From NCBI GenBank assembly GCA_038132575.1, contig JAYPRP010000004.1, positions 5,748-69,747 on the forward strand: DNA of 64,000 nucleotides, in the 5' to 3' direction. The notes below the pieces were generated by a model. The model ran no database searches. It was not told the DNA's origin and saw nothing but the letters and a program-made list of their open reading frames with translations. Made by a program: the position numbers and the translations under genes. Shown here one piece after another: positions 1 to 64,000 of the stretch (position 1 is the stretch's first letter; each line of letters opens with the position of its first letter). The stretch is from Rhodospirillaceae bacterium (lineage in GTDB: Bacteria > Pseudomonadota > Alphaproteobacteria > UBA6615).

Positions 1-413
1 GCTGGTGGGCCGATATCCGCGATAAGTCGGACCTCCACGCCGTGGCCCGGCTGCCATGGTTCGCACCGGAGGGCGCGGGCGCGTCGGTGGGCGCACTTGT
101 CGTCGCTCGCGGGGCACCCGAGGAGTCCGGGGAGGACCGCAGCATGCTCATGTTTTCCTGTGCGACGCCAGTCAGCCGTGCGCGCGTGGGAGACGCCTGT
201 GCGGCAGAGGGCCTCACGCTCGTGTCGCAGGCTGTCACCGAGGACGCGCACGAGCGCGACCGGATGCTTCATATCGTCGAGGTCGAGGGCTTCATGGGCG
301 CAGAGGATTCACGTATCCGAAATGTAGCGGCGGCGCTGGAGGCCTCGAGCACGCGCCTGCTCGGTGCGTTTGCACGGCCCGCCTCGGGGCCGGATACGGC
401 GGGAGACGAATAG
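1..413 (+). CDS. prephenate dehydratase, C-terminal fragment (ACT regulatory domain); 5' end lies outside window
   Basis: Frame 3 is open from base 3 to the stop at 411-413. The tail '...LHIVEVEGFMGAEDSRIRNVAAALEASSTRLLGAFARP' resembles the PheA ACT-domain signature (..F.VD.EGH......AL.EL......LG.YP). It sits directly upstream of hisC and tyrC. Confidence 0.4.
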   Translation, partial: WWADIRDKSDLHAVARLPWFAPEGAGASVGALVVARGAPEESGEDRSMLMFSCATPVSRARVGDACAAEGLTLVSQAVTEDAHERDRMLHIVEVEGFMGAEDSRIRNVAAALEASSTRLLGAFARPASGPDTAGDE

Positions 414-1499
414 ATGGCGCCCCCAAAAGCGAAGGAAGGCGTGCTCGCGATCACGCCCTACGCCGGCAGCGAAGTCGGGTCGGGCGGTGCAGACCGCATC
501 ATCATCAGCTCGAACGAGAGCGCGTTCGGACCGTCCTGGCGCGCGATGGAAGCCTATTCGGCATCCAGCGAGGAGATGCATCGCTACCCCGAGATCGATG
601 CGCGGAGCCTGCGCCAGGCGCTGGCCGATCACCACGGCCTCGAGGTCGACCGGATCATCTGTGGATGCGGGTCGGATCAGCTCATAGACCTGATCGCGCT
701 GGCCTATGCGGGGCCGGGTGACGAGACGGTCTACAGCGAGCACGGATTCACGATGTATCCGATCGCCACGCGCGGTGTCGGGGCGACCCCGGTCGCGGCT
801 GCGGAGGCCAAACTGACGGCGGATGTGGACGCGATCCTTGGATGCGTCAACGACCGCACCCGCATCGTCTTTCTCGCCAATCCGAACAATCCGACCGGGA
901 CCTATCTCGGCATCGACGAATTGCGCCGGCTTCATGCCGGGCTGCCCGAGGACGTGCTCCTGGTGCTGGACGCGGCCTATGCCGAGTATGTGACGGCCCC
1001 GGACTACGACCCCGGCATGACGCTCGTGCGCGAGGCGTCGAACGTGGTCATGACGCGGACGTTCTCGAAAATCTATGCGCTGGCGAGCCTTCGCATCGGC
1101 TGGGCCTACGGGCCGGCCGAGATCATAGATATTCTCGATCGCGTTCGACCGCCGTTCAACGTCTCGACCCCGGCGATCGCTGCGGGCATCGCCGCGCTCG
1201 CAGACACCGAACACACGGAGCGGTCGCGCGACCTGAACGCCGAGCTTCTGCCCTGGTTCACGGCCGAGGTCGAGAAGCTGGGCCTGATCGTGAACCCGTC
1301 CGTGGGCAACTTCGTCATCGTCCGGCTCGACGATCCGGAGACCGCGGAGGCGGCGTACCGCTTCCTGTTCGAACGCGGCATCGTGACCCGCCGGGTGGCT
1401 GGCTACGGCCTGCCGGAATGGGTGCGCATGTCGATCGGGCAGCGCGAGGAAATGCAGGACGTCGTCGATGCCCTGCGGACGTTTGTCGAGGACGCATGA
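414..1499 (+). CDS. hisC: histidinol-phosphate aminotransferase (class II PLP aminotransferase)
   Basis: 361 aa with the motifs 'SNESAFGPS', 'NPNNPTG' and 'TFSKIYALASLRIGW' (PLP lysine region). Its ATG directly follows the upstream stop. Confidence 0.88.
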   Translation: MAPPKAKEGVLAITPYAGSEVGSGGADRIIISSNESAFGPSWRAMEAYSASSEEMHRYPEIDARSLRQALADHHGLEVDRIICGCGSDQLIDLIALAYAGPGDETVYSEHGFTMYPIATRGVGATPVAAAEAKLTADVDAILGCVNDRTRIVFLANPNNPTGTYLGIDELRRLHAGLPEDVLLVLDAAYAEYVTAPDYDPGMTLVREASNVVMTRTFSKIYALASLRIGWAYGPAEIIDILDRVRPPFNVSTPAIAAGIAALADTEHTERSRDLNAELLPWFTAEVEKLGLIVNPSVGNFVIVRLDDPETAEAAYRFLFERGIVTRRVAGYGLPEWVRMSIGQREEMQDVVDALRTFVEDA

Positions 1500-2461
1500 G
1501 CGAGCAACCGATATTCAAGCGCGTCGCGATCATCGGCGTCGGCCTGATCGGATCGTCGCTCGCCCTGGCGATCCGCGCGAATGGGCTGGCCGCACATGTC
1601 ACGTGCCATGATGCCGATGCGGATGTGCGCAAGCGCGTCGACGACCTCGCGATCGCGGACAGCGTGCACGCGGAGATCGGTGATGCCGTGGATGCGGCGG
1701 ACCTGGTCATCGTCGCGACCCCGGTCGGCGCGTGCGGCGCGGTTGCGGCGGCGATGGCCCCGCACCTGGCAACCGGTGCCATCGTCACCGACGTGGGCTC
1801 GGTGAAGGGCTCGGTCTTGGCGGCGATGCGCCCGCACTTGCCCGAAGGCGTGCACCTCGTGCCGGGCCACCCGGTGGCCGGCACCGAGCATTCCGGGCCC
1901 GAGGCGGGTTTCGCGGAGCTTTTCCAGGACCGGTTCTCCATCCTGACGCCGCCCGCGGACGCAGATGCCGCCGCCGTGGCGCGGCTCGAGGCGCTGTGGC
2001 GGGGCATGGGGGCTCATGTCGAGATCATGGACGCGGAGCATCACGACCGGGTCCTCGCGATCACCAGTCATTTGCCGCATCTCATTGCCTACACGATCGT
2101 GGCAACTGCCTCGGACCTCGAGAACGAACTCAAGGCCAAGTCGGAGGACGACGAGGTCGTCACGACCCGCGAGGTCATCAAGTACTCAGCGGGCGGGTTC
2201 CGTGACTTCACGCGCATCGCCGCGTCCGACCCGGTCATGTGGCGCGATGTGTTCCTGCTCAACAAGGACGCGGTGCTGGAGATGCTCGGGCGCTTCAACG
2301 AGGATCTGACGGCGCTGCAACGGGCGATCCGCCACGATGATGGAGACGCGCTGTTCGATCTCTTCTCGCGCACCCGCGATATCCGCCGGGGCGTCATCGA
2401 GGCGCGACAGGCGGGCCGCTTCCAGTACACCGAAAACGGGGACGGCGGCGACGACGCCTAG
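1496..2461 (+). CDS. tyrC: prephenate/arogenate (cyclohexadienyl) dehydrogenase
   Basis: The N-terminal Rossmann fold 'VAIIGVGLIGSSLALAIR' and the dimerisation region 'HDRVLAITSHLPHLIAY' are present. The ATG at 1496 overlaps the hisC stop (ATGA). The ORF track's longer 842 start lies inside hisC. Confidence 0.82.
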   Translation: MSEQPIFKRVAIIGVGLIGSSLALAIRANGLAAHVTCHDADADVRKRVDDLAIADSVHAEIGDAVDAADLVIVATPVGACGAVAAAMAPHLATGAIVTDVGSVKGSVLAAMRPHLPEGVHLVPGHPVAGTEHSGPEAGFAELFQDRFSILTPPADADAAAVARLEALWRGMGAHVEIMDAEHHDRVLAITSHLPHLIAYTIVATASDLENELKAKSEDDEVVTTREVIKYSAGGFRDFTRIAASDPVMWRDVFLLNKDAVLEMLGRFNEDLTALQRAIRHDDGDALFDLFSRTRDIRRGVIEARQAGRFQYTENGDGGDDA

Positions 2462-2468
2462 TCCCGGG

Positions 2469-3545
2469 TTAGTTCCAGGTAACGAGGGGCAGGCGCAGCA
2501 GCGTGACCGGCCCGATGGAAAGTCGGCGATCCTGGACCGTGACCGGAACGCGGGCCTGTGCAGGGCCGCCGTCCGCCGGCGCACGGGTGAGAACGGCCAG
2601 CGCGATCCGCGCGATCGCGGCCTGCTGTGGCCCGATCTGTCCTGCGCGCTCCAGCAGATCGAGCAGGCGGTCGAGCCCGACGATTTCCGCGGTGAAGGAG
2701 CCGACCGGTTGCAGGGCGTCGTCGAGGGCGAGCGTGCCGGCACCGGCGATGCGCAACGGTCCCCAGTCCAGCGTGAAATCGGAAAGTTCGAGTGTGCCGC
2801 CGGCGTCGCGCCAGCGTCCGAGTTCCGTGGGTGTCGGGTTTTCGAGGGCGAGCGCGCCGCGTTGCGACAGGCGGCCGGCGAGCCTGTCCAGTTTCCGGCC
2901 CAGGGCCTCTGCGAGATTCGGATCCAGTCTGGCGGATTGGAGGGAAACGCCCGACAGGGAAAATGTCAGCGTTTGTCCGCCGGATTCCGGATGAATGGCG
3001 TCCGGGTCCGTGCCGCCGCTGACCCGGGACCAGTCGAACGCGGCGTCGTCAAACGTGGTCAGGGGCTGTCCGTCGAGGCTGATCCGGAGGTTGCCTGCGT
3101 TGCCCCGGAGCGCAGAAATCTGACCTGCGCCATCGAAGTTCAACCGTCCGTCGAGCCGTTCGCCGGTCACGGTCGCCGACCGGTCCGCACCGCCGGCAAG
3201 TTCCCCCGACAGCTGGAAGCTGTGTGTGCCCGGGGCCCGGAAAGAAACCGTGCGTCCGAAGTCGGTAAAGAACTTGAGCCGTGTCTCCGGCCCCGACCAC
3301 GCGATCTCGCCGTCCGGCCCCGACCAGGTTGCGCGCGGTTCGGCGAGGTGCGTGTAGAGCCGTGTCGGATAACCGTCGAACTCGATCGCGGTCCACGCCA
3401 CTGTCAACGGTGTCCCGGTCTGCCGCGCGGCATATTCGTCGAGACCGTTCGCGATCACGCGCGCGAGCCAGAACCACCCGATCGTCCAGATGCCGACGAG
3501 CAGCAACAGTAAGGCGACGGGATACAGATACTTTCGCTGGATCAT
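2469..3545 (-). CDS. DUF2125-family membrane-anchored protein
   Basis: The ATG at 3545 gives 'MIQRKYLYPVALLLLLVGIWTIGWFW...', a single N-terminal TM helix. Its size and position after tyrC match the alphaproteobacterial DUF2125 family. Confidence 0.5.
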   Translation of the reverse strand: MIQRKYLYPVALLLLLVGIWTIGWFWLARVIANGLDEYAARQTGTPLTVAWTAIEFDGYPTRLYTHLAEPRATWSGPDGEIAWSGPETRLKFFTDFGRTVSFRAPGTHSFQLSGELAGGADRSATVTGERLDGRLNFDGAGQISALRGNAGNLRISLDGQPLTTFDDAAFDWSRVSGGTDPDAIHPESGGQTLTFSLSGVSLQSARLDPNLAEALGRKLDRLAGRLSQRGALALENPTPTELGRWRDAGGTLELSDFTLDWGPLRIAGAGTLALDDALQPVGSFTAEIVGLDRLLDLLERAGQIGPQQAAIARIALAVLTRAPADGGPAQARVPVTVQDRRLSIGPVTLLRLPLVTWN

Positions 3546-3648
3546 ATGCGGACAGTTGCCTAAGTAACTCGCCGACCAACCTAGTCTCGGACCCGTGACC
3601 GCGTCGAGGCGTGCGCACAGGTCGAACCCGCTACCCGGTGACCGCAGG

Positions 3649-4287
3649 ATGCCGATGCTGAAGGAACAGCCTGATCTCAGCCATCTCACGGACCAGTATG
3701 AGCTGACCGAGGAAGAGCTCGGCTGGACGCTTCGCGCGGTGATGGAAACACATCCGCCGGGTGAGGATATCTGGATCTTCGGTTATGGCTCGCTCATGTG
3801 GCGGCCGGATTTCCCGTTTGTCGAGCGGAAGCCGGCCCTGGTTCGCGGCTTCCATCGGTCCTTCTGTGTCTATTCCCATGTCTATCGCGGTACACGCGAG
3901 CGTCCCGGACTGGTCCTCGGGCTCGACAACGGGGGCAGCTGCAACGGCGTTGCCTATCGGGTCGCCGCCGATCAAGCTTCGTCGGCGGTCGAGTATCTCA
4001 TCCGTCGGGAGATGGTGACCCGGGTCTACATGCCGCGCTGGGTGACCGCGCGGGTCGGCGACCGGACGGTTCGCGCCCACACCTACACCGCCGCGCACAA
4101 CCATGTTCAGTATGCCGGCCGCCTGTCGGAGGATGAGACACTGCGCCTCATTCTTCAGGGGCACGGCCGCAGCGGTCCGAACACGGAGTATCTGCGTAAC
4201 ACCGTCGAGCATCTCGACGAGCTCGGAATATCGGACAAGCCGCTGCGGCGGCTTCAGGCGCGTGTCGCCCGGGGCGAAACGGCCTGA
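3649..4287 (+). CDS. ChaC-family gamma-glutamylcyclotransferase (glutathione-specific)
   Basis: The ChaC core 'IWIFGYGSLMWRP' and 'LVLGLDNGGSCNGVAYRV' are present. The ATG at 3649 (MPMLKEQ) was chosen; an alternative ATG lies at 3655. Confidence 0.65.
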   Translation: MPMLKEQPDLSHLTDQYELTEEELGWTLRAVMETHPPGEDIWIFGYGSLMWRPDFPFVERKPALVRGFHRSFCVYSHVYRGTRERPGLVLGLDNGGSCNGVAYRVAADQASSAVEYLIRREMVTRVYMPRWVTARVGDRTVRAHTYTAAHNHVQYAGRLSEDETLRLILQGHGRSGPNTEYLRNTVEHLDELGISDKPLRRLQARVARGETA

Positions 4288-4357
4288 ACCGCCCGGCCGC
4301 GCAAAAAACCGAGACTTCCCAAGCTCTTCCGGAGCCGCGGTCCCGAGCACCGAATTT

Positions 4358-4366
4358 TTATCCACA
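4358..4366 (+). promoter_or_regulatory. perfect DnaA box TTATCCACA
   Basis: Exact 9-mer match to the TTATNCACA consensus, inside a 400-bp AT-richer region between the convergent chaC and plsC genes. Confidence 0.3.
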
Positions 4367-4636
4367 ATCGGTTCGTTCGCAGGCGTTTTGCGCGGAATAC
4401 GGCGTCGGGAACCTTGCCGGCGGTCCGAATGATTCATTTCCGAAGCGAAAATCGGCACTTTCCGCCAACATTCCGGATTGCCCGAAATGGAAAGTGAGCC
4501 TGCTATTGCGGCAGGTCTGAAAAGTAACTGAAATACTGTCGGAATATAGACGAAACACTGCACGCGGGTTCTCGCGGCGGTCCGTTTTTATTCATCGCCT
4601 ATTGTCAGTTCGCTTGGCGCGTCGGCCACCGTTAAG

Positions 4637-4657
4637 TGTTCCACAATGTTATCCACA
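4637..4657 (+). promoter_or_regulatory. two adjacent DnaA-box-like sites (TGTTCCACA at 4637-4645; TTATCCACA at 4649-4657)
   Basis: One perfect box and one 1-mismatch box, head-to-tail and 3 bp apart, in the same intergenic region as the box at 4358. Confidence 0.3.
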
Positions 4658-4688
4658 GGCGGGGTGCCGGCAGCGGGGCGGCCGTGTT

Positions 4689-5414
4689 TCAGCACCCGCT
4701 GGACACGCGCGCGTTGGCGTCGCGCGCCAGCCGATCGCTCTCCGTTTCAATGGAGGACTCCACGGATTCGAGGAAGTCGCGCCGCGTGAGGTTCGCCGGG
4801 ATGGGGGGCAGGAACGTGATCGTGATGGTTCCGGGCTTCAGTTTGAACGAACGCCGGGGCCAGAAATGCCCCGAGTTCAGCGCGACCGGCACCACCGGCA
4901 CCTTGAGCGCACCATAAAGCGCGGCGACACCCGCGTGATAGGGCCGCCGCTCTCCCGGTGCGACCCGGGTCCCCTCGGGAAATATGACGATCGGCCGACC
5001 GTCGTCCAGGGCGTCGCGCGCCGCACTAACCATGCCGCGCAGCGCGGCCATGCCGCCGCTCCGGTCGATGGCGATCTGGCGTGCGCGCACGAGGCACCAG
5101 CCGAACAGCGGTATCCAGGTGAGCTCCCGTTTCAGCACGATTGCGGCATCGCGCACGATCAGGTTGATGGCGAGCGTATCCCAGGCCGACTGGTGCTTTA
5201 TCGCGAACAGCACGGGTCCTTGCGGAATGTGCTCCGCCCCCTCGACGCGATGGCGCAGCCCCACGCAGACACGCAGCATCCACAGGGAGACTCGGATCCA
5301 CATGCGGCTGTAGGCGAGGATAGGGCGCGGTGGGCCCAGCAGCAGCGGCAGCACGAAGATGCCTGCGAGGGTGGTCCACAGGTAGAACAGGACCGTGAAG
5401 AGTGCCGCGCGCAT
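4689..5414 (-). CDS. plsC: 1-acyl-sn-glycerol-3-phosphate acyltransferase (lysophospholipid acyltransferase)
   Basis: 241 aa with the acyltransferase motifs 'IKHQSAWD' (HX4D-like) and 'FPEGTR', plus an N-terminal TM helix. Confidence 0.78.
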   Translation of the reverse strand: MRAALFTVLFYLWTTLAGIFVLPLLLGPPRPILAYSRMWIRVSLWMLRVCVGLRHRVEGAEHIPQGPVLFAIKHQSAWDTLAINLIVRDAAIVLKRELTWIPLFGWCLVRARQIAIDRSGGMAALRGMVSAARDALDDGRPIVIFPEGTRVAPGERRPYHAGVAALYGALKVPVVPVALNSGHFWPRRSFKLKPGTITITFLPPIPANLTRRDFLESVESSIETESDRLARDANARVSSGC

Positions 5415-5420
5415 CTGTGT

Positions 5421-6038
5421 TCAGTTCTGCTCGCGCGGACGCGTGAGCAACAGCCGCGCACGCGCCGCCAGGTACTTGTTGTACTCCCCGGCCAGAAGCA
5501 GTGCCGTTCCCGGCCAGCGCCACCACCGGGCGAGACGTACATTCTCCGACGTGACAGGGACGGGCACGATCTCGACTTGCGGGAGGTGGGCGCGAAACTC
5601 GAGCAGGCTCCGCGGGATGTGGAAATCGGCGGTTACCAGGCGCAGGCTCGCAACCCTGTTTGCGGCGACCCAGCCTGCGGTCTCGACGGCATTCTCGCGC
5701 GTGTTGCGCGCCGCGCGGCCAAGCGTCACGCAACATGCCAGGGTGTGCGACTCGAGCTGTTCTTCCGGGATGAGATCGCGCGCCGCGGCGTTTGCGCCGA
5801 CGCCCGAGATCAGCATTCGCTCCGCGACGCCGGACGCCAGAAGGTCGGTGCCGTGGGCGACCCGGCCCCGGCCGCCGGTGAGGACAACGATAGCGTCGGT
5901 TCGTGCGGTCTCCGGCGGGGGCTCCGAGCGCGTCGGAATACCGTCGACGAAGCCGAAGAGCCCGGCGACCCAGAGCAGGACAAGGACCGCCAGCGGAACG
6001 AAGATGCGACGCCAGCGGCGTTTGCGGACACGGGACAT
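5421..6038 (-). CDS. DUF218 (YdcF/ElyC-like) domain protein
   Basis: 205 aa starting at ATG 6038 (MSRVRKRRW...), with 'DAIVVLTGGRGR...LISGVG' and 'NTRENA' typical of DUF218. Its ATG overlaps the ftsX stop (ATGA). The 504-aa ORF in the track is a fusion with sequence antisense to ftsX. Confidence 0.6.
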   Translation of the reverse strand: MSRVRKRRWRRIFVPLAVLVLLWVAGLFGFVDGIPTRSEPPPETARTDAIVVLTGGRGRVAHGTDLLASGVAERMLISGVGANAAARDLIPEEQLESHTLACCVTLGRAARNTRENAVETAGWVAANRVASLRLVTADFHIPRSLLEFRAHLPQVEIVPVPVTSENVRLARWWRWPGTALLLAGEYNKYLAARARLLLTRPREQN

Positions 6039-6913
6039 CACGGCATGCGAGCGAGCGCGCGCAGCACTGTCAGCCGCGCCGTCAGCATCGCGATTGCGAC
6101 AGCGCCGAGGGGCACGACCAGCAACGCGAGCCATTCGGCAACGGACAGCGTGACCGGTGGAAGAAATGCGGCGTCGATACCCTGTCCGACCCATGCGAAC
6201 ACCAGCAGGACGACCCCCGCCGCGAGCGCGCCGGCCAGGCCGCCGCGAGCTGCCAACATCATCGCCTGGAGTTGGAACTGACCCGCGATATAGCGATCGT
6301 GGGCGCCCATCTGATGGAGCAGCTCGATAATCGCGGCGTGCACGGCGAGCCCGCTGCGGGTGGTGAAGACGACCGCGACGACCGCTGCCGCGGCGATCAG
6401 ACCCAGGATCACGAATGCGAGAATCTCGATGGTGCGTCCGAGGTTTATCAGCGCCGACAACCATGCGCGATGATCGTCCACGGTCGTGCCGGGAACCGCC
6501 CCGGACAGCCTCGTGGCCAGTAGTTCCGGGTCGATACGGGCACCGGCGGCGATTTCGACGTCGATCAGCGCAGGGATCGGCAGTCCGGAGTTCACGACCT
6601 CCTCGCCCAGCCATGGGACGAGCAGGCTCTGCGCTTCCGCGTCGGGGACCCGGCGCGTGTCGCGAACGCCGGGCGTTGCGTTCAGCATGGCCGTGAGTGC
6701 CCCGAAGGCATCGTCCGTCGCCGCGTCGTGCGGGATTTGGACCGTCATCCGGCCGGTCAGCGTGCTGTCCCAGCTGTCGATCGTATCCGAAACCACGAGT
6801 GCGCCGGCGAACATGAGGGCACCCAGGAATACCATCAGGGCAACGATCCACGGCAGGAAGCGCGTCGACTGGTCGCGCTCGAACGGCAGATCTGTCCGGC
6901 CGCCGAACTTCAT
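6038..6913 (-). CDS. ftsX: cell-division ABC transporter permease FtsX
   Basis: 291 aa with a periplasmic domain followed by a C-terminal 3-TM FtsX fold ('ILAFVILGLIAAAAVVAVVF...'). It lies immediately downstream of ftsE. Confidence 0.78.
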   Translation of the reverse strand: MKFGGRTDLPFERDQSTRFLPWIVALMVFLGALMFAGALVVSDTIDSWDSTLTGRMTVQIPHDAATDDAFGALTAMLNATPGVRDTRRVPDAEAQSLLVPWLGEEVVNSGLPIPALIDVEIAAGARIDPELLATRLSGAVPGTTVDDHRAWLSALINLGRTIEILAFVILGLIAAAAVVAVVFTTRSGLAVHAAIIELLHQMGAHDRYIAGQFQLQAMMLAARGGLAGALAAGVVLLVFAWVGQGIDAAFLPPVTLSVAEWLALLVVPLGAVAIAMLTARLTVLRALARMP

Positions 6914-7590
6914 GCCGGGCCCGGCTTGCGCGCATGGCGCACCGTCAGTTCACCGTCGTCGAGTTGCAGGATCGGGTGTCCGAACTCCTCGACGAGCTGA
7001 CTGTTGTGTGTCGCGATGACGATCGTCGTGCCGGCCTTGTTGAGCTCTTCGAAGAGATGCATCAGGCGCATCGCGATACGGTCGTCGACGTTTCCGGTGG
7101 GCTCGTCGGCCAGAAGCAACCGTGGTCGGTTGATCACGGCGCGCGCGATCGCAACACGCTGTTGCTGACCGCCGGAGAGCGTCGAGGGGCGCGCGTCCAG
7201 GCGTTCGCCTAGCCCCACCCAGCTCAGCAGCTCGCGGACGTGACTGTCGATCTCGGCGTGGCGGCTGCCGTTGACGCGCAGCGGGAGCGCAACATTCTCG
7301 ACGGCGGTCATGTGGTCGATCAGCCGGAAGTCCTGGAACACCACCCCGACCCGCCGGCGCAGGCCCGGCAGATCCTCGCGCGGCGTGACGGAGATATCCT
7401 TGTCGAACAGATGGACGAGCCCGCGCGTCGGCCGCAGGGCGAGATACATGAGCTTCAGAAGCGTCGTCTTCCCCGCGCCGCTCGAGCCGGTCAGAAAATG
7501 GAACGAGCCCGGTGCGAGGGAGAAGCTGATGTCGCGCAGAATCTCCGGCCCGATGCCGTAGCGCATTCCGACATTTTCGAAGCGCAGCAC
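6910..7590 (-). CDS. ftsE: cell-division ATP-binding protein FtsE
   Basis: Walker A 'GSSGAGKTTLLKL', signature 'LSGGQQQRVAIARA' and Walker B 'LLLADEPTGNVD' are present. The GTG at 7590 (MLRFENV...) is preceded by GGAGG at 7599-7603 with an 8-nt spacer. The longer ORF start at 7683 would add a non-FtsE Pro-rich leader. Confidence 0.82.
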   Translation of the reverse strand: MLRFENVGMRYGIGPEILRDISFSLAPGSFHFLTGSSGAGKTTLLKLMYLALRPTRGLVHLFDKDISVTPREDLPGLRRRVGVVFQDFRLIDHMTAVENVALPLRVNGSRHAEIDSHVRELLSWVGLGERLDARPSTLSGGQQQRVAIARAVINRPRLLLADEPTGNVDDRIAMRLMHLFEELNKAGTTIVIATHNSQLVEEFGHPILQLDDGELTVRHARKPGPA

Positions 7591-7805
7591 GAATGGTGCC
7601 TCCGGTTGGGGCGGGGAGAGCGGGCCGGCGCGCACAGGGCCGACTCGGCCTTGTTCTCTGATCACGTTGGCATGATGCCACACGGCGGTAAAGCCGTGCC
7701 GCCGACCGCGGAAACCGGATGAAATGCGGGTCGCGATCCCCGTCCCCGAATGGGTTATACTTCTGTATTCATGGTTGGTTTACCTGTGACGGCGATAAAC
7801 AGAAA

Positions 7806-8477
7806 ATGATCCTCACGTGCCCCGATTGCCAGACGCGGTTCGCGATCGATGCCGCCCATCTCGCGCCAAACGGGCGGCGGGTGAAGTGCGGTAAGTGCGC
7901 GCATGTCTGGTTCGAATCGATGCCGGAGCCGGACGAAGACGACGACGCGGCACCGATCTCCGTCACGCCGTTCGAACCCGAGCCGGAAGACGACGCCGGT
8001 CCTGTCCGCCGTAACGTGCCGGCGATCCCCGGTGTGCGTGCGCGCGGTGGCGCGCGCACCGCATGGATGGTTTGCGCCGTCCTGCTGATCGCCATTCTCG
8101 CGACGCTCTGGTTCGGCCGCGGCCCGATCGCGCTCGCCGTGCCGCAGGCCGAGGCCGTCTATGCGACGTTCGGGATCGACGCGTTCCCGCCGCCGGGCGA
8201 CGGCCTCGAGATCGAGTTCAATGTGTCGGCGGAAGGCGGCAAGCTCGCGCTCAAGGGCGAGGTCATCAACATTTCCAACGGTGCCCGGGATATACCCGAG
8301 CTCTTCGTTCTCATTTCCGATGCGGACAAAAACCGGCTGAAAAGCTGGTCTTTCGTGATGGAAACCCGGCGGCTGGGCCCCGGCGAGCGCGCACCGTTCA
8401 CGTCCCAGACCGATGAAGTTCCTGCGAAGGCGGCGAACGTTAGTGTTTTGTTTACCAATCCCGACGAAAATCCTTAA
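7806..8477 (+). CDS. MJ0042-type zinc-ribbon domain protein (membrane-anchored)
   Basis: The ATG at 7806 gives 'MILTCPDCQTRFAIDAAHLAPNGRRVKCGKCAHVWF' (a CxxC...CxxC zinc ribbon). A TM helix 'WMVCAVLLIAILATLWF' follows. It is conserved next to ftsEX and cpdR in alphaproteobacteria. Confidence 0.6.
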   Translation: MILTCPDCQTRFAIDAAHLAPNGRRVKCGKCAHVWFESMPEPDEDDDAAPISVTPFEPEPEDDAGPVRRNVPAIPGVRARGGARTAWMVCAVLLIAILATLWFGRGPIALAVPQAEAVYATFGIDAFPPPGDGLEIEFNVSAEGGKLALKGEVINISNGARDIPELFVLISDADKNRLKSWSFVMETRRLGPGERAPFTSQTDEVPAKAANVSVLFTNPDENP

Positions 8478-8619
8478 CAGAAGATCGTCACTCCCTCCGC
8501 AACGGCGGAGTCTGCCCTGGTGAAGGACGATCCAGAAACCCCGCAGAAATACGCGGGGCCGGGGATGGGCGTGGCCGGCACGGCGGAATCCGTGCGGACC
8601 GGGGGTGGAAGACTGAACA

Positions 8620-9000
8620 ATGGCACGAGTTCTGATTGCAGAAGATGACGGCGCGGTTCGTGAATTCGTTCGACGCGCCCTGGTGCATGGCGGGCATGAC
8701 GTGGTCACCGCCAACGACGGTCTCGATGCGCTCGACGCGCTCGGAACGGATCCGAACTACGATCTCCTGATCACGGACATCGTGATGCCGGGGATGGACG
8801 GCATCGCCCTGGCGCTCAAGGTCGCCAAGGAACATCCGAAGACAGCGATCCTGATGATGACCGGCTATGCGGCCGAGCGGCAGCGCGCGCACAATCTCGA
8901 GGAGCTCATCCACGAGGTGATCGCCAAGCCGTTCAGCCTGAAGCAGATTTGCGACGCCGCGGAGGATGCGATGTCGCATCGGGGCCGTCAGCTGCACTGA
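8620..9000 (+). CDS. cpdR: single-domain response regulator, CpdR-like
   Basis: 126-aa receiver domain only. Phospho-acceptor context 'LLITDIVMPGMDGIAL', 'TGYAA' and 'AKPFSLKQI' match the CpdR pattern as I recall it from Caulobacter (LLTDIVMPEMDGIEL / TGFAA / SKPF). Confidence 0.6.
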   Translation: MARVLIAEDDGAVREFVRRALVHGGHDVVTANDGLDALDALGTDPNYDLLITDIVMPGMDGIALALKVAKEHPKTAILMMTGYAAERQRAHNLEELIHEVIAKPFSLKQICDAAEDAMSHRGRQLH

Positions 9001-9019
9001 TCCGGCTGCCGGCGCGGGG

Positions 9020-11521
9020 CTAGAACCTTCGCAGCAGGCGTTCCAGGTAGTCGCGTTCCAGGCTCGGTCGCGTGCGGTCGAGTGCCCGGTTCCGTAGCTC
9101 ATCCAGAATTTCCAGCGCCCGGCGGGCCTGCTCGCCGTCGCCGACCTCCCTGCCGCTGTCCTGGGAGAAGAAGCCGTCCGGATTCTCTTCCTGGTCGCCC
9201 AGTTCACGCCCGAGCGGGTCGAACCCCTCCTGGCCGGGTTGCGCAACGCCCCCTTGCTGTTGTCCGGGACCCTGCCCCTGTCCGGGCTGCCGCAGCAGCT
9301 GAAGCGCCATGCTCTGCGCGCCCTGTTGCAGTTCGGCCAGCGCGCGCGCCTGATCGCCAAGCGCGCCGGGTAGATCGCCGCCCTCGATCGCGTTCTCGGC
9401 GTCGCCCATGGCGTCCTCGGCGTTGCCGAGGTTCTCGGGAATCTGGTCCGTCATTTCGCCCAGCCTGCGCATCATCTCGCCCAGTTGCCGGCGAACCTCG
9501 TTCTGCGCGTCCCGCAGGCGCTGGGCCTCTTCCTCCGACAGGCGTTCGCCGCGCTGGTTGCGCTGGAACAGGTCGTCCTGGAGCTCCTGCTGCCGGCGAA
9601 CGATGTCCTGCAGCTCGCGCAGCATCTCCTGGGCGGGCGAGGCCGACTGCTGTTGTAGCTGGTTGGGGGCGTCGTGAAGCGCCTGAAGCATTTGCTGCAT
9701 GCGCTCGAGGAGCTGCTCGACGCTCTCGGTGTCGCCGAGGCGTGCCATCTGCTCGATCTGGTCCAGCATCTGCTGGATCGCCTCCCGGTCCACGAGATTG
9801 GCGTCGTCGCCGGCCTCGGGCAGGGTGGAGAGGTCCATGCCCTCGAGCGCTTGGGACAGGTTCTGCGCCAGCGCCTCGAGGTACCGGTCGAGGGCCGCGC
9901 GGTACTCTTCGAGAAGCTCCTGAATTTCCTCCTCGCTGGCGCCGTTTTCGAGCGCGTCGCGAAGCTGTTGCTGGAGTTCCGCCAGCTCGCGCTCGGTCAA
10001 CGACAGCGCGCCGTCCTCGAGCCGCAGCGCCGTATCCCAGAGCTGGGAGAGGATCGGGAGTACACTTTCCCCGGCGTGCATGTGCACCAGCCGCGAGCGG
10101 GCGGACATGAGTGACAGGAAGATAACGACGTCGTTATCGAAGCGCTGCGGGATCGCGCCGATGTTGTGCAGGGACCGCGCGACCTCGCGGCGGCTGTCCG
10201 GCGACAGGGCGAGCACCCGGCGCTGCTCCACGATCGCGCGGGCGACGGGATGGTTGAAGGTTCGTTCCGGCAGCAGCACGGCGAGACGGTCCGTTTGGCC
10301 GGTCTGTCCGCGGCCGTCCGTGGCGGTGAGACGAATATCGACCTCGAGCCCGGCCCAGGGATGTTCGGTGAGATCGTGAACGCTGACCGCCGATCCGGCG
10401 CGCGGATCGGGGCTGGGGAGGGGCAGTTCGATCGAGACCGGCGCGAGTGTCGTGTTCTCCGGTTCGCCGGGCCATGTGATCTCGGCGGTCACATCCACGA
10501 TCCCGTGGTCGTCGGCGCCGTCATAGCTGATCTGGAGCGTACTGCTGGCGGTTCCCTGCGGGGATTCGACGAAGCTGATCGTCGGCGCGGTGTCAGGCAG
10601 CACGCTGATCTCCCAGGTGCCGAGATCCCGCCCGGACGCTTCCAGCTGCAGTATTTGCGGGCCTGTCGCGTCGAGCGCGGCTTCGATCCGCCAGTTCTCC
10701 CCGCCAACCGGCTCAAGTTCCCGTTCCTGTTCGCCGATGGCAAGGACCGGTGCCCGGCGCGCCTGGCTCACCTGGGCCAGCAGCGTGCTCCCGACCGGGA
10801 TTTCCAGCCCTCGCCCGTCCTCGTTCCTGGCCGCCGTTTTGGGGTCCGCGCTCGCCAGCAGGCGCGGCGGCAGGTTGGTGTAGTCCGGCGGGGTGATCCA
10901 GAGTTCGAGGCTCGGCGGGTTGGCGTTTGCAAGGCTGCGCAGGTCAGGCGAGAACGCAGCATCGATGCGGCGGTTCGCGTCTTCTCCGGCGGCGACAACA
11001 CCGATGGTCAGGAGCACACCCAGCGCGATACGCAGCGCGTAGGGATCACGTTCCGCCAGCTGTGGGCGCGGCCAGCGTAGCCGGAGGCCACGCGCCGCGG
11101 CAGCGGCCTGCGCAACATGGCGCTGCCAGAGGCGTTCGGTCTCCGGATCCACGACCCCGATCACCGGCCGGTCCTCGATCACGGTGAGCGGGCGGTGGGC
11201 CAGGCCCGCGTCGGTTTCGAGCCGCCGGGTTGCGGCAGCGGCGCTCGGCGGCCGGATGCGCCGAAGACCACGATGGAACTGCCAGACGAAAAGGGTGGCG
11301 AAGCCGGCCAGGATCAGCCCGTGGAACCAGCCTGGAAGCAGGGGAAACACGTCAAGGAGCGCGAGCGTTAGGAACAGGAGCGCGATCCCGGCCGCTGGCC
11401 AGAGCGCGGGCCAGGCGCTTTCCCAGAACAACGACAGGCGCGCGATGGCGCGGCGCAGCCCGAGATGAGCGGGTCTCCGCGGCTCTCCGATGTCTGGTCC
11501 GAACTCGTTCAAATCGCTCAA
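9020..11521 (-). CDS. DUF4175-family large coiled-coil/low-complexity protein (TIGR02302-like)
   Basis: The N-terminal TM region 'RRAIARLSLFWESAWPALWPAAGIALLFLTLALL' and the long Gln/Glu-rich coiled-coil C-terminus are present. The proposed start is TTG 11521 (MSDLNEF...), preceded by GGGAG. The 11719 ORF start would overlap lysA by about 150 nt. Confidence 0.5.
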   Translation of the reverse strand: MSDLNEFGPDIGEPRRPAHLGLRRAIARLSLFWESAWPALWPAAGIALLFLTLALLDVFPLLPGWFHGLILAGFATLFVWQFHRGLRRIRPPSAAAATRRLETDAGLAHRPLTVIEDRPVIGVVDPETERLWQRHVAQAAAAARGLRLRWPRPQLAERDPYALRIALGVLLTIGVVAAGEDANRRIDAAFSPDLRSLANANPPSLELWITPPDYTNLPPRLLASADPKTAARNEDGRGLEIPVGSTLLAQVSQARRAPVLAIGEQERELEPVGGENWRIEAALDATGPQILQLEASGRDLGTWEISVLPDTAPTISFVESPQGTASSTLQISYDGADDHGIVDVTAEITWPGEPENTTLAPVSIELPLPSPDPRAGSAVSVHDLTEHPWAGLEVDIRLTATDGRGQTGQTDRLAVLLPERTFNHPVARAIVEQRRVLALSPDSRREVARSLHNIGAIPQRFDNDVVIFLSLMSARSRLVHMHAGESVLPILSQLWDTALRLEDGALSLTERELAELQQQLRDALENGASEEEIQELLEEYRAALDRYLEALAQNLSQALEGMDLSTLPEAGDDANLVDREAIQQMLDQIEQMARLGDTESVEQLLERMQQMLQALHDAPNQLQQQSASPAQEMLRELQDIVRRQQELQDDLFQRNQRGERLSEEEAQRLRDAQNEVRRQLGEMMRRLGEMTDQIPENLGNAEDAMGDAENAIEGGDLPGALGDQARALAELQQGAQSMALQLLRQPGQGQGPGQQQGGVAQPGQEGFDPLGRELGDQEENPDGFFSQDSGREVGDGEQARRALEILDELRNRALDRTRPSLERDYLERLLRRF

Positions 11522-11561
11522 ATCGGCTCCCGATGCGGCCGTCGGGAACGACAGCGCGCGG

Positions 11562-12824
11562 TTAGGTTTGCCAGTCCGCCAGTGCTTCCTGCGCCAGCAT
11601 TGCGGCAACATCCTGGCGCGCCCGCACGGTGCTGAAGCAATCGCCTCGCACGAGGACTTCGGCGACGAGCGGGCGGCTATTGTAGCCCGATGCCATGACA
11701 GCGCCATAGGCACCGGCATCCCGGATCACGACAAGTTCACCCGCGGCGAGCGTGGGCATATCCCGCCCGGTCGCGAACGTGTCGCCCGTCTCGCAGACGG
11801 GCCCGACGATGTCGTAGGTGCGGGATTCCCCGTCCGGTGCGCGCACGGACATGATCTCGTGGTGCGCCTCGTACATGGCCGGCCGGACAAGGTCGTTCAT
11901 GGCGGCATCGACGATGGCGAAACGACGCGTCCCGGTGTCCTTCACGTAGACGATTTCCGACAGGAGCACACCCGCAGGGCCGGCGAGAAAACGCCCGGGT
12001 TCGAACACCAGGGTGCAGCCGAGGCCGCCGACTGTCTCGGCGACGATGGCGGCATAGTCGCGCGGGTCCGGCGGGGTGTCCTGCCCGTAGTCGATGCCGA
12101 GGCCGCCGCCCAGGTCGAGAGTGGTGATGTCATGTCCGTCCGCGCGGAGTTCCCCGACAAGCTCCGCCACCCGCGCGAAGGCGTCGCGGAACGGGGACAG
12201 ATCCGTCAGCTGGCTGCCGATATGGACGGCGACCGATGTCGGCGCGATCCCCGGCAGCCCCGCAGCACGGGCATAGATTTCCCGCGCCTGGCCGATGTCG
12301 ATCCCGAACTTGTCGTGATGGCGGCCGGTCGAAATCTTGTGGTGGGTGTCCGCGTCGACGTCGGGATTGACCCGGATCGCGATGTTGACGGTCGCGCACT
12401 CGGCCGTCGCGATGTCCGACAGCCGCTCGAGCTCGGGCACCGATTCCACGTTGAATTGTCCGATCCCGGCGGCGATCGCCTGGCGCATCTCCCCCGCCGT
12501 CTTGCCGACGCCGGAGAAGACGATCTCGGCCGGGTCGATGCCCGCCGCCAGCGCTCGTGTCAGCTCGCCGCCCGACACCACGTCGGCGCCGGCACCGCAC
12601 GACGCCAGCGCGCGGATGACGGCCAGGTTCGAGTTGGCCTTCATCGCGTAGCAAATCCGTGCGTCCAGCCCCGCATCCTCGAATGCGTCCGCGAACCGGC
12701 GGTAGGCATCGGTCAGCGCGGTCTCTGAATAGACATAGACGGGCGTTCCCACTGCCTCGGCGATACGCGACAGGGGCACGTCCTCGGCGTGAAGTTCGCC
12801 GTTCCGGTATTCGAACTGGGTCAT
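11562..12824 (-). CDS. lysA: diaminopimelate decarboxylase
   Basis: 420-aa fold-III PLP decarboxylase. The PLP-lysine region 'CYAMKANSNLAVI' and the 'GGGLGI' motif are present, and the start reads 'MTQFEYRNGELHAEDVPL'. Confidence 0.9.
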   Translation of the reverse strand: MTQFEYRNGELHAEDVPLSRIAEAVGTPVYVYSETALTDAYRRFADAFEDAGLDARICYAMKANSNLAVIRALASCGAGADVVSGGELTRALAAGIDPAEIVFSGVGKTAGEMRQAIAAGIGQFNVESVPELERLSDIATAECATVNIAIRVNPDVDADTHHKISTGRHHDKFGIDIGQAREIYARAAGLPGIAPTSVAVHIGSQLTDLSPFRDAFARVAELVGELRADGHDITTLDLGGGLGIDYGQDTPPDPRDYAAIVAETVGGLGCTLVFEPGRFLAGPAGVLLSEIVYVKDTGTRRFAIVDAAMNDLVRPAMYEAHHEIMSVRAPDGESRTYDIVGPVCETGDTFATGRDMPTLAAGELVVIRDAGAYGAVMASGYNSRPLVAEVLVRGDCFSTVRARQDVAAMLAQEALADWQT

Positions 12825-12857
12825 GTCGGTCTCTCGAGCCTGGCGCGATGGTGCGCG

Positions 12858-13004
12858 TCAGCGGGTCGGATAGGTGCGCGGGTAGGTGACTTTCTCGCCT
12901 TTCGGCGGTTTCGGCGGTCCCTTCTTGCCGCACGCCGTGAGCGCGAAGGCAAGCATCAGGGCGATCACGACCTGTCGCGGCATACCGTGAAGCATCCGGC
13001 GCAT
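12858..13004 (-). CDS. small lipoprotein, LptM/YifL-like
   Basis: The signal peptide with lipobox 'LMLAFALTAC|GKKGPPKPPKGEK' resembles E. coli LptM 'LTGCGLKGPLYFPP'. It sits between argH and lysA. The start is ambiguous (ATGs at 13004, 12995 and 12983). Confidence 0.5.
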   Translation of the reverse strand: MRRMLHGMPRQVVIALMLAFALTACGKKGPPKPPKGEKVTYPRTYPTR

Positions 13005-13005
13005 C

Positions 13006-14427
13006 CTAGGCGCTCCCGTGCGAGCCGAGGAACCGTGCACGCGCGTCGGCGGCAGCGGCCCGGACATTGTCGGGCGCCGTGCCGCCGAAACTGGTCCGGC
13101 TCGCCACGGACGCCTCCACGCTCAGCACCTCGAACACGTCAGCGGTGATTCTTCCATCGATCCCCTGCAAATCCTCGAGCGAGAGCTCGGCGAGGCTCGC
13201 ATTCTTTTCTTCGGCAAGTGCGACCGCTGCACCGGTGATTGCGTGCGCGTCGCGGAACGGCACGTCGGCCGCCCGTACGAGCCAGTCGGCCAGGTCGGTC
13301 GCGGTCGAATGACCCTTGCCCGCGGCCGCCAGCATGTTCTCGGGCTCGGCCTGCATGTCGGCGACCATGCCGGTCGTCGCGGCGAGCGCGAGGGCCAGGG
13401 AATCCGCGGCGTCGAAGACCGGCTCCTTGTCTTCCTGCATGTCCTTCGAATAGGCGAGCGGCAGCCCCTTCATGACCGTCAGGAGCCCGAGCAGCGCACC
13501 GTAGATCCGCCCCGTCTTGGCCCGGGACAGCTCGGCGGCGTCCGGGTTGCGCTTCTGGGGCATCATCGAGCTGCCGGTCGTATAGGCGTCGGAGAGTGCG
13601 ATGAAGCGGAAGCCGTCGCTGCACCAGATCACCAGTTCCTCGGAGAAGCGCGAGATATGGGTCGCGCAGATCGCCGCGGCGGACAGGAATTCGAGCGCGA
13701 AGTCCCGGTCGGACACCGCATCCAGCGAGTTCGCCATGGGCCGGTCGAAGCCGAGCGTGTCGGCCGTCGCATGCCGGTCGATCGGGAAGGATGTGCCGGC
13801 CAGTGCGCCCGCGCCCAGCGGTGATTCGTTGAGCCGCGCGCGCGCATCTGCCAGCCGCCCCCGGTCGCGGCCGAACATCTCGACATAGGCAAGCAGGTGG
13901 TGGCCGAAGGTGACCGGCTGGGCCGTCTGCAAATGGGTAAACCCGGGCATGACCGTGGCGGCATGGGCCTCGGCCTTGTCGAGCAATGCGCCCTGGAGTC
14001 CGGCGAGCTGGCCGTCCAGCGCATCGATCTCGTCCCGCACCCACAGCCGGAAGTCCGTTGCGACCTGGTCGTTGCGCGAGCGTGCGGTGTGCAGCCGGCC
14101 GGCGGCGTCACCGACGAGCTCGCGCAGCCGCGACTCGATGTTCATGTGGATGTCCTCGAGGGCCGTCTTGAATTCGAAGTCGCCCGTCTCGAGCTCTCGC
14201 GAAATCGTGTCTAGACCGTCCTCGATTGCCTGCCCATCTTCGGAAGATAGGATGCCTTGTGCCACCAGCATGCGGGCATGCGCGCGCGACCCGGCAATGT
14301 CCTGGGCGAAAAAGCGCTGGTCGAAACCGATGGACGCGTTGATGCGTTCCATTACCTCCGAAGGCCCGGAGGTGAACCGGCCGCCCCACTGCGCATTGGC
14401 TGGCTTGCGTGTGTCGTTCGGGCTCAT
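13006..14427 (-). CDS. argH: argininosuccinate lyase
   Basis: The ATG at 14427 gives '[22 protein letters not shown]...', the canonical ArgH N-terminus. The fumarase/aspartase signature '[12 protein letters not shown]' is present. Confidence 0.9.
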
Positions 14428-14467
14428 GGCATAAAGGCTCTTGCTAATGGGAGCGACGTTTAACGAT

Positions 14468-15055
14468 ATGATACGCCGGATGAAAGTTTTTCTGTTCGCC
14501 GTCACTGCCGCATTCGCGGTCGCGATCATCGGTTCGCCGGGCTTGCCCGCCGGTGCTGCGGCCGATTCCGGGCCCCCCATCGCGGGACAGGTCCAGAACT
14601 ACGAGCCGCTCGCGACCCCGGTTGCGGTCCCCGATGTGACCGTTCTCGACCGGGAAGACGGGCCGGTCACCCTCGACCGGTTCAAGGGCAAGTTCGTGGT
14701 CCTGAACTTCTGGGCGACCTGGTGCGGGCCGTGCATCCGCGAGCTGCCGTCCCTCGCGCGGCTCAACACCGCGCTGGGCGGCGAGACCGCGCAGGTCGTG
14801 CTCGTCAGTCAGGATCGCGGCGGCTTCAAGCAGACCGACCGGTTCCTGAAGAAGCTCCAGGTCGAGTTTCCGGATAACTTCATCGACGAGCGGCTGAAGT
14901 TTTCCCGCGCGATCGGCGTGGTCTCCCTGCCGACGACGATCCTGATCGGACCTGACGGCAAGGAAGTGGGGCGCCTCGTCGGTCACGCCGAGTGGGATTC
15001 GCCCGAGGCTCTCGCGCTCATCGACTGGTACAGGAACGGCGCGGGCGAAAGCTGA
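14468..15055 (+). CDS. tlpA: TlpA-family thiol:disulfide interchange protein (periplasmic thioredoxin)
   Basis: A signal peptide '[22 protein letters not shown]' and the thioredoxin active site '[13 protein letters not shown]' are present. Confidence 0.68.
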
Positions 15056-15073
15056 ACGCAACCAAGTCTCGTC

Positions 15074-15141
15074 ATGCCTGGGCTTGACCCGGGCATCCCA
15101 TTCGAAGCGTTCCAGGAGATACGCGGATCAAGTCCGCGTAT
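15074..15141. terminator. two GC-rich hairpins between the convergent tlpA and hbd genes (likely a bidirectional terminator, no U-tract)
   Basis: 15074-15096 'ATGCCTGGGC-ttgac-CCGGGCAT' and 15119-15141 'ATACGCGGA-tcaag-TCCGCGTAT' are 9-bp stems with 5-nt loops. Both motifs recur elsewhere in the window. Confidence 0.4.
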
Positions 15142-15156
15142 GACGACCTAGAGGAA

Positions 15157-16029
15157 CTACCGCGTCGGGACCGGCTCGTCGCCCGAATAGTCGTAGAAGC
15201 CGCGGCCGGTCTTGCGGCCGAGCCAACCGGCCTCGACATACTTCACCAGCAGCGGACAGGGACGATACTTCGAGTCCGCGAGGCCGTCATAGAGGACCTG
15301 CATCACCGCGAGGCAGGTGTCGAGGCCGATGAAGTCGGCCAGCTCGAACGGCCCCATGGGATGGTTCGCGCCCAGCTTCATCGAGGTGTCGATCGAATCG
15401 ACGGAGCCGACACCCTCGTAGAGCGTGTAGACCGCCTCGTTGATCATCGGCAGCAGGATGCGGTTGACGATGAAGGCCGGGAAATCCTCGGACACGGTGC
15501 CGGTCTTGCCGAGCTTCTCGGTCAGCGCCTGCACGGTGGTGAAGGTCTCGTCGTCGGTCGCGAGCCCCCGGATGAGCTCGACCAGCTTCATCATCGGCAC
15601 CGGGTTCATGAAATGCATGCCCATGAACTTCTCGGGCCGGTCGGTGGCCGACGCCAGGCGGGTGATGGAGATCGACGACGTGTTCGACGCGATCAGCGCG
15701 TCGTCCTTCAGGTGCGGGCACAGCGCCTCGAAGATCTTCACCTTCGTCGCCTCGTCCTCGGTCGCGGCCTCGATCACCAGATCGCAGTCCGACAGCGCGT
15801 CGAGCCCGGTCGCGGTGGCGATGCGCGCCAGCGCGGCGGCCTTGTCCTCTTCCGCAATCAGGGTGCGCTTGACCTGGCGGTCCATGTTCGCGTCGATCCG
15901 GTCGAGGGATTTCTCGAGCGCGGCGGCGTCGATATCGACGATCACCACGTCATGCTCCGCCAGCGCGCAGACATGGGCGATGCCGCTGCCCATCTGGCCG
16001 GCGCCGATGACGCCAATCTTGTTCAGCAT
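15157..16029 (-). CDS. hbd: 3-hydroxybutyryl-CoA dehydrogenase
   Basis: The ATG at 16029 gives 'MLNKIGVIGAGQMGSGIAHV...' (NAD Rossmann fold), followed by the 3HCDH C-terminal domain. The 577-aa ORF in the track has a 285-aa Arg/Gly-rich N-terminal extension and was rejected. Confidence 0.85.
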   Translation of the reverse strand: MLNKIGVIGAGQMGSGIAHVCALAEHDVVIVDIDAAALEKSLDRIDANMDRQVKRTLIAEEDKAAALARIATATGLDALSDCDLVIEAATEDEATKVKIFEALCPHLKDDALIASNTSSISITRLASATDRPEKFMGMHFMNPVPMMKLVELIRGLATDDETFTTVQALTEKLGKTGTVSEDFPAFIVNRILLPMINEAVYTLYEGVGSVDSIDTSMKLGANHPMGPFELADFIGLDTCLAVMQVLYDGLADSKYRPCPLLVKYVEAGWLGRKTGRGFYDYSGDEPVPTR

Positions 16030-16067
16030 TTGATGTGTCCTGTTGGTTCGTGTGACCGGTCTTCGGG

Positions 16068-17021
16068 TCAGCCCTGCTTCTCGAGCTCTGCGTCGAGCTC
16101 GGGCAGTGCCTTGAAGAGGTCGGCGACCAGACCATAGTCGGCGACCTGGAAGATCGGTGCTTCCTCGTCCTTGTTGATCGCAACGATCACTTTCGAATCC
16201 TTCATCCCCGCCAGATGCTGGATCGCGCCGGAGATGCCGACGGCGATGTAGAGCTCCGGCGCCACGACCTTGCCGGTCTGCCCGACCTGCCAGTCGTTGG
16301 GCACGAAGCCCGCGTCGACCGCCGCGCGCGACGCGCCCATGGCGGCGCCGAGCTTGTCGGCGATGGGCTCGATCAGGGCGTAGTTCTCGCCCGAGGCCAT
16401 GCCGCGGCCGCCGGAGATGACGACTCGGGCGGCCGTGAGCTCCGGCCGGTCGCCGCCCGATTCCGCTCGGGATACGAAGCGCGACAGGCCCGAGTCCGTG
16501 CCGGCATCCACGCTCTCGACGGCGGCGCTGCCGCCCGTAGCGGGCGTCGCGTCGAAGGTGGTGGTGCGCACGGTGATGATCTTCGTCGCGTCGGACGATT
16601 TCACCGTCGCGAGCGCGTTGCCGGCGTAGATCGGCCGGACGAAGGTGTCGGCATCCACGACGGCGCTGATCTCGGAAATCTGCTGCAGGTCGAGGGTTGC
16701 GGCCACGCGCGGCATGAAGTTCTTGCCGCCGGTGGTGGCGGGCGCCAGGACATGGGAATAGTCGCTGGCCAGTCCCGTGACCAGGGCCGCGACATTCTCC
16801 GCGAGCCCGTGCTCGAGCCCGGCATCGTCGGCGACCAGAACCTTTGCGACGCCCTCGATCGCGGCGGCGGCCTCGCCGACCGCGCCGCATCCGGCCCCGG
16901 CGACCAGGACCGTCACGTCGCCGGCACCGGCGTCGGACAGGTGGCGTGCGGCCGTGACCGTGTTCAGGGTCGCGGGCTTGAGAGTTGCATTATCGTGTTC
17001 GGCAATGACGAGAACGGCCAT
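16068..17021 (-). CDS. etfA: electron transfer flavoprotein subunit alpha
   Basis: 317 aa starting at ATG 17021 ([11 protein letters not shown]...), with the FAD-binding C-terminal domain '[19 protein letters not shown]'. The start overlaps the etfB stop (ATGA). Confidence 0.88.
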
Positions 17022-17770
17022 CAGATCACCCTCGCTTCGTTCTTCAGCTTGTCCACGAGTTCGGCGACGGTCTCCACCATCACGCCGGCCTCGCGCTTCG
17101 GCGGCTCCTCGACCTTCAGGGTCTCGAGCCTCGGCGCGACATCGACGCCCAGATCGTCGGGCGTGAGCTCGTCGATGGGCTTCTTCTTCGCCTTCATGAT
17201 GTTCGGCAGGGACGCGTAGCGCGGCTCGTTGAGGCGCAGGTCGGTCGTGACGATCGCCGGCAGGTTGATGTCGATGGTCTCGAGCCCGCCGTCGATCTCG
17301 CGGATGACCTTCGCCGTGCCGTCGCCCAGCTCGATCTCCGATGCGAAGGTCGCCTGGGGCCAGCCCAGGAGCGCCGCGAGCATCTGGCCCGTCTGGTTGG
17401 AATCGTCGTCGATGGCCTGCTTGCCCAGGATCACCAGCTCCGGCGACTCGCGCTCGACCAGCGCCTTGAGGAGCTTGGCGACCGCCAGTGGCTCGAGCTC
17501 CGCATCGCTCGCCACATGAATGCCGCGGTCCGCGCCCATCGCCAGCGCCGTGCGGATGGTCTCCTGACACTGTGCGACGCCCAGGGAGACGGCGACAACC
17601 TCCTCGACCTTGCCGGCTTCCTTCAGGCGCACTGCCTCCTCGACCGCAATTTCGTCGAAGGGGTTCATCGACATCTTGACGTTCGAGGTCTCGACGCCGG
17701 TGCCGTCGGATTTGACGCGCACCTTCACGTTGTAGTCGATGACCCGCTTGACGGGGATCAGCATTTTCAT
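17021..17770 (-). CDS. etfB: electron transfer flavoprotein subunit beta
   Basis: '[51 protein letters not shown]' is the canonical EtfB N-terminus. Confidence 0.88.
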
Positions 17771-17934
17771 GGGTTTATCCGCTTGCTGGCATGGCCGTTC
17801 CGGGTGCGGGAATTGCCCGCAAAAGCCCCGTGCGCCATGGCGTTTCGTTGTTTTTCGCAGTGCAACATGCCGAACGGGCCGGGGCGAGTCAATTCATCGC
17901 CGGGCGTTGCTCGCCCGTTGAGCTTTTCCGCCCC

Positions 17935-18519
17935 TCAGTTCCGCGTCTGGCCGGGTTCCCAGAGGATGTCCGCCCGGCCGCCATCGTTCAGGGCGCGCGC
18001 CAGGACGAACAGGTGGTCCGACAGGCGGTTGATGTATTTCAGTGCCTCGGCGTTTACGGGCTCGCAGTTGGCCAGTTCCGTCATCAGGCGTTCCGCGCGT
18101 CGCGCTATCGTGCGTGCCATGTGCAGGTGCGCCGCCGCCGGGGTTCCCCCGGGCAGAATGAAGGAACTCAGGGGCGCGAGGTCCTCGTTGATCGCGTCGA
18201 TCTCCGTCTCCAGGCGTTCGACCTGGGCGGGGACGATCCGCAGCGCACCTTCCGACTTGCTGGCGGCGCGCCGGTCTCCCTCGGGCGTGCACAGATCCGC
18301 GCCCAGATCGAACAGATCGTTCTGGATCCGCCGGAGCATCGCGTCGGCATCCGGGGCGTCGCCGGTGTGGAGCCGGGCGAGCCCGATCGCGGCGTTCGCC
18401 TCGTCCACGGTGCCGTAGGCCGCAACGCGCAGGTCGTGCTTGGCGACGCGCACGCCCGAACCGAGCGAGGTGTTGCCGGTATCGCCGCCGCGCGTGTAGA
18501 TCTTCGTCAGTTCGACCAT
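17935..18519 (-). CDS. PduO-type ATP:cob(I)alamin adenosyltransferase
   Basis: 'MVELTKIYTRGGDTGNTSLGSGVRVAKHDLRVAAYGTVDEANAAIG' matches the conserved PduO/MMAB N-terminal domain. Confidence 0.8.
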   Translation of the reverse strand: MVELTKIYTRGGDTGNTSLGSGVRVAKHDLRVAAYGTVDEANAAIGLARLHTGDAPDADAMLRRIQNDLFDLGADLCTPEGDRRAASKSEGALRIVPAQVERLETEIDAINEDLAPLSSFILPGGTPAAAHLHMARTIARRAERLMTELANCEPVNAEALKYINRLSDHLFVLARALNDGGRADILWEPGQTRN

Positions 18520-18523
18520 CGCA

Positions 18524-18736
18524 TCAACCGCCCGAGCCTGCCGCGAACACGAACAGGAGGAACAGGACGATCGCCAGCCCCTGCAGCGCGACGCGGGCCC
18601 GCATCAGCTTGTTGCCGTACTTGCGATTGAACTCGCCGCCTCGCGCCATCGCGATCACACCGAGCACCAGGACAATGACAACCGCGGCAAGCGCCACGGC
18701 GAGCAGGATGGTGAGCGTCTTCATAGAGGCGATCAT
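18524..18736 (-). CDS. twin-transmembrane-helix small protein (DUF2909/HIG1-like)
   Basis: 'MIASMKTLTILLAVALAAVVIVLVLGVIAMARGG...LQGLAIVLFLLFVFAAG' contains two TM helices. The ATG at 18736 was chosen; the ORF-track 5' extension is basic and non-hydrophobic. Confidence 0.5.
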   Translation of the reverse strand: MIASMKTLTILLAVALAAVVIVLVLGVIAMARGGEFNRKYGNKLMRARVALQGLAIVLFLLFVFAAGSGG

Positions 18737-18903
18737 ATCGGCCTCGCCGCGCCGTGACGAGGGGCCGTGGCCGGTGGGCCAACGGATCGAATTCTTGACC
18801 CGAACGCCGCGGATTTGTAGGGTCCGCGCCATGAACGTGATGCGGTCCATTCGAATTGACGGCCCGGCGCACGCCCGACTTACGGGGCGGCGGCCGGGAG
18901 CGC

Positions 18904-19251
18904 ATGCGCATGCAACGTCAATTCACGAAGGAATCGTTCATCATGTCCTTACACACCCACTCGCATACTCGATCTGAACAGCAATCCGTCCCGGTTCACT
19001 GCTTCTCGGTTCGTGCCATCGCCGATCCGGGGATGATGTCGCGACTAATGGAGCTCTGGGCCAAGCGCGGGCTCGTGCCGGACCGCTGGCACGGCGTGCG
19101 TGACGAAGCGGATGGGGATCATGTCGATATCGACATCGAATCGGGACAGGTCGACGGTGCGCTGGCCATGCAGATGGCGGCCGCCATGCGCGCGACCTTC
19201 GGTGTGTCACAGGTGCTCCTGTCCGAAAAGCGCACCGCCGTCTGTGCCTGA
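18904..19251 (+). CDS. hypothetical protein (no recognisable domain)
   Basis: An ORF with acceptable codon usage, divergent from the twin-TM gene. GGGAG precedes the ATG cluster at 18904/18910, and an alternative ATG lies at 18943. No family could be assigned from the sequence. Confidence 0.3.
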   Translation: MRMQRQFTKESFIMSLHTHSHTRSEQQSVPVHCFSVRAIADPGMMSRLMELWAKRGLVPDRWHGVRDEADGDHVDIDIESGQVDGALAMQMAAAMRATFGVSQVLLSEKRTAVCA

Positions 19252-19351
19252 GTGCGGGCGGCCGGGCTAGCGGACCATAGCGCTCTACGACCATATTGCG
19301 GCCTGCAACAAGCACAGCTTCGACGGTCGGCTGCCCTTCGGCATCGGCGGC

Positions 19352-20128
19352 GTGCAGGCAGGATGGGTGCGCGAGGACCTGGCCGCGCGCATGACCCGCT
19401 GGGGCGACTATTTCAAGGTCACGGACAAGGGCGTGGATATTCTCGAGAGCCTCGCGGATGTCGAGGCGCGCTCGAAGGCACTGGCCGAGGCCGGCGCGGC
19501 GCTGGTCGTTCAGCAGGCCCTGCCGCGCAACCGCAAGGAGCTCTGCCCGGTCATGGAGCGGTTCGGCGGCGAGATGCTGATGCGCATCGACCGCGCCTGG
19601 CTCGAGCCCTTCGCCGTGAAGTCCTACGGCGTCCATGTGAACGGCTATGTGCCCGGTCCGGACGGGCCGGAACTCTGGATCGGCGTGCGGTCCAAGAGCC
19701 GCGAGGTCGCGCCGGGCAAGCTCGACAATATGGTGGCCGGCGGGCTCCCGGTCGGGATCGGGCTGCTGGAGAACGTCGTCAAGGAAGCCGGCGAGGAGGC
19801 CTCGGTCCCGGAGGAGATCGCCCGGACCGCCCGTCCGGCAGGGGTCGTAACCTACATGCTCGACACGCAGGCGGGGATGCGCCGGGACATGCTGTTCATC
19901 TTCGACCTCGAACTGCCGACCGATTTCGCGCCGCAGAACGCGGACGGCGAGGTCAGCGGCTTCGTCAAGTGGCCAGCTCGGCAGGCGCTGCGCGTGGTCG
20001 AGGAGACCGACGAGTTCAAGTTCAACGTCAACCTGGTGATCATCGATTTCGCGATCCGCCATGGGCTGATCGCGCCTGACCATCCCGACTATGCGCGGCT
20101 GGTGCGGGGTCTGCGCGCCTGGGCCTGA
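19352..20128 (+). CDS. NUDIX hydrolase with N-terminal DUF4743-like domain
   Basis: A Nudix-box-like 'GGLPVGIGLLENVVKEAGEEASV' (GX5EX7[RK]EAxEEaxx) is present. The GTG at 19352 is the first start after the in-frame stop at 19268. An alternative ATG at 19391 would give MTRWGDY. Confidence 0.5.
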   Translation: MQAGWVREDLAARMTRWGDYFKVTDKGVDILESLADVEARSKALAEAGAALVVQQALPRNRKELCPVMERFGGEMLMRIDRAWLEPFAVKSYGVHVNGYVPGPDGPELWIGVRSKSREVAPGKLDNMVAGGLPVGIGLLENVVKEAGEEASVPEEIARTARPAGVVTYMLDTQAGMRRDMLFIFDLELPTDFAPQNADGEVSGFVKWPARQALRVVEETDEFKFNVNLVIIDFAIRHGLIAPDHPDYARLVRGLRAWA

Positions 20129-20138
20129 CGCGCCCGCC

Positions 20139-21044
20139 CTAGAGTTCGGCGTTGTTCGCCGCCCCGCGGGCGATCTGGCGGATCGCCATCGCCCAGATGT
20201 CCGCCGGGTCGGTCCCGGCGTCGCGCATGGCGCGCAGCGTGAGCGCCCGGTCGCGCTTCGCGAGCCGCACACCGTCGTTGTTGGTCAGAAGTGGCGTGTG
20301 ATGCCACTCCGGCACCGCGAGACCGAGGAGTTCCTGGAGCAGGCGGTGGATGTGGGTCGCGTCGAAGAGGTCGGTGCCCCGGGTCACGAGGGTCATGCCC
20401 TGGGCCGCGTCGTCCACCGTGACCGCGAGGTGATAGCTGGTCGCGACGTCCTTGCGGGCCAGCACCACATCGCCGAACACCTCCGGTGTCGCGCGTTGCT
20501 CGCCGCGGGTGCGGTCGTGCCAGGCAAGCGCGCCGGCGCGCGCAGTTGCGGCCGCCATGTCGAGGCGGAGCGCGTGGGGTTCGCCGGCCGCGATCTGGGC
20601 GGCTCGGGTCTCGGGGTCGAGACCACGGCAGATCCCGGGATAGACCGGGCCATCGGGGCCGGGCTCGTCCGGATGCGGGGCGGCGCCCGACCGCTCGATC
20701 TCGGCGGCGATATCCTTGCGGGTGCAGAAGCACGGGTACAGCAGGTCCATCGCGTCGAGCTTCGCCAGCGCGTCGGCGTAGGCGTCCATGCGCTCCGACT
20801 GGCGCCAGACGGGTTCTTCCCACGCGATTCCCAGCCAGGCCAGGTCTTCGACGATCGCATCCTCGAACTCGGGCCGGCACCGGCCCCGGTCGATATCCTC
20901 GATCCGCAGCAGGAAGCGTCCGCCCGCGGCGTCCGCGAGGCGCCACGCGAACAGCGCGGAATAGGCATGGCCGAGATGCAGCAGGCCGGTCGGCGACGGG
21001 GCGAAGCGGGTGACGAGGGGTTCGCCGGACAGTTCTTGACTCAT
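20139..21044 (-). CDS. gluQ: tRNA glutamyl-Q(34) synthetase (glutamyl-queuosine tRNA(Asp) synthetase)
   Basis: The class-I 'HLGH' motif lies in 'FAPSPTGLLHLGHAYSALFAW'. The protein is a truncated GluRS catalytic domain of 301 aa with no anticodon-binding domain. Confidence 0.82.
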   Translation of the reverse strand: MSQELSGEPLVTRFAPSPTGLLHLGHAYSALFAWRLADAAGGRFLLRIEDIDRGRCRPEFEDAIVEDLAWLGIAWEEPVWRQSERMDAYADALAKLDAMDLLYPCFCTRKDIAAEIERSGAAPHPDEPGPDGPVYPGICRGLDPETRAAQIAAGEPHALRLDMAAATARAGALAWHDRTRGEQRATPEVFGDVVLARKDVATSYHLAVTVDDAAQGMTLVTRGTDLFDATHIHRLLQELLGLAVPEWHHTPLLTNNDGVRLAKRDRALTLRAMRDAGTDPADIWAMAIRQIARGAANNAEL

Positions 21045-21128
21045 GGGTGCGGTTTCATCCGGAGTCCGGGTTGAGCTTGTCTGTGCAATTGGCTTGAACG
21101 GGCGGCAGACGGCGGGAACGATGATGCG

Positions 21129-21746
21129 ATGAAAACACGCAAACGGCTAGAGGCGGGGCTTACGGAACTCGCGGCGCTCGATCCGCGCATGGGCGCGCTG
21201 TGGGAACATACCGGCACGCCCGGGCCGCGCACGCGGCCGCCGGGTTTCACGACGCTCCTGCGGGTGATTGTCGGTCAACAGCTCTCGACCCATGCCGCCG
21301 CCGCGATCTGGAAGCGGATGGAAGATGCCGGGATCACGAAGGACCCCGCCGCTTTCGTCATGCAGGATGACGAGGCGCTTCGCGGCTATGGACTGAGCCG
21401 GCAGAAGATCGTCTACGGACGCGGACTGGCCGAGGCGATCGTCACCGGGGGCCTCGACCTCCAGGGCCTGCGCAACCAGGACGACGAGACGGCGATCACG
21501 GCGCTGGTGGCGCTCAAGGGCATCGGGCGCTGGAGCGCCGAATGCTACCTCCTGTTTGCGCTCGGGCGGCCGGACATCATGCCGGCGGACGATCTCGCGC
21601 TGGTGGCGTCGGCGGGCAAGCATCTGGGCGACGGCACCCGCTGGACCCCCGGGCAACTCCGCAAGGAAGCCGAGGCGCGCTGGCGGCCCTGGCGGAGTGC
21701 TGCCGCCCGGCTCCTGTGGCACGCCTACCGAATAGAGGCGATATGA
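21129..21746 (+). CDS. DNA-3-methyladenine glycosylase II family protein (HhH-GPD)
   Basis: A HhH-GPD region 'LVALKGIGRWSAECYLLFALGRPDIMPADDLAL' with a catalytic Asp is present. Size and motifs match the AlkA-like family. Confidence 0.65.
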   Translation: MKTRKRLEAGLTELAALDPRMGALWEHTGTPGPRTRPPGFTTLLRVIVGQQLSTHAAAAIWKRMEDAGITKDPAAFVMQDDEALRGYGLSRQKIVYGRGLAEAIVTGGLDLQGLRNQDDETAITALVALKGIGRWSAECYLLFALGRPDIMPADDLALVASAGKHLGDGTRWTPGQLRKEAEARWRPWRSAAARLLWHAYRIEAI

Positions 21747-21777
21747 TGCGCCAAAACCCGACCTGGAAGGACCGGAC

Positions 21778-22440
21778 ATGACCGATGTGCAATTGAGCGG
21801 CCCGAGCCATGGGCCTGCCTCCGGGAATCCGCCGAAGCAGCTGGTGGTGCTGCTGCACGGTCGCGGCGCGGACGGGAACGACCTGATCGGTCTCGCCCCG
21901 ATGCTGGCCACGCAGCTCCCCGACGCGCTGTTCCTTGCGCCCGACGCGCCGCATCTGTGCGACGGCGCGCCCTTCGGCCTGCAATGGTTCAGCCTGATCG
22001 ACCGGTCGCCGGAGAATATTGCGGCGGGCGTGTGCGGTGCGGCGCCGGCGGTGGACGCGTTTCTCGACCATCACCTCGCGCGGCACGGTCTGAGCGATGA
22101 GAATCTGGCGCTGTTCGGCTTCAGCCAGGGCTCGATGATGGCGCTGCATGTCGGGCTGCGGCGCAAGGCATCGCCCGCGGCAGTGCTCGGTTACTCCGGA
22201 ATGCTCGCGGCGGCCGATAGCCTTGCCGACGAGATCACCGTGCGCCCACCGGTGCTGCTCGTGCATGGCGAGGCAGACGCGGTCGTACCCCACGCGGCGC
22301 TCGGCATGGCCGAGAGTGCGCTTCGGGACGCAGGCGTCCCGGTCGAGGCGGTGTCGCGGTCGGGCCTCGGCCACGGCATCGACGAGGACGGGATCGCGCG
22401 GGCCGCCGCCGCACTGACAGCTGCGTTCGGAGGGTCATGA
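21778..22440 (+). CDS. phospholipase/carboxylesterase-family alpha/beta hydrolase
   Basis: The nucleophile elbow 'GFSQGSMMA' (GxSxG), 'VLLHGRGADGND', and the C-terminal 'VHGEADAVVP' and 'GHGI' triad elements are present. Confidence 0.7.
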   Translation: MTDVQLSGPSHGPASGNPPKQLVVLLHGRGADGNDLIGLAPMLATQLPDALFLAPDAPHLCDGAPFGLQWFSLIDRSPENIAAGVCGAAPAVDAFLDHHLARHGLSDENLALFGFSQGSMMALHVGLRRKASPAAVLGYSGMLAAADSLADEITVRPPVLLVHGEADAVVPHAALGMAESALRDAGVPVEAVSRSGLGHGIDEDGIARAAAALTAAFGGS

Positions 22441-22586
22441 TCCGGACCGGCGCCGCCGGGCGTATGACAGTATCGTTACAAGTTGTTGGGATTGCTGAAT
22501 AAAATCTTGGCCGGAATCGGCAGACTCGGCTAGGAAAGACACTGCGTTCGTTTGATTGATCAACCTGATGCGTGCAAGGGGGAGAG

Positions 22587-23147
22587 ATGTACGCTGCGCT
22601 GGAAAATTGTCCGGCTCTCGTGCTCAACGCGGATTTCCGCCCGCTGAGCTATTTCCCGCTGTCCGTGTGGCCCTGGCAGGAGGCGGTGAAGGCGACCCTC
22701 ATGGGGCGCGTCAACACGGTCGCCGAATACGACAGGGTGATCCGGTCGCCCAATCTCGAAATCCCGCTGCCGAGCGTCGTTTCGCTCAAGGAGTATGTCC
22801 GGCCCGCCGCGCGCCCGGCCTTCACCCGCTTCAACGTGTTCCTGCGCGACCGCTTCACCTGCCAGTATTCGGGCCAGCGGCTGCCGGCCCATGAGCTCAC
22901 CTTCGATCATGTGATCCCGCGTTCGCGCGGCGGTCGGACCTGCTGGGAGAATGTCGTCACCGCGTCGGGCGAGTACAACCTGATGAAGGCGAACCGTACG
23001 CCGGCCGAGGCGGGGATGCAGCTCCTGTCCGAGCCGCGCCAGCCCGACAGCTGGGAGCTGATCGAGAACGGCCGCGCCTTCCCGCCCAACTTCCTGCACG
23101 AGAGCTGGCGCGACTATCTCTACTGGGATACCGAGCTGGACGAGTAG
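22587..23147 (+). CDS. HNH endonuclease family protein (conserved alphaproteobacterial type)
   Basis: An HNH motif 'FDHVIPRSRGGRTCWENVVTASGEYNLMKAN' is present. The ATG at 22587 (MYAALEN...) was chosen. Confidence 0.7.
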   Translation: MYAALENCPALVLNADFRPLSYFPLSVWPWQEAVKATLMGRVNTVAEYDRVIRSPNLEIPLPSVVSLKEYVRPAARPAFTRFNVFLRDRFTCQYSGQRLPAHELTFDHVIPRSRGGRTCWENVVTASGEYNLMKANRTPAEAGMQLLSEPRQPDSWELIENGRAFPPNFLHESWRDYLYWDTELDE

Positions 23148-23152
23148 GCGCG

Positions 23153-23728
23153 TCAGATGCGCGTCGAGAGCCAGATGGCCGCGCGGGTGCCCGTCTTGAT
23201 GAACTCAGACATCACCCGGTAGCCCGGGGTCTCTTCCGCGTCGTGAGCGAGCCCCGTTTCCTTGTGCTCGATTTCCTCGGCGCGGAATTCGTCGATCAGG
23301 TCGCGCAACTCGGCCTCGTCGTCGCCGAGCTTTTCCGACTGCGCGGCATAGTGATCCTGGATCACGTCCTCGACGGCGACGGTGCAGGCCATGGCGGCCT
23401 TCTCGCCCATCGCCGCCGTCGCCGCACCCAGCGCGAAGCCCGCGACATGCCAGACCGGCGAGAGGAGCGTCGGGCGCACCCGGCGCTCGGCGATGAGTTC
23501 GTTGAACGCGGCGAGATGTTTCTCTTCCTGTTCGGCCATGTGCCGGATCGTGTCGCCGACCGGATGCTTGCCGAGGACGGCGAGCTGGCCCTCGTAGATG
23601 CGTGCCGCGCCGAACTCGCCCGCATGATCGACCCGGATCATCCGTTCGATCAGCGTCTCGCGGTCGGGATCGCCCGGCAGGCGATCCTCGCCGGTCACCT
23701 TGGGGCGCCTTGTCCTGGACTCGCTCAT
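23153..23728 (-). CDS. coq7: demethoxyubiquinone hydroxylase, Coq7 family (di-iron carboxylate)
   Basis: 'MIRVDHAGEFGA...IYEGQ' and the EXXH di-iron ligands 'AEQEEKHLAAF' and 'FRAEEIEHKE' are present. Confidence 0.8.
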   Translation of the reverse strand: MSESRTRRPKVTGEDRLPGDPDRETLIERMIRVDHAGEFGAARIYEGQLAVLGKHPVGDTIRHMAEQEEKHLAAFNELIAERRVRPTLLSPVWHVAGFALGAATAAMGEKAAMACTVAVEDVIQDHYAAQSEKLGDDEAELRDLIDEFRAEEIEHKETGLAHDAEETPGYRVMSEFIKTGTRAAIWLSTRI

Positions 23729-24255
23729 GTCGCCTTCCGCCAGATTCCCTGCGCCGCCCAGGCGGATGCCGCCGCGAGGATCAGGGATGCGATGAAATTA
23801 TAGCCGGCCAGCGAGATCCCAAACAGGGACCAGGGCACCTCGTCGCAGCGCGCCAGCGGCGTTGCGAAGAGCTTCGCCTTCAGCTCCTCGATGGAAATGT
23901 TGGGGTCGGTGTGCGCCCCGCCGCACGTCGCGAGCCCATCCCACCAGTGCTGCTCGACGCCGACATGGAACCCCGCGACGCCGGCGCCGGCGAGGAACAC
24001 GAGAACGCCAGCCGCCGCGAAGGCCGTGACGCCGGCCGGGCCCAGCCGGCGGCCCGCCAGCACCGCGAGCCCCGCGAGGGCGATCATGATCCAGTAGGGC
24101 CAGCGCTGGTAGGTGCACAACGGGCAGGGCTCGAGCCCGCCGAAGATCTGGAACGCCCAGGCGCCGCCGAGGAGGCCGCCGCTCGCCGCGAGCGTGACGG
24201 CGGGCCAGATGTGCGGACGTCGCGCGAGGGTCGTGTGAATGTCGGATTCGGCCAT
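23725..24255 (-). CDS. disulfide bond formation protein B (DsbB-family, alpha-type)
   Basis: 176 aa with 4 TM helices, a CxxC-like 'EPCPLCTYQRW' in the first periplasmic loop and a second Cys pair 'LATCGG...LARCDE'. Confidence 0.6.
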   Translation of the reverse strand: MAESDIHTTLARRPHIWPAVTLAASGGLLGGAWAFQIFGGLEPCPLCTYQRWPYWIMIALAGLAVLAGRRLGPAGVTAFAAAGVLVFLAGAGVAGFHVGVEQHWWDGLATCGGAHTDPNISIEELKAKLFATPLARCDEVPWSLFGISLAGYNFIASLILAAASAWAAQGIWRKAT

Positions 24256-24287
24256 GGGCTGGATATGGGGCGCGTCGATCGCCGCGT

Positions 24288-24869
24288 CTAGACGACAAAT
24301 TTCAGCAGCACGAACCCGCCCACGAGCAGTACGATGAAGGCGAGCGTCATCCAGCCGAGATAGCGTTCGACGAAGGCGCGGATCGGCGGGCCGAAGTACC
24401 AGATGAGCGTTGCGACGAGGAAGAAGCGCAGGCCGCGCGAGGCGGCGGATGCGATACCGAAGACCAGCGGGTCGAGCTGGGTTACGCCGCTGGCGATGGT
24501 CACCACCTTGTAGGGGAAGGGTGTGACGCCGAAGGTGAAGACGATCCAGGCGCCGAGCTTGTTGTACTTCTCGGTGAAGACCTCGAAGGCGTGCTCCATG
24601 CCGTAGAGGGCGATCACCGGCTCGCCGACGTTGCCGAACAGGGTGAGACCGACGAAGTAGCCGAAGTAGCCGCCGAGGACCGATGCGACCGTGCAGACAG
24701 CTGCGAGCCGCCAGGCCCGGGAGCGTGCGGCGAGGATCATCGGGATCAGCAGTACATCGGGCGGAATGGGAAAGAACGAGCTTTCAACGAAGGCGACGGC
24801 CGCCAGCGCCCAAACCGCGTAGCGAGACGCGCCGAGGCGCATGGTCCAGTCGTAGAGGCCTTGCAGCAT
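24288..24869 (-). CDS. YqaA/DedA-like (VTT domain) membrane protein
   Basis: 193 aa with a multi-TM DedA-type core 'FVESSFFPIPPDVLLIPM'. Confidence 0.62.
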   Translation of the reverse strand: MLQGLYDWTMRLGASRYAVWALAAVAFVESSFFPIPPDVLLIPMILAARSRAWRLAAVCTVASVLGGYFGYFVGLTLFGNVGEPVIALYGMEHAFEVFTEKYNKLGAWIVFTFGVTPFPYKVVTIASGVTQLDPLVFGIASAASRGLRFFLVATLIWYFGPPIRAFVERYLGWMTLAFIVLLVGGFVLLKFVV

Positions 24870-25358
24870 GACGTCTCCAAGTCGCGCGAACCGAGGTGTT
24901 CCATCCGCGTCGGGCCTCGTAACAGGCCGCCGTGCGCCTGTCCACGTTGCGGGATAGGCGATCGCGTTCGCCGTCGCTTGATCTGGCGCAGATAGACGAC
25001 AGTGCTATCCGTGTGCATGTCGGCGACCCAGAGCCTGGTATGGACGTATCCGTATTCGGGGCCGGCGGGAAGCATTTGCGCTGCCCCCTCGATGTAGACG
25101 GTCTGCATATGTCTGTCTGCCGGCCGGCCATTGGGTCAGACCGAAAGAATTCCAAGCAGGATCAGCCAGACCGCGATCAGGCCTGCGGCTATGCGGCAAC
25201 AGTTGAGCATCGTCCGTCTCGCGCTGGTTGGTGGTGCCCAAGACGTAGTGGCTGGCACTTCGCACGGAAGTGACGCCCGTCACTCCAGGGGTGGATTTCC
25301 GCTTGCGATGGTTGACCGGTCGGTCGTCCTGGACTTAAGGAAGGGCGCACGTCATGGG

Positions 25359-25445
25359 GCCCCTGTGGCGGAATTGGTAGACGCGGCAGACTCAAAATCT
25401 GTTGCCGGCAACGGCGTGGGAGTTCAAGTCTCCCCGGGGGCACCA
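25359..25445 (+). tRNA. tRNA-Leu (anticodon CAA), type II with long variable arm, CCA encoded
   Basis: A manually folded cloverleaf: acceptor stem GCCCCTG/CGGGGGC (one G-U pair), anticodon stem GCAGA/TCTGT, loop CTCAAAA (U33, CAA, A37), variable hairpin GCCG-gcaa-CGGC, T-arm GGGAG-TTCAAGT-CTCCC, discriminator A and CCA. Confidence 0.85.
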
Positions 25446-25476
25446 TTCGACACGTAGTCCTTTGCGGAGGAACCGG

Positions 25477-26295
25477 ATGCCCGTCATCATTCGCGGAAAC
25501 GAGGCCGCTGTTGTCGCGCAAGGCGACAGCGCGGTTGCCCGTCTCCTGACGCCCGCGATCGTCGGCAACGACCGGATCGAGCTGGATCATGTCGCCGTCG
25601 CGCCGGGCGGGACATATGCCCTGGACCTCGCGGACGGCATGGTCGGCTGGCTCCAGGTCCTGTCGGGCGACGGTGCGCTCGACGGCACGGCGCTGACGGA
25701 CAAGCACATCGCGTATCTCCCGGTCGGCTTCTCGGGCGGGTTCCGGGCCGGCGGCGCGGAGACCCGGCTTCTCGTCGCCCGCGTGCCCGACGCCGCGCGC
25801 TTCGACGATGGGATCGCCGGCATGCCGTCCGAACTGCGTCATGTGGACTGGACCCGCGAGCCGGTGCTCCAGTCCGAGCATGATGCGCGCACGCGGGTCT
25901 ATCTGGCGACGCCGGCGCTCGCCGGCACGGGTGCGTTCAAGGGCGAGATGATCTCCTATCCGCCCGGCACGGCCGCGCCGGAACACCATCATGTCGGTGC
26001 CGAGCACTTCCAGTATGTGGTCGCGGGCGAGGGTACGGCGATGCTCGACGGCACGGCCCACCGTCTGCGCGCAGGTGACGTCCTCTACAACTACGAGCAC
26101 GAGCCCCACAGCTTCATCAATGAGAGCGACGGCGACTTCGTCTTCGTCGAGTTCTTTGTGCCGGGCCCGTGCGAGACCGTCTGGTCCCCCGGTGCGAACC
26201 TGTGCGCCTGGTTGCCGACGGGTGTCGATAGCGACGGCCGCAAGCCTGCCCGCGAGATCGGCTACCATGTTCACGGTCAGGACGGTGGCATCTAG
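25477..26295 (+). CDS. cupin-domain protein (bicupin)
   Basis: The ATG at 25477 follows GGAGG at 25466-25470. The C-terminal cupin motif 'HHHVGAEHFQYVVAGEG...' is present. The ORF-track start at 25402 overlaps the tRNA and was rejected. Confidence 0.6.
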   Translation: MPVIIRGNEAAVVAQGDSAVARLLTPAIVGNDRIELDHVAVAPGGTYALDLADGMVGWLQVLSGDGALDGTALTDKHIAYLPVGFSGGFRAGGAETRLLVARVPDAARFDDGIAGMPSELRHVDWTREPVLQSEHDARTRVYLATPALAGTGAFKGEMISYPPGTAAPEHHHVGAEHFQYVVAGEGTAMLDGTAHRLRAGDVLYNYEHEPHSFINESDGDFVFVEFFVPGPCETVWSPGANLCAWLPTGVDSDGRKPAREIGYHVHGQDGGI

Positions 26296-26399
26296 GGCCA
26301 CGTCGCCGGTTGCGATTCCACAATAAGAAAATTACTGTGCGCATCGTTCCGCGGGCGCGGCAAGAACGCCCCGGACTACAGAATTGGGCGGGGAGTCCG

Positions 26400-27002
26400 A
26401 TGCAGCTCGAGAACAGTTTTACCGTACCCGCGGCGCCGGACGCCGCCTGGGACATCCTCCTCGATGTGCCGCGGATCGCGCCGTGCATGCCCGGTGCCGA
26501 ACTCACCGAGACCGTCGGCGAGCACAGCTACAAGGGAAACGCCAAGCTGCGCGTCGGGCCGGTTGCGCTCACCTTCTCCGGCGAGGCGACGATCACCGAG
26601 ATCGACACGGAAAACCGGGTCGCCACGGTCGAGGCAAAGGGCAACGACACCAAGGGGCGCGGCGCGGCGTCGGCCCGCGTGGAGTTCCGCCTGGTTGCCG
26701 ACGGTGCCGGAAGCCGGGTCGATATCACCAGCGACATCGATCTCACGGGATCGATTGCCCAGTATGGCCGCGCGTCGGGCCTGATCGATGCGATCGCCGG
26801 CCAGATCATCGCGGACTTCGCCGAGAACCTGGCTGCCGAGATCGGCACGTCCGGTGCGCCGGAGGCCGCACCTGCGGATAGCGCTCCCGCCGACACGGCA
26901 GCGCCCGCACCCGCGGCCGCACCACCGTCCGACAACAGCATCTCGGGCATCAGGCTTTTCTTCCGCGCCCTGTGGTCGATGATCCGCGGCGGCCGCGCCT
27001 AG
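26400..27002 (+). CDS. coxG: CoxG-like SRPBCC-family protein (carbon monoxide dehydrogenase subunit G-type)
   Basis: The ATG at 26400 follows GGGAG. The SRPBCC fold region is 'LRVGPVALTFSGEATITEID...', with a C-terminal Ala/Pro-rich linker and an amphipathic tail. Confidence 0.65.
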   Translation: MQLENSFTVPAAPDAAWDILLDVPRIAPCMPGAELTETVGEHSYKGNAKLRVGPVALTFSGEATITEIDTENRVATVEAKGNDTKGRGAASARVEFRLVADGAGSRVDITSDIDLTGSIAQYGRASGLIDAIAGQIIADFAENLAAEIGTSGAPEAAPADSAPADTAAPAPAAAPPSDNSISGIRLFFRALWSMIRGGRA

Positions 27003-27042
27003 AGGACTCAACTGACATGAAACTGCATTCGGAGACGGCCCG

Positions 27043-27909
27043 ATGAAGCCGGCGCCTTTCACCTATCACGACCCGACGACGGCGGACGAGGCGGTTGCCC
27101 TGCTGGCGAGCCACGAGGATGCGAAGATTCTCGCCGGCGGCCAGTCGCTTATGCCCATGCTGAACATGCGCTTCGTGGTGCCCGACCATGTGATCGACCT
27201 GAACCGGATCGACGGGATCGCGGGCATCCGCGACGCGGGCGACCGGATCGAGATCGGCGCGATGACCCGCCAGCGGGACCTGATGCGCGATTCGGTGATC
27301 GCCGCGAAGGCGCCGGTCATCGCCGAGGCGCTAAACTGGGTTGGGCACTTCCAGACCCGCAACAGGGGCACCATCGGCGGCAGCCTGTGCCACCTCGATC
27401 CGGCCGCTGAGCTGCCCTGCCTGATGGCGCTCTACGATGCCGAGCTGAAGGTCCAGGGCCCGGACGGCGGGCGCACGATCCCGTTTGCCGAATGGCCGCT
27501 CGCCTACATGCTGCCGTCGATCGGCCCGGACGAGCTGCTGACCGGCATCGAGGTGCCGCACTGGGACGGCAACCACGGCTACGGCTTCGTCGAGTTCGCC
27601 CGCCGCCATGGCGACTTCGCGATCGTCGCCGTCGCAGCCTTGCTCGGCGTCGAGGGTGGGAAGATCACCCGGGCCGCCATTGTGATCGGGGGGGCGGATA
27701 CGAGCCCGATCCGGCTCACCGAGGCCGAGGACGCGCTCGTCGGTGCGGCGCCCGACGCGGATGCGTTCGCGGCGGCCGCCGAGATCGCCCGGGGCATCGA
27801 TGCCATGTCCGATGCCTATGTTTCGACCGCCTATCGCCAGCGCCTCGCGGCCACACTGGTCGCGCGGGCGCTTACCGCTGCCGCGGACAACCTGAAGGGG
27901 AGCGCCTGA
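27043..27909 (+). CDS. coxM: xanthine dehydrogenase-family FAD-binding (medium) subunit, CoxM-like
   Basis: The FAD-binding PCMH domain 'AKILAGGQSLMPMLNMRFVVPDHVIDLNRI' and the C-terminal CO-dehydrogenase flavoprotein domain are present. Confidence 0.8.
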   Translation: MKPAPFTYHDPTTADEAVALLASHEDAKILAGGQSLMPMLNMRFVVPDHVIDLNRIDGIAGIRDAGDRIEIGAMTRQRDLMRDSVIAAKAPVIAEALNWVGHFQTRNRGTIGGSLCHLDPAAELPCLMALYDAELKVQGPDGGRTIPFAEWPLAYMLPSIGPDELLTGIEVPHWDGNHGYGFVEFARRHGDFAIVAVAALLGVEGGKITRAAIVIGGADTSPIRLTEAEDALVGAAPDADAFAAAAEIARGIDAMSDAYVSTAYRQRLAATLVARALTAAADNLKGSA

Positions 27910-27911
27910 TC

Positions 27912-28394
27912 ATGGCCGATACCCGCGAAATCACCGTGACGGTCAACGGCGAGAGCCGGACCGCCACCGCCGAGACCCGCACCAGCCTGGGCGACTTCCT
28001 GCGCCAGACCCTGGGGCTGACCGGCACCCATATGGGCTGCGAACATGGAGTCTGCGGCGCCTGCACCGTCCTGGTCGACGGCGAGGCGGCACGGTCCTGC
28101 CTGATGCTCGCCGTGCAGGCGGATGGGCGCGAGATCACGACGGTCGAGGGGCTGGCCGGTGACGACGGCGCGTTGTCGCCGCTGCAGGAGGCCTTCTGGA
28201 AGCATCATGGGCTCCAGTGCGGGTTCTGCACGCCGGGGATGCTGACGTCGCTGACCGCCTATCTGCGAGACAATCCGGACCCGAGCGAGCGCGACGTGCG
28301 CGAGGCGATCTCGGGAAACATCTGCCGGTGCACCGGCTATCAGGGCATCGTCGATGCGGCGCTGGATGCCGCCAAAACCATGCGGGAGGGCTGA
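27912..28394 (+). CDS. coxS: (2Fe-2S)-binding small subunit, CoxS-like
   Basis: The plant-type 2Fe-2S ligands 'CEHGVCGACTV' and the second cluster 'CGFCTPGM...CRCTGY' are present. The ATG at 27912 directly follows the coxM stop. Confidence 0.85.
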   Translation: MADTREITVTVNGESRTATAETRTSLGDFLRQTLGLTGTHMGCEHGVCGACTVLVDGEAARSCLMLAVQADGREITTVEGLAGDDGALSPLQEAFWKHHGLQCGFCTPGMLTSLTAYLRDNPDPSERDVREAISGNICRCTGYQGIVDAALDAAKTMREG

Positions 28395-28397
28395 TCC

Positions 28398-30737
28398 ATG
28401 GTCGTTCGATATCTCGGCGCTGAAGTCCAGCGCATGGAAGATCCCCGGCTGATCACCGGCAACGGGCGATATGTCGATGACATCAAGCTGGACGGCATGC
28501 TGCACGCCGCCTTCCTCCGCTCGCCCCACGCGCATGCGAAGATGCGGTCGATCGACACGTCGCGCGCGGCCGCACTCGACGGGGTCCACCGGGTGTTCAC
28601 CCATGCGGATCTCGGGCCGAAATACAGCCACCGCATGAACCAGCTCTATCCGGCACCTGTGATCGAGCAGAACAAGACGCAGTATCCGCTGGCGAAGGAC
28701 GAGGTCTGCTACGTCGGCGAGGGGATCGCGGTTGTCGTCGCCGACAGCCGGGCGATCGCCGAAGATGCCGTCGCGCTGATCGACGTGGACTATGAGACCC
28801 TGCCGGCGGTGGTGGACATCATGACCGCGCTCGAGGATGGCGCGCCGCTGGCCCATGCCGACACGTCGTCGAACCTGATGGGGCGCATGCGCTCGCAGTT
28901 TGGCGACATCGAGGATGCCTTCGCGAAGGCGGATCATGTCTTCTCCGCGTCCTTCATGCAGCATCGCGGCGGGTGCCACTCGATGGAGACCCGCGGCTGC
29001 ATCGGCCGCGACGATCCCTGGGGCGACGGGCTCACGCTCTGGACCTCGGCGCAGTCGCCCTACCTGATACGTCGCGCGCTCTCGCGCTGGCTCGACGAGC
29101 CCGAGGAACGCATTCGCGTGGTCGCGCCCGATGTCGGCGGCGGGTTCGGGCCGAAGGCCGGCTTCTACCCCGAGGAAATCGTCATCCCGCTGCTCGCGCG
29201 CTTCATGGAACGCCCGGTGAAGTGGATCGAGGACCGGCGCGAGCACTTCATGTCCACGACGACCCAGCGGGACCAGCACTGGGCGCTCGAGGTTGCGTGC
29301 ACGAACGAGGGCAAGATTCTCGGCCTGCGCGGCAAGGTGACCCACGAGAACGGCGCGTTCGTGCCCTATGGAATCCTGCTGCCGAACAGCTCGCTGACGC
29401 CGCTTCCCGGTGCCTACAGCATCGCGGCCATCGACGTGGGCGTGGACATCGTGTTCACCAACACCGTTCCGAACTCGCCGGTGCGCGGCGCGGGCCGCCC
29501 CTGCGGCATCTACGCGGTCGAGCGCATGGTGCAGGTGGTGTCGCGGAATCTCGGGATCGACCCGGCGACGGTGCGTCGGCGGAACTATGTGCGTCCCGAG
29601 CAGATGCCCTACGAGACGGGCGCGACGCTGCGCGGCGGCGCCAAGTGCGTCTATGACAGCGGCGACTACGAGGCGCTGCTCGACAAGGCCCTCGAACTCG
29701 CCGACTACGACGGGTTCGCCGCGCGCCAGGCGGCGGCGCGGGCCGAGGGCCGGTATCTCGGGATCGGCGTCTCCTCGTGCATCGAGGACACGGGCATGGG
29801 TCCCTATGAGGGGACGACCGTGCGGGTCGAGGCGTCGGGCAAGGTCGCCGTGCGCACCGGCGCGGCGAGCCAGGGCCAGGGCCATCACACGATGATCGCG
29901 ATGATCGTCGCGGAGAATCTGGGCGTCGCACCCGAGGACATCCTGTTCGAGTCCGCGGACACCTCGAAGTTCCCGCACGGCGTCGGCACCATCGGCAGCC
30001 GCGTGGCCGCGAATGTCGGGCCGTCCGCGTTCGATGCGGCGTCCAAGGTCCGCGAGAAGGCGCTGAAGCTGGCCGCCGAGGTGCTGGAAGCATCGGAGGC
30101 CGATCTCGATATCGAGGACGGCGTGGTGCGCGTGAACGGCGCCCCGGACGTTTCGATCACCCTCGGCGAGCTCGCGGTTCAGCTTTCGCCGGCCTCGGCG
30201 ATGCGCGTGCCGGCCGGTTTCGACCCGCTGCTCGAGGCCACCTCCTATGACGGGTCGAGCGGGTCGCCGATCGCCTGCGGATCCAACGTGGCCGAGGTCG
30301 AGGTCGACATCGGTACCGGCGAGGTCCGGGTGCTGCGCTACTCGGTCGCCCATGACTGCGGCGTGATGATCAATCCGAAGGTCGTCCACGGCCAGATCGT
30401 GGGCGGCGTCGTCCACGGCATCGGCAACGCCCTGTTCGAGCGAATGATCTACGACGACCAGGGCCAGCCGCTGACCACCAACTACGGCGAGTATCTGCTG
30501 CCGCTGGCGAGCGAGATGCCCCGTGTGGACGTGACCCACATGGAAACTCCGTCGCCCCTGAACTCGCTGGGCGTGAAGGGCGCGGGCGAGGGCGGGACGA
30601 TCCCGGCCGCGGCCGCGATCGTCGCGGCGATCGAGAATGCGCTCGCGGATTTCGATGTGGAAATCGACTACTACCCGGTCGATCCGCAGATGCTGACGGA
30701 GCTCATCGACGCGGGTGCGGCCGAGGCCGCCGAGTAG
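28398..30737 (+). CDS. xanthine dehydrogenase-family molybdopterin-binding large subunit (CoxL-like, not form I)
   Basis: 779 aa with aldehyde-oxidase/XDH a/b-hammerhead and MoCo-binding domains. The active-site loop reads 'VPNSPVRGAGRP', unlike the form-I 'VAYRCSFR' and form-II 'AYRGAGR' motifs as I recall them. Confidence 0.8.
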   Translation: MVVRYLGAEVQRMEDPRLITGNGRYVDDIKLDGMLHAAFLRSPHAHAKMRSIDTSRAAALDGVHRVFTHADLGPKYSHRMNQLYPAPVIEQNKTQYPLAKDEVCYVGEGIAVVVADSRAIAEDAVALIDVDYETLPAVVDIMTALEDGAPLAHADTSSNLMGRMRSQFGDIEDAFAKADHVFSASFMQHRGGCHSMETRGCIGRDDPWGDGLTLWTSAQSPYLIRRALSRWLDEPEERIRVVAPDVGGGFGPKAGFYPEEIVIPLLARFMERPVKWIEDRREHFMSTTTQRDQHWALEVACTNEGKILGLRGKVTHENGAFVPYGILLPNSSLTPLPGAYSIAAIDVGVDIVFTNTVPNSPVRGAGRPCGIYAVERMVQVVSRNLGIDPATVRRRNYVRPEQMPYETGATLRGGAKCVYDSGDYEALLDKALELADYDGFAARQAAARAEGRYLGIGVSSCIEDTGMGPYEGTTVRVEASGKVAVRTGAASQGQGHHTMIAMIVAENLGVAPEDILFESADTSKFPHGVGTIGSRVAANVGPSAFDAASKVREKALKLAAEVLEASEADLDIEDGVVRVNGAPDVSITLGELAVQLSPASAMRVPAGFDPLLEATSYDGSSGSPIACGSNVAEVEVDIGTGEVRVLRYSVAHDCGVMINPKVVHGQIVGGVVHGIGNALFERMIYDDQGQPLTTNYGEYLLPLASEMPRVDVTHMETPSPLNSLGVKGAGEGGTIPAAAAIVAAIENALADFDVEIDYYPVDPQMLTELIDAGAAEAAE

Positions 30738-30752
30738 GGGGCAACCGGTCGC

Positions 30753-31808
30753 CTAGCGCGTCTCGATCTTGCCGTTGCCCGACAAGAGGATGGCGACGGG
30801 CCGCGTCGGCCCGAAGTATGAGCAGACGATCATCACGATCATCGTCAGCGGGACCGACAGGAACATGCCGGCCAGTCCCCAGATGCTGCCCCACACGGCC
30901 AGCGAGATCAGCACGACCAGCGGTGAGATGTTGAGCGACGTGCCCATGAGGCGCGGCTCGACCAGGTTGCCGATGATGAACTGCGTCGCGCCGCCGGCGA
31001 TGAGCACGGTGAGCACCGGCCCCGCGGTCGCGAACTGCACGACGGCCAGGAGCGTCGGCAGCAGGATGCCGAGCAGCGAGCCGATCGTCGGGATGTAGTT
31101 GAGCAGGAAGATGATGAAGCCCCAGAAGCCGGCGAAATCGACCCCGACGATCAGCAGGATCACGTAGCTGATCGCGCCGGTCAGCGCACTGGTCAGGGTC
31201 TTGATCGCGACGTAGGTCTGGATCTGCACCTGCATGCGGTGCAGCAGGTCGCGCACGTCCTCGCGATCCTCGGAATCCGGGAACAGCGCGGAGAACTTGC
31301 TCTCGAAGCTGCCCTGCTCGATCAGCAGGAACACCACGTAAACGATCACGATGCCGAACGACCCGGCGATTCCCGCCGCCGTTGAGGCGAAGGAGCGGAT
31401 CAGGGCGCGGATGTCGATCTCGTCGATCACATGGGCGATGTCGGGCGGCTGGTCGAAGCCGGCGAGGCGGGAGAGGTCGCCCACCAGCTTGTCGAAATTG
31501 GCCTGGTAGGACGGGGCCGCGGCGGCCACATTCGCCAAATTGCTGCTGATGAGCTCGGCGACCAGCGCGATCGCGACGGCGATGATGACGACCGCGCCGG
31601 AGAGCGCGAGCCAGTTCGGGAGCCGCCAGCTGCCCAGGGGGATGCGGTGCAGGAAACGCGCGAGTGCGTTGAGCAGGTACCAGATGACGATCGCGACGGC
31701 GATCGGGATGAGGAGCTCGCGGCCCTCGATCAGGAAGAAGATCGTGACCGCCGCGATCAGCACCGCGCCCGAGAAGGCGCCGATGCGAGCTGGCGCGCTG
31801 TCGCCCAT
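30753..31808 (-). CDS. AI-2E family transporter (PerM/YhhT-like)
   Basis: 351 aa with about 8 TM helices and the conserved C-terminal 'GLAGMFLSVPLTMIVMIV'. Confidence 0.72.
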   Translation of the reverse strand: MGDSAPARIGAFSGAVLIAAVTIFFLIEGRELLIPIAVAIVIWYLLNALARFLHRIPLGSWRLPNWLALSGAVVIIAVAIALVAELISSNLANVAAAAPSYQANFDKLVGDLSRLAGFDQPPDIAHVIDEIDIRALIRSFASTAAGIAGSFGIVIVYVVFLLIEQGSFESKFSALFPDSEDREDVRDLLHRMQVQIQTYVAIKTLTSALTGAISYVILLIVGVDFAGFWGFIIFLLNYIPTIGSLLGILLPTLLAVVQFATAGPVLTVLIAGGATQFIIGNLVEPRLMGTSLNISPLVVLISLAVWGSIWGLAGMFLSVPLTMIVMIVCSYFGPTRPVAILLSGNGKIETR

Positions 31809-32023
31809 TGTGTCTGCCCCGCGTTTGTCCCTATCTCGCGTTTAGCACAGATGGCGGCGATTTGGCCCCCCCTGTCGGGCCATGCCGCAGGGACGCAGCT
31901 TGGCGGCGTTGACGCCGGCGATCCGATGGTGGTTTTCTCTGCCCAAGGAAACGGCCCCGCATGCTGCGGCTTGTCGGGACGATGTTGAGTTTTTTCGTAG
32001 CTTTTTTTTGGGGAAGGGAACAC

Positions 32024-32596
32024 ATGTCCGACGGACTTGAGAATGCGCGCCTGGCCCGCGTCGAGCGCGAGGACTGCCCGCCAGAATATCTGGAAGCCTA
32101 TGATGAGGTGCTGCGCTCGCGCGGTCGCGACGTCATGCCCAACGTCTTCGCGTTGCTGGCCAACAGCCCGGGTGCGCTGGCCTGCGTCACGCCGGTCGGC
32201 GCCCATGTGCGCTACGGCACCAGCTTCGACGATGCGTTGCGCGAGTATGTCATCCTGACGGTCGCCCAGGAGCTGCGCTGCACCTACGAGTGGGGCCATC
32301 ACTGGGAATTCGCGGTGAAGGTCGGTGCGCCGGAAGAGCTCCTCAAGAAGGTCGGCACGCCCCAGATCGAGGCGGAGCCCGGGCTCGTCGGCGTGGCGAC
32401 GCGCTACGCGCGTCTCGTCACCCGCAACGAGGAGGTCGACGACGAGACGGTCGCGACCCTGAAGGCGGAGCTCGGCAATGACGGCTTCGTCGATATGACG
32501 ATCATGATCGGCTACTACGGAATGCTGGCGCGCTTCATCAACACGATGCGCCTCGAGCTCGAGGAGGGCAGCACCGCACCGCCGTTCAACGTGTAA
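32024..32596 (+). CDS. carboxymuconolactone decarboxylase (CMD/AhpD-like) family protein
   Basis: The ATG at 32024 follows GGGAAGGGAA. The CMD-domain region is 'VILTVAQELRCTYEWGHHWEF'. Confidence 0.62.
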   Translation: MSDGLENARLARVEREDCPPEYLEAYDEVLRSRGRDVMPNVFALLANSPGALACVTPVGAHVRYGTSFDDALREYVILTVAQELRCTYEWGHHWEFAVKVGAPEELLKKVGTPQIEAEPGLVGVATRYARLVTRNEEVDDETVATLKAELGNDGFVDMTIMIGYYGMLARFINTMRLELEEGSTAPPFNV

Positions 32597-32643
32597 CCCG
32601 GACCGCGCTTGGGCGGACACCGGACAGCGAGGTAGGAATCGCC

Positions 32644-33885
32644 ATGGTGAAGGTTGTCGTTCAGATGTACCCCATGCTCCGGGCCGACAGCCCGGAGGAG
32701 CGCAAGGAACTTCGCCCCATCGGCCGAAATCGCGAGCGCTACCAGGAGGCCATGGACGGGATGCCCGATCTGATCCGGGCCATGGACGATCTCGGCGTGT
32801 GGGGCGTGTCGTCCATCGAGCATCACTTCCACTCGGAAGGCTACGAGGTCGGGCCGAGCATCGGCATCAACACGGGCTATTGGGCCGGCCTCTCGAAACG
32901 CCTGCACATCGGCAGTCTCGGCTACGTCATGAGCGTGGACGATCCGATCCGGGTGGCGGAGGAGACCGCGACCCTCGACCACATGACCAAGGGCCGCTGT
33001 TTCGTCGGTTTCGCGCGCGGTTACCAGTCCCGTTGGGCGAATGTTCTCGGTCAGAAGCTCGGTTCGGTCGCGACCCTGTCCGACAAGAGCGCGTCCGACG
33101 ATCACAACCGCAAGGTCTTCGAGGAACAGGTCGATATCGTCCTGAAGGCGTGGGAGGAAGACGCCTTCGACTACAAGAGCGATCTCTGGGAATACCCCTA
33201 CCCCCATGACGAGGGGCTCGAGGGCTGGTTCATGGGCGATATCACCCGCCAGATGGGTGCGCCCGGCGAGATGGACGAGGACGGCCGGCTCCGAAAGATC
33301 TCCGTCGTGCCGGCGCCCTACACGAAGCCGCATCCGAAGGTGTTCATTGCCTCGAACGCGTCGATCGAGACGGTCGAGTATGCCGGCACCCGGGGCTTCA
33401 TCCCGTCCTATTTCTCGAGCATCGGGAGGTGCGCGGATTTCGGCCCGCGCTATACCGAGGTCGCCAACCAGCATGGCTTCAACATCGCCCACGGACAGAA
33501 CCAGGCGATCGTGCGCTGGCCCCATGTGGGTGAGAGCCACGACGACGGCGCGCAGAAGATGCTCGACTGGTCGGGAGACATCTTCCAGAACTTCTACGGT
33601 CCGCTGTTTCCCGACTGGACATCCAAGGCTGCGAACGCAGACGACAAGCGGCTGATCGAGCTGATGGACGAGACCGGCCTGTTCCAGTACGGCTCGGTGT
33701 CCGAGGTGCGCGACTCCTACGTTTCGCAGTGGAAGCAGCTTCCTGCCGAATACATCACCCTCATCTATCACTACGCCCAGTGTCCGAAGGACGACATGAT
33801 CGAGCAGCTGCGTATCTTCATGCAGGAGATCAAGCCGGCGCTGGACGAGATCGCGGATTATCCCGAGGCGGAAGCGGCGGAATAG
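32644..33885 (+). CDS. LLM-class flavin-dependent oxidoreductase (luciferase-like monooxygenase)
   Basis: 413-aa TIM-barrel LLM family with 'SSIEHHFHSEGYEV...LHIGSLGYVMSVDDP'. Confidence 0.68.
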   Translation: MVKVVVQMYPMLRADSPEERKELRPIGRNRERYQEAMDGMPDLIRAMDDLGVWGVSSIEHHFHSEGYEVGPSIGINTGYWAGLSKRLHIGSLGYVMSVDDPIRVAEETATLDHMTKGRCFVGFARGYQSRWANVLGQKLGSVATLSDKSASDDHNRKVFEEQVDIVLKAWEEDAFDYKSDLWEYPYPHDEGLEGWFMGDITRQMGAPGEMDEDGRLRKISVVPAPYTKPHPKVFIASNASIETVEYAGTRGFIPSYFSSIGRCADFGPRYTEVANQHGFNIAHGQNQAIVRWPHVGESHDDGAQKMLDWSGDIFQNFYGPLFPDWTSKAANADDKRLIELMDETGLFQYGSVSEVRDSYVSQWKQLPAEYITLIYHYAQCPKDDMIEQLRIFMQEIKPALDEIADYPEAEAAE

Positions 33886-33958
33886 GTCGCGATCGGCTAT
33901 TGTGTGTGCGGGCGGTGCCTTCGGTGCCGCCCGCACTTTTTCAAGGATTGCCCGACCC

Positions 33959-35548
33959 ATGTTGAACTCGACCTTCGCCCCCCACGGAATGGTGGTCGCC
34001 CCGCATCATCTCGCCGCCGAAGCCGGACTGGCCGTCCTGCGCGAGGGCGGCAATGCGGTCGAGGCGATGATCGCCGCGGCGGCGGCCATCGCCGTCGTCT
34101 ATCCGCACATGAACTCGATCGGCGGTGACGGGTTCTGGGTAATCGCGCCGGCGAACGGCAATCCTGTCGCCATCGATGCCTGCGGGGCCGCGGGCAGCGG
34201 CGCGACGATCGCGCGCTACGGCGAGGAGGGCCTCGATGCGGTTCCGTCGCGCGGGCCGCTCGCGGCGGTCACGGTCGCGGGCACGGTCTCGGGCTGGGGT
34301 GCAGCCGAAGAGATTTCCCGTGGTCTGGGCGGCAGGCTGCCGCTCACGCGGTTGCTGGCCGATGCGATCGGGTATGCGCGCGACGGCGTCGCGGTGACAC
34401 AGGGTCAGGTCGCCAACACGGCCGACAAGCTCTCCGAGATGGGGCCGGCGACCGGCTTCGCCGATGTCTACACCCCCGGCGGGGCCGTGCCCGCTTGTGG
34501 GGACGTCTTCCGCCAGCCACGCCTCGCGGCAACCCTCGAACGCATCGCGGAGGCGGGGACGGAGGATTTCTATCGCGGCGACCTCGCGCGTGCGATCGGT
34601 GCCGATCTCGCATCGGTGGGAAGTCCCGTGCACGCCGAGGACCTCGCGGCGCACCGGGCCGTGACCAAGGCGCCGCTGTCCCTGCGGGTCGGCGACGCGA
34701 CCCTCTACAACATGCCGCCGCCGACCCAGGGGCTGGCCTCGCTGCTGATCCTGGGCGCGTTCGACCGCCTTGAATGCGCGGACGCCGACGGGTTTGATTT
34801 CGTGCATCTGCTGGTCGAGGCGAGCAAGCAGGCGTTTGCCATCCGCGATCGCCACATCACGGACCCGGCCCATATGGACCCCGCGCCGGAAACATTCCTC
34901 ACGGCCGACGTCATCGACGGGCTCGCGGCGGGCATCGATCCGGTGCGCGCGCGCGACTGGCGGCGTGGCGGCACCGACAGCGACACGGTGTGGCTCGGCG
35001 CCATCGATGGTGACGGCAACGCGGTCAGCTTCATCCAGAGCCTCTACTGGGAGTTCGGCTCGGGCGTGGTCCTGCCGGAGACGGGCATCACCTGGCAGAA
35101 CCGGGGCGCGAGCTTCTCGCTCGACCCGGGCGCACTCAACCCGCTCGAGCCCGGACGCAAGCCGTTCCACACCCTCAACCCGGCGATGGCGCGCTTCGAT
35201 GATGGCCGGGTGATGTCCTACGGCACCATGGGTGGTGAGGGGCAGCCGCAGACCCAGGCGGCCGTCTTCTCGCGGCATGTGCGGTTCGGGATACCGGTCC
35301 AGGCGGCGATCACCGCGCCGCGCTGGCTGCTCGGCCGGACCTGGGGCAGCGACAGCACGAACCTGAAGATCGAATCCCGCTTCCCGGCGGAGGTGATAGA
35401 TGCGCTGCGGGAGGCAGGGCACGACGTCGAAGTGGTCGAGCCGTTCAGCGATCTGATGGGGCACGCCGGCGTGCTGGTGCGCCGCCCGGACGGCGTGATC
35501 GAGGCGGGCGCCGACCCGCGCAGCGACGGCGCGGCGGCCGGCTTCTGA
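33959..35548 (+). CDS. gamma-glutamyltransferase family protein
   Basis: The ATG at 33959 gives 'MLNSTFAPHGMVVAPHHLAAEAGLAVLREGGNAVEA'. A catalytic Thr is present in 'GSDTVWLGAIDGDGN' and the C-terminal 'GTMGGEGQPQ' motif is present. Confidence 0.78.
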   Translation: MLNSTFAPHGMVVAPHHLAAEAGLAVLREGGNAVEAMIAAAAAIAVVYPHMNSIGGDGFWVIAPANGNPVAIDACGAAGSGATIARYGEEGLDAVPSRGPLAAVTVAGTVSGWGAAEEISRGLGGRLPLTRLLADAIGYARDGVAVTQGQVANTADKLSEMGPATGFADVYTPGGAVPACGDVFRQPRLAATLERIAEAGTEDFYRGDLARAIGADLASVGSPVHAEDLAAHRAVTKAPLSLRVGDATLYNMPPPTQGLASLLILGAFDRLECADADGFDFVHLLVEASKQAFAIRDRHITDPAHMDPAPETFLTADVIDGLAAGIDPVRARDWRRGGTDSDTVWLGAIDGDGNAVSFIQSLYWEFGSGVVLPETGITWQNRGASFSLDPGALNPLEPGRKPFHTLNPAMARFDDGRVMSYGTMGGEGQPQTQAAVFSRHVRFGIPVQAAITAPRWLLGRTWGSDSTNLKIESRFPAEVIDALREAGHDVEVVEPFSDLMGHAGVLVRRPDGVIEAGADPRSDGAAAGF

Positions 35549-35552
35549 TCCG

Positions 35553-36224
35553 ATGCCGAACCCGGCGCTTTCGCCGTTCAAGCCCGAGCATTTCGCGCGT
35601 GAGGATTCGGCCGACGACGCGCTGTTCTATGTGCCCGAACGCATGGTCCAGCATCTGGACGATGCCGGCCGCGCGGCGTTGACAGGCTTCTATAGCGACC
35701 ATCTTCCGGCGGGCGGGCGCGTTCTCGATTTGATGTCGAGCTGGGTCTCGCATCTGCCGCACGACATGGTGTTCGACGAGGTCGCGGGACTGGGCATGAA
35801 CCGGGCCGAGCTCGCGGCCAATCCGCGGCTATCGGATCACCATGTGCATGACCTCAACACAGACCCGCGCCTGCCGTTCGGTGGCGGCGCATTCGATGCC
35901 TGCCTGATCGCGCTGTCGGTCCAGTATCTGACGCAGCCGCTGGAGGTCTTCGCCGAGATCGCGCGGGTGCTCGTGCCCGGGGGACTCTGCGTCGTATCCT
36001 TTTCAAACCGCTGTTTCCCGACCAAGGCCGTCGCGATCTGGCGGGCGCTGGGCGACGGCGGCCATGCCGGTCTGGTGGGCGCTTATTTCCGCCATGCGGG
36101 CGGGTTCGACGAGCCGGTGGGCCTGGACATCTCGCCGTCGGGCGTGGCCGGGGACCCGCTGTTCGTCGTGACCGCGCGGCGCAACGATGACATTCGACAC
36201 GAGGACAGGGCCGAAACGGAATGA
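35553..36224 (+). CDS. class I SAM-dependent methyltransferase
   Basis: A motif I-like 'RVLDLMSSWVSH' and a post-I acidic region are present; the size fits a class I MTase. Confidence 0.6.
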   Translation: MPNPALSPFKPEHFAREDSADDALFYVPERMVQHLDDAGRAALTGFYSDHLPAGGRVLDLMSSWVSHLPHDMVFDEVAGLGMNRAELAANPRLSDHHVHDLNTDPRLPFGGGAFDACLIALSVQYLTQPLEVFAEIARVLVPGGLCVVSFSNRCFPTKAVAIWRALGDGGHAGLVGAYFRHAGGFDEPVGLDISPSGVAGDPLFVVTARRNDDIRHEDRAETE

Positions 36225-36802
36225 CCGAGCAGACACCGGAGAACGACATGGACGGCCGACTGCGCCGGCTGACTTTAGAAGAGATGGACGACGCCCAGCG
36301 GGCCGCCGCGGAAAAGATGGTGGCCAGCAAGACGGGTCAGATCATCGGGCCCATGAACGCCTGGCTGCGGTGCCCCGACCTGGCCGAACGTGCCTTCGCG
36401 CTGGGCGACTATGCCCGCCACGGCTCGACGCACGAGAAACGCATCTCGGAGCTCGTCATCCTGATCGTTGCGCGCCACTGGTCCGCCCAGGTCGAGTGGT
36501 GCGTGCACAAGGTGGAGGCGCTCAAGGCGGGCCTCGACCCCGAGATCGTCGATGCCATCGAGGCGCGAGCGCGGCCGGTGTTTGCGCGGGCCGACGAGGA
36601 GCTGGTCTACGACCTGTTCACCGCGCTCCTCGAGACGAAGCAGGTCGGTGATGAGGTCTACGCCCGCGCGCTGGATGTTTTCGGCGAAGCCAAGCTGGTC
36701 GAACTGATCGCGATCTTCGGCCACTACAATCACGTGGCGGCGATCCTCAACACGTTCCGCGTGCCGGTGCCGCCGGGCTGGGCGGAGCCGTTGAAGGACT
36801 GA
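36221..36802 (+). CDS. carboxymuconolactone decarboxylase (CMD) family protein
   Basis: The CMD-domain region is 'ILIVARHWSAQVEWCVHKVEA'. Its ATG overlaps the upstream stop (ATGA). Confidence 0.62.
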   Translation: MTEQTPENDMDGRLRRLTLEEMDDAQRAAAEKMVASKTGQIIGPMNAWLRCPDLAERAFALGDYARHGSTHEKRISELVILIVARHWSAQVEWCVHKVEALKAGLDPEIVDAIEARARPVFARADEELVYDLFTALLETKQVGDEVYARALDVFGEAKLVELIAIFGHYNHVAAILNTFRVPVPPGWAEPLKD

Positions 36803-36816
36803 GTGGCCGAGGGCCC

Positions 36817-37863
36817 CTAGCCGTCGCCGTTGAAGGCGCGCATCAGGAACGCGCCGACGTCGCGGTTCGACCGGTTGCGGACGGCGTCGTCGCGGCCGAT
36901 CAGGTATCCGTCGCTGTCGGAGCACACGCCCAGGATCACCTTGCGCAGGAACGGCCCGGTCATCGGCAGCAGCGTGAGCGTGTCGCGGACGACGCCCTTG
37001 TCGTTCACGTTGAACTCGCAGTCCGCGAGGTTGCGGCCGATGGTCCGGGGGCCGGGAAACCGGCCGTCCCACTGGTGGTAGGCACCCTCGTAGAGGACGA
37101 ACTCGGCCTCCGCGCCGCCTTCGCGTAGGTCCTCGACGATCTCGTGGCAGCGCTCGGGATCGACGATCCCGTCCTCCGAGCCCGCGAGCAGGAGCACCGG
37201 TGCGCCGGTCGCGCGAATATCGTCGAACCGGGCGATGCAGGGGCCGTAGAAGGCAATATGAGCCGCGAAGCGCTTGCCGCCCGGGTTCAGGGCCTCGGCG
37301 GTCTGCTCGAACGCGCCGAGCATGGTGGACATGCCGCCGTAGGAAAAGCCCATCAGCGCGACTCGCGTGCCGTCCACCTCGGGCAGGTCATCGAGATAAA
37401 GCAGGCCGGCATAGGCATCGGCCAGGACCACGGTCTCGGTGATCTCGAGCAGGCGGTCGATGAACCCGAACGCCCGGTCGCGCCGCGCGCCGAACGCATC
37501 AACGACCAGCGCGGCGACGCCCATCTCCGCAAACTGCGCGCCGTAGGTGAGTTCCCGCGCGCTCAGGACCCCGGCCGCGCCGTGCAGCAGCACGACGGCG
37601 GGGACGGGCGCGTCGGCGCTGGCGGCCTCGGGCATGAACAGGAAGGCGTTGGCGTCGGTCGGCGGGTCGAGCATCTCGCTCTTGCCGACCTCCCAGAGGG
37701 TGAACGGACTGTGGCTCGGATATGACACGAGCTCGCCGGCCTGGCCGGAGATGGCCTCATGGTCCGGCCAGGCGGTGAGATCGACCGGGCCCGCATGCAC
37801 GTTCGTCGCCAGCGCGACGAGTGACAGGGCGAGGATCGTATGCAGAATGCGCATGAAGCTCAT
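36817..37863 (-). CDS. secreted dienelactone hydrolase-family alpha/beta hydrolase
   Basis: A signal peptide 'MRILHTILALSLVALATNVHA', a nucleophile elbow 'GFSYGGMS' and the C-terminal 'LLLAGSEDGIVD' and 'YHQWDG' are present. Confidence 0.6.
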   Translation of the reverse strand: MSFMRILHTILALSLVALATNVHAGPVDLTAWPDHEAISGQAGELVSYPSHSPFTLWEVGKSEMLDPPTDANAFLFMPEAASADAPVPAVVLLHGAAGVLSARELTYGAQFAEMGVAALVVDAFGARRDRAFGFIDRLLEITETVVLADAYAGLLYLDDLPEVDGTRVALMGFSYGGMSTMLGAFEQTAEALNPGGKRFAAHIAFYGPCIARFDDIRATGAPVLLLAGSEDGIVDPERCHEIVEDLREGGAEAEFVLYEGAYHQWDGRFPGPRTIGRNLADCEFNVNDKGVVRDTLTLLPMTGPFLRKVILGVCSDSDGYLIGRDDAVRNRSNRDVGAFLMRAFNGDG

Positions 37864-37959
37864 GGGATGGGGCCGGGGAACAATGTTGCAGGCGTTGATA
37901 TAAAGGCTGCAACGGATGCGTCCAGCACGGACGCTTCAAAATATCGGGAGACGGCGCGC

Positions 37960-38739
37960 ATGGGCCTCGAGCTCTATCACTCAGACCATTCGACATGCAG
38001 CCAGAAGGTCCGGATCTGTCTCGCCGAGAAGGGGCTGGACTGGGAAAGCCACGTCCTGCACTTCGCCTCCGGCGACCATCTGACGCCCGAGTATCTCAAG
38101 CTCAATCCCAACGGGGTTGTGCCCACGCTGATCCATGACGGCGAACCGGTGATCGAGTCCTCGGTGATCGTCGAGTATCTCGACGAGATTCATCCCGAGC
38201 CCGCGCTGTCGCCGGCTGATGCGCTCGGCCGCGCGCGGCTGCGATCCTGGATGCGCTACATGGAGGAGGTGCCGACACCCGCCGTGCGCGTGCCGTCCTT
38301 CAACAAGGTGTTCCGTCCGCTTCGCTATGAGAATGCGACCGAGGAGGAGTTCGAGGCGCGGATCGAGAAGATGCCGCTGCGCAAGGCCTTCTACCGGCGC
38401 ATGGGCCGCATCGACGGCTTCTCGGAAGTGGAGATGGACAACGCGATCGCGCAGATTCGCCAAACCTGCGAGCGTATCGACGCCGCCATCCGCGAGACCG
38501 GCGGCCCCTGGATCCTGGGCGATCAGTACACGCTGATCGATGTGACCCTGACGCCGCTCATCCAGCGCATGGCCGACATGGGCTATGCCCCGATCTGGGA
38601 GCCCGATCTGCCGGAGATGACGGCATGGTTCGAACGGATCAAGGCCCGACCGTCCTTCGACCAGGCGTTCTATGCGAACACGAACCTGAGTGAAAAATAC
38701 GGCGAATATCTCACCCCGGAGGAAGACCGTGACGATTGA
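37960..38739 (+). CDS. glutathione S-transferase
   Basis: The ATG at 37960 gives 'MGLELYHSDHSTCSQKVRICLAEKGLDWE', the thioredoxin-like N-domain with a Ser/Cys, followed by the alpha-helical C-domain. Confidence 0.8.
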   Translation: MGLELYHSDHSTCSQKVRICLAEKGLDWESHVLHFASGDHLTPEYLKLNPNGVVPTLIHDGEPVIESSVIVEYLDEIHPEPALSPADALGRARLRSWMRYMEEVPTPAVRVPSFNKVFRPLRYENATEEEFEARIEKMPLRKAFYRRMGRIDGFSEVEMDNAIAQIRQTCERIDAAIRETGGPWILGDQYTLIDVTLTPLIQRMADMGYAPIWEPDLPEMTAWFERIKARPSFDQAFYANTNLSEKYGEYLTPEEDRDD

Positions 38740-39532
38740 GCTTTACCAGAGCCACCACTCCACTTGCAGCCAGAAGGTCCGCATCACCCTTGCCGAGAAG
38801 GGCCTGCCGGAGAAGGACAAGGACTGGATCGCGCATGAGATCAATCTCGGCAAGTTCGAGCATCTGACGCCGGAGTATCTGAAGATCAACCCGAACGGTG
38901 TGGTGCCGACGATGATCCACGATGGTGCCGTGCTGATCGAATCCTCCGCGATCGTCGAGTATCTCGACGAAATCATTCCCGAGAACCCGCTGACGCCGGA
39001 GGACCCGGTCGCGCGCGCGGGCATGCGCGCCTGGATGCGCTACATCGAGGAGGTCCCGACCGTGGCTGTGCGGGTGCCCACCTTCGCGAACATGCTGGCG
39101 CCGGCGCGGTACCTGAAATACTCCGACGATGAGTTCGCCAGCCACGCGGACCGGCTGCCGCTGCGCAAGCGGTTCTATCAGCGCATGACGCAGAAGGGGT
39201 TCGGTGAGGCGGATGTGAACTACGCCAAGGAGCAGATCCGGCAGACCTGCGAGCGGATCGACCGGGCGGTCGAGGGCCATGGCGGGCCCTGGATCATGGG
39301 CGACCGGTTCACGCTGGCCGACGCGCTTGTGGCGTCGCTGATCGACCGCATGGACGATCTTGGATACGCCTATCTCTGGGAGGGCGAACTGCCGGGTATG
39401 GAGGCCTGGCTCGCGGCGCTCCAGGAGCGCCCGTCCTTCCAGGCCTGCTTCTATCCCGGCGCGCGCATCTCCGAGCGCTATCCGGAGGTTTACCGGACGG
39501 CGCGCGAGATCGAGGCCGAACGCGGCTACTAG
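38729..39532 (+). CDS. glutathione S-transferase (tandem paralogue)
   Basis: The GTG at 38729 follows GGAGGA (38718-38723) and overlaps the upstream GST by 11 nt. The product is 'VTIELYQSHHSTCSQKVRITLAEKG', about 55% identical to the preceding GST. Confidence 0.72.
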   Translation: MTIELYQSHHSTCSQKVRITLAEKGLPEKDKDWIAHEINLGKFEHLTPEYLKINPNGVVPTMIHDGAVLIESSAIVEYLDEIIPENPLTPEDPVARAGMRAWMRYIEEVPTVAVRVPTFANMLAPARYLKYSDDEFASHADRLPLRKRFYQRMTQKGFGEADVNYAKEQIRQTCERIDRAVEGHGGPWIMGDRFTLADALVASLIDRMDDLGYAYLWEGELPGMEAWLAALQERPSFQACFYPGARISERYPEVYRTAREIEAERGY

Positions 39533-39840
39533 AGCGGCGGGAACGGCCCGACCCGCTGCTCATACGCCTGGGTTGCCGGGTGCTCGATCATCGGCGTCAC
39601 ATCGACCGTCATCCAGGGGTGCAGTGGCAGCGAGGAGATGTCGGCGTGAAACTCCTCGAGGGTGTCGGCTTCCCAGATCGAGAAGTTCGCGCGCTCGCCG
39701 ATGATCCGCCAGACCTTGCGCATCTTCCCGGCCTGGATCAGCTCGATCGCACGGTCGGCCTCGGCATCGCCCAGCGCCTTGACCTGCGCCGGGTCCATGT
39801 CACCCGGCAGCTCGACCTTAATTCGCACCATGAACAGCAT
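39529..39840 (-). CDS. muconolactone delta-isomerase-family protein
   Basis: 103-aa 'MLFMVRIKVELPGDMDPAQVKAL...VWRIIGERANFSIWEADTLEEFHADISSLPLHPWMTVDVTPM' aligns with the CatC consensus I recall (MLFHVKM.V.LP.DMDP...W.W...G...N.SVFD...). Confidence 0.62.
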   Translation of the reverse strand: MLFMVRIKVELPGDMDPAQVKALGDAEADRAIELIQAGKMRKVWRIIGERANFSIWEADTLEEFHADISSLPLHPWMTVDVTPMIEHPATQAYEQRVGPFPPL

Positions 39841-39877
39841 GTGAGCACTCCTCTTCGTTTGGAAACGGGCCTCGGCC

Positions 39878-41272
39878 CTAGAAGTAGATTCCGAGCATGC
39901 GGCCCCAGAGATACTGCAGCGGCAGGACGAGCAGCACGCCGATCACGAAATATACCGCGGTCAGCCGGAAGGCCTCGCGCATCGGCACGCCGCCGACGGC
40001 CATCGCCATCGCGACGGGCGGGGCCTCGTGCGGGAACGGGTAGATCATCCAGCTCGGCACCTGGACCAGCAGCACGGATTCGAGGGGCCAGCCGGTTGCC
40101 TGTGCGATCGCGTCGGAGAAGGACGTCACGATCGGCGGGACCGCCGGGAAGGTCGTGACCACGCCAACCGCCGCACTGATCGCGAAGATCTCGTAGAAGG
40201 TGACGATGCCGCCGTCGCGGGTCAGGGGAATGTTTGCGAGTAGCAACTCGCCCATTGCACCGCCGACCCCGGAATGGTTGGCGATGGCGCCCATGCCGAT
40301 GACGCCGGCCACGAAGAGCCACGCCCCGTAGTTGACCTCTGTTGTGATAACCGAGGCCTGCAGAATACCGATCCCCGGGGTGATGCAGAGCAACGCCGCG
40401 GCGAGGGCGATCCAGGCCGGCGAGATGTCATGCAGGGAGTCCGTCATCCACAAGGCGAGCGCGATCAGCATGATTCCCATGAGCCGGCGCTCGGCGTTGC
40501 TCCAGCCCGTCTGCGTGGCGGGCCGGCTCCGGAGTTCGGGCTTCGCACCGAAGAGCAGCGTGATCAGGACGATGACGACCAGGACGCCCAGCAGCCCCAC
40601 GACCGGGAAATTCAGGAAGGTGTAGCCGAAATAGGTGAAGCCGATGTCGAAGATGCTCTCGGATGCGCCGACGAAGGCCATGTTGACGACGTTCGATGGC
40701 AGGATCCCGAAGGCGGGGATCGTTGCCCCCCAGCCGGCGGCCAGCACCAGGCCGTGGCGTGCGCGGGTGTTCTCGCCGAACCCGAGCTCTGTCGCCAGCG
40801 CGACGGCGAGCGGCGCCATCATGATGGCGCGCCCGGACGCGGATGGCATGATGAAGCTGAGCAGCACGCCGGCGATCGCGAGGCCTCCGGCCATCAGCAG
40901 GTAGCGCGCCGGCAGGTGGGTCATCAGCGCCTGGATCAGTCGGGCCCCGAGGCCGGACTTGTGGACCGCGATCGAGATCACGAAGCCGCCGAACACCAGC
41001 CAGGTGGCGCTGGCATGGAAGCCCGAGAAGGCGACGCTCGGCGGTGCGATCGAGAAGACCACCGTCAGCAGGAACAGGAGCAATGCGGTGATATACGGTG
41101 GAATTGCGTCAGTGGCCCAGAACGCAACGGCGAACAGGACGACACCGGCCGCCGGGAGCACGCCGGGCGTGTCCGTCCATAATGGCGCGGCCAGCAGCGC
41201 TGCGGAAATCAGCGTAGAGAAAAGGCCGAAAATCTGGGCGGCGTTGAGCCGCGTGTCCATGGGAAGGCGCAT
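39878..41272 (-). CDS. SLC13/DASS-family anion permease
   Basis: 464 aa with 12+ TM helices and a duplicated hairpin-loop architecture ('SGRAIMMAPL', 'GATIPAFGILPSN'). It is co-oriented with, and 38 bp upstream of, the isomerase-like gene. Confidence 0.5.
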   Translation of the reverse strand: MRLPMDTRLNAAQIFGLFSTLISAALLAAPLWTDTPGVLPAAGVVLFAVAFWATDAIPPYITALLLFLLTVVFSIAPPSVAFSGFHASATWLVFGGFVISIAVHKSGLGARLIQALMTHLPARYLLMAGGLAIAGVLLSFIMPSASGRAIMMAPLAVALATELGFGENTRARHGLVLAAGWGATIPAFGILPSNVVNMAFVGASESIFDIGFTYFGYTFLNFPVVGLLGVLVVIVLITLLFGAKPELRSRPATQTGWSNAERRLMGIMLIALALWMTDSLHDISPAWIALAAALLCITPGIGILQASVITTEVNYGAWLFVAGVIGMGAIANHSGVGGAMGELLLANIPLTRDGGIVTFYEIFAISAAVGVVTTFPAVPPIVTSFSDAIAQATGWPLESVLLVQVPSWMIYPFPHEAPPVAMAMAVGGVPMREAFRLTAVYFVIGVLLVLPLQYLWGRMLGIYF

Positions 41273-41458
41273 GAAAGTCGGCTCTCGGGCCGGGGGAAGC
41301 GGGGTGCCACTCTAGCAATCACCGCAGGTCGGCGCGAGGCGTCGCGGAATATCATGTCTCGATATCCGATACGTCGATGCGATCAACTTTTGGAGGATCG
41401 CTGAGAATTCTCGTAGAGTGCTGCGAGCGATGTATGTCAGGCGTCGCGCTGGGGGTGC

Positions 41459-43588
41459 GTGTTGAACAGTGCCGCGAGCGATCCCGTCCTCTACCGGAAA
41501 GAGGGCGGGATATTGGTAATCACCATCAACAATCCGCCCGTGAATGCGCTGGCGAAGCAAGTGCGCATGGCGATGGCGGAGTTTCTCGAACTCTCGGGGG
41601 ACGATGACCAGGTGCGCGCCGTGGTCGTCTGTGGCAATGGCCGCAACCTCTGCGGCGGGGCCGATATTCGCGAATTCAATACGCCCGACCGCCAGGTCCG
41701 GCCCATGACCCGGGATCTGATGAACCTGATCGAGGCCATGGAGAAGCCGGTGGTCGCGGCCATCCACGGGCCGACACTGGGCGGCGGGCTCGAGCTGGCG
41801 CTAGGCTGTCACTTCCGGATTGCGGACCCCACCGCGACGCTCGGGCTGCCCGAGGTGCTGCGTGGTGTGATTCCCGGTGCCGGCGGCACCCAGCGGCTGC
41901 CGCGATTGGTCGGGTTTGCGAAGGCCGTGGAGATGATCACGACCGGCGTGTCCGTGGATGGCGCTCGCGCCCTGGAGGTTGGGCTGGTCGACAGGTTGGC
42001 CGATGGTGACGACCTGGTCGCCCAGGCGATCGGCTATGCCAACGAACTGGTCGCCGCGGCCGCCGCACCCCGGCGGGTGAGCGAGATGGCGATCGACCTG
42101 GATGCGGAGGCCGGCACCGCCCTCGTTGCCGAGACTCGCACAAAGCTCGAGAAGACCGCGCGTGGCATCCAGGCGCCGCTGCATTGCCTCGAAAGTGTCG
42201 CCAACACGCTGACGATGTCGTTTGCCGATGGCTGGGCGCGCGAGGCTGAGATCAGCCAGGCGGCGGTTGCATCGGTCGAGTCCCGTTCGCTGGTTCATGC
42301 GTTCTTCGCGGAACGCCAGGTCGTCCGGATTCCAGATATTCCCGACGAGACGCCACGGCGGGATATCGCGCGGACGGTCATCATCGGCGCGGGCACGATG
42401 GGCGGCGGCATCGCAATGTCCTTCGCCAACGCCGGGATGCCGGTGACGCTGATCGAGACCGATTCAGAGGCGCTCAACGGCGGGCTGGCGCGGATCGAGG
42501 CCAACTATGCCGCGACCCGTGATAGGGGGCGACTGAGCGCCGAGGACATGGAGACCCGGATGGGCCTGATCGGTGGTACGACCGGGCTGGAGGCGGCGGC
42601 CGACGCCGATCTCGTGATCGAGGCGGTCTTCGAGGAGATGGAGGTCAAGCAGTCGGTGTTCCGGGAACTCGACCGCATCGCTGGGGATGGCGCGATCCTC
42701 GCGACCAATACCTCGACCCTTGACGTGGACGCCATTGCCGCTGTCACCGGTCGGCCGGCAGATGTGCTGGGTATGCATTTCTTCAGCCCTGCCAACGTCA
42801 TGACCCTGCTCGAGATCGTGCGGGCTGCCGAGACGGCGCCGGACGTGATCGCGACAGTGCTCGATCTGGCGCGGCGGATTGGGAAGACCGGGGTTGTCGT
42901 CGGCGTGTGTGACGGCTTCGTCGGCAACCGGATGCTCGGGCCCTATTTTCGCCAGTGCGATTTCCTGGTCGAGGAAGGCGCCATGCCCGAGGACGTGGAC
43001 CGGGTGATCGAGGCATTCGGGTTCCGCATGGGACCCTTCCGGGTCTCGGACCTGGCCGGCCTCGACATCAGCTGGGCCATCGAGAAGCGCCGCGCCGAAA
43101 CACGGCCCGCCGACGAACGCTTCTCACCGCTTCTCGACCGGATATGCGAAATGGGGCGCTTCGGCCAGAAAACCGGTGCCGGCTGGTACCGCTACGAAGG
43201 TCGCGCGGCGGTGCCCGATCCGGAGATCGCGGCCCTGATCGAGGCGCGATCGGATGAAATGGGCATCGTACGGCGTGACATTTCCGACGATGAAATCCGC
43301 CAGCGCACCATTTATTCGCTGATCAACGAGGGCGCGAAGATCCTGGAGGAGGGGCTGGCGATCCGCGCCTCGGACATCGATGTCGTCTGGCTCCATGGCT
43401 ACGGCTTCCCGCGCTGGCGCGGCGGGCCGATGTTCTATGCCGACATGGTCGGCCTGCCGGAAGTTGTTTCGACCCTGGACGGGTATCACGCCGCTTGGGG
43501 CGACAAGTGGGCGCCCGCGACGCTCCTGCGCGAGCTCGCGGAAGCCGGCTCCAGCTTCAAGGAGTGGGGCGCGGGCCGGGCCGGTTAG
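41459..43588 (+). CDS. fused enoyl-CoA hydratase / 3-hydroxyacyl-CoA dehydrogenase (FadJ/FadB-like)
   Basis: An N-terminal crotonase fold ('ITINNPPVNAL', 'AAIHGPTLGGGLELALGCHFRIA') is followed by a 3HCDH Rossmann fold 'VIIGAGTMGGGIAMSF' and C-terminal domains. It starts at GTG 41459. Confidence 0.8.
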   Translation: MLNSAASDPVLYRKEGGILVITINNPPVNALAKQVRMAMAEFLELSGDDDQVRAVVVCGNGRNLCGGADIREFNTPDRQVRPMTRDLMNLIEAMEKPVVAAIHGPTLGGGLELALGCHFRIADPTATLGLPEVLRGVIPGAGGTQRLPRLVGFAKAVEMITTGVSVDGARALEVGLVDRLADGDDLVAQAIGYANELVAAAAAPRRVSEMAIDLDAEAGTALVAETRTKLEKTARGIQAPLHCLESVANTLTMSFADGWAREAEISQAAVASVESRSLVHAFFAERQVVRIPDIPDETPRRDIARTVIIGAGTMGGGIAMSFANAGMPVTLIETDSEALNGGLARIEANYAATRDRGRLSAEDMETRMGLIGGTTGLEAAADADLVIEAVFEEMEVKQSVFRELDRIAGDGAILATNTSTLDVDAIAAVTGRPADVLGMHFFSPANVMTLLEIVRAAETAPDVIATVLDLARRIGKTGVVVGVCDGFVGNRMLGPYFRQCDFLVEEGAMPEDVDRVIEAFGFRMGPFRVSDLAGLDISWAIEKRRAETRPADERFSPLLDRICEMGRFGQKTGAGWYRYEGRAAVPDPEIAALIEARSDEMGIVRRDISDDEIRQRTIYSLINEGAKILEEGLAIRASDIDVVWLHGYGFPRWRGGPMFYADMVGLPEVVSTLDGYHAAWGDKWAPATLLRELAEAGSSFKEWGAGRAG

Positions 43589-44352
43589 ACCGGCACCGTC
43601 GCGCCGCCGTCGACCACCAGGACCTGGCCGCTCATCCAGCTCGCCGCATCGGACGCGAGGAAGACCGCGGTGCCCGCAATGTCCTCGGGCTCGCCGAGGC
43701 GCCGCAACGGGGTTGCGGCGATCCGCGGTTCCGCGAATGCGGGGTCTTCCCACAGCGCGCGGGCGAAATCGGTCTTTACGAGGCCCGGCGCGATCGCGTT
43801 GACCCGGATGTTGTCGGGGCCGAGCTCGACGGCGAGGTTGCGGGCGAGCTGCATGTCGGCGGCTTTCGACACGTTGTAGGCGCCGATCACGTCCGAGCCA
43901 CGCAGGCCGCCGATCGAGGACACCAGGATGATCGCGCCGCCACCCACGGCGCGCAGGTCGGGCACGGTCATCTGGGCGAGCCAGAGCTGGGACTGGATGT
44001 TGGTCTGCATGACCTTGGCGAAGACATCGTCGGGAATGTCCATCGCCGGCCCGTAATAGGGGTTGATCGCGGCGTTGCAGACGACAATGTCCGCCGGACC
44101 CCAGTGATTCCGTGATGTGTCGACGAGGGCCTGGAGCTCCTCCTTGCGGCCCACGTTGCAGGGCACGCCCAGGGCGTCGTGGCCGGCGCCGGTCATTGCG
44201 GCCTCTGTTTCCGCGACCCGTTCCCGGTCCCGGCTCGAGACGGTGACCCGGGCGCCGGCGGCGGCCAGCGCGAAGGCGATGGCGCGGCCAATCCCCTTGG
44301 TCGAGCCGGTGACGATCGCGACCTTGCCGGTGAGGTCGAATGGTGCGCCCAT
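43585..44352 (-). CDS. SDR-family oxidoreductase
   Basis: The ATG at 44352 follows GGGGGAA. The cofactor motif 'TGSTKGIGRAIA' and a catalytic 'YNVSKAA' (YxxxK) are present. Confidence 0.85.
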   Translation of the reverse strand: MGAPFDLTGKVAIVTGSTKGIGRAIAFALAAAGARVTVSSRDRERVAETEAAMTGAGHDALGVPCNVGRKEELQALVDTSRNHWGPADIVVCNAAINPYYGPAMDIPDDVFAKVMQTNIQSQLWLAQMTVPDLRAVGGGAIILVSSIGGLRGSDVIGAYNVSKAADMQLARNLAVELGPDNIRVNAIAPGLVKTDFARALWEDPAFAEPRIAATPLRRLGEPEDIAGTAVFLASDAASWMSGQVLVVDGGATVPV

Positions 44353-44446
44353 GGCGATTCCCCCTACTGCATGATTTGACGCTATCCTAGGCCAAGTCGC
44401 GATGCCGGGCACATGTCCGATGCGGAAGATGACAAGGGGGAAACCG

Positions 44447-45681
<1,235 letters not shown>

Positions 45682-45685
<4 letters not shown>

Positions 45686-45843
45686 TCGCTGTCATCTTCG
45701 AGGTCTGGCCCGCCGAAGGGCGCCTCGACGACTATCTCGAAATTGCCCACAACCTGGCGTCCGAGCTCGAAAAGATCGACGGTTTCATTTCGGTCGAGCG
45801 GTTCGAGAGCATCTACAACCCAGGCCGGAACGCAGCACTATGA
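45682..45843 (+). CDS. 53-aa ORF resembling the N-terminal half of an ABM (antibiotic-biosynthesis-monooxygenase) domain; possible LvaB-like accessory protein or gene remnant
   Basis: '[43 protein letters not shown]' has its ATG overlapping the ACAD stop and its TGA overlapping the downstream ATG (ATGA at both ends). Confidence 0.35.
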
Positions 45844-47087
45844 CCGAACCCCGCAACCTCTCCATCGACGGTGACCGCCTGTGGCAGTCGATCATGGACA
45901 TTGCCGAGATCGGCCCGACCGAGAAGGGCGGCAGCCGTCGGCTCGCACTCACCGACCTTGACCGCGAGGCGCGCGATCTGTTCGTCGACTGGAGCAAGGC
46001 GGCCGGATGCGCCGTGAGCGTGGATCGAATGGGTAACATCTTCGCGCGCCGTGCCGGGCGCGACGACTCCCTGCCGCCGGTGGTGACCGGCAGCCATCTG
46101 GATACTCAGCCAACAGGCGGAAAGTTCGACGGGATATTCGGGGTCCTCGCCGGCCTCGAGGTGATCCGCAGCCTCAACGACCTGGACTATGAGACCGAGC
46201 ATCCGATCGAGGTGGTGGTCTGGACCAACGAGGAGGGCAGCCGGTTCGCACCCGCCATGATCTCGTCGGGCGTCTTCGGCGGCCAGCATACGCTGGAGCA
46301 TGGCCTGTCCCGCGCCGACGTGGACGGGCTCACTATCGGCGAGGAGCTCGAACGGATCGGCTATGCTGGCGACCTGCCAGTCGGTGGTCGCGATCTGCAC
46401 GCCTATGTGGAGGCGCATATCGAGCAGGGGCCGATCCTCGAGGACGAGGACATTTCCATCGGCGTCGTCACGGGCGCTCAGGGCCAGCGCTGGTACGAGA
46501 TCACGCTGACAGGCCAGGAGTCACACGCGGGCACCACGCCCATGGAACGGCGCAAGGACGCGCTCGTCGGCGCGGCTCGGATCGTCGGGCTTGTCCACCG
46601 GATCGGCATGGACAACGCACCGGATGCGCGCTCGACTGTGGGCATGATCGAATCCTATCCGAACTCGCGGAACGTCATCCCGGGGCAGGTCTTCATGACG
46701 GCCGAGTTCCGCCATCCCGACGACGACATTCTGCGGGACATGGATACCAAGCTGCGGGAGGGGCTGCGGGAGATCACGAAAGAGATAGGGCTCGAATGCG
46801 AGTTCGAGGAGATCTTCTATATCGCGCCGATCGTCTTCGCCGACCGCTGCGTCAACGCCGTCCGCAACGCGGCCGAGAGCCGCAACCTGTTGGCCCGCGA
46901 CATCATCTCCGGCGCCGGCCACGACGCGTGCAACGTTGCCGCCGTGGCACCGACCTCGATGATCTTCATTCCCTGCGTGGACGGGATCAGCCACAACGAG
47001 ATCGAAGACGCGAAGCCCGAATGGGTGACCGCCGGCGGCCAGGTCCTGCTGGGTGCGATGCTGGAACTCGCAGGCGGTGACGTCTGA
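45840..47087 (+). CDS. M20-family Zn-dependent amidohydrolase (N-carbamoyl-L-amino-acid / allantoate amidohydrolase type)
   Basis: The metal ligands 'TGSHLDTQPTGGKFDG' and 'VVWTNEEGSRF' and the dimerisation domain are present. The start is ATGA-coupled to the upstream small ORF. Confidence 0.72.
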   Translation: MTEPRNLSIDGDRLWQSIMDIAEIGPTEKGGSRRLALTDLDREARDLFVDWSKAAGCAVSVDRMGNIFARRAGRDDSLPPVVTGSHLDTQPTGGKFDGIFGVLAGLEVIRSLNDLDYETEHPIEVVVWTNEEGSRFAPAMISSGVFGGQHTLEHGLSRADVDGLTIGEELERIGYAGDLPVGGRDLHAYVEAHIEQGPILEDEDISIGVVTGAQGQRWYEITLTGQESHAGTTPMERRKDALVGAARIVGLVHRIGMDNAPDARSTVGMIESYPNSRNVIPGQVFMTAEFRHPDDDILRDMDTKLREGLREITKEIGLECEFEEIFYIAPIVFADRCVNAVRNAAESRNLLARDIISGAGHDACNVAAVAPTSMIFIPCVDGISHNEIEDAKPEWVTAGGQVLLGAMLELAGGDV

Positions 47088-47140
47088 TTGGCGCGGACGC
47101 CGCTTCTGGCTAGACTTTCTCAAACGCGTTCGGGGGGACG

Positions 47141-48784
47141 GTGATGAAAATCTCGGAAACATACGAGCAGGCTTGGGGCGACTGGCGCTGGGACGTGCCA
47201 GACCGCTTCAACATGGGCGTCTCGGTCTGCGATGCGCAGGACGCGAAGGCGACGGCCCTGATCGTGCCGCAGCCGGACGGCGGGCGCCGCGAGTACACGT
47301 TTGGCGATCTGAAGGCGCTGTCGAGCCGTCTGTCTAACCTGTTCGTGGCCCACGGCCTCCAGCGTGGCGACCGGGTCGCGGTGCTGCTACCGCAGATGCC
47401 GGAGACGCTCGTGGCGCACATCGCGGGCTATCGCGCCGGGCTGGTCGTGATGCCGCTGGCGCAACTCTTCGGGCCGGATGCGCTCGAGTACAGGCTGTCC
47501 GACAGCGGCGCGCGCGCGATCGTCACGGACAGGGCGAGTTGCGAGAAGATCGACCAGATCAGGGATTCGCTCCCCGACCTTCAGCTGGTTCTTTCAGTGG
47601 ACGGGCCGGCCGACGACGGGGCCGGCGGGGCACTCGACTTTCATGCGGAACTCGAGCGTGCGAAGGACAGCTTCGCCCCGGTCGATACAGCGAACGGCGA
47701 CCCAGCGCTGCTGATCTACACCTCGGGTACCACGGGCAATCCTAAGGGCGCGCTGCTGCCCCACCGGACCATGATCGGGCATGTGCCGGGCGTGGACTTC
47801 ATCTTCGACTTTCTGCCCCAGCCGGGCGACGTCATGTGGACCAACGCCGACTGGGCTTGGATCGGCGCGCTGATGGATTCGGCCATGCCGGCGCTCTATC
47901 ACGGCATCCCGCAGGTGGTGAATCCGCCCGGTCGCTTCGACCCCGAGGCGGTGTTCGACCTTCTGGATCGTTACGGGGTGCGCTGCGCGTTCATTCCGCC
48001 GACGGGCCTCAAGGTTATGCGTCAGGTCGAGAACCCGCGCGGGCGCTACAACTACGATCTGCGGACGATGTTCTCCGGCGGCGAGGCGCTGGGCACCTCG
48101 CTCATGGACTGGGGCCGCGAACAGTTGGGAGTCACGATCAACGAGGCCTACGGCCAGACCGAGTGCAACGTCATCGTCGGCTGCTGCGCGACGATCATGA
48201 CCCCGCCCGACGGCTCCATGGGCCGCGCATCGCCGGGCCACACGCTGCGCATCATGGACGAAAATGCCAACATCCAGGCGTCGGGCGATCTGGGCACCAT
48301 CTGTGTCAAGGCGCCTGACCCCGTGATGTTCCTCGAATACTGGAAGAACCCGGAGGCGACCAAGGAGAAGTTTCTCACCGACGAGAACGGAGATCAGTGG
48401 CTCGACACCGGCGACAAGGCGACCATGGACGATGAGGGCTGGATCTACTTCGTCGGCCGCGCCGACGACGTCATCAACTCTGCCGGCTACCGCATCGGTC
48501 CGGCCGAGGTGGAGAACTCGCTGCTCACCCACCCCGCCGTGCAGATGTCGGCAGTGATCGGCGTACCCGACGAGGCGCGGGGCGAGATGGTGAAGGCCTA
48601 TGTAATCCTCAAGGACGGCCAGACTCCGAGCGACGCGCTGGCCGAGGAGATCCAGAACCATGTGAAGACGCGGCTCGCGGCGCACGAGTATCCGCGCGCG
48701 GTTGCGTTCGTGGACGAGCTGCCGATGACGACGACCGGGAAGATCCAGCGCAAGGTGCTGCGTGAGCGCGAGGCGTCGTCCTGA
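47141..48784 (+). CDS. AMP-dependent acyl-CoA synthetase (medium-chain type)
   Basis: The AMP-binding motif 'LIYTSGTTGNPKGA', 'GYRIGPAEVE' and the C-terminal 'TTTGKIQRKVLRE' are present. Confidence 0.8.
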   Translation: MMKISETYEQAWGDWRWDVPDRFNMGVSVCDAQDAKATALIVPQPDGGRREYTFGDLKALSSRLSNLFVAHGLQRGDRVAVLLPQMPETLVAHIAGYRAGLVVMPLAQLFGPDALEYRLSDSGARAIVTDRASCEKIDQIRDSLPDLQLVLSVDGPADDGAGGALDFHAELERAKDSFAPVDTANGDPALLIYTSGTTGNPKGALLPHRTMIGHVPGVDFIFDFLPQPGDVMWTNADWAWIGALMDSAMPALYHGIPQVVNPPGRFDPEAVFDLLDRYGVRCAFIPPTGLKVMRQVENPRGRYNYDLRTMFSGGEALGTSLMDWGREQLGVTINEAYGQTECNVIVGCCATIMTPPDGSMGRASPGHTLRIMDENANIQASGDLGTICVKAPDPVMFLEYWKNPEATKEKFLTDENGDQWLDTGDKATMDDEGWIYFVGRADDVINSAGYRIGPAEVENSLLTHPAVQMSAVIGVPDEARGEMVKAYVILKDGQTPSDALAEEIQNHVKTRLAAHEYPRAVAFVDELPMTTTGKIQRKVLREREASS

Positions 48785-48788
48785 GCCG

Positions 48789-49262
48789 ATGGCGAAGTTC
48801 ACACATCCCGATTTGTTCTTGGACCTGGTGGGCGAGGAGCTCGGTGTCAGCGACTGGGTGCTGATCGATCAGAAGATGATCGACGCGTTCGCGGATGCAA
48901 CCAACGATCACCAGTGGGTGCATGTGGACGCCGAAAGGGCCGCCCGCGAGCTGCCGACCGGATCGACGATTGCGCACGGGTTCCTGGTCCTCTCGCTGCT
49001 GGCATCGCTCAGCTACGAGATCTTTGACGTCGCAAACGTCGCGCATGAGCTGAACTACGGCCTGAACAAGGTCCGTTTCACGGCCATGGTCCCGGCGGGC
49101 TCGCGTGTCCGCCTGCGCCAGGCGCTGACAGCCGCCGAGAAGCGCGACGACGGCGGTGTCTTCCTCGATCTCTTGGCGACGATGGAGCTCGAGGGCAGCG
49201 AGCGCCCTGCCGCGGTGATCGAAAACCTGCGGCTGATCTACCCTGAGGAAGGCTCGGGCTGA
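48789..49262 (+). CDS. MaoC-like (R)-specific enoyl-CoA hydratase / dehydratase
   Basis: The ATG at 48789 gives a hot-dog fold with 'DAFADATNDHQWVHVDAERAARELPTGSTIAHGFL'. Confidence 0.75.
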   Translation: MAKFTHPDLFLDLVGEELGVSDWVLIDQKMIDAFADATNDHQWVHVDAERAARELPTGSTIAHGFLVLSLLASLSYEIFDVANVAHELNYGLNKVRFTAMVPAGSRVRLRQALTAAEKRDDGGVFLDLLATMELEGSERPAAVIENLRLIYPEEGSG

Positions 49263-49273
49263 ATCGAAACGGC

Positions 49274-49334
49274 CCTCATCCTGAGCTTGTCGAAGGAGAG
49301 GGCCGCATCCTCATGCTTCGACAGGCTCAGCAAA
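49274..49334. repeat. REP-like intergenic repeat, copy 1
   Basis: 'CCTCATCCTGAGCTTGTCGAAGGAGAGGGCCGCATCCTCATGCTTCGACAGGCTCAGCA' has an internal imperfect palindrome (GAGCTTGTCGAAG / CTTCGACAGGCTC). Homologous copies lie at 50485-50549 and 58027-58134. Confidence 0.6.
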
Positions 49335-49347
49335 AGGGTGCTTGAAG

Positions 49348-49370
49348 ATGCCTGGGCCATGCCCGGGCAT
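49348..49370. terminator. GC-rich hairpin ATGCCTGGGC-cat-GCCCGGGCAT between convergent genes
   Basis: Near-identical to the hairpin at 15074-15096. It lies between the MaoC (+) and APH-kinase (-) 3' ends. Confidence 0.35.
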
Positions 49371-49382
49371 GACGAAACTGGC

Positions 49383-50459
49383 TTATCGCCCGTTCCCCTC
49401 CACCAGCCCCCAGGCGCGCACGGCGAGCTGGCGCGCGAGGTCGCGGCGCAGCAGCGCCTCGGGCGAGGACGCGTTTCCCTGCAGGCCCCGGAAATAGACG
49501 CCCTGGATGATGGCGGCGAGCCGGAACAGCGAGAGCACCAGGTAGAAGGTCCAGTTCTCGATCTCGCCGCGCCCGGTGTGCCGGCAGTAGGCGGCGACAT
49601 AGTCCTCCTCCGATGGAATGCCCGGGGTCGAGGGGTCGAGGCCGCGCATGTCGCCGAAGGATTCCTCGGGCCAGTGATAAGGCAGGCAGTTGTAGGCGAG
49701 GTCCGACAGCGGGTGGCCGAGGGTTGAGAGCTCCCAGTCGAGCACAGCGATCACCTTGGGTTCGTCATGGGCGACGATCAGGTTCTCGAGCCGGAAATCC
49801 CCGTGGACGATGGTGGTCTCGCTGTCGTCGGGCATGTTCTCGGGCAGCCAGACCATGAGCCGGTCCATCTCGGGAAGTTCGTCGGTCTTGGAGGCCTCAT
49901 ACTGCTTCGACCAGCGGGCGACCTGGCGGCCCATATAACCGCCAACGCGCCCATAGTTGCCGAGCCCGACGGCCTCGAAGTCCACCTGGTGTAGCGCGGC
50001 AAGGGTCGCGATCATGGACTCCGACACGGCCGCGCGTTCGCCTTCCGGCAGGCCGGGCATTGACGGGTCGTGGAAGACGCGCCCGTCGGCGTGCTCCATC
50101 AGGAAGAACTCGGTGCCGATGATCGCCGTGTCCTCGCACAGCGCGAGTGTGCGCACGACCGGGACGCCGGTGTCGGCCAGCGCGGAAGTGATGCGATGCT
50201 CCCGGTCGACTGCGTGGGCCGACGGCAGCAGCTCGCCCGGCGGCTTCTTGCGCAGGACATAGCGCCGCCCTCCCGCGTCGGTCAGCAGGAAGGTGGGGTT
50301 TGACATGCCGCCCTGGAACTGGGCGATCATAAGTGGACCTTCAAACCCGTAGATATTTTCCGACATCCAGGCGACGAGCACCATGTCGTCGAACCGGTGC
50401 TGCTCCAGGACGGACACCACCTGGTCGGTACGCGAAACGGTGCGAACGGCGGTACTCAT
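49383..50459 (-). CDS. phosphotransferase-family protein (APH/ChoK-like kinase; ACAD10/11 kinase-domain homologue)
   Basis: The ATG at 50459 follows GAGGTGA. A Brenner motif 'IVHGDFRLENLIV' and 'VLDWELSTLGHPLSDLA' are present. Confidence 0.8.
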   Translation of the reverse strand: MSTAVRTVSRTDQVVSVLEQHRFDDMVLVAWMSENIYGFEGPLMIAQFQGGMSNPTFLLTDAGGRRYVLRKKPPGELLPSAHAVDREHRITSALADTGVPVVRTLALCEDTAIIGTEFFLMEHADGRVFHDPSMPGLPEGERAAVSESMIATLAALHQVDFEAVGLGNYGRVGGYMGRQVARWSKQYEASKTDELPEMDRLMVWLPENMPDDSETTIVHGDFRLENLIVAHDEPKVIAVLDWELSTLGHPLSDLAYNCLPYHWPEESFGDMRGLDPSTPGIPSEEDYVAAYCRHTGRGEIENWTFYLVLSLFRLAAIIQGVYFRGLQGNASSPEALLRRDLARQLAVRAWGLVEGNGR

Positions 50460-50484
50460 TCGGTCACCTCAGATTCTTCCATTG

Positions 50485-50549
50485 CCTCATCCTGAGCTTG
50501 ACGAAGGATGAGTTGGGGAGTGTCTTCTCATACTTCGACAGGCTTAGCA
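50485..50549. repeat. REP-like intergenic repeat, copy 2 (same orientation as copy 1)
   Basis: 'CCTCATCCTGAGCTTGACGAAGGATGAG...CATACTTCGACAGGCTTAGCA' lies immediately upstream of the APH gene start. Confidence 0.6.
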
Positions 50550-50558
50550 TGAGGAGTC

Positions 50559-51035
50559 TCATTTCTTCCCGATGGGCTCGGGGAAGAGCAGGCGCACGGT
50601 CTGGGCGATGGCCGCCGGGCGGTCGCTGCCCTCGAGTTCGATGATGCTGTCGAGAATAAGGTGTACGCTGCCGTCCGGGCGTTTTTCGGCGCTCGCGAGG
50701 GACTGGCGCAGCCGGACCCGTGAATTCACGGGCACCATGGCCGTGAACCGCACCTTGTTGAGCCCGTAGTTGATGGTGTGGGCGAGATTATCGACCACGA
50801 AGAACGGATAGCTCAGCCCGGGAATCAGGGACAGGACAAGGAAGCCGTGGGCGATGGTTGTGCCGGTCGGCATTTCGCTCGCGGCGCGTTCCGGATCGAC
50901 ATGCAGCCACTGGTGGTCGTTCGTGACGTCGGCGAAGGCGTCGATCTGTGCCTGGTCGATGGTGACCCAGTCGCTGACGCCGAGTTCCTGGCCCACCTTG
51001 TCGAGGAACTCGTCGGGATGCCCGTAGTGAGACAA
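50559..51035 (-). CDS. MaoC-like enoyl-CoA hydratase (paralogue of 48789-49262, inverted)
   Basis: 158 aa, about 70% identical to the upstream MaoC ('DAFADVTNDHQWLHVDPERAASEMPTGTTIAHGFL'). Confidence 0.75.
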   Translation of the reverse strand: MSHYGHPDEFLDKVGQELGVSDWVTIDQAQIDAFADVTNDHQWLHVDPERAASEMPTGTTIAHGFLVLSLIPGLSYPFFVVDNLAHTINYGLNKVRFTAMVPVNSRVRLRQSLASAEKRPDGSVHLILDSIIELEGSDRPAAIAQTVRLLFPEPIGKK

Positions 51036-51164
51036 TTTCCGTACTCCGTTTGACCGTCCAATTGACCGGTGGTTCGGCGCTGCGCATCATGGCCGCGCGT
51101 GGCCGGTATTCTAGAGCCACGCGAGCGGTTTTGCATATGTGGGGACGACCCCCCGGGGGCGGAG

Positions 51165-53258
51165 ATGAGCGATATCGTCGGCTATGAGATTGAGGGGCGG
51201 GTGGCCGTCCTGGCGATCGACAACCCACCGGTCAACGCGCTGGGGCATGCGGTGCGCGAGGGCATCGTCGCCCGGGCGGAGCAGGCGGCGGCCGACGATG
51301 GGGTGGACGCCATCTTATTGATCGGTGCGGGGCGGACCTTCCCTGCCGGTGCGGACATCCGCGAGTTCGACCAGCCCGCCCGCGAGCCGCACCTGGTGGC
51401 GGTGGTCGATCGCATGGATACGATCGAGAAGCCGATCGTCGCGGCGATTCACGGGACCGCGCTCGGCGGCGGGCTCGAGCTGGCGCTCGGCTGTCATTTC
51501 CGGGTCGCGTCGCCCGATGCGCGGGTCGGCCTTCCCGAGGTGAATCTCGGCATTTTCCCGGGTGCCGCGGGGACCCAGCGTCTGCCGCGGGTGGCGGGGC
51601 TCGACCACGCACTCGAGATGATCGTGTTGGGCAAACCTATCGGCGCGGCGACGGCCCACGACTACGGGATCGTGGACGAGATCATCGAGGGCGATCTGCG
51701 GGCCGGCGCGGTCGCCTTCGCCGAGAAGATCGTCGCGGACGGCACGCCCCGCCGGGTCTCCAGCGAGCCGCAGGACGGGATCGGCACGCCCGAGGAGCAT
51801 GCGGAGACCATCGACAGGTATCGCGACCTATCCAACCGGCGCTTCCGGGGTCAGGACTCGCCCCACCAGGCGATCGAGAGCGTCGTGGACGGACTGCGGA
51901 TGCCCTACCCGGACGCGGTGGCGGCCGACCGCAAGCGTTTCGAGGCGTGCAAGACCAGTACCCAGTCGGCGGCGCTGCGCTATGCGTTCTTCGCCGAGCG
52001 TGCGGCGGCGAAAATCCCCGATATCGGCAAGGAGGTCGCCCCGCGCGATATCGGTTCGGCGGGCGTGATCGGCGCCGGCACCATGGGTCGCGGGATCGCC
52101 ATCAGCCTCGCGGATGCCGGCCTGCCCGTGACCGTCGTGGAGACGGGGCAGGAGGCGCTGGATGCCGGTATGGCCGAGCTCGCGAAGCTCTACGAGGCGA
52201 TGGTCGCGCGCGGGCGGATCGACGCCGCGACGAAGGACGAGCGGCTGGCCCGCATCACGGGCGCGGTCGATTACGGGGCACTGGGAGATGCGGACCTGGT
52301 GATCGAGGCCGCGTTCGAGGACCTGGAGGTCAAGAAGGATATCTTCCGGGCGCTCGACGGCGTTGCGAAGCCCGGCGCGGTTCTCGCCACCAACACCTCC
52401 TACATGGACATCGACGCGATCGCAGACGCCACGTCCCGGCCGGAAGACGTCATCGGCCTGCACTACTTCGTGCCCGCGAACGTCATGCGGCTTCTCGAGG
52501 TGGTGCGCGGTGCCGCGAGCGCGCCGGATGCGATCATGACGGGCTTGGCGCTCGCCAAGCGAACCGGCAAGATCGGTGTTGTGGCGGGTGTGTGCCACGG
52601 CTTCATCGCCAACCGCTCACGCCTGCCGCTCGTGCGTGAGGCGACCTTCCTGATTGAGGAGGGGGCGACGCCGGCGCAGGTGGACAAGGTCCTGACCGAC
52701 CTCGGGATGCCGCTCGGGCCGCTCGCGGTGAGCGACATGTCGGGGCTGGATGTGAGCTGGCGGATGCGCCAGTCGCTGGCCCACGAGCGCGATCCCGAGG
52801 CCCGTTACATGCATCTGGCCGACCGGATGTGCGAGTTGGGTCGCTTTGGCATCAAGGCCGGCCGGGGCTGGTACGCCTACGAGGACGGCGGGCGCCGTCC
52901 CCAGCCGGACGAGGAGGTCGAGGCCATCGCGGCGGCAGTGGCCGTGGAGCAGGGCATTGCCCGACGCGAGATCTCCGACGATGAGATCCGCGCGCGCTGC
53001 CTCTACGCGGCGATCAACGAGGGCGCCAAGATTCTGGATGAGGGGATCGCGGCGCGCGCGAGCGACATCGACATGATGTGGCTCTACGGGTTCGGATTCC
53101 CGCGGTGGCGCGGCGGCATCATGTTCATGGCGGATCAGATCGGTCTCCCCGAGATTCTCGGGCAGGTGCGGGCGTTCGTGGCGGCACATGGCAAGCTCTG
53201 GGCCCCGTCGCCGCTGCTTGAACGGCTCGCGGCCGAGGGTGGCAGCTTCACTCGCTAG
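51165..53258 (+). CDS. fused enoyl-CoA hydratase / 3-hydroxyacyl-CoA dehydrogenase (second FadJ-like paralogue)
   Basis: The ATG at 51165 follows GGGGGCGGAG. 'AIDNPPVNAL', 'AAIHGTALGGGLELALGCHFRVA' and 'GVIGAGTMGRGIAISL' are present; about 55% identical to the 41459 gene. Confidence 0.8.
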   Translation: MSDIVGYEIEGRVAVLAIDNPPVNALGHAVREGIVARAEQAAADDGVDAILLIGAGRTFPAGADIREFDQPAREPHLVAVVDRMDTIEKPIVAAIHGTALGGGLELALGCHFRVASPDARVGLPEVNLGIFPGAAGTQRLPRVAGLDHALEMIVLGKPIGAATAHDYGIVDEIIEGDLRAGAVAFAEKIVADGTPRRVSSEPQDGIGTPEEHAETIDRYRDLSNRRFRGQDSPHQAIESVVDGLRMPYPDAVAADRKRFEACKTSTQSAALRYAFFAERAAAKIPDIGKEVAPRDIGSAGVIGAGTMGRGIAISLADAGLPVTVVETGQEALDAGMAELAKLYEAMVARGRIDAATKDERLARITGAVDYGALGDADLVIEAAFEDLEVKKDIFRALDGVAKPGAVLATNTSYMDIDAIADATSRPEDVIGLHYFVPANVMRLLEVVRGAASAPDAIMTGLALAKRTGKIGVVAGVCHGFIANRSRLPLVREATFLIEEGATPAQVDKVLTDLGMPLGPLAVSDMSGLDVSWRMRQSLAHERDPEARYMHLADRMCELGRFGIKAGRGWYAYEDGGRRPQPDEEVEAIAAAVAVEQGIARREISDDEIRARCLYAAINEGAKILDEGIAARASDIDMMWLYGFGFPRWRGGIMFMADQIGLPEILGQVRAFVAAHGKLWAPSPLLERLAAEGGSFTR

Positions 53259-53379
53259 CCGGCATCCCCTGCTGTCATGCCGTGATTTCAGGCTCCCTCG
53301 AAAGGCGGACGCGCTCGGTACTTTTCAATGTCTTGGCGATATGGTCCCATAGGGCGAATCACTCAGGGAGGAGCTGAAA

Positions 53380-54552
53380 ATGCTTAAGAAAATGCTTGGA
53401 ATGGCTGCGGTCCTGACGCTCATGGCGTCGCCCGCTGTCGCGGACATCAAGATCGGGTTCATCACCACGCTAACAACGCCGGTGGCGGTGATCGGCAAGG
53501 ACATGCGCGACGCGGTCGAACTGGCGATGGAGCATATCGGCGGCAAGATGGCCGGCGAGGATGTCGAGATCGTCTACGCCGACGACGAGTTCAACTCGCA
53601 GAAGGGCAAGCAGGCGACCGAGCGCCTAGTGCTGCGCGATGACGTTGACATCGTCGCCGGCTATATCTGGTCGAACGTGCTGCTCGCCTCCGCACCGGTC
53701 GTGCTCAACGCGAACAAGATCCTGATCAGCGCCAACGCGGGCCCGTCCCCGCTGGCCGGCGCCCAGTGCAACGCGAACTTCTTCAACATCGCCTGGCAGA
53801 ACGACCAGACGCCGATGGCGCTGGGCGAGCTGCTCAACCAGCAGGGCGTCAAGTCGCTCTACCTGGTCGCGCCGAACTATGCCGCGGGCCAGAACATGGT
53901 CGCGGGCGTCGAGCGCACCTTCAAGGGCAAGGTCGTCGGCAAGGACATGACGGTCTGGCCGTCCCAGCGGGACTGGTCGGCCGAGCTGTCCAAGGTCAAG
54001 GCGGCGAAGCCCGACGGGGTCTTCACCTTCTACCCGGGCCCGGCCGGACCGGCCTTCATCAAGCAGTACCAGCAGGCCGGCCTCGAGGGAGAGGTGCCGC
54101 TCTACTCGGTCTACACGCTCGACTCGATCAGCCTGCCGCTGTTCCAGAAGGCGGGCATGGAGACGGTGCTCGGCACCAAGATGACCCAGTTCTGGGCGCC
54201 CGATCTCGACAATGCCGCGAACAAGAAGTTCGTCGCGGACTTCCGTAAGAAGTACGGCCGCTATCCGTCCTTCTATGCCGCGCAGAGCTATGACGCGATC
54301 ATGTTCATTAAGTCGGGTGTCGAGGCGGTCAGCGGCGACATCGATAACATCGACGGCATGCGAGCCGCGCTCAAGAAGGCGGACTTCGATTCGATCCGGG
54401 GCGACTTCAGCTTCGGCAACAATCACTTCCCGATCCAGAACTTCTACGAGCGCACCGTGGTCAAGGATGCCGACGGCAACTGGACCACGGCCGTGGGCCG
54501 GGCTGTGCTGAAGGATCACCAGGATCCGTATGCCAGCCAGTGCAAGATGTAG
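53380..54552 (+). CDS. ABC transporter substrate-binding protein, HAAT (Leu/Ile/Val-binding, LivK-like) family
   Basis: A signal peptide 'MLKKMLGMAAVLTLMASPAVA' and a type-I periplasmic binding fold ('IKIGFITTLTTPVAVIGKD') are present. Confidence 0.8.
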   Translation: MLKKMLGMAAVLTLMASPAVADIKIGFITTLTTPVAVIGKDMRDAVELAMEHIGGKMAGEDVEIVYADDEFNSQKGKQATERLVLRDDVDIVAGYIWSNVLLASAPVVLNANKILISANAGPSPLAGAQCNANFFNIAWQNDQTPMALGELLNQQGVKSLYLVAPNYAAGQNMVAGVERTFKGKVVGKDMTVWPSQRDWSAELSKVKAAKPDGVFTFYPGPAGPAFIKQYQQAGLEGEVPLYSVYTLDSISLPLFQKAGMETVLGTKMTQFWAPDLDNAANKKFVADFRKKYGRYPSFYAAQSYDAIMFIKSGVEAVSGDIDNIDGMRAALKKADFDSIRGDFSFGNNHFPIQNFYERTVVKDADGNWTTAVGRAVLKDHQDPYASQCKM

Positions 54553-54577
54553 GCACGCTGCAATCCTGAACGTGTGA

Positions 54578-54622
54578 GCGGGGATGCCGGTGCATCCCCG
54601 CTTGCGTGTTTGCCCCTTTTTC
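54578..54622 (+). terminator. rho-independent terminator/attenuator after the binding-protein gene
   Basis: 'GCGGGGATGC-cggt-GCATCCCCGC' is a 10-bp perfect stem, followed by 'TTGCGTGTTTGCCCCTTTTTCTG'. Confidence 0.55.
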
Positions 54623-54645
54623 TGACGGACGACCGATAGCGCCCG

Positions 54646-55572
54646 ATGGACTACGTCCTCCTCACCGAACAGTTCCTGAACGGGTTCCAGCTCGGCATCA
54701 TCCTGTTCCTGATGGCGGCCGGGCTGACGCTCGTCTTCGGGATCATGGACCTGGTGAACCTGGCGCACGGGTCGATGTTCATGATCGGCGCTTTCGTGGG
54801 CGGCACCATCGCGGTGCTGACAGGCTCGTTCTGCGTCGGCGTTGTCCTGATGATCCCGGCCATGCTGATCATCGGCATGGTCGTCGAGATGACGACGCTC
54901 AGGACGCTCTACCCGCGCGATCACCTGGATCATGTGCTCGCCACCTTCGGCCTGATCCTGTTCTTCAACGAGGCCACACGTCTCATCTGGGGTCCCGAGG
55001 GACTGGTCGTGCCGCTGCCGCAGTTCCTCGACGGCACGGTCGCGCTGGGCGCCATCACCTATCCGGTGTACCGGATCGTCATTATCGTGATCGGACTCGC
55101 GGTGGCGCTCGGTCTCTACATCCTCGTCTCGCGCACCCGGATCGGCATGCTGATCCGCGCCGGTGCGTCCAACCGCACCATGGCCGGCGCGTTGGGCGTG
55201 AACATCCCGTTCCTGTTCTCGATCGTCTTCGGCATCGGCGCGGTGCTGGCGGGCCTGGCGGGACTCATCATCACCCCCATCACCCAGGCCCAGATCGGCA
55301 TGGGCGAGGATGTGCTGATCCTCGCCTTCGTGGTGATCGTGATCGGCGGCATCGGCTCGATCCGGGGCGCCTTCATCGCGTCCATCGTCACCGGCGTGAT
55401 CGACACCATGGGGCGCTCCTTCCTCGACGTGTTCCTGCTCCTGTTCCTGCCCGAGAACGCGGCCGAGTCTGCCGGCCCGGCGCTGTCGTCCATGCTCATC
55501 TACGTGCTGATGGCCGCGATCCTGTTCTTCCGGCCCCAGGGGCTGTTTCCGCCCAAGGGCGCGGGAGGCTAG
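54646..55572 (+). CDS. HAAT-family ABC transporter permease (LivH-like)
   Basis: 308 aa with 8-9 TM helices and the LivH-type motif 'DLVNLAHGSMFMIGAF'. Confidence 0.8.
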   Translation: MDYVLLTEQFLNGFQLGIILFLMAAGLTLVFGIMDLVNLAHGSMFMIGAFVGGTIAVLTGSFCVGVVLMIPAMLIIGMVVEMTTLRTLYPRDHLDHVLATFGLILFFNEATRLIWGPEGLVVPLPQFLDGTVALGAITYPVYRIVIIVIGLAVALGLYILVSRTRIGMLIRAGASNRTMAGALGVNIPFLFSIVFGIGAVLAGLAGLIITPITQAQIGMGEDVLILAFVVIVIGGIGSIRGAFIASIVTGVIDTMGRSFLDVFLLLFLPENAAESAGPALSSMLIYVLMAAILFFRPQGLFPPKGAGG

Positions 55573-55575
55573 CCG

Positions 55576-56529
55576 ATGATCGACCTGCGCAATCCCGCGA
55601 ACATCCTGTCGGCGGTCGTGATCGGCCTGTGCGCCGTGGTGCCGTTCCTGGCGCCGTCGCTGGGCGAGCCCTTCTACGTGATCGTCTTCGCCCGGATCAT
55701 GATCTGGGCGATCGCCGCGGTCAGCCTCAATATGATCATGGGCTACGGCGGCATGATCAGCTTCGGCCACGCGGTCTATCTCGGCATCGGCGGCTACACC
55801 ATCGGCATTCTGGCGTTCCACGGGGTCAACAGCGCGTGGATCCAGTGGCCGCTGGGGATCGGCATCTGCGCCGTGATCTCGCTGATCTTCGGCGCGATCA
55901 GCCTGCGCACGCGCGGCGTCTATTTCATCATGATCACGCTCGCGCTCGCCCAGATGATCTTCTTCCTGAGCGTGAGCGCCGAGCGCTACGGCAGCGACGA
56001 CGGCCTCAACATCCTGTCGCGCAGCGACTTCGGGCTCGGCTTTTTCAGCCTGAACGACAAGCTCACCATGTACTACACGATCTTCGCGTTCCTGCTGCTG
56101 AGCGTGTTCGTGAGCTGGCGACTCGTCCGTTCGCGCTTCGGCATGGTGATCCGGGCCGCCAGGTCCAACGACACGCGCGTGCTCGCCATCGGTGTTTCGA
56201 CCTACCGCTACCGCCTGACGGCCTTCGTCATCGCGGGCGTCATGTGCGGCATCGCCGGCATGCTGCAGGCGAACCTCGAGAACTTCGTCTCGCCCGACAT
56301 GATGAACTGGCCGCGCTCGGGTGAGCTCATCTTCATGGTGGTGCTCGGCGGCATGTCCACCCTGTTCGGGCCCGTGACGGGGGCCTTCGTCTTCCTGATG
56401 CTGTCGGAGATCCTCTCCACCTGGACGATTCACTGGCACATCATCTTCGGGCCCTTCCTGGTGCTGGTCGTGCTGTTCGCGCGCGGCGGCATCGCCGGCC
56501 TCCTCACCCCGCGGGCCGCTCGTGAGTAA
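55576..56529 (+). CDS. HAAT-family ABC transporter permease (LivM-like)
   Basis: 317-aa multi-TM protein with 'GYGGMISFGHAVYLGIGGYT'. Confidence 0.8.
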   Translation: MIDLRNPANILSAVVIGLCAVVPFLAPSLGEPFYVIVFARIMIWAIAAVSLNMIMGYGGMISFGHAVYLGIGGYTIGILAFHGVNSAWIQWPLGIGICAVISLIFGAISLRTRGVYFIMITLALAQMIFFLSVSAERYGSDDGLNILSRSDFGLGFFSLNDKLTMYYTIFAFLLLSVFVSWRLVRSRFGMVIRAARSNDTRVLAIGVSTYRYRLTAFVIAGVMCGIAGMLQANLENFVSPDMMNWPRSGELIFMVVLGGMSTLFGPVTGAFVFLMLSEILSTWTIHWHIIFGPFLVLVVLFARGGIAGLLTPRAARE

Positions 56530-57309
56530 CGGCTCCGCAAATCTCGCGCTCGAGGCGCGCACGCTCCGCAAGAGCTTCGGCGGGCTGACGGCGACGGACA
56601 ATCTGTCCCTCGAGGTTGCGACCGGCGAGATCCATGCGGTGATCGGGCCCAACGGCGCGGGCAAGACAACCCTGGTGCATCTGCTGTCCGGCATGCTCAG
56701 GCCCGACGCCGGCGACATCCTCTTTGAGGGGCGGGACATTACCCGGTTGTCGGCGCCGGCCCGGGTCAACCAGGGACTCGCCCGCTCGTTCCAGATCACC
56801 AGCATCTTCCGGGACTTCACGGTGCTGGAGAACGTCATGCTGTCGGTCCAGGCGGGGCAGGGGCACAGCTTCCGCTTCTGGGCGCCCGCCGCCGGCGACG
56901 AGAGCCTGCGCGGGCCCGCGCGCGAGTTCCTCGAGAAGGTGGGGCTCGGCGACCGGCTCGACGTGTTGGCCGGCAACCTCGCCCATGGCGAGCAGCGCCA
57001 GCTCGAGATCGCGATCTCGCTCGCAACCCATCCGCGCCTGCTGCTGCTCGACGAGCCCATGGCCGGCATGGGCCCGGAGGAGAGCCAGGGGATGATCGAC
57101 TTCCTGAAGGCGCTCAAGGGCGAGTACACGATGCTTTTGATCGAGCACGACATGGACGCGGTCTTCGCGCTCGCCGACCGGATCACCGTGCTGGTGTACG
57201 GCAGGGCCATCGCGACCGGCACGCCCGACGAGATTCGCGGCGACGCCGCGGTGCGCGCCGCCTATCTGGGGGACGATGCGGGTGATGGCACGGGCGAGGG
57301 GGCGGCCTG

Positions 57310-57310
<1 letters not shown>
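56522..57310 (+). CDS. ABC transporter ATP-binding protein (LivG-like)
   Basis: Walker A 'GPNGAGKTT' and signature 'LAHGEQRQLEIAISL' are present, and it starts at GTG 56522. Confidence 0.85.
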
Positions 57311-58020
<710 letters not shown>

Positions 58021-58026
58021 GACCTT

Positions 58027-58134
58027 CCATCCTCGTCCTGAGGAGGCCGGTTTCGAAGAAAGCGGCCCGCATCGAAGGACGTGCTGCCGCCATGCTTCGA
58101 GACGGCGCTCACGCGCCTCCTCAGCATGAGGAGG
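58027..58134. repeat. REP-like intergenic repeat, copy 3 (longer variant)
   Basis: '...TCCTGAGGAGG...CCATGCTTCGAGACGG...CCTCCTCAGCATGAGGAGG' shares the 'CATGCTTCGA(C/G)A(G/C)G...CTCAGCATGAGGAG' core with copies 1 and 2. It has terminal inverted arms CTGAGGAGG/CCTCCTCAG. Confidence 0.55.
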
Positions 58135-58163
58135 GTCTGGCAGGCCACATCAACAATCTCGTC

Positions 58164-58222
58164 ATGCGCGGACTTGATCCGCGCATCTCGAACCTCGGTG
58201 CGGGCGGGTTTGAAACCCGCCC
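58164..58222. terminator. two GC-rich hairpins downstream of the ABC operon
   Basis: 58164-58186 'ATGCGCGGA-cttga-TCCGCGCAT' is the reverse orientation of the hairpin at 15119 with a compensatory base-pair change. 58202-58222 is 'GGGCGGGT-ttgaa-ACCCGCCC'. Confidence 0.4.
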
Positions 58223-58289
58223 CTACGGGAAGTTTGCGCGGTTGTTGGGGCGGGTCTGTAATCCACCCGGGCATAACCGCTCTGCGGTT

Positions 58290-59240
58290 CTAACCCCCAA
58301 ATCCTTCCCGCAGACCGGCGGCGGCGAAGTCCAGCGCCTCGAAGGCGGCGTCCACATACCCGCCCATGCTGGGAAACAGGTGCGGGTAACCCTCCCAGTT
58401 TCTCTGCCGCACCGGTACGCCGGCCTCCTTCAGGCGCTCGCCATAGGCGATGCCCTCGTCACGCAGCGGGTCGTGGCTGGCGGTGATCACCGTCGCGGGC
58501 GGCAGGCCTGACAGGTCATTGGCCAGGAGCGGCGAGACACGCGGGTCGTGGCGCAGGGCGTCGTCGCCGTCGAGATAGTTCAGTCGCCAGCGCTCCTGCA
58601 TCCGCCGCGTCAGCACCGGGCCCTCGGCGTTCTCTTCATAGGACGGCGTGTCGAACAGCAGGCTCAGGATCGGGCATATCATCACCTGCGCGGCCAGCTT
58701 CGGACCGCCGTCGCGGAGTTGTTGGGACGTAACCGCCGTCAGGTTGCCGCCCGCGCTATCCCCCGCCACGGCGATTCGGGCCGGGTCGGCTCCGATCTCC
58801 GCGGCGTGATCATGCACCCAGCGCACGGCCCATTGGCAGTCTTCGGTGGCGGCGGGGAACTTGTGCTCTGGCGCGAGCCGGTACTCGACGGAGACGAAGA
58901 TCGCAAGCGCGGCGTTCGCCATGTAGCGGCACTGGGGCTCCACCGTGTCGTGGCTGCCGATTGTCCAGCCGCCGCCATGGAAATACACCACCACGGGAAG
59001 AGGCGTGCCGTCCTCTGCTTCGGGGTCGGGCGTGGTGATCGGCACATAGACCCGAAGCGGCACCGGGCCGCCCGGACCCATGGGGTAGAGGTCCATCACC
59101 CGGCGCAGCGGCGCCGGCACCTGGTTCAGCAGCGCCACCTTCTCGCGGAGGACGGCGCGCGCCTTGCCGGGCGGCAGGTCGGGAAAACTGACGCCGGCCA
59201 TCAGGCTGATGGCTTTCAGCACCTGGGGATGAAGGTCCAT
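58290..59240 (-). CDS. alpha/beta hydrolase, HSL/Aes-type esterase (fold-3)
   Basis: The oxyanion motif 'VVYFHGGGWTIGS', the nucleophile 'GDSAGGNL' and the C-terminal 'DPLRDEG' and 'HLF' are present. Confidence 0.7.
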   Translation of the reverse strand: MDLHPQVLKAISLMAGVSFPDLPPGKARAVLREKVALLNQVPAPLRRVMDLYPMGPGGPVPLRVYVPITTPDPEAEDGTPLPVVVYFHGGGWTIGSHDTVEPQCRYMANAALAIFVSVEYRLAPEHKFPAATEDCQWAVRWVHDHAAEIGADPARIAVAGDSAGGNLTAVTSQQLRDGGPKLAAQVMICPILSLLFDTPSYEENAEGPVLTRRMQERWRLNYLDGDDALRHDPRVSPLLANDLSGLPPATVITASHDPLRDEGIAYGERLKEAGVPVRQRNWEGYPHLFPSMGGYVDAAFEALDFAAAGLREGFGG

Positions 59241-59258
59241 GCTGCCCTCCGCTGTGGT

Positions 59259-60830
59259 CTACCCCCGCAGCTTAAACCGCTGGATCTTGCCCGTCGCGGT
59301 CTTCGGTAGCTCGTCCACGAAGTGGACCCAGCGCGGATATTTGTAGCGGGCGAGCTCGGCCTGGCAGAAGGCCTTGAGCTCTTCGGCGAGCGCGTCGGAC
59401 GCGTCGCCCGACTCTTTCAGGATCACGAAGGCCTCGGGCTTGATCAGCTCGTCATCGTCGGCCCGGCCGATGATCGCCGCCTCGAGCACGGCGTCGTGCG
59501 CCACCAGCCGCGCCTCGATCTCCACCGGCGAGACCCAGATTCCGCCCACCTTGAGCATGTCGTCGCTGCGCCCGCAGCAGATGAAGCAGCCGTCTTCGTC
59601 CTGCATGTAGGAATCGCCGGTGCGGATCCAGCCGTCGGTGATGGCGGCGGCCGTACGCTCGGGCTGGTTCCAGTAGCGCGACGTGATCGAGTCCCCGCGG
59701 ATCATCAGGTTGCCGATCTCGCCCGGGGCGACGGGGTTGTCATCGTCATCGACGATCTTTGCCTCGTAGCCCGGCACGAGTTTTCCGTTGACGCCCGGCT
59801 TCGCGTCGCCGGGGCCGTTGCCGATGAAGATGTGGAGAATCTCCGTGGTGCCGATGCCGTCGAGGATCTCGAGGCCGGTCCTCTCGCGCCAGCGCTCGAA
59901 GATGTTCGCGGGCAGGGGCTCGCCGGCCGACACGCAGGCGCGCAGGCTCGACAGGTCGGTGTCCGCGCTCTCCAGCGCATGGAGCTGGGCGGCGAACAGG
60001 GTCGGCACGGCGTAGTAGAGGGTCGGGCGATACCGCTCGATATGGTCGGCCATGATTTCGGGCGTGGGCCGGCCCGCGAACAGCACCGCCTGGCCGCCGG
60101 CCCATAGCGGGAACGTCATCGCGTTGCCGAGCCCGTAGGCGAAGAACAGCTTGGCGGCGGAGAAGTGGATATCCTCCGCCGTGATCCCGAGTGTCTCGAC
60201 GCCGTAATACTGGCTGGTCACCACCATGTCCCGGTGGGCATGGACTGCACCCTTGGGCGTCCCGGTGGAACCCGAGGTGTAGAGCCAGAAGCAGTCGGCG
60301 TCGGCGGTGGCTGGTGCTGCCTCGAGTTCCGGCGCGGCGGCGGCCATGCGTCCGGCAAGGCTGTCGTCCCCGCCTACGGTTGGTAAGCTGTGGGCCGGCT
60401 GCGCCGCGGCGATCGCGGGTTCCATGGCCTCCGCGAATTCGGGCGACCAGATAACGCAGGTGGCGCCCGAATCCTCGATGATGAACTGGTGATCGCCCGC
60501 CCGCAGGAGCGTGTTCACGGGCACCGGCACGAAGCCTGCCTTGATCGCCCCCCAGAAGGCGAAGAAGAAGGCCGGACAGTCCTTGATCGCGAGGATCACC
60601 CGGTCGCCGAGCGTGAGCCCCAGGGCCGCGAGCGCGTTCCCGGCCCGGTTCACGCTCTCGGCGAGCTGGGCATAGGTCGTGTCGCCGTCGTCATCACGAA
60701 TGGCGATCTTGTCGCCGCGGTCCTCGTCGATGTGCCGGTCGATGAACGGCACCGCCACGTTGAACCGCTCCGCATAGGTCAGCGTCGCCGGGCTGGTGGA
60801 CGTATCGACGGTGACGGTGTTGGGGGTCAT
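59259..60830 (-). CDS. benzoate-CoA ligase-family AMP-binding enzyme
   Basis: 'LYTSGSTGTPKGAVHAHRDM', the substrate-pocket region and the C-terminal 'KTATGKIQRFKLR' are present. The ATG at 60830 (MTPNTV...) was chosen, because the ORF-track start at 60854 is a TTG inside a palindrome. Confidence 0.72.
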   Translation of the reverse strand: MTPNTVTVDTSTSPATLTYAERFNVAVPFIDRHIDEDRGDKIAIRDDDGDTTYAQLAESVNRAGNALAALGLTLGDRVILAIKDCPAFFFAFWGAIKAGFVPVPVNTLLRAGDHQFIIEDSGATCVIWSPEFAEAMEPAIAAAQPAHSLPTVGGDDSLAGRMAAAAPELEAAPATADADCFWLYTSGSTGTPKGAVHAHRDMVVTSQYYGVETLGITAEDIHFSAAKLFFAYGLGNAMTFPLWAGGQAVLFAGRPTPEIMADHIERYRPTLYYAVPTLFAAQLHALESADTDLSSLRACVSAGEPLPANIFERWRERTGLEILDGIGTTEILHIFIGNGPGDAKPGVNGKLVPGYEAKIVDDDDNPVAPGEIGNLMIRGDSITSRYWNQPERTAAAITDGWIRTGDSYMQDEDGCFICCGRSDDMLKVGGIWVSPVEIEARLVAHDAVLEAAIIGRADDDELIKPEAFVILKESGDASDALAEELKAFCQAELARYKYPRWVHFVDELPKTATGKIQRFKLRG

Positions 60831-60854
60831 CGGTCGGTATTCCTGCGGATTCAA

Positions 60855-60976
60855 CCCTCTCCCATAGGGAGAGGGTGGCGAACAACGTGAGCCGGGTGAG
60901 GGGTTACGGTTGCCGTGTGTTTGCTCGGTGGCATCTTATCCCCTCACCCCAAACCCCTCTCCCCATGGGAGAGGGG
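60855..60976. repeat. nested palindromic element: hairpin CCCTCTCCC-ata-GGGAGAGGG (60855-60875), inverted arms GGTGAGGGG(60895-60903)/CCCCTCACC(60940-60948), hairpin CCCCTCTCC-ccatgg-GAGAGGGG (60954-60976)
   Basis: Perfect complementarity was read directly from the sequence. The element lies between the ligase start and the DUF559 3' end, overlapping the last 11 codons of DUF559. Confidence 0.6.
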
Positions 60977-61300
60977 CTTTGCGGAACGAGCGGTATTGAG
61001 AATTTCCATCAAGACGCCGTCGATGTTCTCGATGACCTCGTTGTTCCAGAAGCGGATCACGATGTAGCCCATGGATTCCAGTGTCTGTGTGCGCTCGGTG
61101 TCTGCTTCCGTTTGTTGCGCATGTTGTCCACCGTCGAGCTCGACAATCAGCTTCTCGGACTCCGACACGAAATCGACGATGTAGCGCCCGATCGGGTTCT
61201 GGCGTCGAAACTTGATGCCGTCCAGCTGGCGATTCCGAAGCCGCGACCAGAGGCGTTTTTCGACTTCGGTTGCTTTTCTGCGGAGTTCGCGTTGCCTCAT
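60944..61300 (-). CDS. DUF559 (Vsr/endonuclease-like) domain protein
   Basis: 118-aa 'MRQRELRRKATEVEKRLWSRLRNRQLDGIKFRRQNPIGRYIVDFVSESEKLIVELDGGQHA...' shows the typical DUF559 restriction-endonuclease-like fold motif (R..Q..G.YI.DF.......IVElDG..H). Confidence 0.55.
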   Translation of the reverse strand: MRQRELRRKATEVEKRLWSRLRNRQLDGIKFRRQNPIGRYIVDFVSESEKLIVELDGGQHAQQTEADTERTQTLESMGYIVIRFWNNEVIENIDGVLMEILNTARSAKPLSHGERGLG

Positions 61301-61340
61301 TTTCTGCTGTTACCCCTGTTCGTTGGGCGTAAGGGCTCTC

Positions 61341-62756
<1,416 letters not shown>

Positions 62757-62760
62757 GATC

Positions 62761-64000
62761 TCAGACCCGCTTTCGGTCGTACTCGGGTTGTTTGCCGGTG
62801 CCGTAGAGCTCCAGCGCGCCGTCGTCGCCGACAGCGTTGGGGCGTTGGAAAATCCAGTTCTGCCACGCGCTCAGCCGCGCGAAGATCTTGCTCTCGATGG
62901 TCTCGGGGCCGGGGAAGCGGAGGCTTGCCTCCATGCCGGTCAGCGCGTCGGGCGAGAAGGCGGTGCGGGCCTCGATCGCGAGCCGCACCTCGTCCTCCCA
63001 GTCGATGTCGTCGGGGGCGAAGGTAACGAGGCCGAGCTCTTCGGCGTCGATCGCCTCGAGATCGCTGCCGAGCGCGTCGGCGGCCGCAGCCAGCGCGTCG
63101 TCGTCGCCGTAGAAGCGGGTCTGGAGCCGGGTAAGGCCGGTGCACATCTCAAGCGGGCCCGTGTTCATGCCGGTCAGCCGGACTGTCGCGGGTGGCAGGT
63201 TCGAGCTGTCCTCCTCGAACATGCCGTCGAGCATGTAGGAGCGGTCCGCGGCGAGCGCGAGCTCGAAGAGCGTGCCGGTGAAGCATGAGCCTGGCTCGAT
63301 GAGCGCGATCAGCGAGCGCGCGGATACGTCGATGCGTTTCAGCGTGCGGCGCAGGTAAAGCGTGATCTCGCGGACCAGCCAGTCGCCGGCATGGTCGAGC
63401 AACGCCGCGTCGTGGGCGGCCACCAGCTCCGGGTCGCCCTCGGTGCGAAACACCCAGGTGCCGATCTCTGTCTCGTTGAAGCGCAGGTGCAGGATCGCGT
63501 CGTCGAGCGCGCGGGCGATCGCCAGCGGCCAGAAGTCCACGCCGGCGGCATGGATGCCCGCCGCATCGGCCTGGGGAGCCGTCTCTGGGCCGCGAATCGT
63601 GAACGTCGCCGTCCGGGCGGCGCGGTCGAGCGCGACCGTCAGGTTCGGGTAATCGATTGCGTCATCCGAGAGCTCGCGGGCGAGCGGTGTCAGTTCGATG
63701 CCGTCCGCGTCGGCTGGCCGGTCGCTCGCCGCGATCCGCGCGTCGGTGCGCGCCGTGACGGTCTCCTCGAACTTCGAGCGGGGCACCAACGTGTCGACCA
63801 GCCGCCACTCCAGCGCACGGCGTCCACGCAAACCTTCACCGGTGGTGCAGAAGAAGTCGGCCCGGTCGCGGCGCACATGGCGCTTGTCCACCACGCGGGT
63901 GAGCCCGCCGGTGCCGGGCAGCACCGCCAGAAGCGGCACCTCGGGCAGGGAGACAGCGCTCGACCCGTCGTCGATCAGCAGGATTTCGTCGCAGGCGAGC
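62761..64000 (-). CDS. boxC: benzoyl-CoA-dihydrodiol lyase (BoxC), 3' portion; 5' end beyond window
   Basis: The frame is open to the window edge. The upstream part reads '...ACDEILLIDDGSSAVSLPEVPLLAVLPGTGGLTRV' (crotonase fold), and the C-terminal domain matches BoxC. The 63939 'start' in the ORF track is an internal GTG. Confidence 0.75.
   Translation of the reverse strand, partial: LACDEILLIDDGSSAVSLPEVPLLAVLPGTGGLTRVVDKRHVRRDRADFFCTTGEGLRGRRALEWRLVDTLVPRSKFEETVTARTDARIAASDRPADADGIELTPLARELSDDAIDYPNLTVALDRAARTATFTIRGPETAPQADAAGIHAAGVDFWPLAIARALDDAILHLRFNETEIGTWVFRTEGDPELVAAHDAALLDHAGDWLVREITLYLRRTLKRIDVSARSLIALIEPGSCFTGTLFELALAADRSYMLDGMFEEDSSNLPPATVRLTGMNTGPLEMCTGLTRLQTRFYGDDDALAAAADALGSDLEAIDAEELGLVTFAPDDIDWEDEVRLAIEARTAFSPDALTGMEASLRFPGPETIESKIFARLSAWQNWIFQRPNAVGDDGALELYGTGKQPEYDRKRV

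What the first reader, a model, noticed from the sequence alone, without database searches (positions are those of the whole stretch)
43585..51035. Candidate 4-hydroxyacyl-CoA (lva-like) catabolic locus with a split ACAD10/11-like pair: an APH-type kinase plus an ACAD
Within 7.5 kb lie an SDR (43585-44352), an ACAD (44447-45685), a tiny coupled ORF (45682-45843), an M20 amidohydrolase, a medium-chain acyl-CoA synthetase (47141-48784), two MaoC hydratases and a phosphotransferase-family kinase (49383-50459), flanked by two FadJ-like hydratase/dehydrogenase fusions. The kinase plus ACAD plus SDR plus synthetase plus small protein set matches the Pseudomonas putida lvaABCDE levulinate/4-hydroxyvalerate operon. 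It also matches the domain content of mammalian ACAD10/ACAD11, where a kinase phosphorylates 4-hydroxyacyl-CoA and the ACAD domain eliminates phosphate to give enoyl-CoA. Here the genes are rearranged, duplicated (MaoC x2, FadJ x2), and joined by an M20 amidase not present in lva. That suggests a variant pathway, perhaps for N-acyl or lactone-derived 4-hydroxy acids.
Basis: partly seen in the sequence, partly recalled or inferred. Interest (0 to 1): 0.7.

Follow-up and report, generated by a model that had tools for sequence, protein, structure and literature searches.

The report
Split bacterial ACAD10/11-type kinase–ACAD pair
An uncultured marine alphaproteobacterium carries, as two separate genes among fatty-acid oxidation genes, the kinase and the atypical acyl-CoA dehydrogenase that mammals fuse into ACAD10/ACAD11 to feed 4-hydroxy fatty acids into beta-oxidation; this is a new example of a system already shown in other bacteria, not a new pathway.

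Summary
The kinase (49383-50459, minus strand) and the ACAD (44447-45685, plus strand) are clear ACAD10/11-type proteins. They are 47% and 57% identical to the two halves of ACAD11, and every published signature residue is kept. The two genes stay linked across 22 related marine MAGs, lie next to each other in distant phyla, and occur fused in other proteins. The most likely function is a 4-hydroxyacyl-CoA kinase plus a phosphate-eliminating ACAD that produces 2-enoyl-CoA.

The claim that the locus matches lvaABCDE, with an M20 amidase joined in, is weaker. M20, the acyl-CoA synthetase, MaoC1 and the tiny ORF lie in a hypervariable slot between kinase and ACAD. That slot ranges from 30 bp to more than 10 kb in relatives and carries unrelated cargo. 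The 53-aa ORF is what a ~3.25 kb deletion left of a 106-113 aa ABM-domain gene, not an LvaB analogue. The genes lie on both strands and no regulator is present.

The conserved core is FadJ1, SDR, ACAD, [slot], kinase, MaoC2, FadJ2. Split bacterial pairs were already shown biochemically in P. putida and B. pseudomallei. This is a new member of a known kind, of modest interest.

The parts
41459..43588 (+). FadJ1: FadB/FadJ-like enoyl-CoA hydratase / 3-hydroxyacyl-CoA dehydrogenase fusion (709 aa). Part of the conserved core.
   Evidence: Pfam ECH_1 + 3HCDH_N + 3HCDH. NCBIfam FadJ scores 470 bits, below the equivalog cutoff of 869. It is 50% identical to FadJ2. It is conserved next to the SDR in relatives.
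43585..44352 (-). SDR (255 aa), divergent from the ACAD. Part of the conserved core. Candidate 4-oxoacyl-CoA reductase or carbonyl reductase.
   Evidence: Pfam adh_short_C2 3.9e-64. Best solved homologue is DHRS4, 4e-64. It is present in all 22 relatives that have both KIN and ACAD.
44447..45685 (+). ACAD10/11- or LvaC-type acyl-CoA dehydrogenase-fold enzyme (412 aa). Inferred 4-phosphoacyl-CoA phosphate-eliminating enzyme.
   Evidence: It is 57% identical to the human ACAD11 ACAD domain, E~1e-144, against 1e-44 for MCAD-type ACADs. R255, H263, R266 and D382 correspond to ACAD11 R626, H634, R637 and D753. The [12 protein letters not shown] and [10 protein letters not shown] motifs are present.
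45682..45843 (+). 53-aa remnant of an ABM-domain gene, left by a deletion. Probably non-functional.
   Evidence: Pfam ABM positions 1-49 of 78. Relatives encode 106-113 aa proteins that are identical through ...[10 protein letters not shown]. A ~3.25 kb deletion relative to L004, L005 and L030 has its junction at 45816-45825. The same junction in L006 has decayed and now carries stop codons.
45840..47087 (+). M20 amidase of the hydantoinase/carbamoylase (allantoate amidohydrolase) family (415 aa). Cargo of the variable slot.
   Evidence: NCBIfam NF006769 scores 657 bits (cutoff 452) and TIGR01879 scores 428 (cutoff 204). It is present in 11 of 22 relatives, usually with a GGT and an amidohydrolase.
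47141..48784 (+). Medium-chain (ACSM-like) acyl-CoA synthetase (probable start 47144). Cargo of the variable slot.
   Evidence: Pfam AMP-binding. Solved homologues are ACSM2A at 3e-81 and 4-hydroxybutyrate-CoA ligase at 4e-70. An orthologue is present in only 5 of 22 relatives.
48762..49262 (+). MaoC1: hot-dog (R)-specific enoyl-CoA hydratase paralogue (probable start 48789). Travels with the ACS in the slot.
   Evidence: Pfam MaoC_dehydratas. It is 69% identical to MaoC2. An orthologue occurs only where the ACS is present.
49270..49340 (.). Copy 1 of a ~70-nt palindromic intergenic element, lying 3' of the kinase.
   Evidence: Folding energy is -41.2 kcal/mol, z = -4.8. There are two copies in the window where 0 are expected.
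49383..50459 (-). ACAD10/11-type APH-fold kinase (358 aa). Inferred 4-hydroxyacyl-CoA kinase.
   Evidence: It is 47% identical to the mouse ACAD11 kinase domain (E=1e-96), 49% to 3dxp and 35% to 9o56; the next APH family scores 1e-14. D221 and N226 correspond to ACAD11 D220 and N225, and the DWE motif is present. Fused kinase-ACAD proteins are among its closest relatives.
50485..50555 (.). Copy 2 of the palindromic element, in the MaoC2-kinase spacer.
   Evidence: Folding energy is -37.3 kcal/mol, z = -4.5.
50559..51035 (-). MaoC2: (R)-specific enoyl-CoA hydratase (158 aa), immediately upstream of the kinase and co-directional with it. Part of the conserved core.
   Evidence: Pfam MaoC. Best solved homologue is M. 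tuberculosis Rv0130, 2.5e-42. It lies next to the kinase in every clade member.
51069..53258 (+). FadJ2: second FadB/FadJ-like hydratase/dehydrogenase (probable start ATG 51162), divergent from MaoC2. Part of the conserved core.
   Evidence: Pfam ECH_1 + 3HCDH_N + 3HCDH. It is conserved in all clade loci.

Best explanation
The locus encodes a split, two-gene version of the ACAD10/ACAD11 (LvaA/LvaC-type) system, which lets 4-hydroxy acids enter beta-oxidation.

Inferred pathway:
1. A 4-hydroxyacyl-CoA is made by an acyl-CoA synthetase. This could be the ACSM-like ligase in the slot, the second ligase at 59259-60935, or another one. If the substrate is a 4-oxoacyl-CoA, the SDR may reduce it first.
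2. The APH-fold kinase (49383-50459) phosphorylates it on the 4-hydroxyl using ATP.
3. The atypical FAD-containing ACAD (44447-45685) eliminates the phosphate and gives 2-enoyl-CoA with no net redox change.
4. The neighbouring MaoC hydratase and the two FadB/J-like hydratase/dehydrogenases carry the enoyl-CoA on to 3-ketoacyl-CoA. The thiolase is encoded elsewhere.

What is shown here: family membership, conserved catalytic and phosphate-site residues, conserved linkage, and fusion of the two genes in other organisms.

What is inferred: the enzyme activities, the substrate and its chain length, and the roles of the SDR, MaoC2 and FadJ1/2.

M20, ACS, MaoC1 and the ABM remnant are passengers in a hypervariable slot between the convergent kinase and ACAD genes. 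They are not core parts of the pathway.
For: - Kinase homology. Against the mouse ACAD11 kinase domain it scores E=1e-96 and 47% identity. Against C. pinatubonensis 3dxp it scores 2.6e-108. The next APH family scores 1e-14.
- Kinase residues. The catalytic Asp and Asn (HGDFRLEN) and the DWE motif are conserved (residue roles from PMC12440821 and PMC13596139).
- ACAD homology. It scores 483 bits and 57% identity to the ACAD11 ACAD domain, against 156 bits for the best ordinary ACAD.
- ACAD residues. R255, H263, R266 and D382 match ACAD11 R626, H634, R637 and the catalytic D753. The [12 protein letters not shown] and QGRLGPG motifs shared with LvaC and the Burkholderia orthologue are present.
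- Fusions. HAD-kinase-ACAD and kinase-ACAD fusion proteins match both window proteins at 48-51% identity.
- Linkage. Kinase and ACAD stay linked in 22 marine alphaproteobacterial MAGs with 72-96% kinase identity. They are adjacent in Rhodobacteraceae, Deltaproteobacteria, Bryobacterales, Psychrobacter and Oligoflexus and on a Haematobacter plasmid that also carries a crotonase, a thiolase and a Liv-type ABC transporter.
- Biochemical precedent. Split bacterial pairs catalyse these reactions in P. putida and in B. pseudomallei (Q63VL0/Q63VL1) (PMC11342911; PMC12440821).
- MaoC2. Its best solved homologue is the (R)-hydratase Rv0130.
Against: - No activity, expression or growth data exist for this uncultured organism.
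- The kinase and ACAD are convergent, not co-transcribed, and are separated by a variable slot.
- No thiolase and no regulator lie in the locus.
- Several kinases that are 50-56% identical have no ACAD10/11-type ACAD within 10 kb (L031-L038). The kinase family is therefore not strictly tied to this ACAD.
- A 2026 preprint reports that prokaryotic homologues of the ACAD10 kinase domain phosphorylate 1-O-alkylglycerols (PMC13596139). The kinase substrate is therefore not settled by homology alone.
- Synteny with FadJ, SDR and MaoC is seen only within one clade and may partly reflect shared ancestry.
Confidence: 0.68

Rival explanations
1. The region is one lva-like catabolic locus in which the SDR acts as LvaD, the ACS as LvaE and the tiny ORF as LvaB. 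The M20 amidase is an integral added step, giving a variant pathway for N-acyl or lactone-derived 4-hydroxy acids.
For: - The same protein families as lvaA, C, D and E are present within 7.5 kb.
- In this window ACAD, ABM remnant, M20, ACS and MaoC1 are tightly packed on one strand, with overlapping stop and start codons. Co-transcription is therefore likely.
- The ACS is of the medium-chain / 4-hydroxybutyrate-ligase type.
- The SDR is conserved next to the ACAD in all relatives.
- A dienelactone-hydrolase-family gene and an esterase lie in the flanks.
Against: - M20 is present in only 11 of 22 relatives and ACS+MaoC1 in only 5 of 22. The slot that holds them shrinks to 30 bp in L029. Elsewhere it carries unrelated cargo: GMC oxidoreductase, MR/MLE enolase, NMO, HxlR, a PEMT-like protein, GGT and an amidohydrolase.
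- The tight packing in this window was created by a ~3.25 kb deletion.
- The tiny ORF is a truncated ABM gene and is a pseudogene in L006. No small ORF lies next to the kinase.
- M20 belongs to the carbamoylase / allantoate amidohydrolase family, not to an N-acyl-amino-acid or lactone hydrolase family.
- The genes are on both strands and there is no LvaR-type regulator.
Confidence: 0.1
2. The kinase is mainly a 1-O-alkylglycerol (ether-lipid salvage) kinase, as recently reported for ACAD10 and several prokaryotic homologues. Its position near the ACAD and the beta-oxidation genes says nothing about its substrate.
For: - The preprint PMC13596139 reports that prokaryotic ACAD10-kinase homologues phosphorylate chimyl alcohol, some in an acetyl-CoA-dependent way.
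- The window kinase is 35% identical to the C. thermarum enzyme crystallised there. I take that enzyme to be 9o56, based on the matching HYDxK motif and residue numbering.
- Many related kinases have no ACAD partner nearby.
Against: - The kinase is persistently linked, and in other organisms fused, to an ACAD whose active site keeps the residues proposed to bind the 4-phosphate.
- Split bacterial pairs were shown to act on 4-hydroxyacyl-CoA (PMC11342911).
- No ether-lipid gene (for example AGPS) was seen among the window genes scanned.
- The context consists of acyl-CoA metabolism genes.
Confidence: 0.08
3. The cluster is ordinary. The ACAD is a conventional beta-oxidation dehydrogenase, the APH-family protein is an antibiotic or small-molecule kinase, and the two are unrelated.
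For: Public annotation is generic: 'aminoglycoside phosphotransferase family kinase' and 'acyl-CoA dehydrogenase'. No specific NCBIfam model matches either protein.
Against: - The ACAD has Asp in place of the canonical catalytic Glu, plus the R...HxxR phosphate-site helix that is specific to ACAD10/11 and LvaC.
- There is a gap of more than 300 bits between ACAD11 and ordinary ACADs.
- The kinase scores only 36 bits against the APH(3') model, whose cutoff is 205.
- Linkage and fusion with the ACAD recur across lineages.
Confidence: 0.02

Closest known systems
Burkholderia pseudomallei split pair Q63VL0 (kinase) / Q63VL1 (ACAD), shown to replace the ACAD10 domains in vitro (Paquay et al. 2024, PMC11342911); the C. 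pinatubonensis 3dxp kinase structure belongs to the same group
   Same: The kinase and ACAD are separate genes of the ACAD10/11-like subtype. The window kinase is 49% identical to 3dxp and 47% to the ACAD11 kinase domain. The paper reports 38-51% identity between such bacterial kinases and ACAD10/11, against 29% for LvaA. The ACAD signature motifs are identical.
   Different: In B. pseudomallei the two genes have consecutive UniProt accessions, so they are probably adjacent. Here they are convergent and separated by a 3.7 kb variable slot. The kinase here is co-directional with a MaoC hydratase. The host is an uncultured marine alphaproteobacterium. The Burkholderia sequences could not be retrieved for direct comparison.
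Mammalian ACAD10 / ACAD11 (Rashan et al. 2025, PMC12440821; Paquay et al. 2024)
   Same: Both catalytic modules are homologous at 47% (kinase) and 57% (ACAD) identity. The conserved residues are kinase D220/N225 and ACAD R626/H634/R637/D753. The inferred chemistry is the same: 4-hydroxyacyl-CoA to 4-phosphoacyl-CoA to 2-enoyl-CoA.
   Different: The mammalian enzymes are single polypeptides, and ACAD10 also has a HAD domain. Here there are two genes on opposite strands, no HAD domain, and no organelle targeting.
Pseudomonas putida lvaABCDE levulinate operon (Rand et al. 2017, as described in PMC6692424, PMC11342911 and PMC12440821)
   Same: The enzyme logic (kinase plus ACAD-fold phosphate eliminase) and the protein families present (APH kinase, ACAD, SDR, acyl-CoA synthetase) are the same.
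   Different: There is no LvaB-like partner and no single co-directional operon or LvaR regulator. The synthetase is dispensable slot cargo. By the published identities, the kinase is of the ACAD10/11-like subtype and not the divergent LvaA subtype. Extra FadB/J-like and MaoC genes are present.
Haematobacter massiliensis plasmid pOT1-4 locus (NZ_CP035514.1, 78.3-88.9 kb)
   Same: It has a phosphotransferase and an ACAD10/11-type ACAD (its gene is 75.5% identical at the nucleotide level over 694 bases). They are divergent and sit next to a crotonase, a thiolase and a Liv-type ABC transporter. The window likewise has a Liv-type ABC transporter, at 53380-58020.
   Different: The Haematobacter locus has an AraC regulator and a thiolase. 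It has no MaoC, SDR or FadB/J fusions in the region shown. It is on a plasmid and is annotated only generically.

Membership tests
ACAD10/ACAD11-LvaA/LvaC-type 4-hydroxyacyl-CoA kinase + phosphate-eliminating ACAD system | The kinase has an APH / protein-kinase-like fold and is closest to the ACAD10/11 kinase domain, not to other APH families. | tested here: met
   E=1e-96 and 47% identity to the mouse ACAD11 kinase domain; 2.6e-108 to 3dxp; next APH family 1e-14. ACAD10/11-like fusion proteins are among the top 150 of 1.84 billion representatives.
ACAD10/ACAD11-LvaA/LvaC-type 4-hydroxyacyl-CoA kinase + phosphate-eliminating ACAD system | Kinase catalytic Asp (ACAD11 D220), Asn (N225) and the DWE metal-binding motif. 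| tested here: met
   Window D221 and N226 lie in VHGDFRLEN, and the DWE motif lies in VLDWELS. The 8v3u D220A mutant aligns at the same column. Residue roles come from PMC12440821 and PMC13596139.
ACAD10/ACAD11-LvaA/LvaC-type 4-hydroxyacyl-CoA kinase + phosphate-eliminating ACAD system | The ACAD is closer to the ACAD10/11 ACAD domain than to any conventional ACAD. | tested here: met
   483-493 bits to ACAD11 and 4hr3, against 156 bits or less to MCAD, SCAD and similar enzymes. It is 57% identical to human ACAD11.
ACAD10/ACAD11-LvaA/LvaC-type 4-hydroxyacyl-CoA kinase + phosphate-eliminating ACAD system | A catalytic Asp replaces the canonical Glu (D753), and the R626/H634/R637 (HCMR) phosphate-site helix is present, together with the [12 protein letters not shown] and QGRLGPG motifs. 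| tested here: met
   R255, H263, R266 and D382 align to those positions, with a constant -1 offset in chain numbering. The motifs are visible and match the table in the supplement of PMC11342911.
ACAD10/ACAD11-LvaA/LvaC-type 4-hydroxyacyl-CoA kinase + phosphate-eliminating ACAD system | The kinase and ACAD are genomically linked or fused. | tested here: met
   They are linked in 22 of 22 clade loci where the flank reaches far enough, adjacent in 6 distant lineages and on one plasmid, and fused in P0013 and P0049.
ACAD10/ACAD11-LvaA/LvaC-type 4-hydroxyacyl-CoA kinase + phosphate-eliminating ACAD system | ATP-dependent phosphorylation of 4-hydroxyacyl-CoA, and FAD-dependent, redox-neutral elimination of phosphate to give 2-enoyl-CoA. 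| not testable with these tools
   This needs enzyme assays.
Pseudomonas putida lvaABCDE operon | LvaB: a ~12 kDa partner protein encoded next to the kinase and required together with it. | tested here: not met
   The only small ORF (45682-45843) follows the ACAD, not the kinase. It is the 5' remnant of an ABM-domain gene truncated by a deletion, and it has decayed in L006. Both spacers flanking the kinase are about 100-120 nt and are occupied by a palindromic repeat.
Pseudomonas putida lvaABCDE operon | A single co-directional operon under an adjacent LvaR regulator. | tested here: not met
   The genes are on both strands in at least 4 units. No regulator domain was found in the genes scanned between 30.7 and 64 kb.
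Pseudomonas putida lvaABCDE operon | LvaD orthologue: an SDR that reduces 4-oxoacyl-CoA. | tested here: inconclusive
   An SDR is conserved beside the ACAD in all relatives. Its best homologues are generic or DHRS4-like. No LvaD sequence was available for comparison.
Pseudomonas putida lvaABCDE operon | LvaE orthologue: an acyl-CoA synthetase that belongs to the locus. | tested here: inconclusive
   An ACSM-like ligase is present, but only in 5 of 22 relatives and inside the variable slot. No LvaE sequence was available.
FadJ / FadB (E. coli-type fatty acid oxidation complex alpha subunit) | Score above the NCBIfam equivalog cutoff, and pairing with a FadI/FadA thiolase. | tested here: not met
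   The scores are 470 and 444 bits against cutoffs of about 869. No thiolase lies in the window. The domain architecture (ECH + 3HCDH) matches, so they are best called FadB/J-like.
Hydantoinase/carbamoylase-family M20 amidase (TIGR01879; allantoate amidohydrolase subfamily NF006769) | Score above the curated cutoffs. | tested here: met
   TIGR01879 scores 428 bits (cutoff 204) and NF006769 scores 657 bits (cutoff 452).

The most novel reading that the evidence does not exclude
The block conserved in this marine alphaproteobacterial clade may be a dedicated route for gamma-lactones or for 4-hydroxy and 4-oxo acids. Such compounds could be lipid-peroxidation products or algal lactones in seawater. 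The block would comprise a dienelactone-hydrolase-family enzyme, two GSTs, a muconolactone-isomerase-like protein, a DASS transporter, FadJ1, the SDR, the ACAD, the kinase, MaoC2 and FadJ2. In this reading the MaoC hydratase co-directional with the kinase is an obligatory third component that is absent from the lva and ACAD10/11 systems.
Probability: 0.15. Interest if true: 0.5.

Novelty: new member of a known kind. Interest (0 to 1): 0.3.

Why it matters
The locus places the recently explained ACAD10/11 chemistry, which lets 4-hydroxy acids enter beta-oxidation through a 4-phosphoacyl-CoA, in abundant uncultured marine Alphaproteobacteria. There the two genes are annotated only as 'aminoglycoside phosphotransferase' and 'acyl-CoA dehydrogenase'. 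This allows better annotation of a family with about 1,900 clusters at 50% identity. It also suggests that 4-hydroxy acids or gamma-lactones are a carbon source in the ocean. The case also shows that a tidy-looking operon (ACAD, small ORF, M20, ACS, MaoC) can be produced by a recent deletion in a variable slot. No new biochemistry is implied.

Tried and rejected
- Lva sequences. Rand et al. 2017 (PMC5705400) is not held. The supplement of PMC11342911 gives only accession numbers and short motifs. LvaA-E sequences were therefore unavailable, and orthology of the SDR to LvaD, of the ACS to LvaE, or of any ORF to LvaB could not be tested directly.
- PDB entry 9o56. I first suspected it was LvaA. 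Its HYDxK motif and residue numbering match the Caldalkalibacillus thermarum ACAD10-kinase homologue described in PMC13596139.
- Tiny ORF as LvaB analogue. Rejected after comparison with relatives.
- MaoC-kinase pairing as a widespread rule. Rejected. Outside the marine clade only L048 has a MaoC gene, and it lies 3 kb away.
- Megablast of the region against plasmids. It found only partial hits of at most 12% coverage, so the locus is not a known plasmid module.
- Promoter and terminator scan. The counts were no higher than in shuffled sequence.
- Rfam scan of 43-53.5 kb. It found nothing meaningful.
- Not run. I did not predict structures or use the search for homologous proteins, because sequence homology to solved structures was already decisive.

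Full report
**Observation**

The window has 66% G+C. Third-codon-position G+C content picks out one clear gene per stretch.

| Gene | Coordinates | Strand | Notes |
|---|---|---|---|
| FadJ1 (FadB/J-like fusion) | 41459-43588 | + | |
| SDR | 43585-44352 | - | |
| ACAD | 44447-45685 | + | |
| 53-aa ORF | 45682-45843 | + | half an ABM domain |
| M20 amidase | 45840-47087 | + | hydantoinase/carbamoylase family |
| AMP-ligase (ACS) | 47141-48784 | + | ACSM2A-like |
| MaoC1 | 48762-49262 | + | |
| APH-family kinase | 49383-50459 | - | |
| MaoC2 | 50559-51035 | - | |
| FadJ2 (FadB/J-like fusion) | 51069-53258 | + | |

The two FadJ-like proteins are 50% identical to each other, and the two MaoC proteins are 69% identical. 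The genes lie on both strands. FadJ1 and the SDR are convergent. The SDR and ACAD are divergent. ACAD through MaoC1 run together on the plus strand and converge on the kinase. MaoC2 and the kinase run together on the minus strand. MaoC2 and FadJ2 are divergent.

**What the kinase and the ACAD are**

The kinase matches the kinase domain of mouse ACAD11 at E=1e-96 and 47% identity. It matches the C. pinatubonensis protein 3dxp at 2.6e-108 and 49% identity. The next APH family scores only 1e-14.

The ACAD matches the ACAD domain of human and mouse ACAD11 at about 1e-144 and 57% identity. It matches M. abscessus 4hr3 at 8e-147. Conventional ACADs reach only 1e-44.

The residues that the ACAD11 cryo-EM study names as decisive are all conserved (PMC12440821).
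- Kinase D220 and N225 correspond to window D221 and N226. The K* mutant chain 8v3u carries Ala at exactly this column.
- ACAD R626, H634 and R637 (the HCMR helix) and the catalytic D753 correspond to window R255, H263, R266 and D382.
- The [12 protein letters not shown] and QGRLGPG motifs that Paquay et al. tabulate for ACAD10, ACAD11, LvaC and the Burkholderia enzyme are also present.

A search of 1.84 billion representative proteins finds 1,900 clusters at E<=1e-30. Among the 150 best hits are proteins of 700-1,007 aa. Two of these, P0049 and P0013, carry both a kinase domain and an ACAD domain. Each domain is 48-51% identical to the corresponding window protein.

The two window genes are therefore a split form of the ACAD10/11 architecture.

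**Linkage in other genomes**

The kinase has relatives in 55 genome loci. The close ones, at 72-96% identity, are all uncultured marine Alphaproteobacteria or Rhodospirillaceae MAGs. In all 22 such loci that contain both genes, the order is FadJ2 | MaoC2-KIN -> <- ACAD | SDR | FadJ1.

Further away, the kinase lies next to an ACAD10/11-type ACAD in Rhodobacteraceae, Deltaproteobacteria, Bryobacterales, Psychrobacter, Oligoflexus and one Rhodospirillales MAG. The same pairing occurs on a Haematobacter massiliensis plasmid, beside an AraC regulator, a crotonase, a thiolase and a Liv-type ABC transporter.

Some kinases that are 50-56% identical have no such ACAD within 10 kb.

**The slot between kinase and ACAD**

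The space between the convergent kinase and ACAD genes is hypervariable. It is 30 bp in L029 and 0.5-1.3 kb in L002, L022-L024, L026 and L028. It reaches 7.6 kb in L003 and more than 10 kb in L007.

Its cargo differs between MAGs:
- a PEMT-like membrane protein
- a full-length ABM protein
- an amidohydrolase
- a gamma-glutamyltranspeptidase (GGT)
- the M20 amidase
- the ACS together with MaoC1
- a GMC oxidoreductase
- an MR/MLE enolase-superfamily protein
- a nitronate monooxygenase
- an HxlR regulator

Among the 22 loci, M20 is present in 11 and ACS+MaoC1 in 5.

The window's 53-aa ORF is identical in register to the first 48 residues of a 106-113 aa ABM protein in relatives, and then diverges. 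DNA alignment shows a deletion of about 3.25 kb relative to L004, L005 and L030. The junction is at 45816-45825, with a ~10-bp overlap. The deletion removed the 3' half of the ABM gene, the amidohydrolase and the GGT, and it placed M20 directly behind the ACAD. L006 shares the junction, but its remnant now contains stop codons.

The compact ACAD - small ORF - M20 - ACS - MaoC1 string is therefore a recent product of deletion. It is not an ancestral operon, and the small ORF is not an LvaB analogue.

**Mechanism**

The best-supported reading is as follows. The kinase phosphorylates a 4-hydroxyacyl-CoA. The ACAD eliminates the phosphate to give 2-enoyl-CoA. MaoC2 and the FadB/J-like enzymes then take the product towards 3-ketoacyl-CoA. 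MaoC2's closest solved homologue is the (R)-hydratase Rv0130.

The SDR may supply 4-hydroxyacyl-CoA from 4-oxoacyl-CoA, as LvaD does, but this is inference. Its closest solved homologue is the carbonyl reductase DHRS4. Activation could come from the slot ligase or from the second ligase at 59259-60935. No thiolase or regulator is present in the window genes scanned.

Family membership, catalytic residues and linkage are shown here. Activities, substrate and chain length are inferred from the P. putida, B. pseudomallei and mammalian enzymes (PMC11342911, PMC12440821).

**Rival explanations**

- The full lva-like model with M20 as an integral step is weakened by the slot data and the deletion.
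- An alkylglycerol-kinase role is not excluded for the kinase alone (preprint PMC13596139). It fits the conserved ACAD partnership and the acyl-CoA context poorly.
- An ordinary ACAD plus an antibiotic kinase is refuted by the residue pattern and the score gaps.

**Comparison with known systems and novelty**

Split bacterial pairs of this type are already characterised. LvaA/LvaC act in P. putida. Q63VL0/Q63VL1 from B. pseudomallei can replace the ACAD10 domains in vitro.

By identity to ACAD11 and 3dxp, the window pair belongs to the ACAD10/11-like subtype. The locus fails two defining features of the lva operon: an LvaB partner, and a single operon with LvaR. Two others, LvaD and LvaE orthology, could not be tested.

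Public annotation of these exact proteins is generic. This is a new member of a known kind. The local peculiarities are a MaoC gene co-directional with the kinase, two FadB/J-like genes, and a variable slot.

**Context and side observations**

The left flank is conserved in relatives. It holds a dienelactone-hydrolase-family protein, two GSTs, a muconolactone-isomerase-like protein and a DASS/CitMHS transporter. The right flank holds a Liv-type ABC transporter, an esterase and a second ligase. This is compatible with use of lactones or 4-hydroxy acids but does not prove it.

Two copies of a ~70-nt palindromic element flank the kinase gene. Their folding energies are -41 and -37 kcal/mol, and none are expected by chance. 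Copies of the element's core sequence also occur in the MaoC2-kinase spacer or within the variable slot in relatives. No Rfam family matches.

Noticed in passing
window 49270-49340 and 50485-50555; also L003 (4130, 7824), L005 (9953), L023 (11145), L030 (14348): A ~70-nt imperfect palindromic element flanks the kinase gene on both sides, in direct orientation. Its core is CCTCATCCTGAGCTTG[T/A]CGAAGGA ... CTTCGACAGGCT. Both copies form strong hairpins (-41.2 and -37.3 kcal/mol, z about -4.6). There are only two copies in the 64 kb window where 0 are expected, and no Rfam family matches. In relatives the core motif recurs in the MaoC2-kinase spacer or within the variable slot. It may be a REP- or MITE-like element involved in termination or in rearrangements of the slot.
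   Followed up: partly
window 45686-49382; the equivalent KIN-ACAD interval in L002-L030 and L044: The interval between the convergent kinase and ACAD genes is a hotspot of gene-content change among closely related MAGs. It ranges from 30 bp to more than 10 kb and carries at least ten different unrelated cargo genes. No integrase or tRNA was seen in the intervals inspected.
   Followed up: partly
window 36817-41272: The left flank is conserved in relatives. It holds a dienelactone-hydrolase-family protein (36817-37935, -), two GST paralogues (37840-38739 and 38690-39532, +), a muconolactone delta-isomerase-family protein (39529-39840, -) and a CitMHS/DASS anion transporter (39878-41272, -). 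The presence of lactone-related families next to a putative 4-hydroxy-acid module is suggestive but untested.
   Followed up: partly
window 53380-60935: The right flank holds a Liv-type ABC transporter (binding protein, two permeases, two ATPases; 53380-58020, +). It is followed by an Abhydrolase_3 esterase (58290-59258, -) and a second AMP-ligase (59259-60935, -; 30% identical to the slot ligase). A Liv-type ABC transporter also accompanies the kinase/ACAD pair on the Haematobacter plasmid (L056).
   Followed up: partly
window 43585-44352: The core SDR's best solved homologue is mammalian DHRS4, a peroxisomal carbonyl reductase (E=4e-64), well ahead of the 7-alpha-HSDH and FabG types. ACAD11 is also peroxisomal, so a conserved functional partnership is conceivable. 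This was not examined.
   Followed up: no
window 61341-63999: A 509-aa ORF (61341-62870, -) has only a weak PaaA/PaaC-like match, below the gathering score. An overlapping 412-aa reading frame running off the window end (62764-63999, -) has no Pfam match.
   Followed up: no
window 33800-35545 and the slot cargo of L003, L004, L005, L030 and L044: The window keeps a gamma-glutamyltranspeptidase at 33800-35545. The GGT that relatives carry in the kinase-ACAD slot has been deleted here. Whether the two are paralogues was not checked.
   Followed up: no
window 15166-17770 and 26310-30737: A 3-hydroxyacyl-CoA dehydrogenase-like gene (about 15166-16026, -) lies next to electron-transfer-flavoprotein genes. 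ETF-beta is at 17021-17770 (-). A molybdopterin CO-dehydrogenase / xanthine-dehydrogenase-family cluster lies at about 27043-30737. The upstream part of the window otherwise holds housekeeping genes such as argininosuccinate lyase and diaminopimelate decarboxylase, so the window is chromosomal.
   Followed up: no
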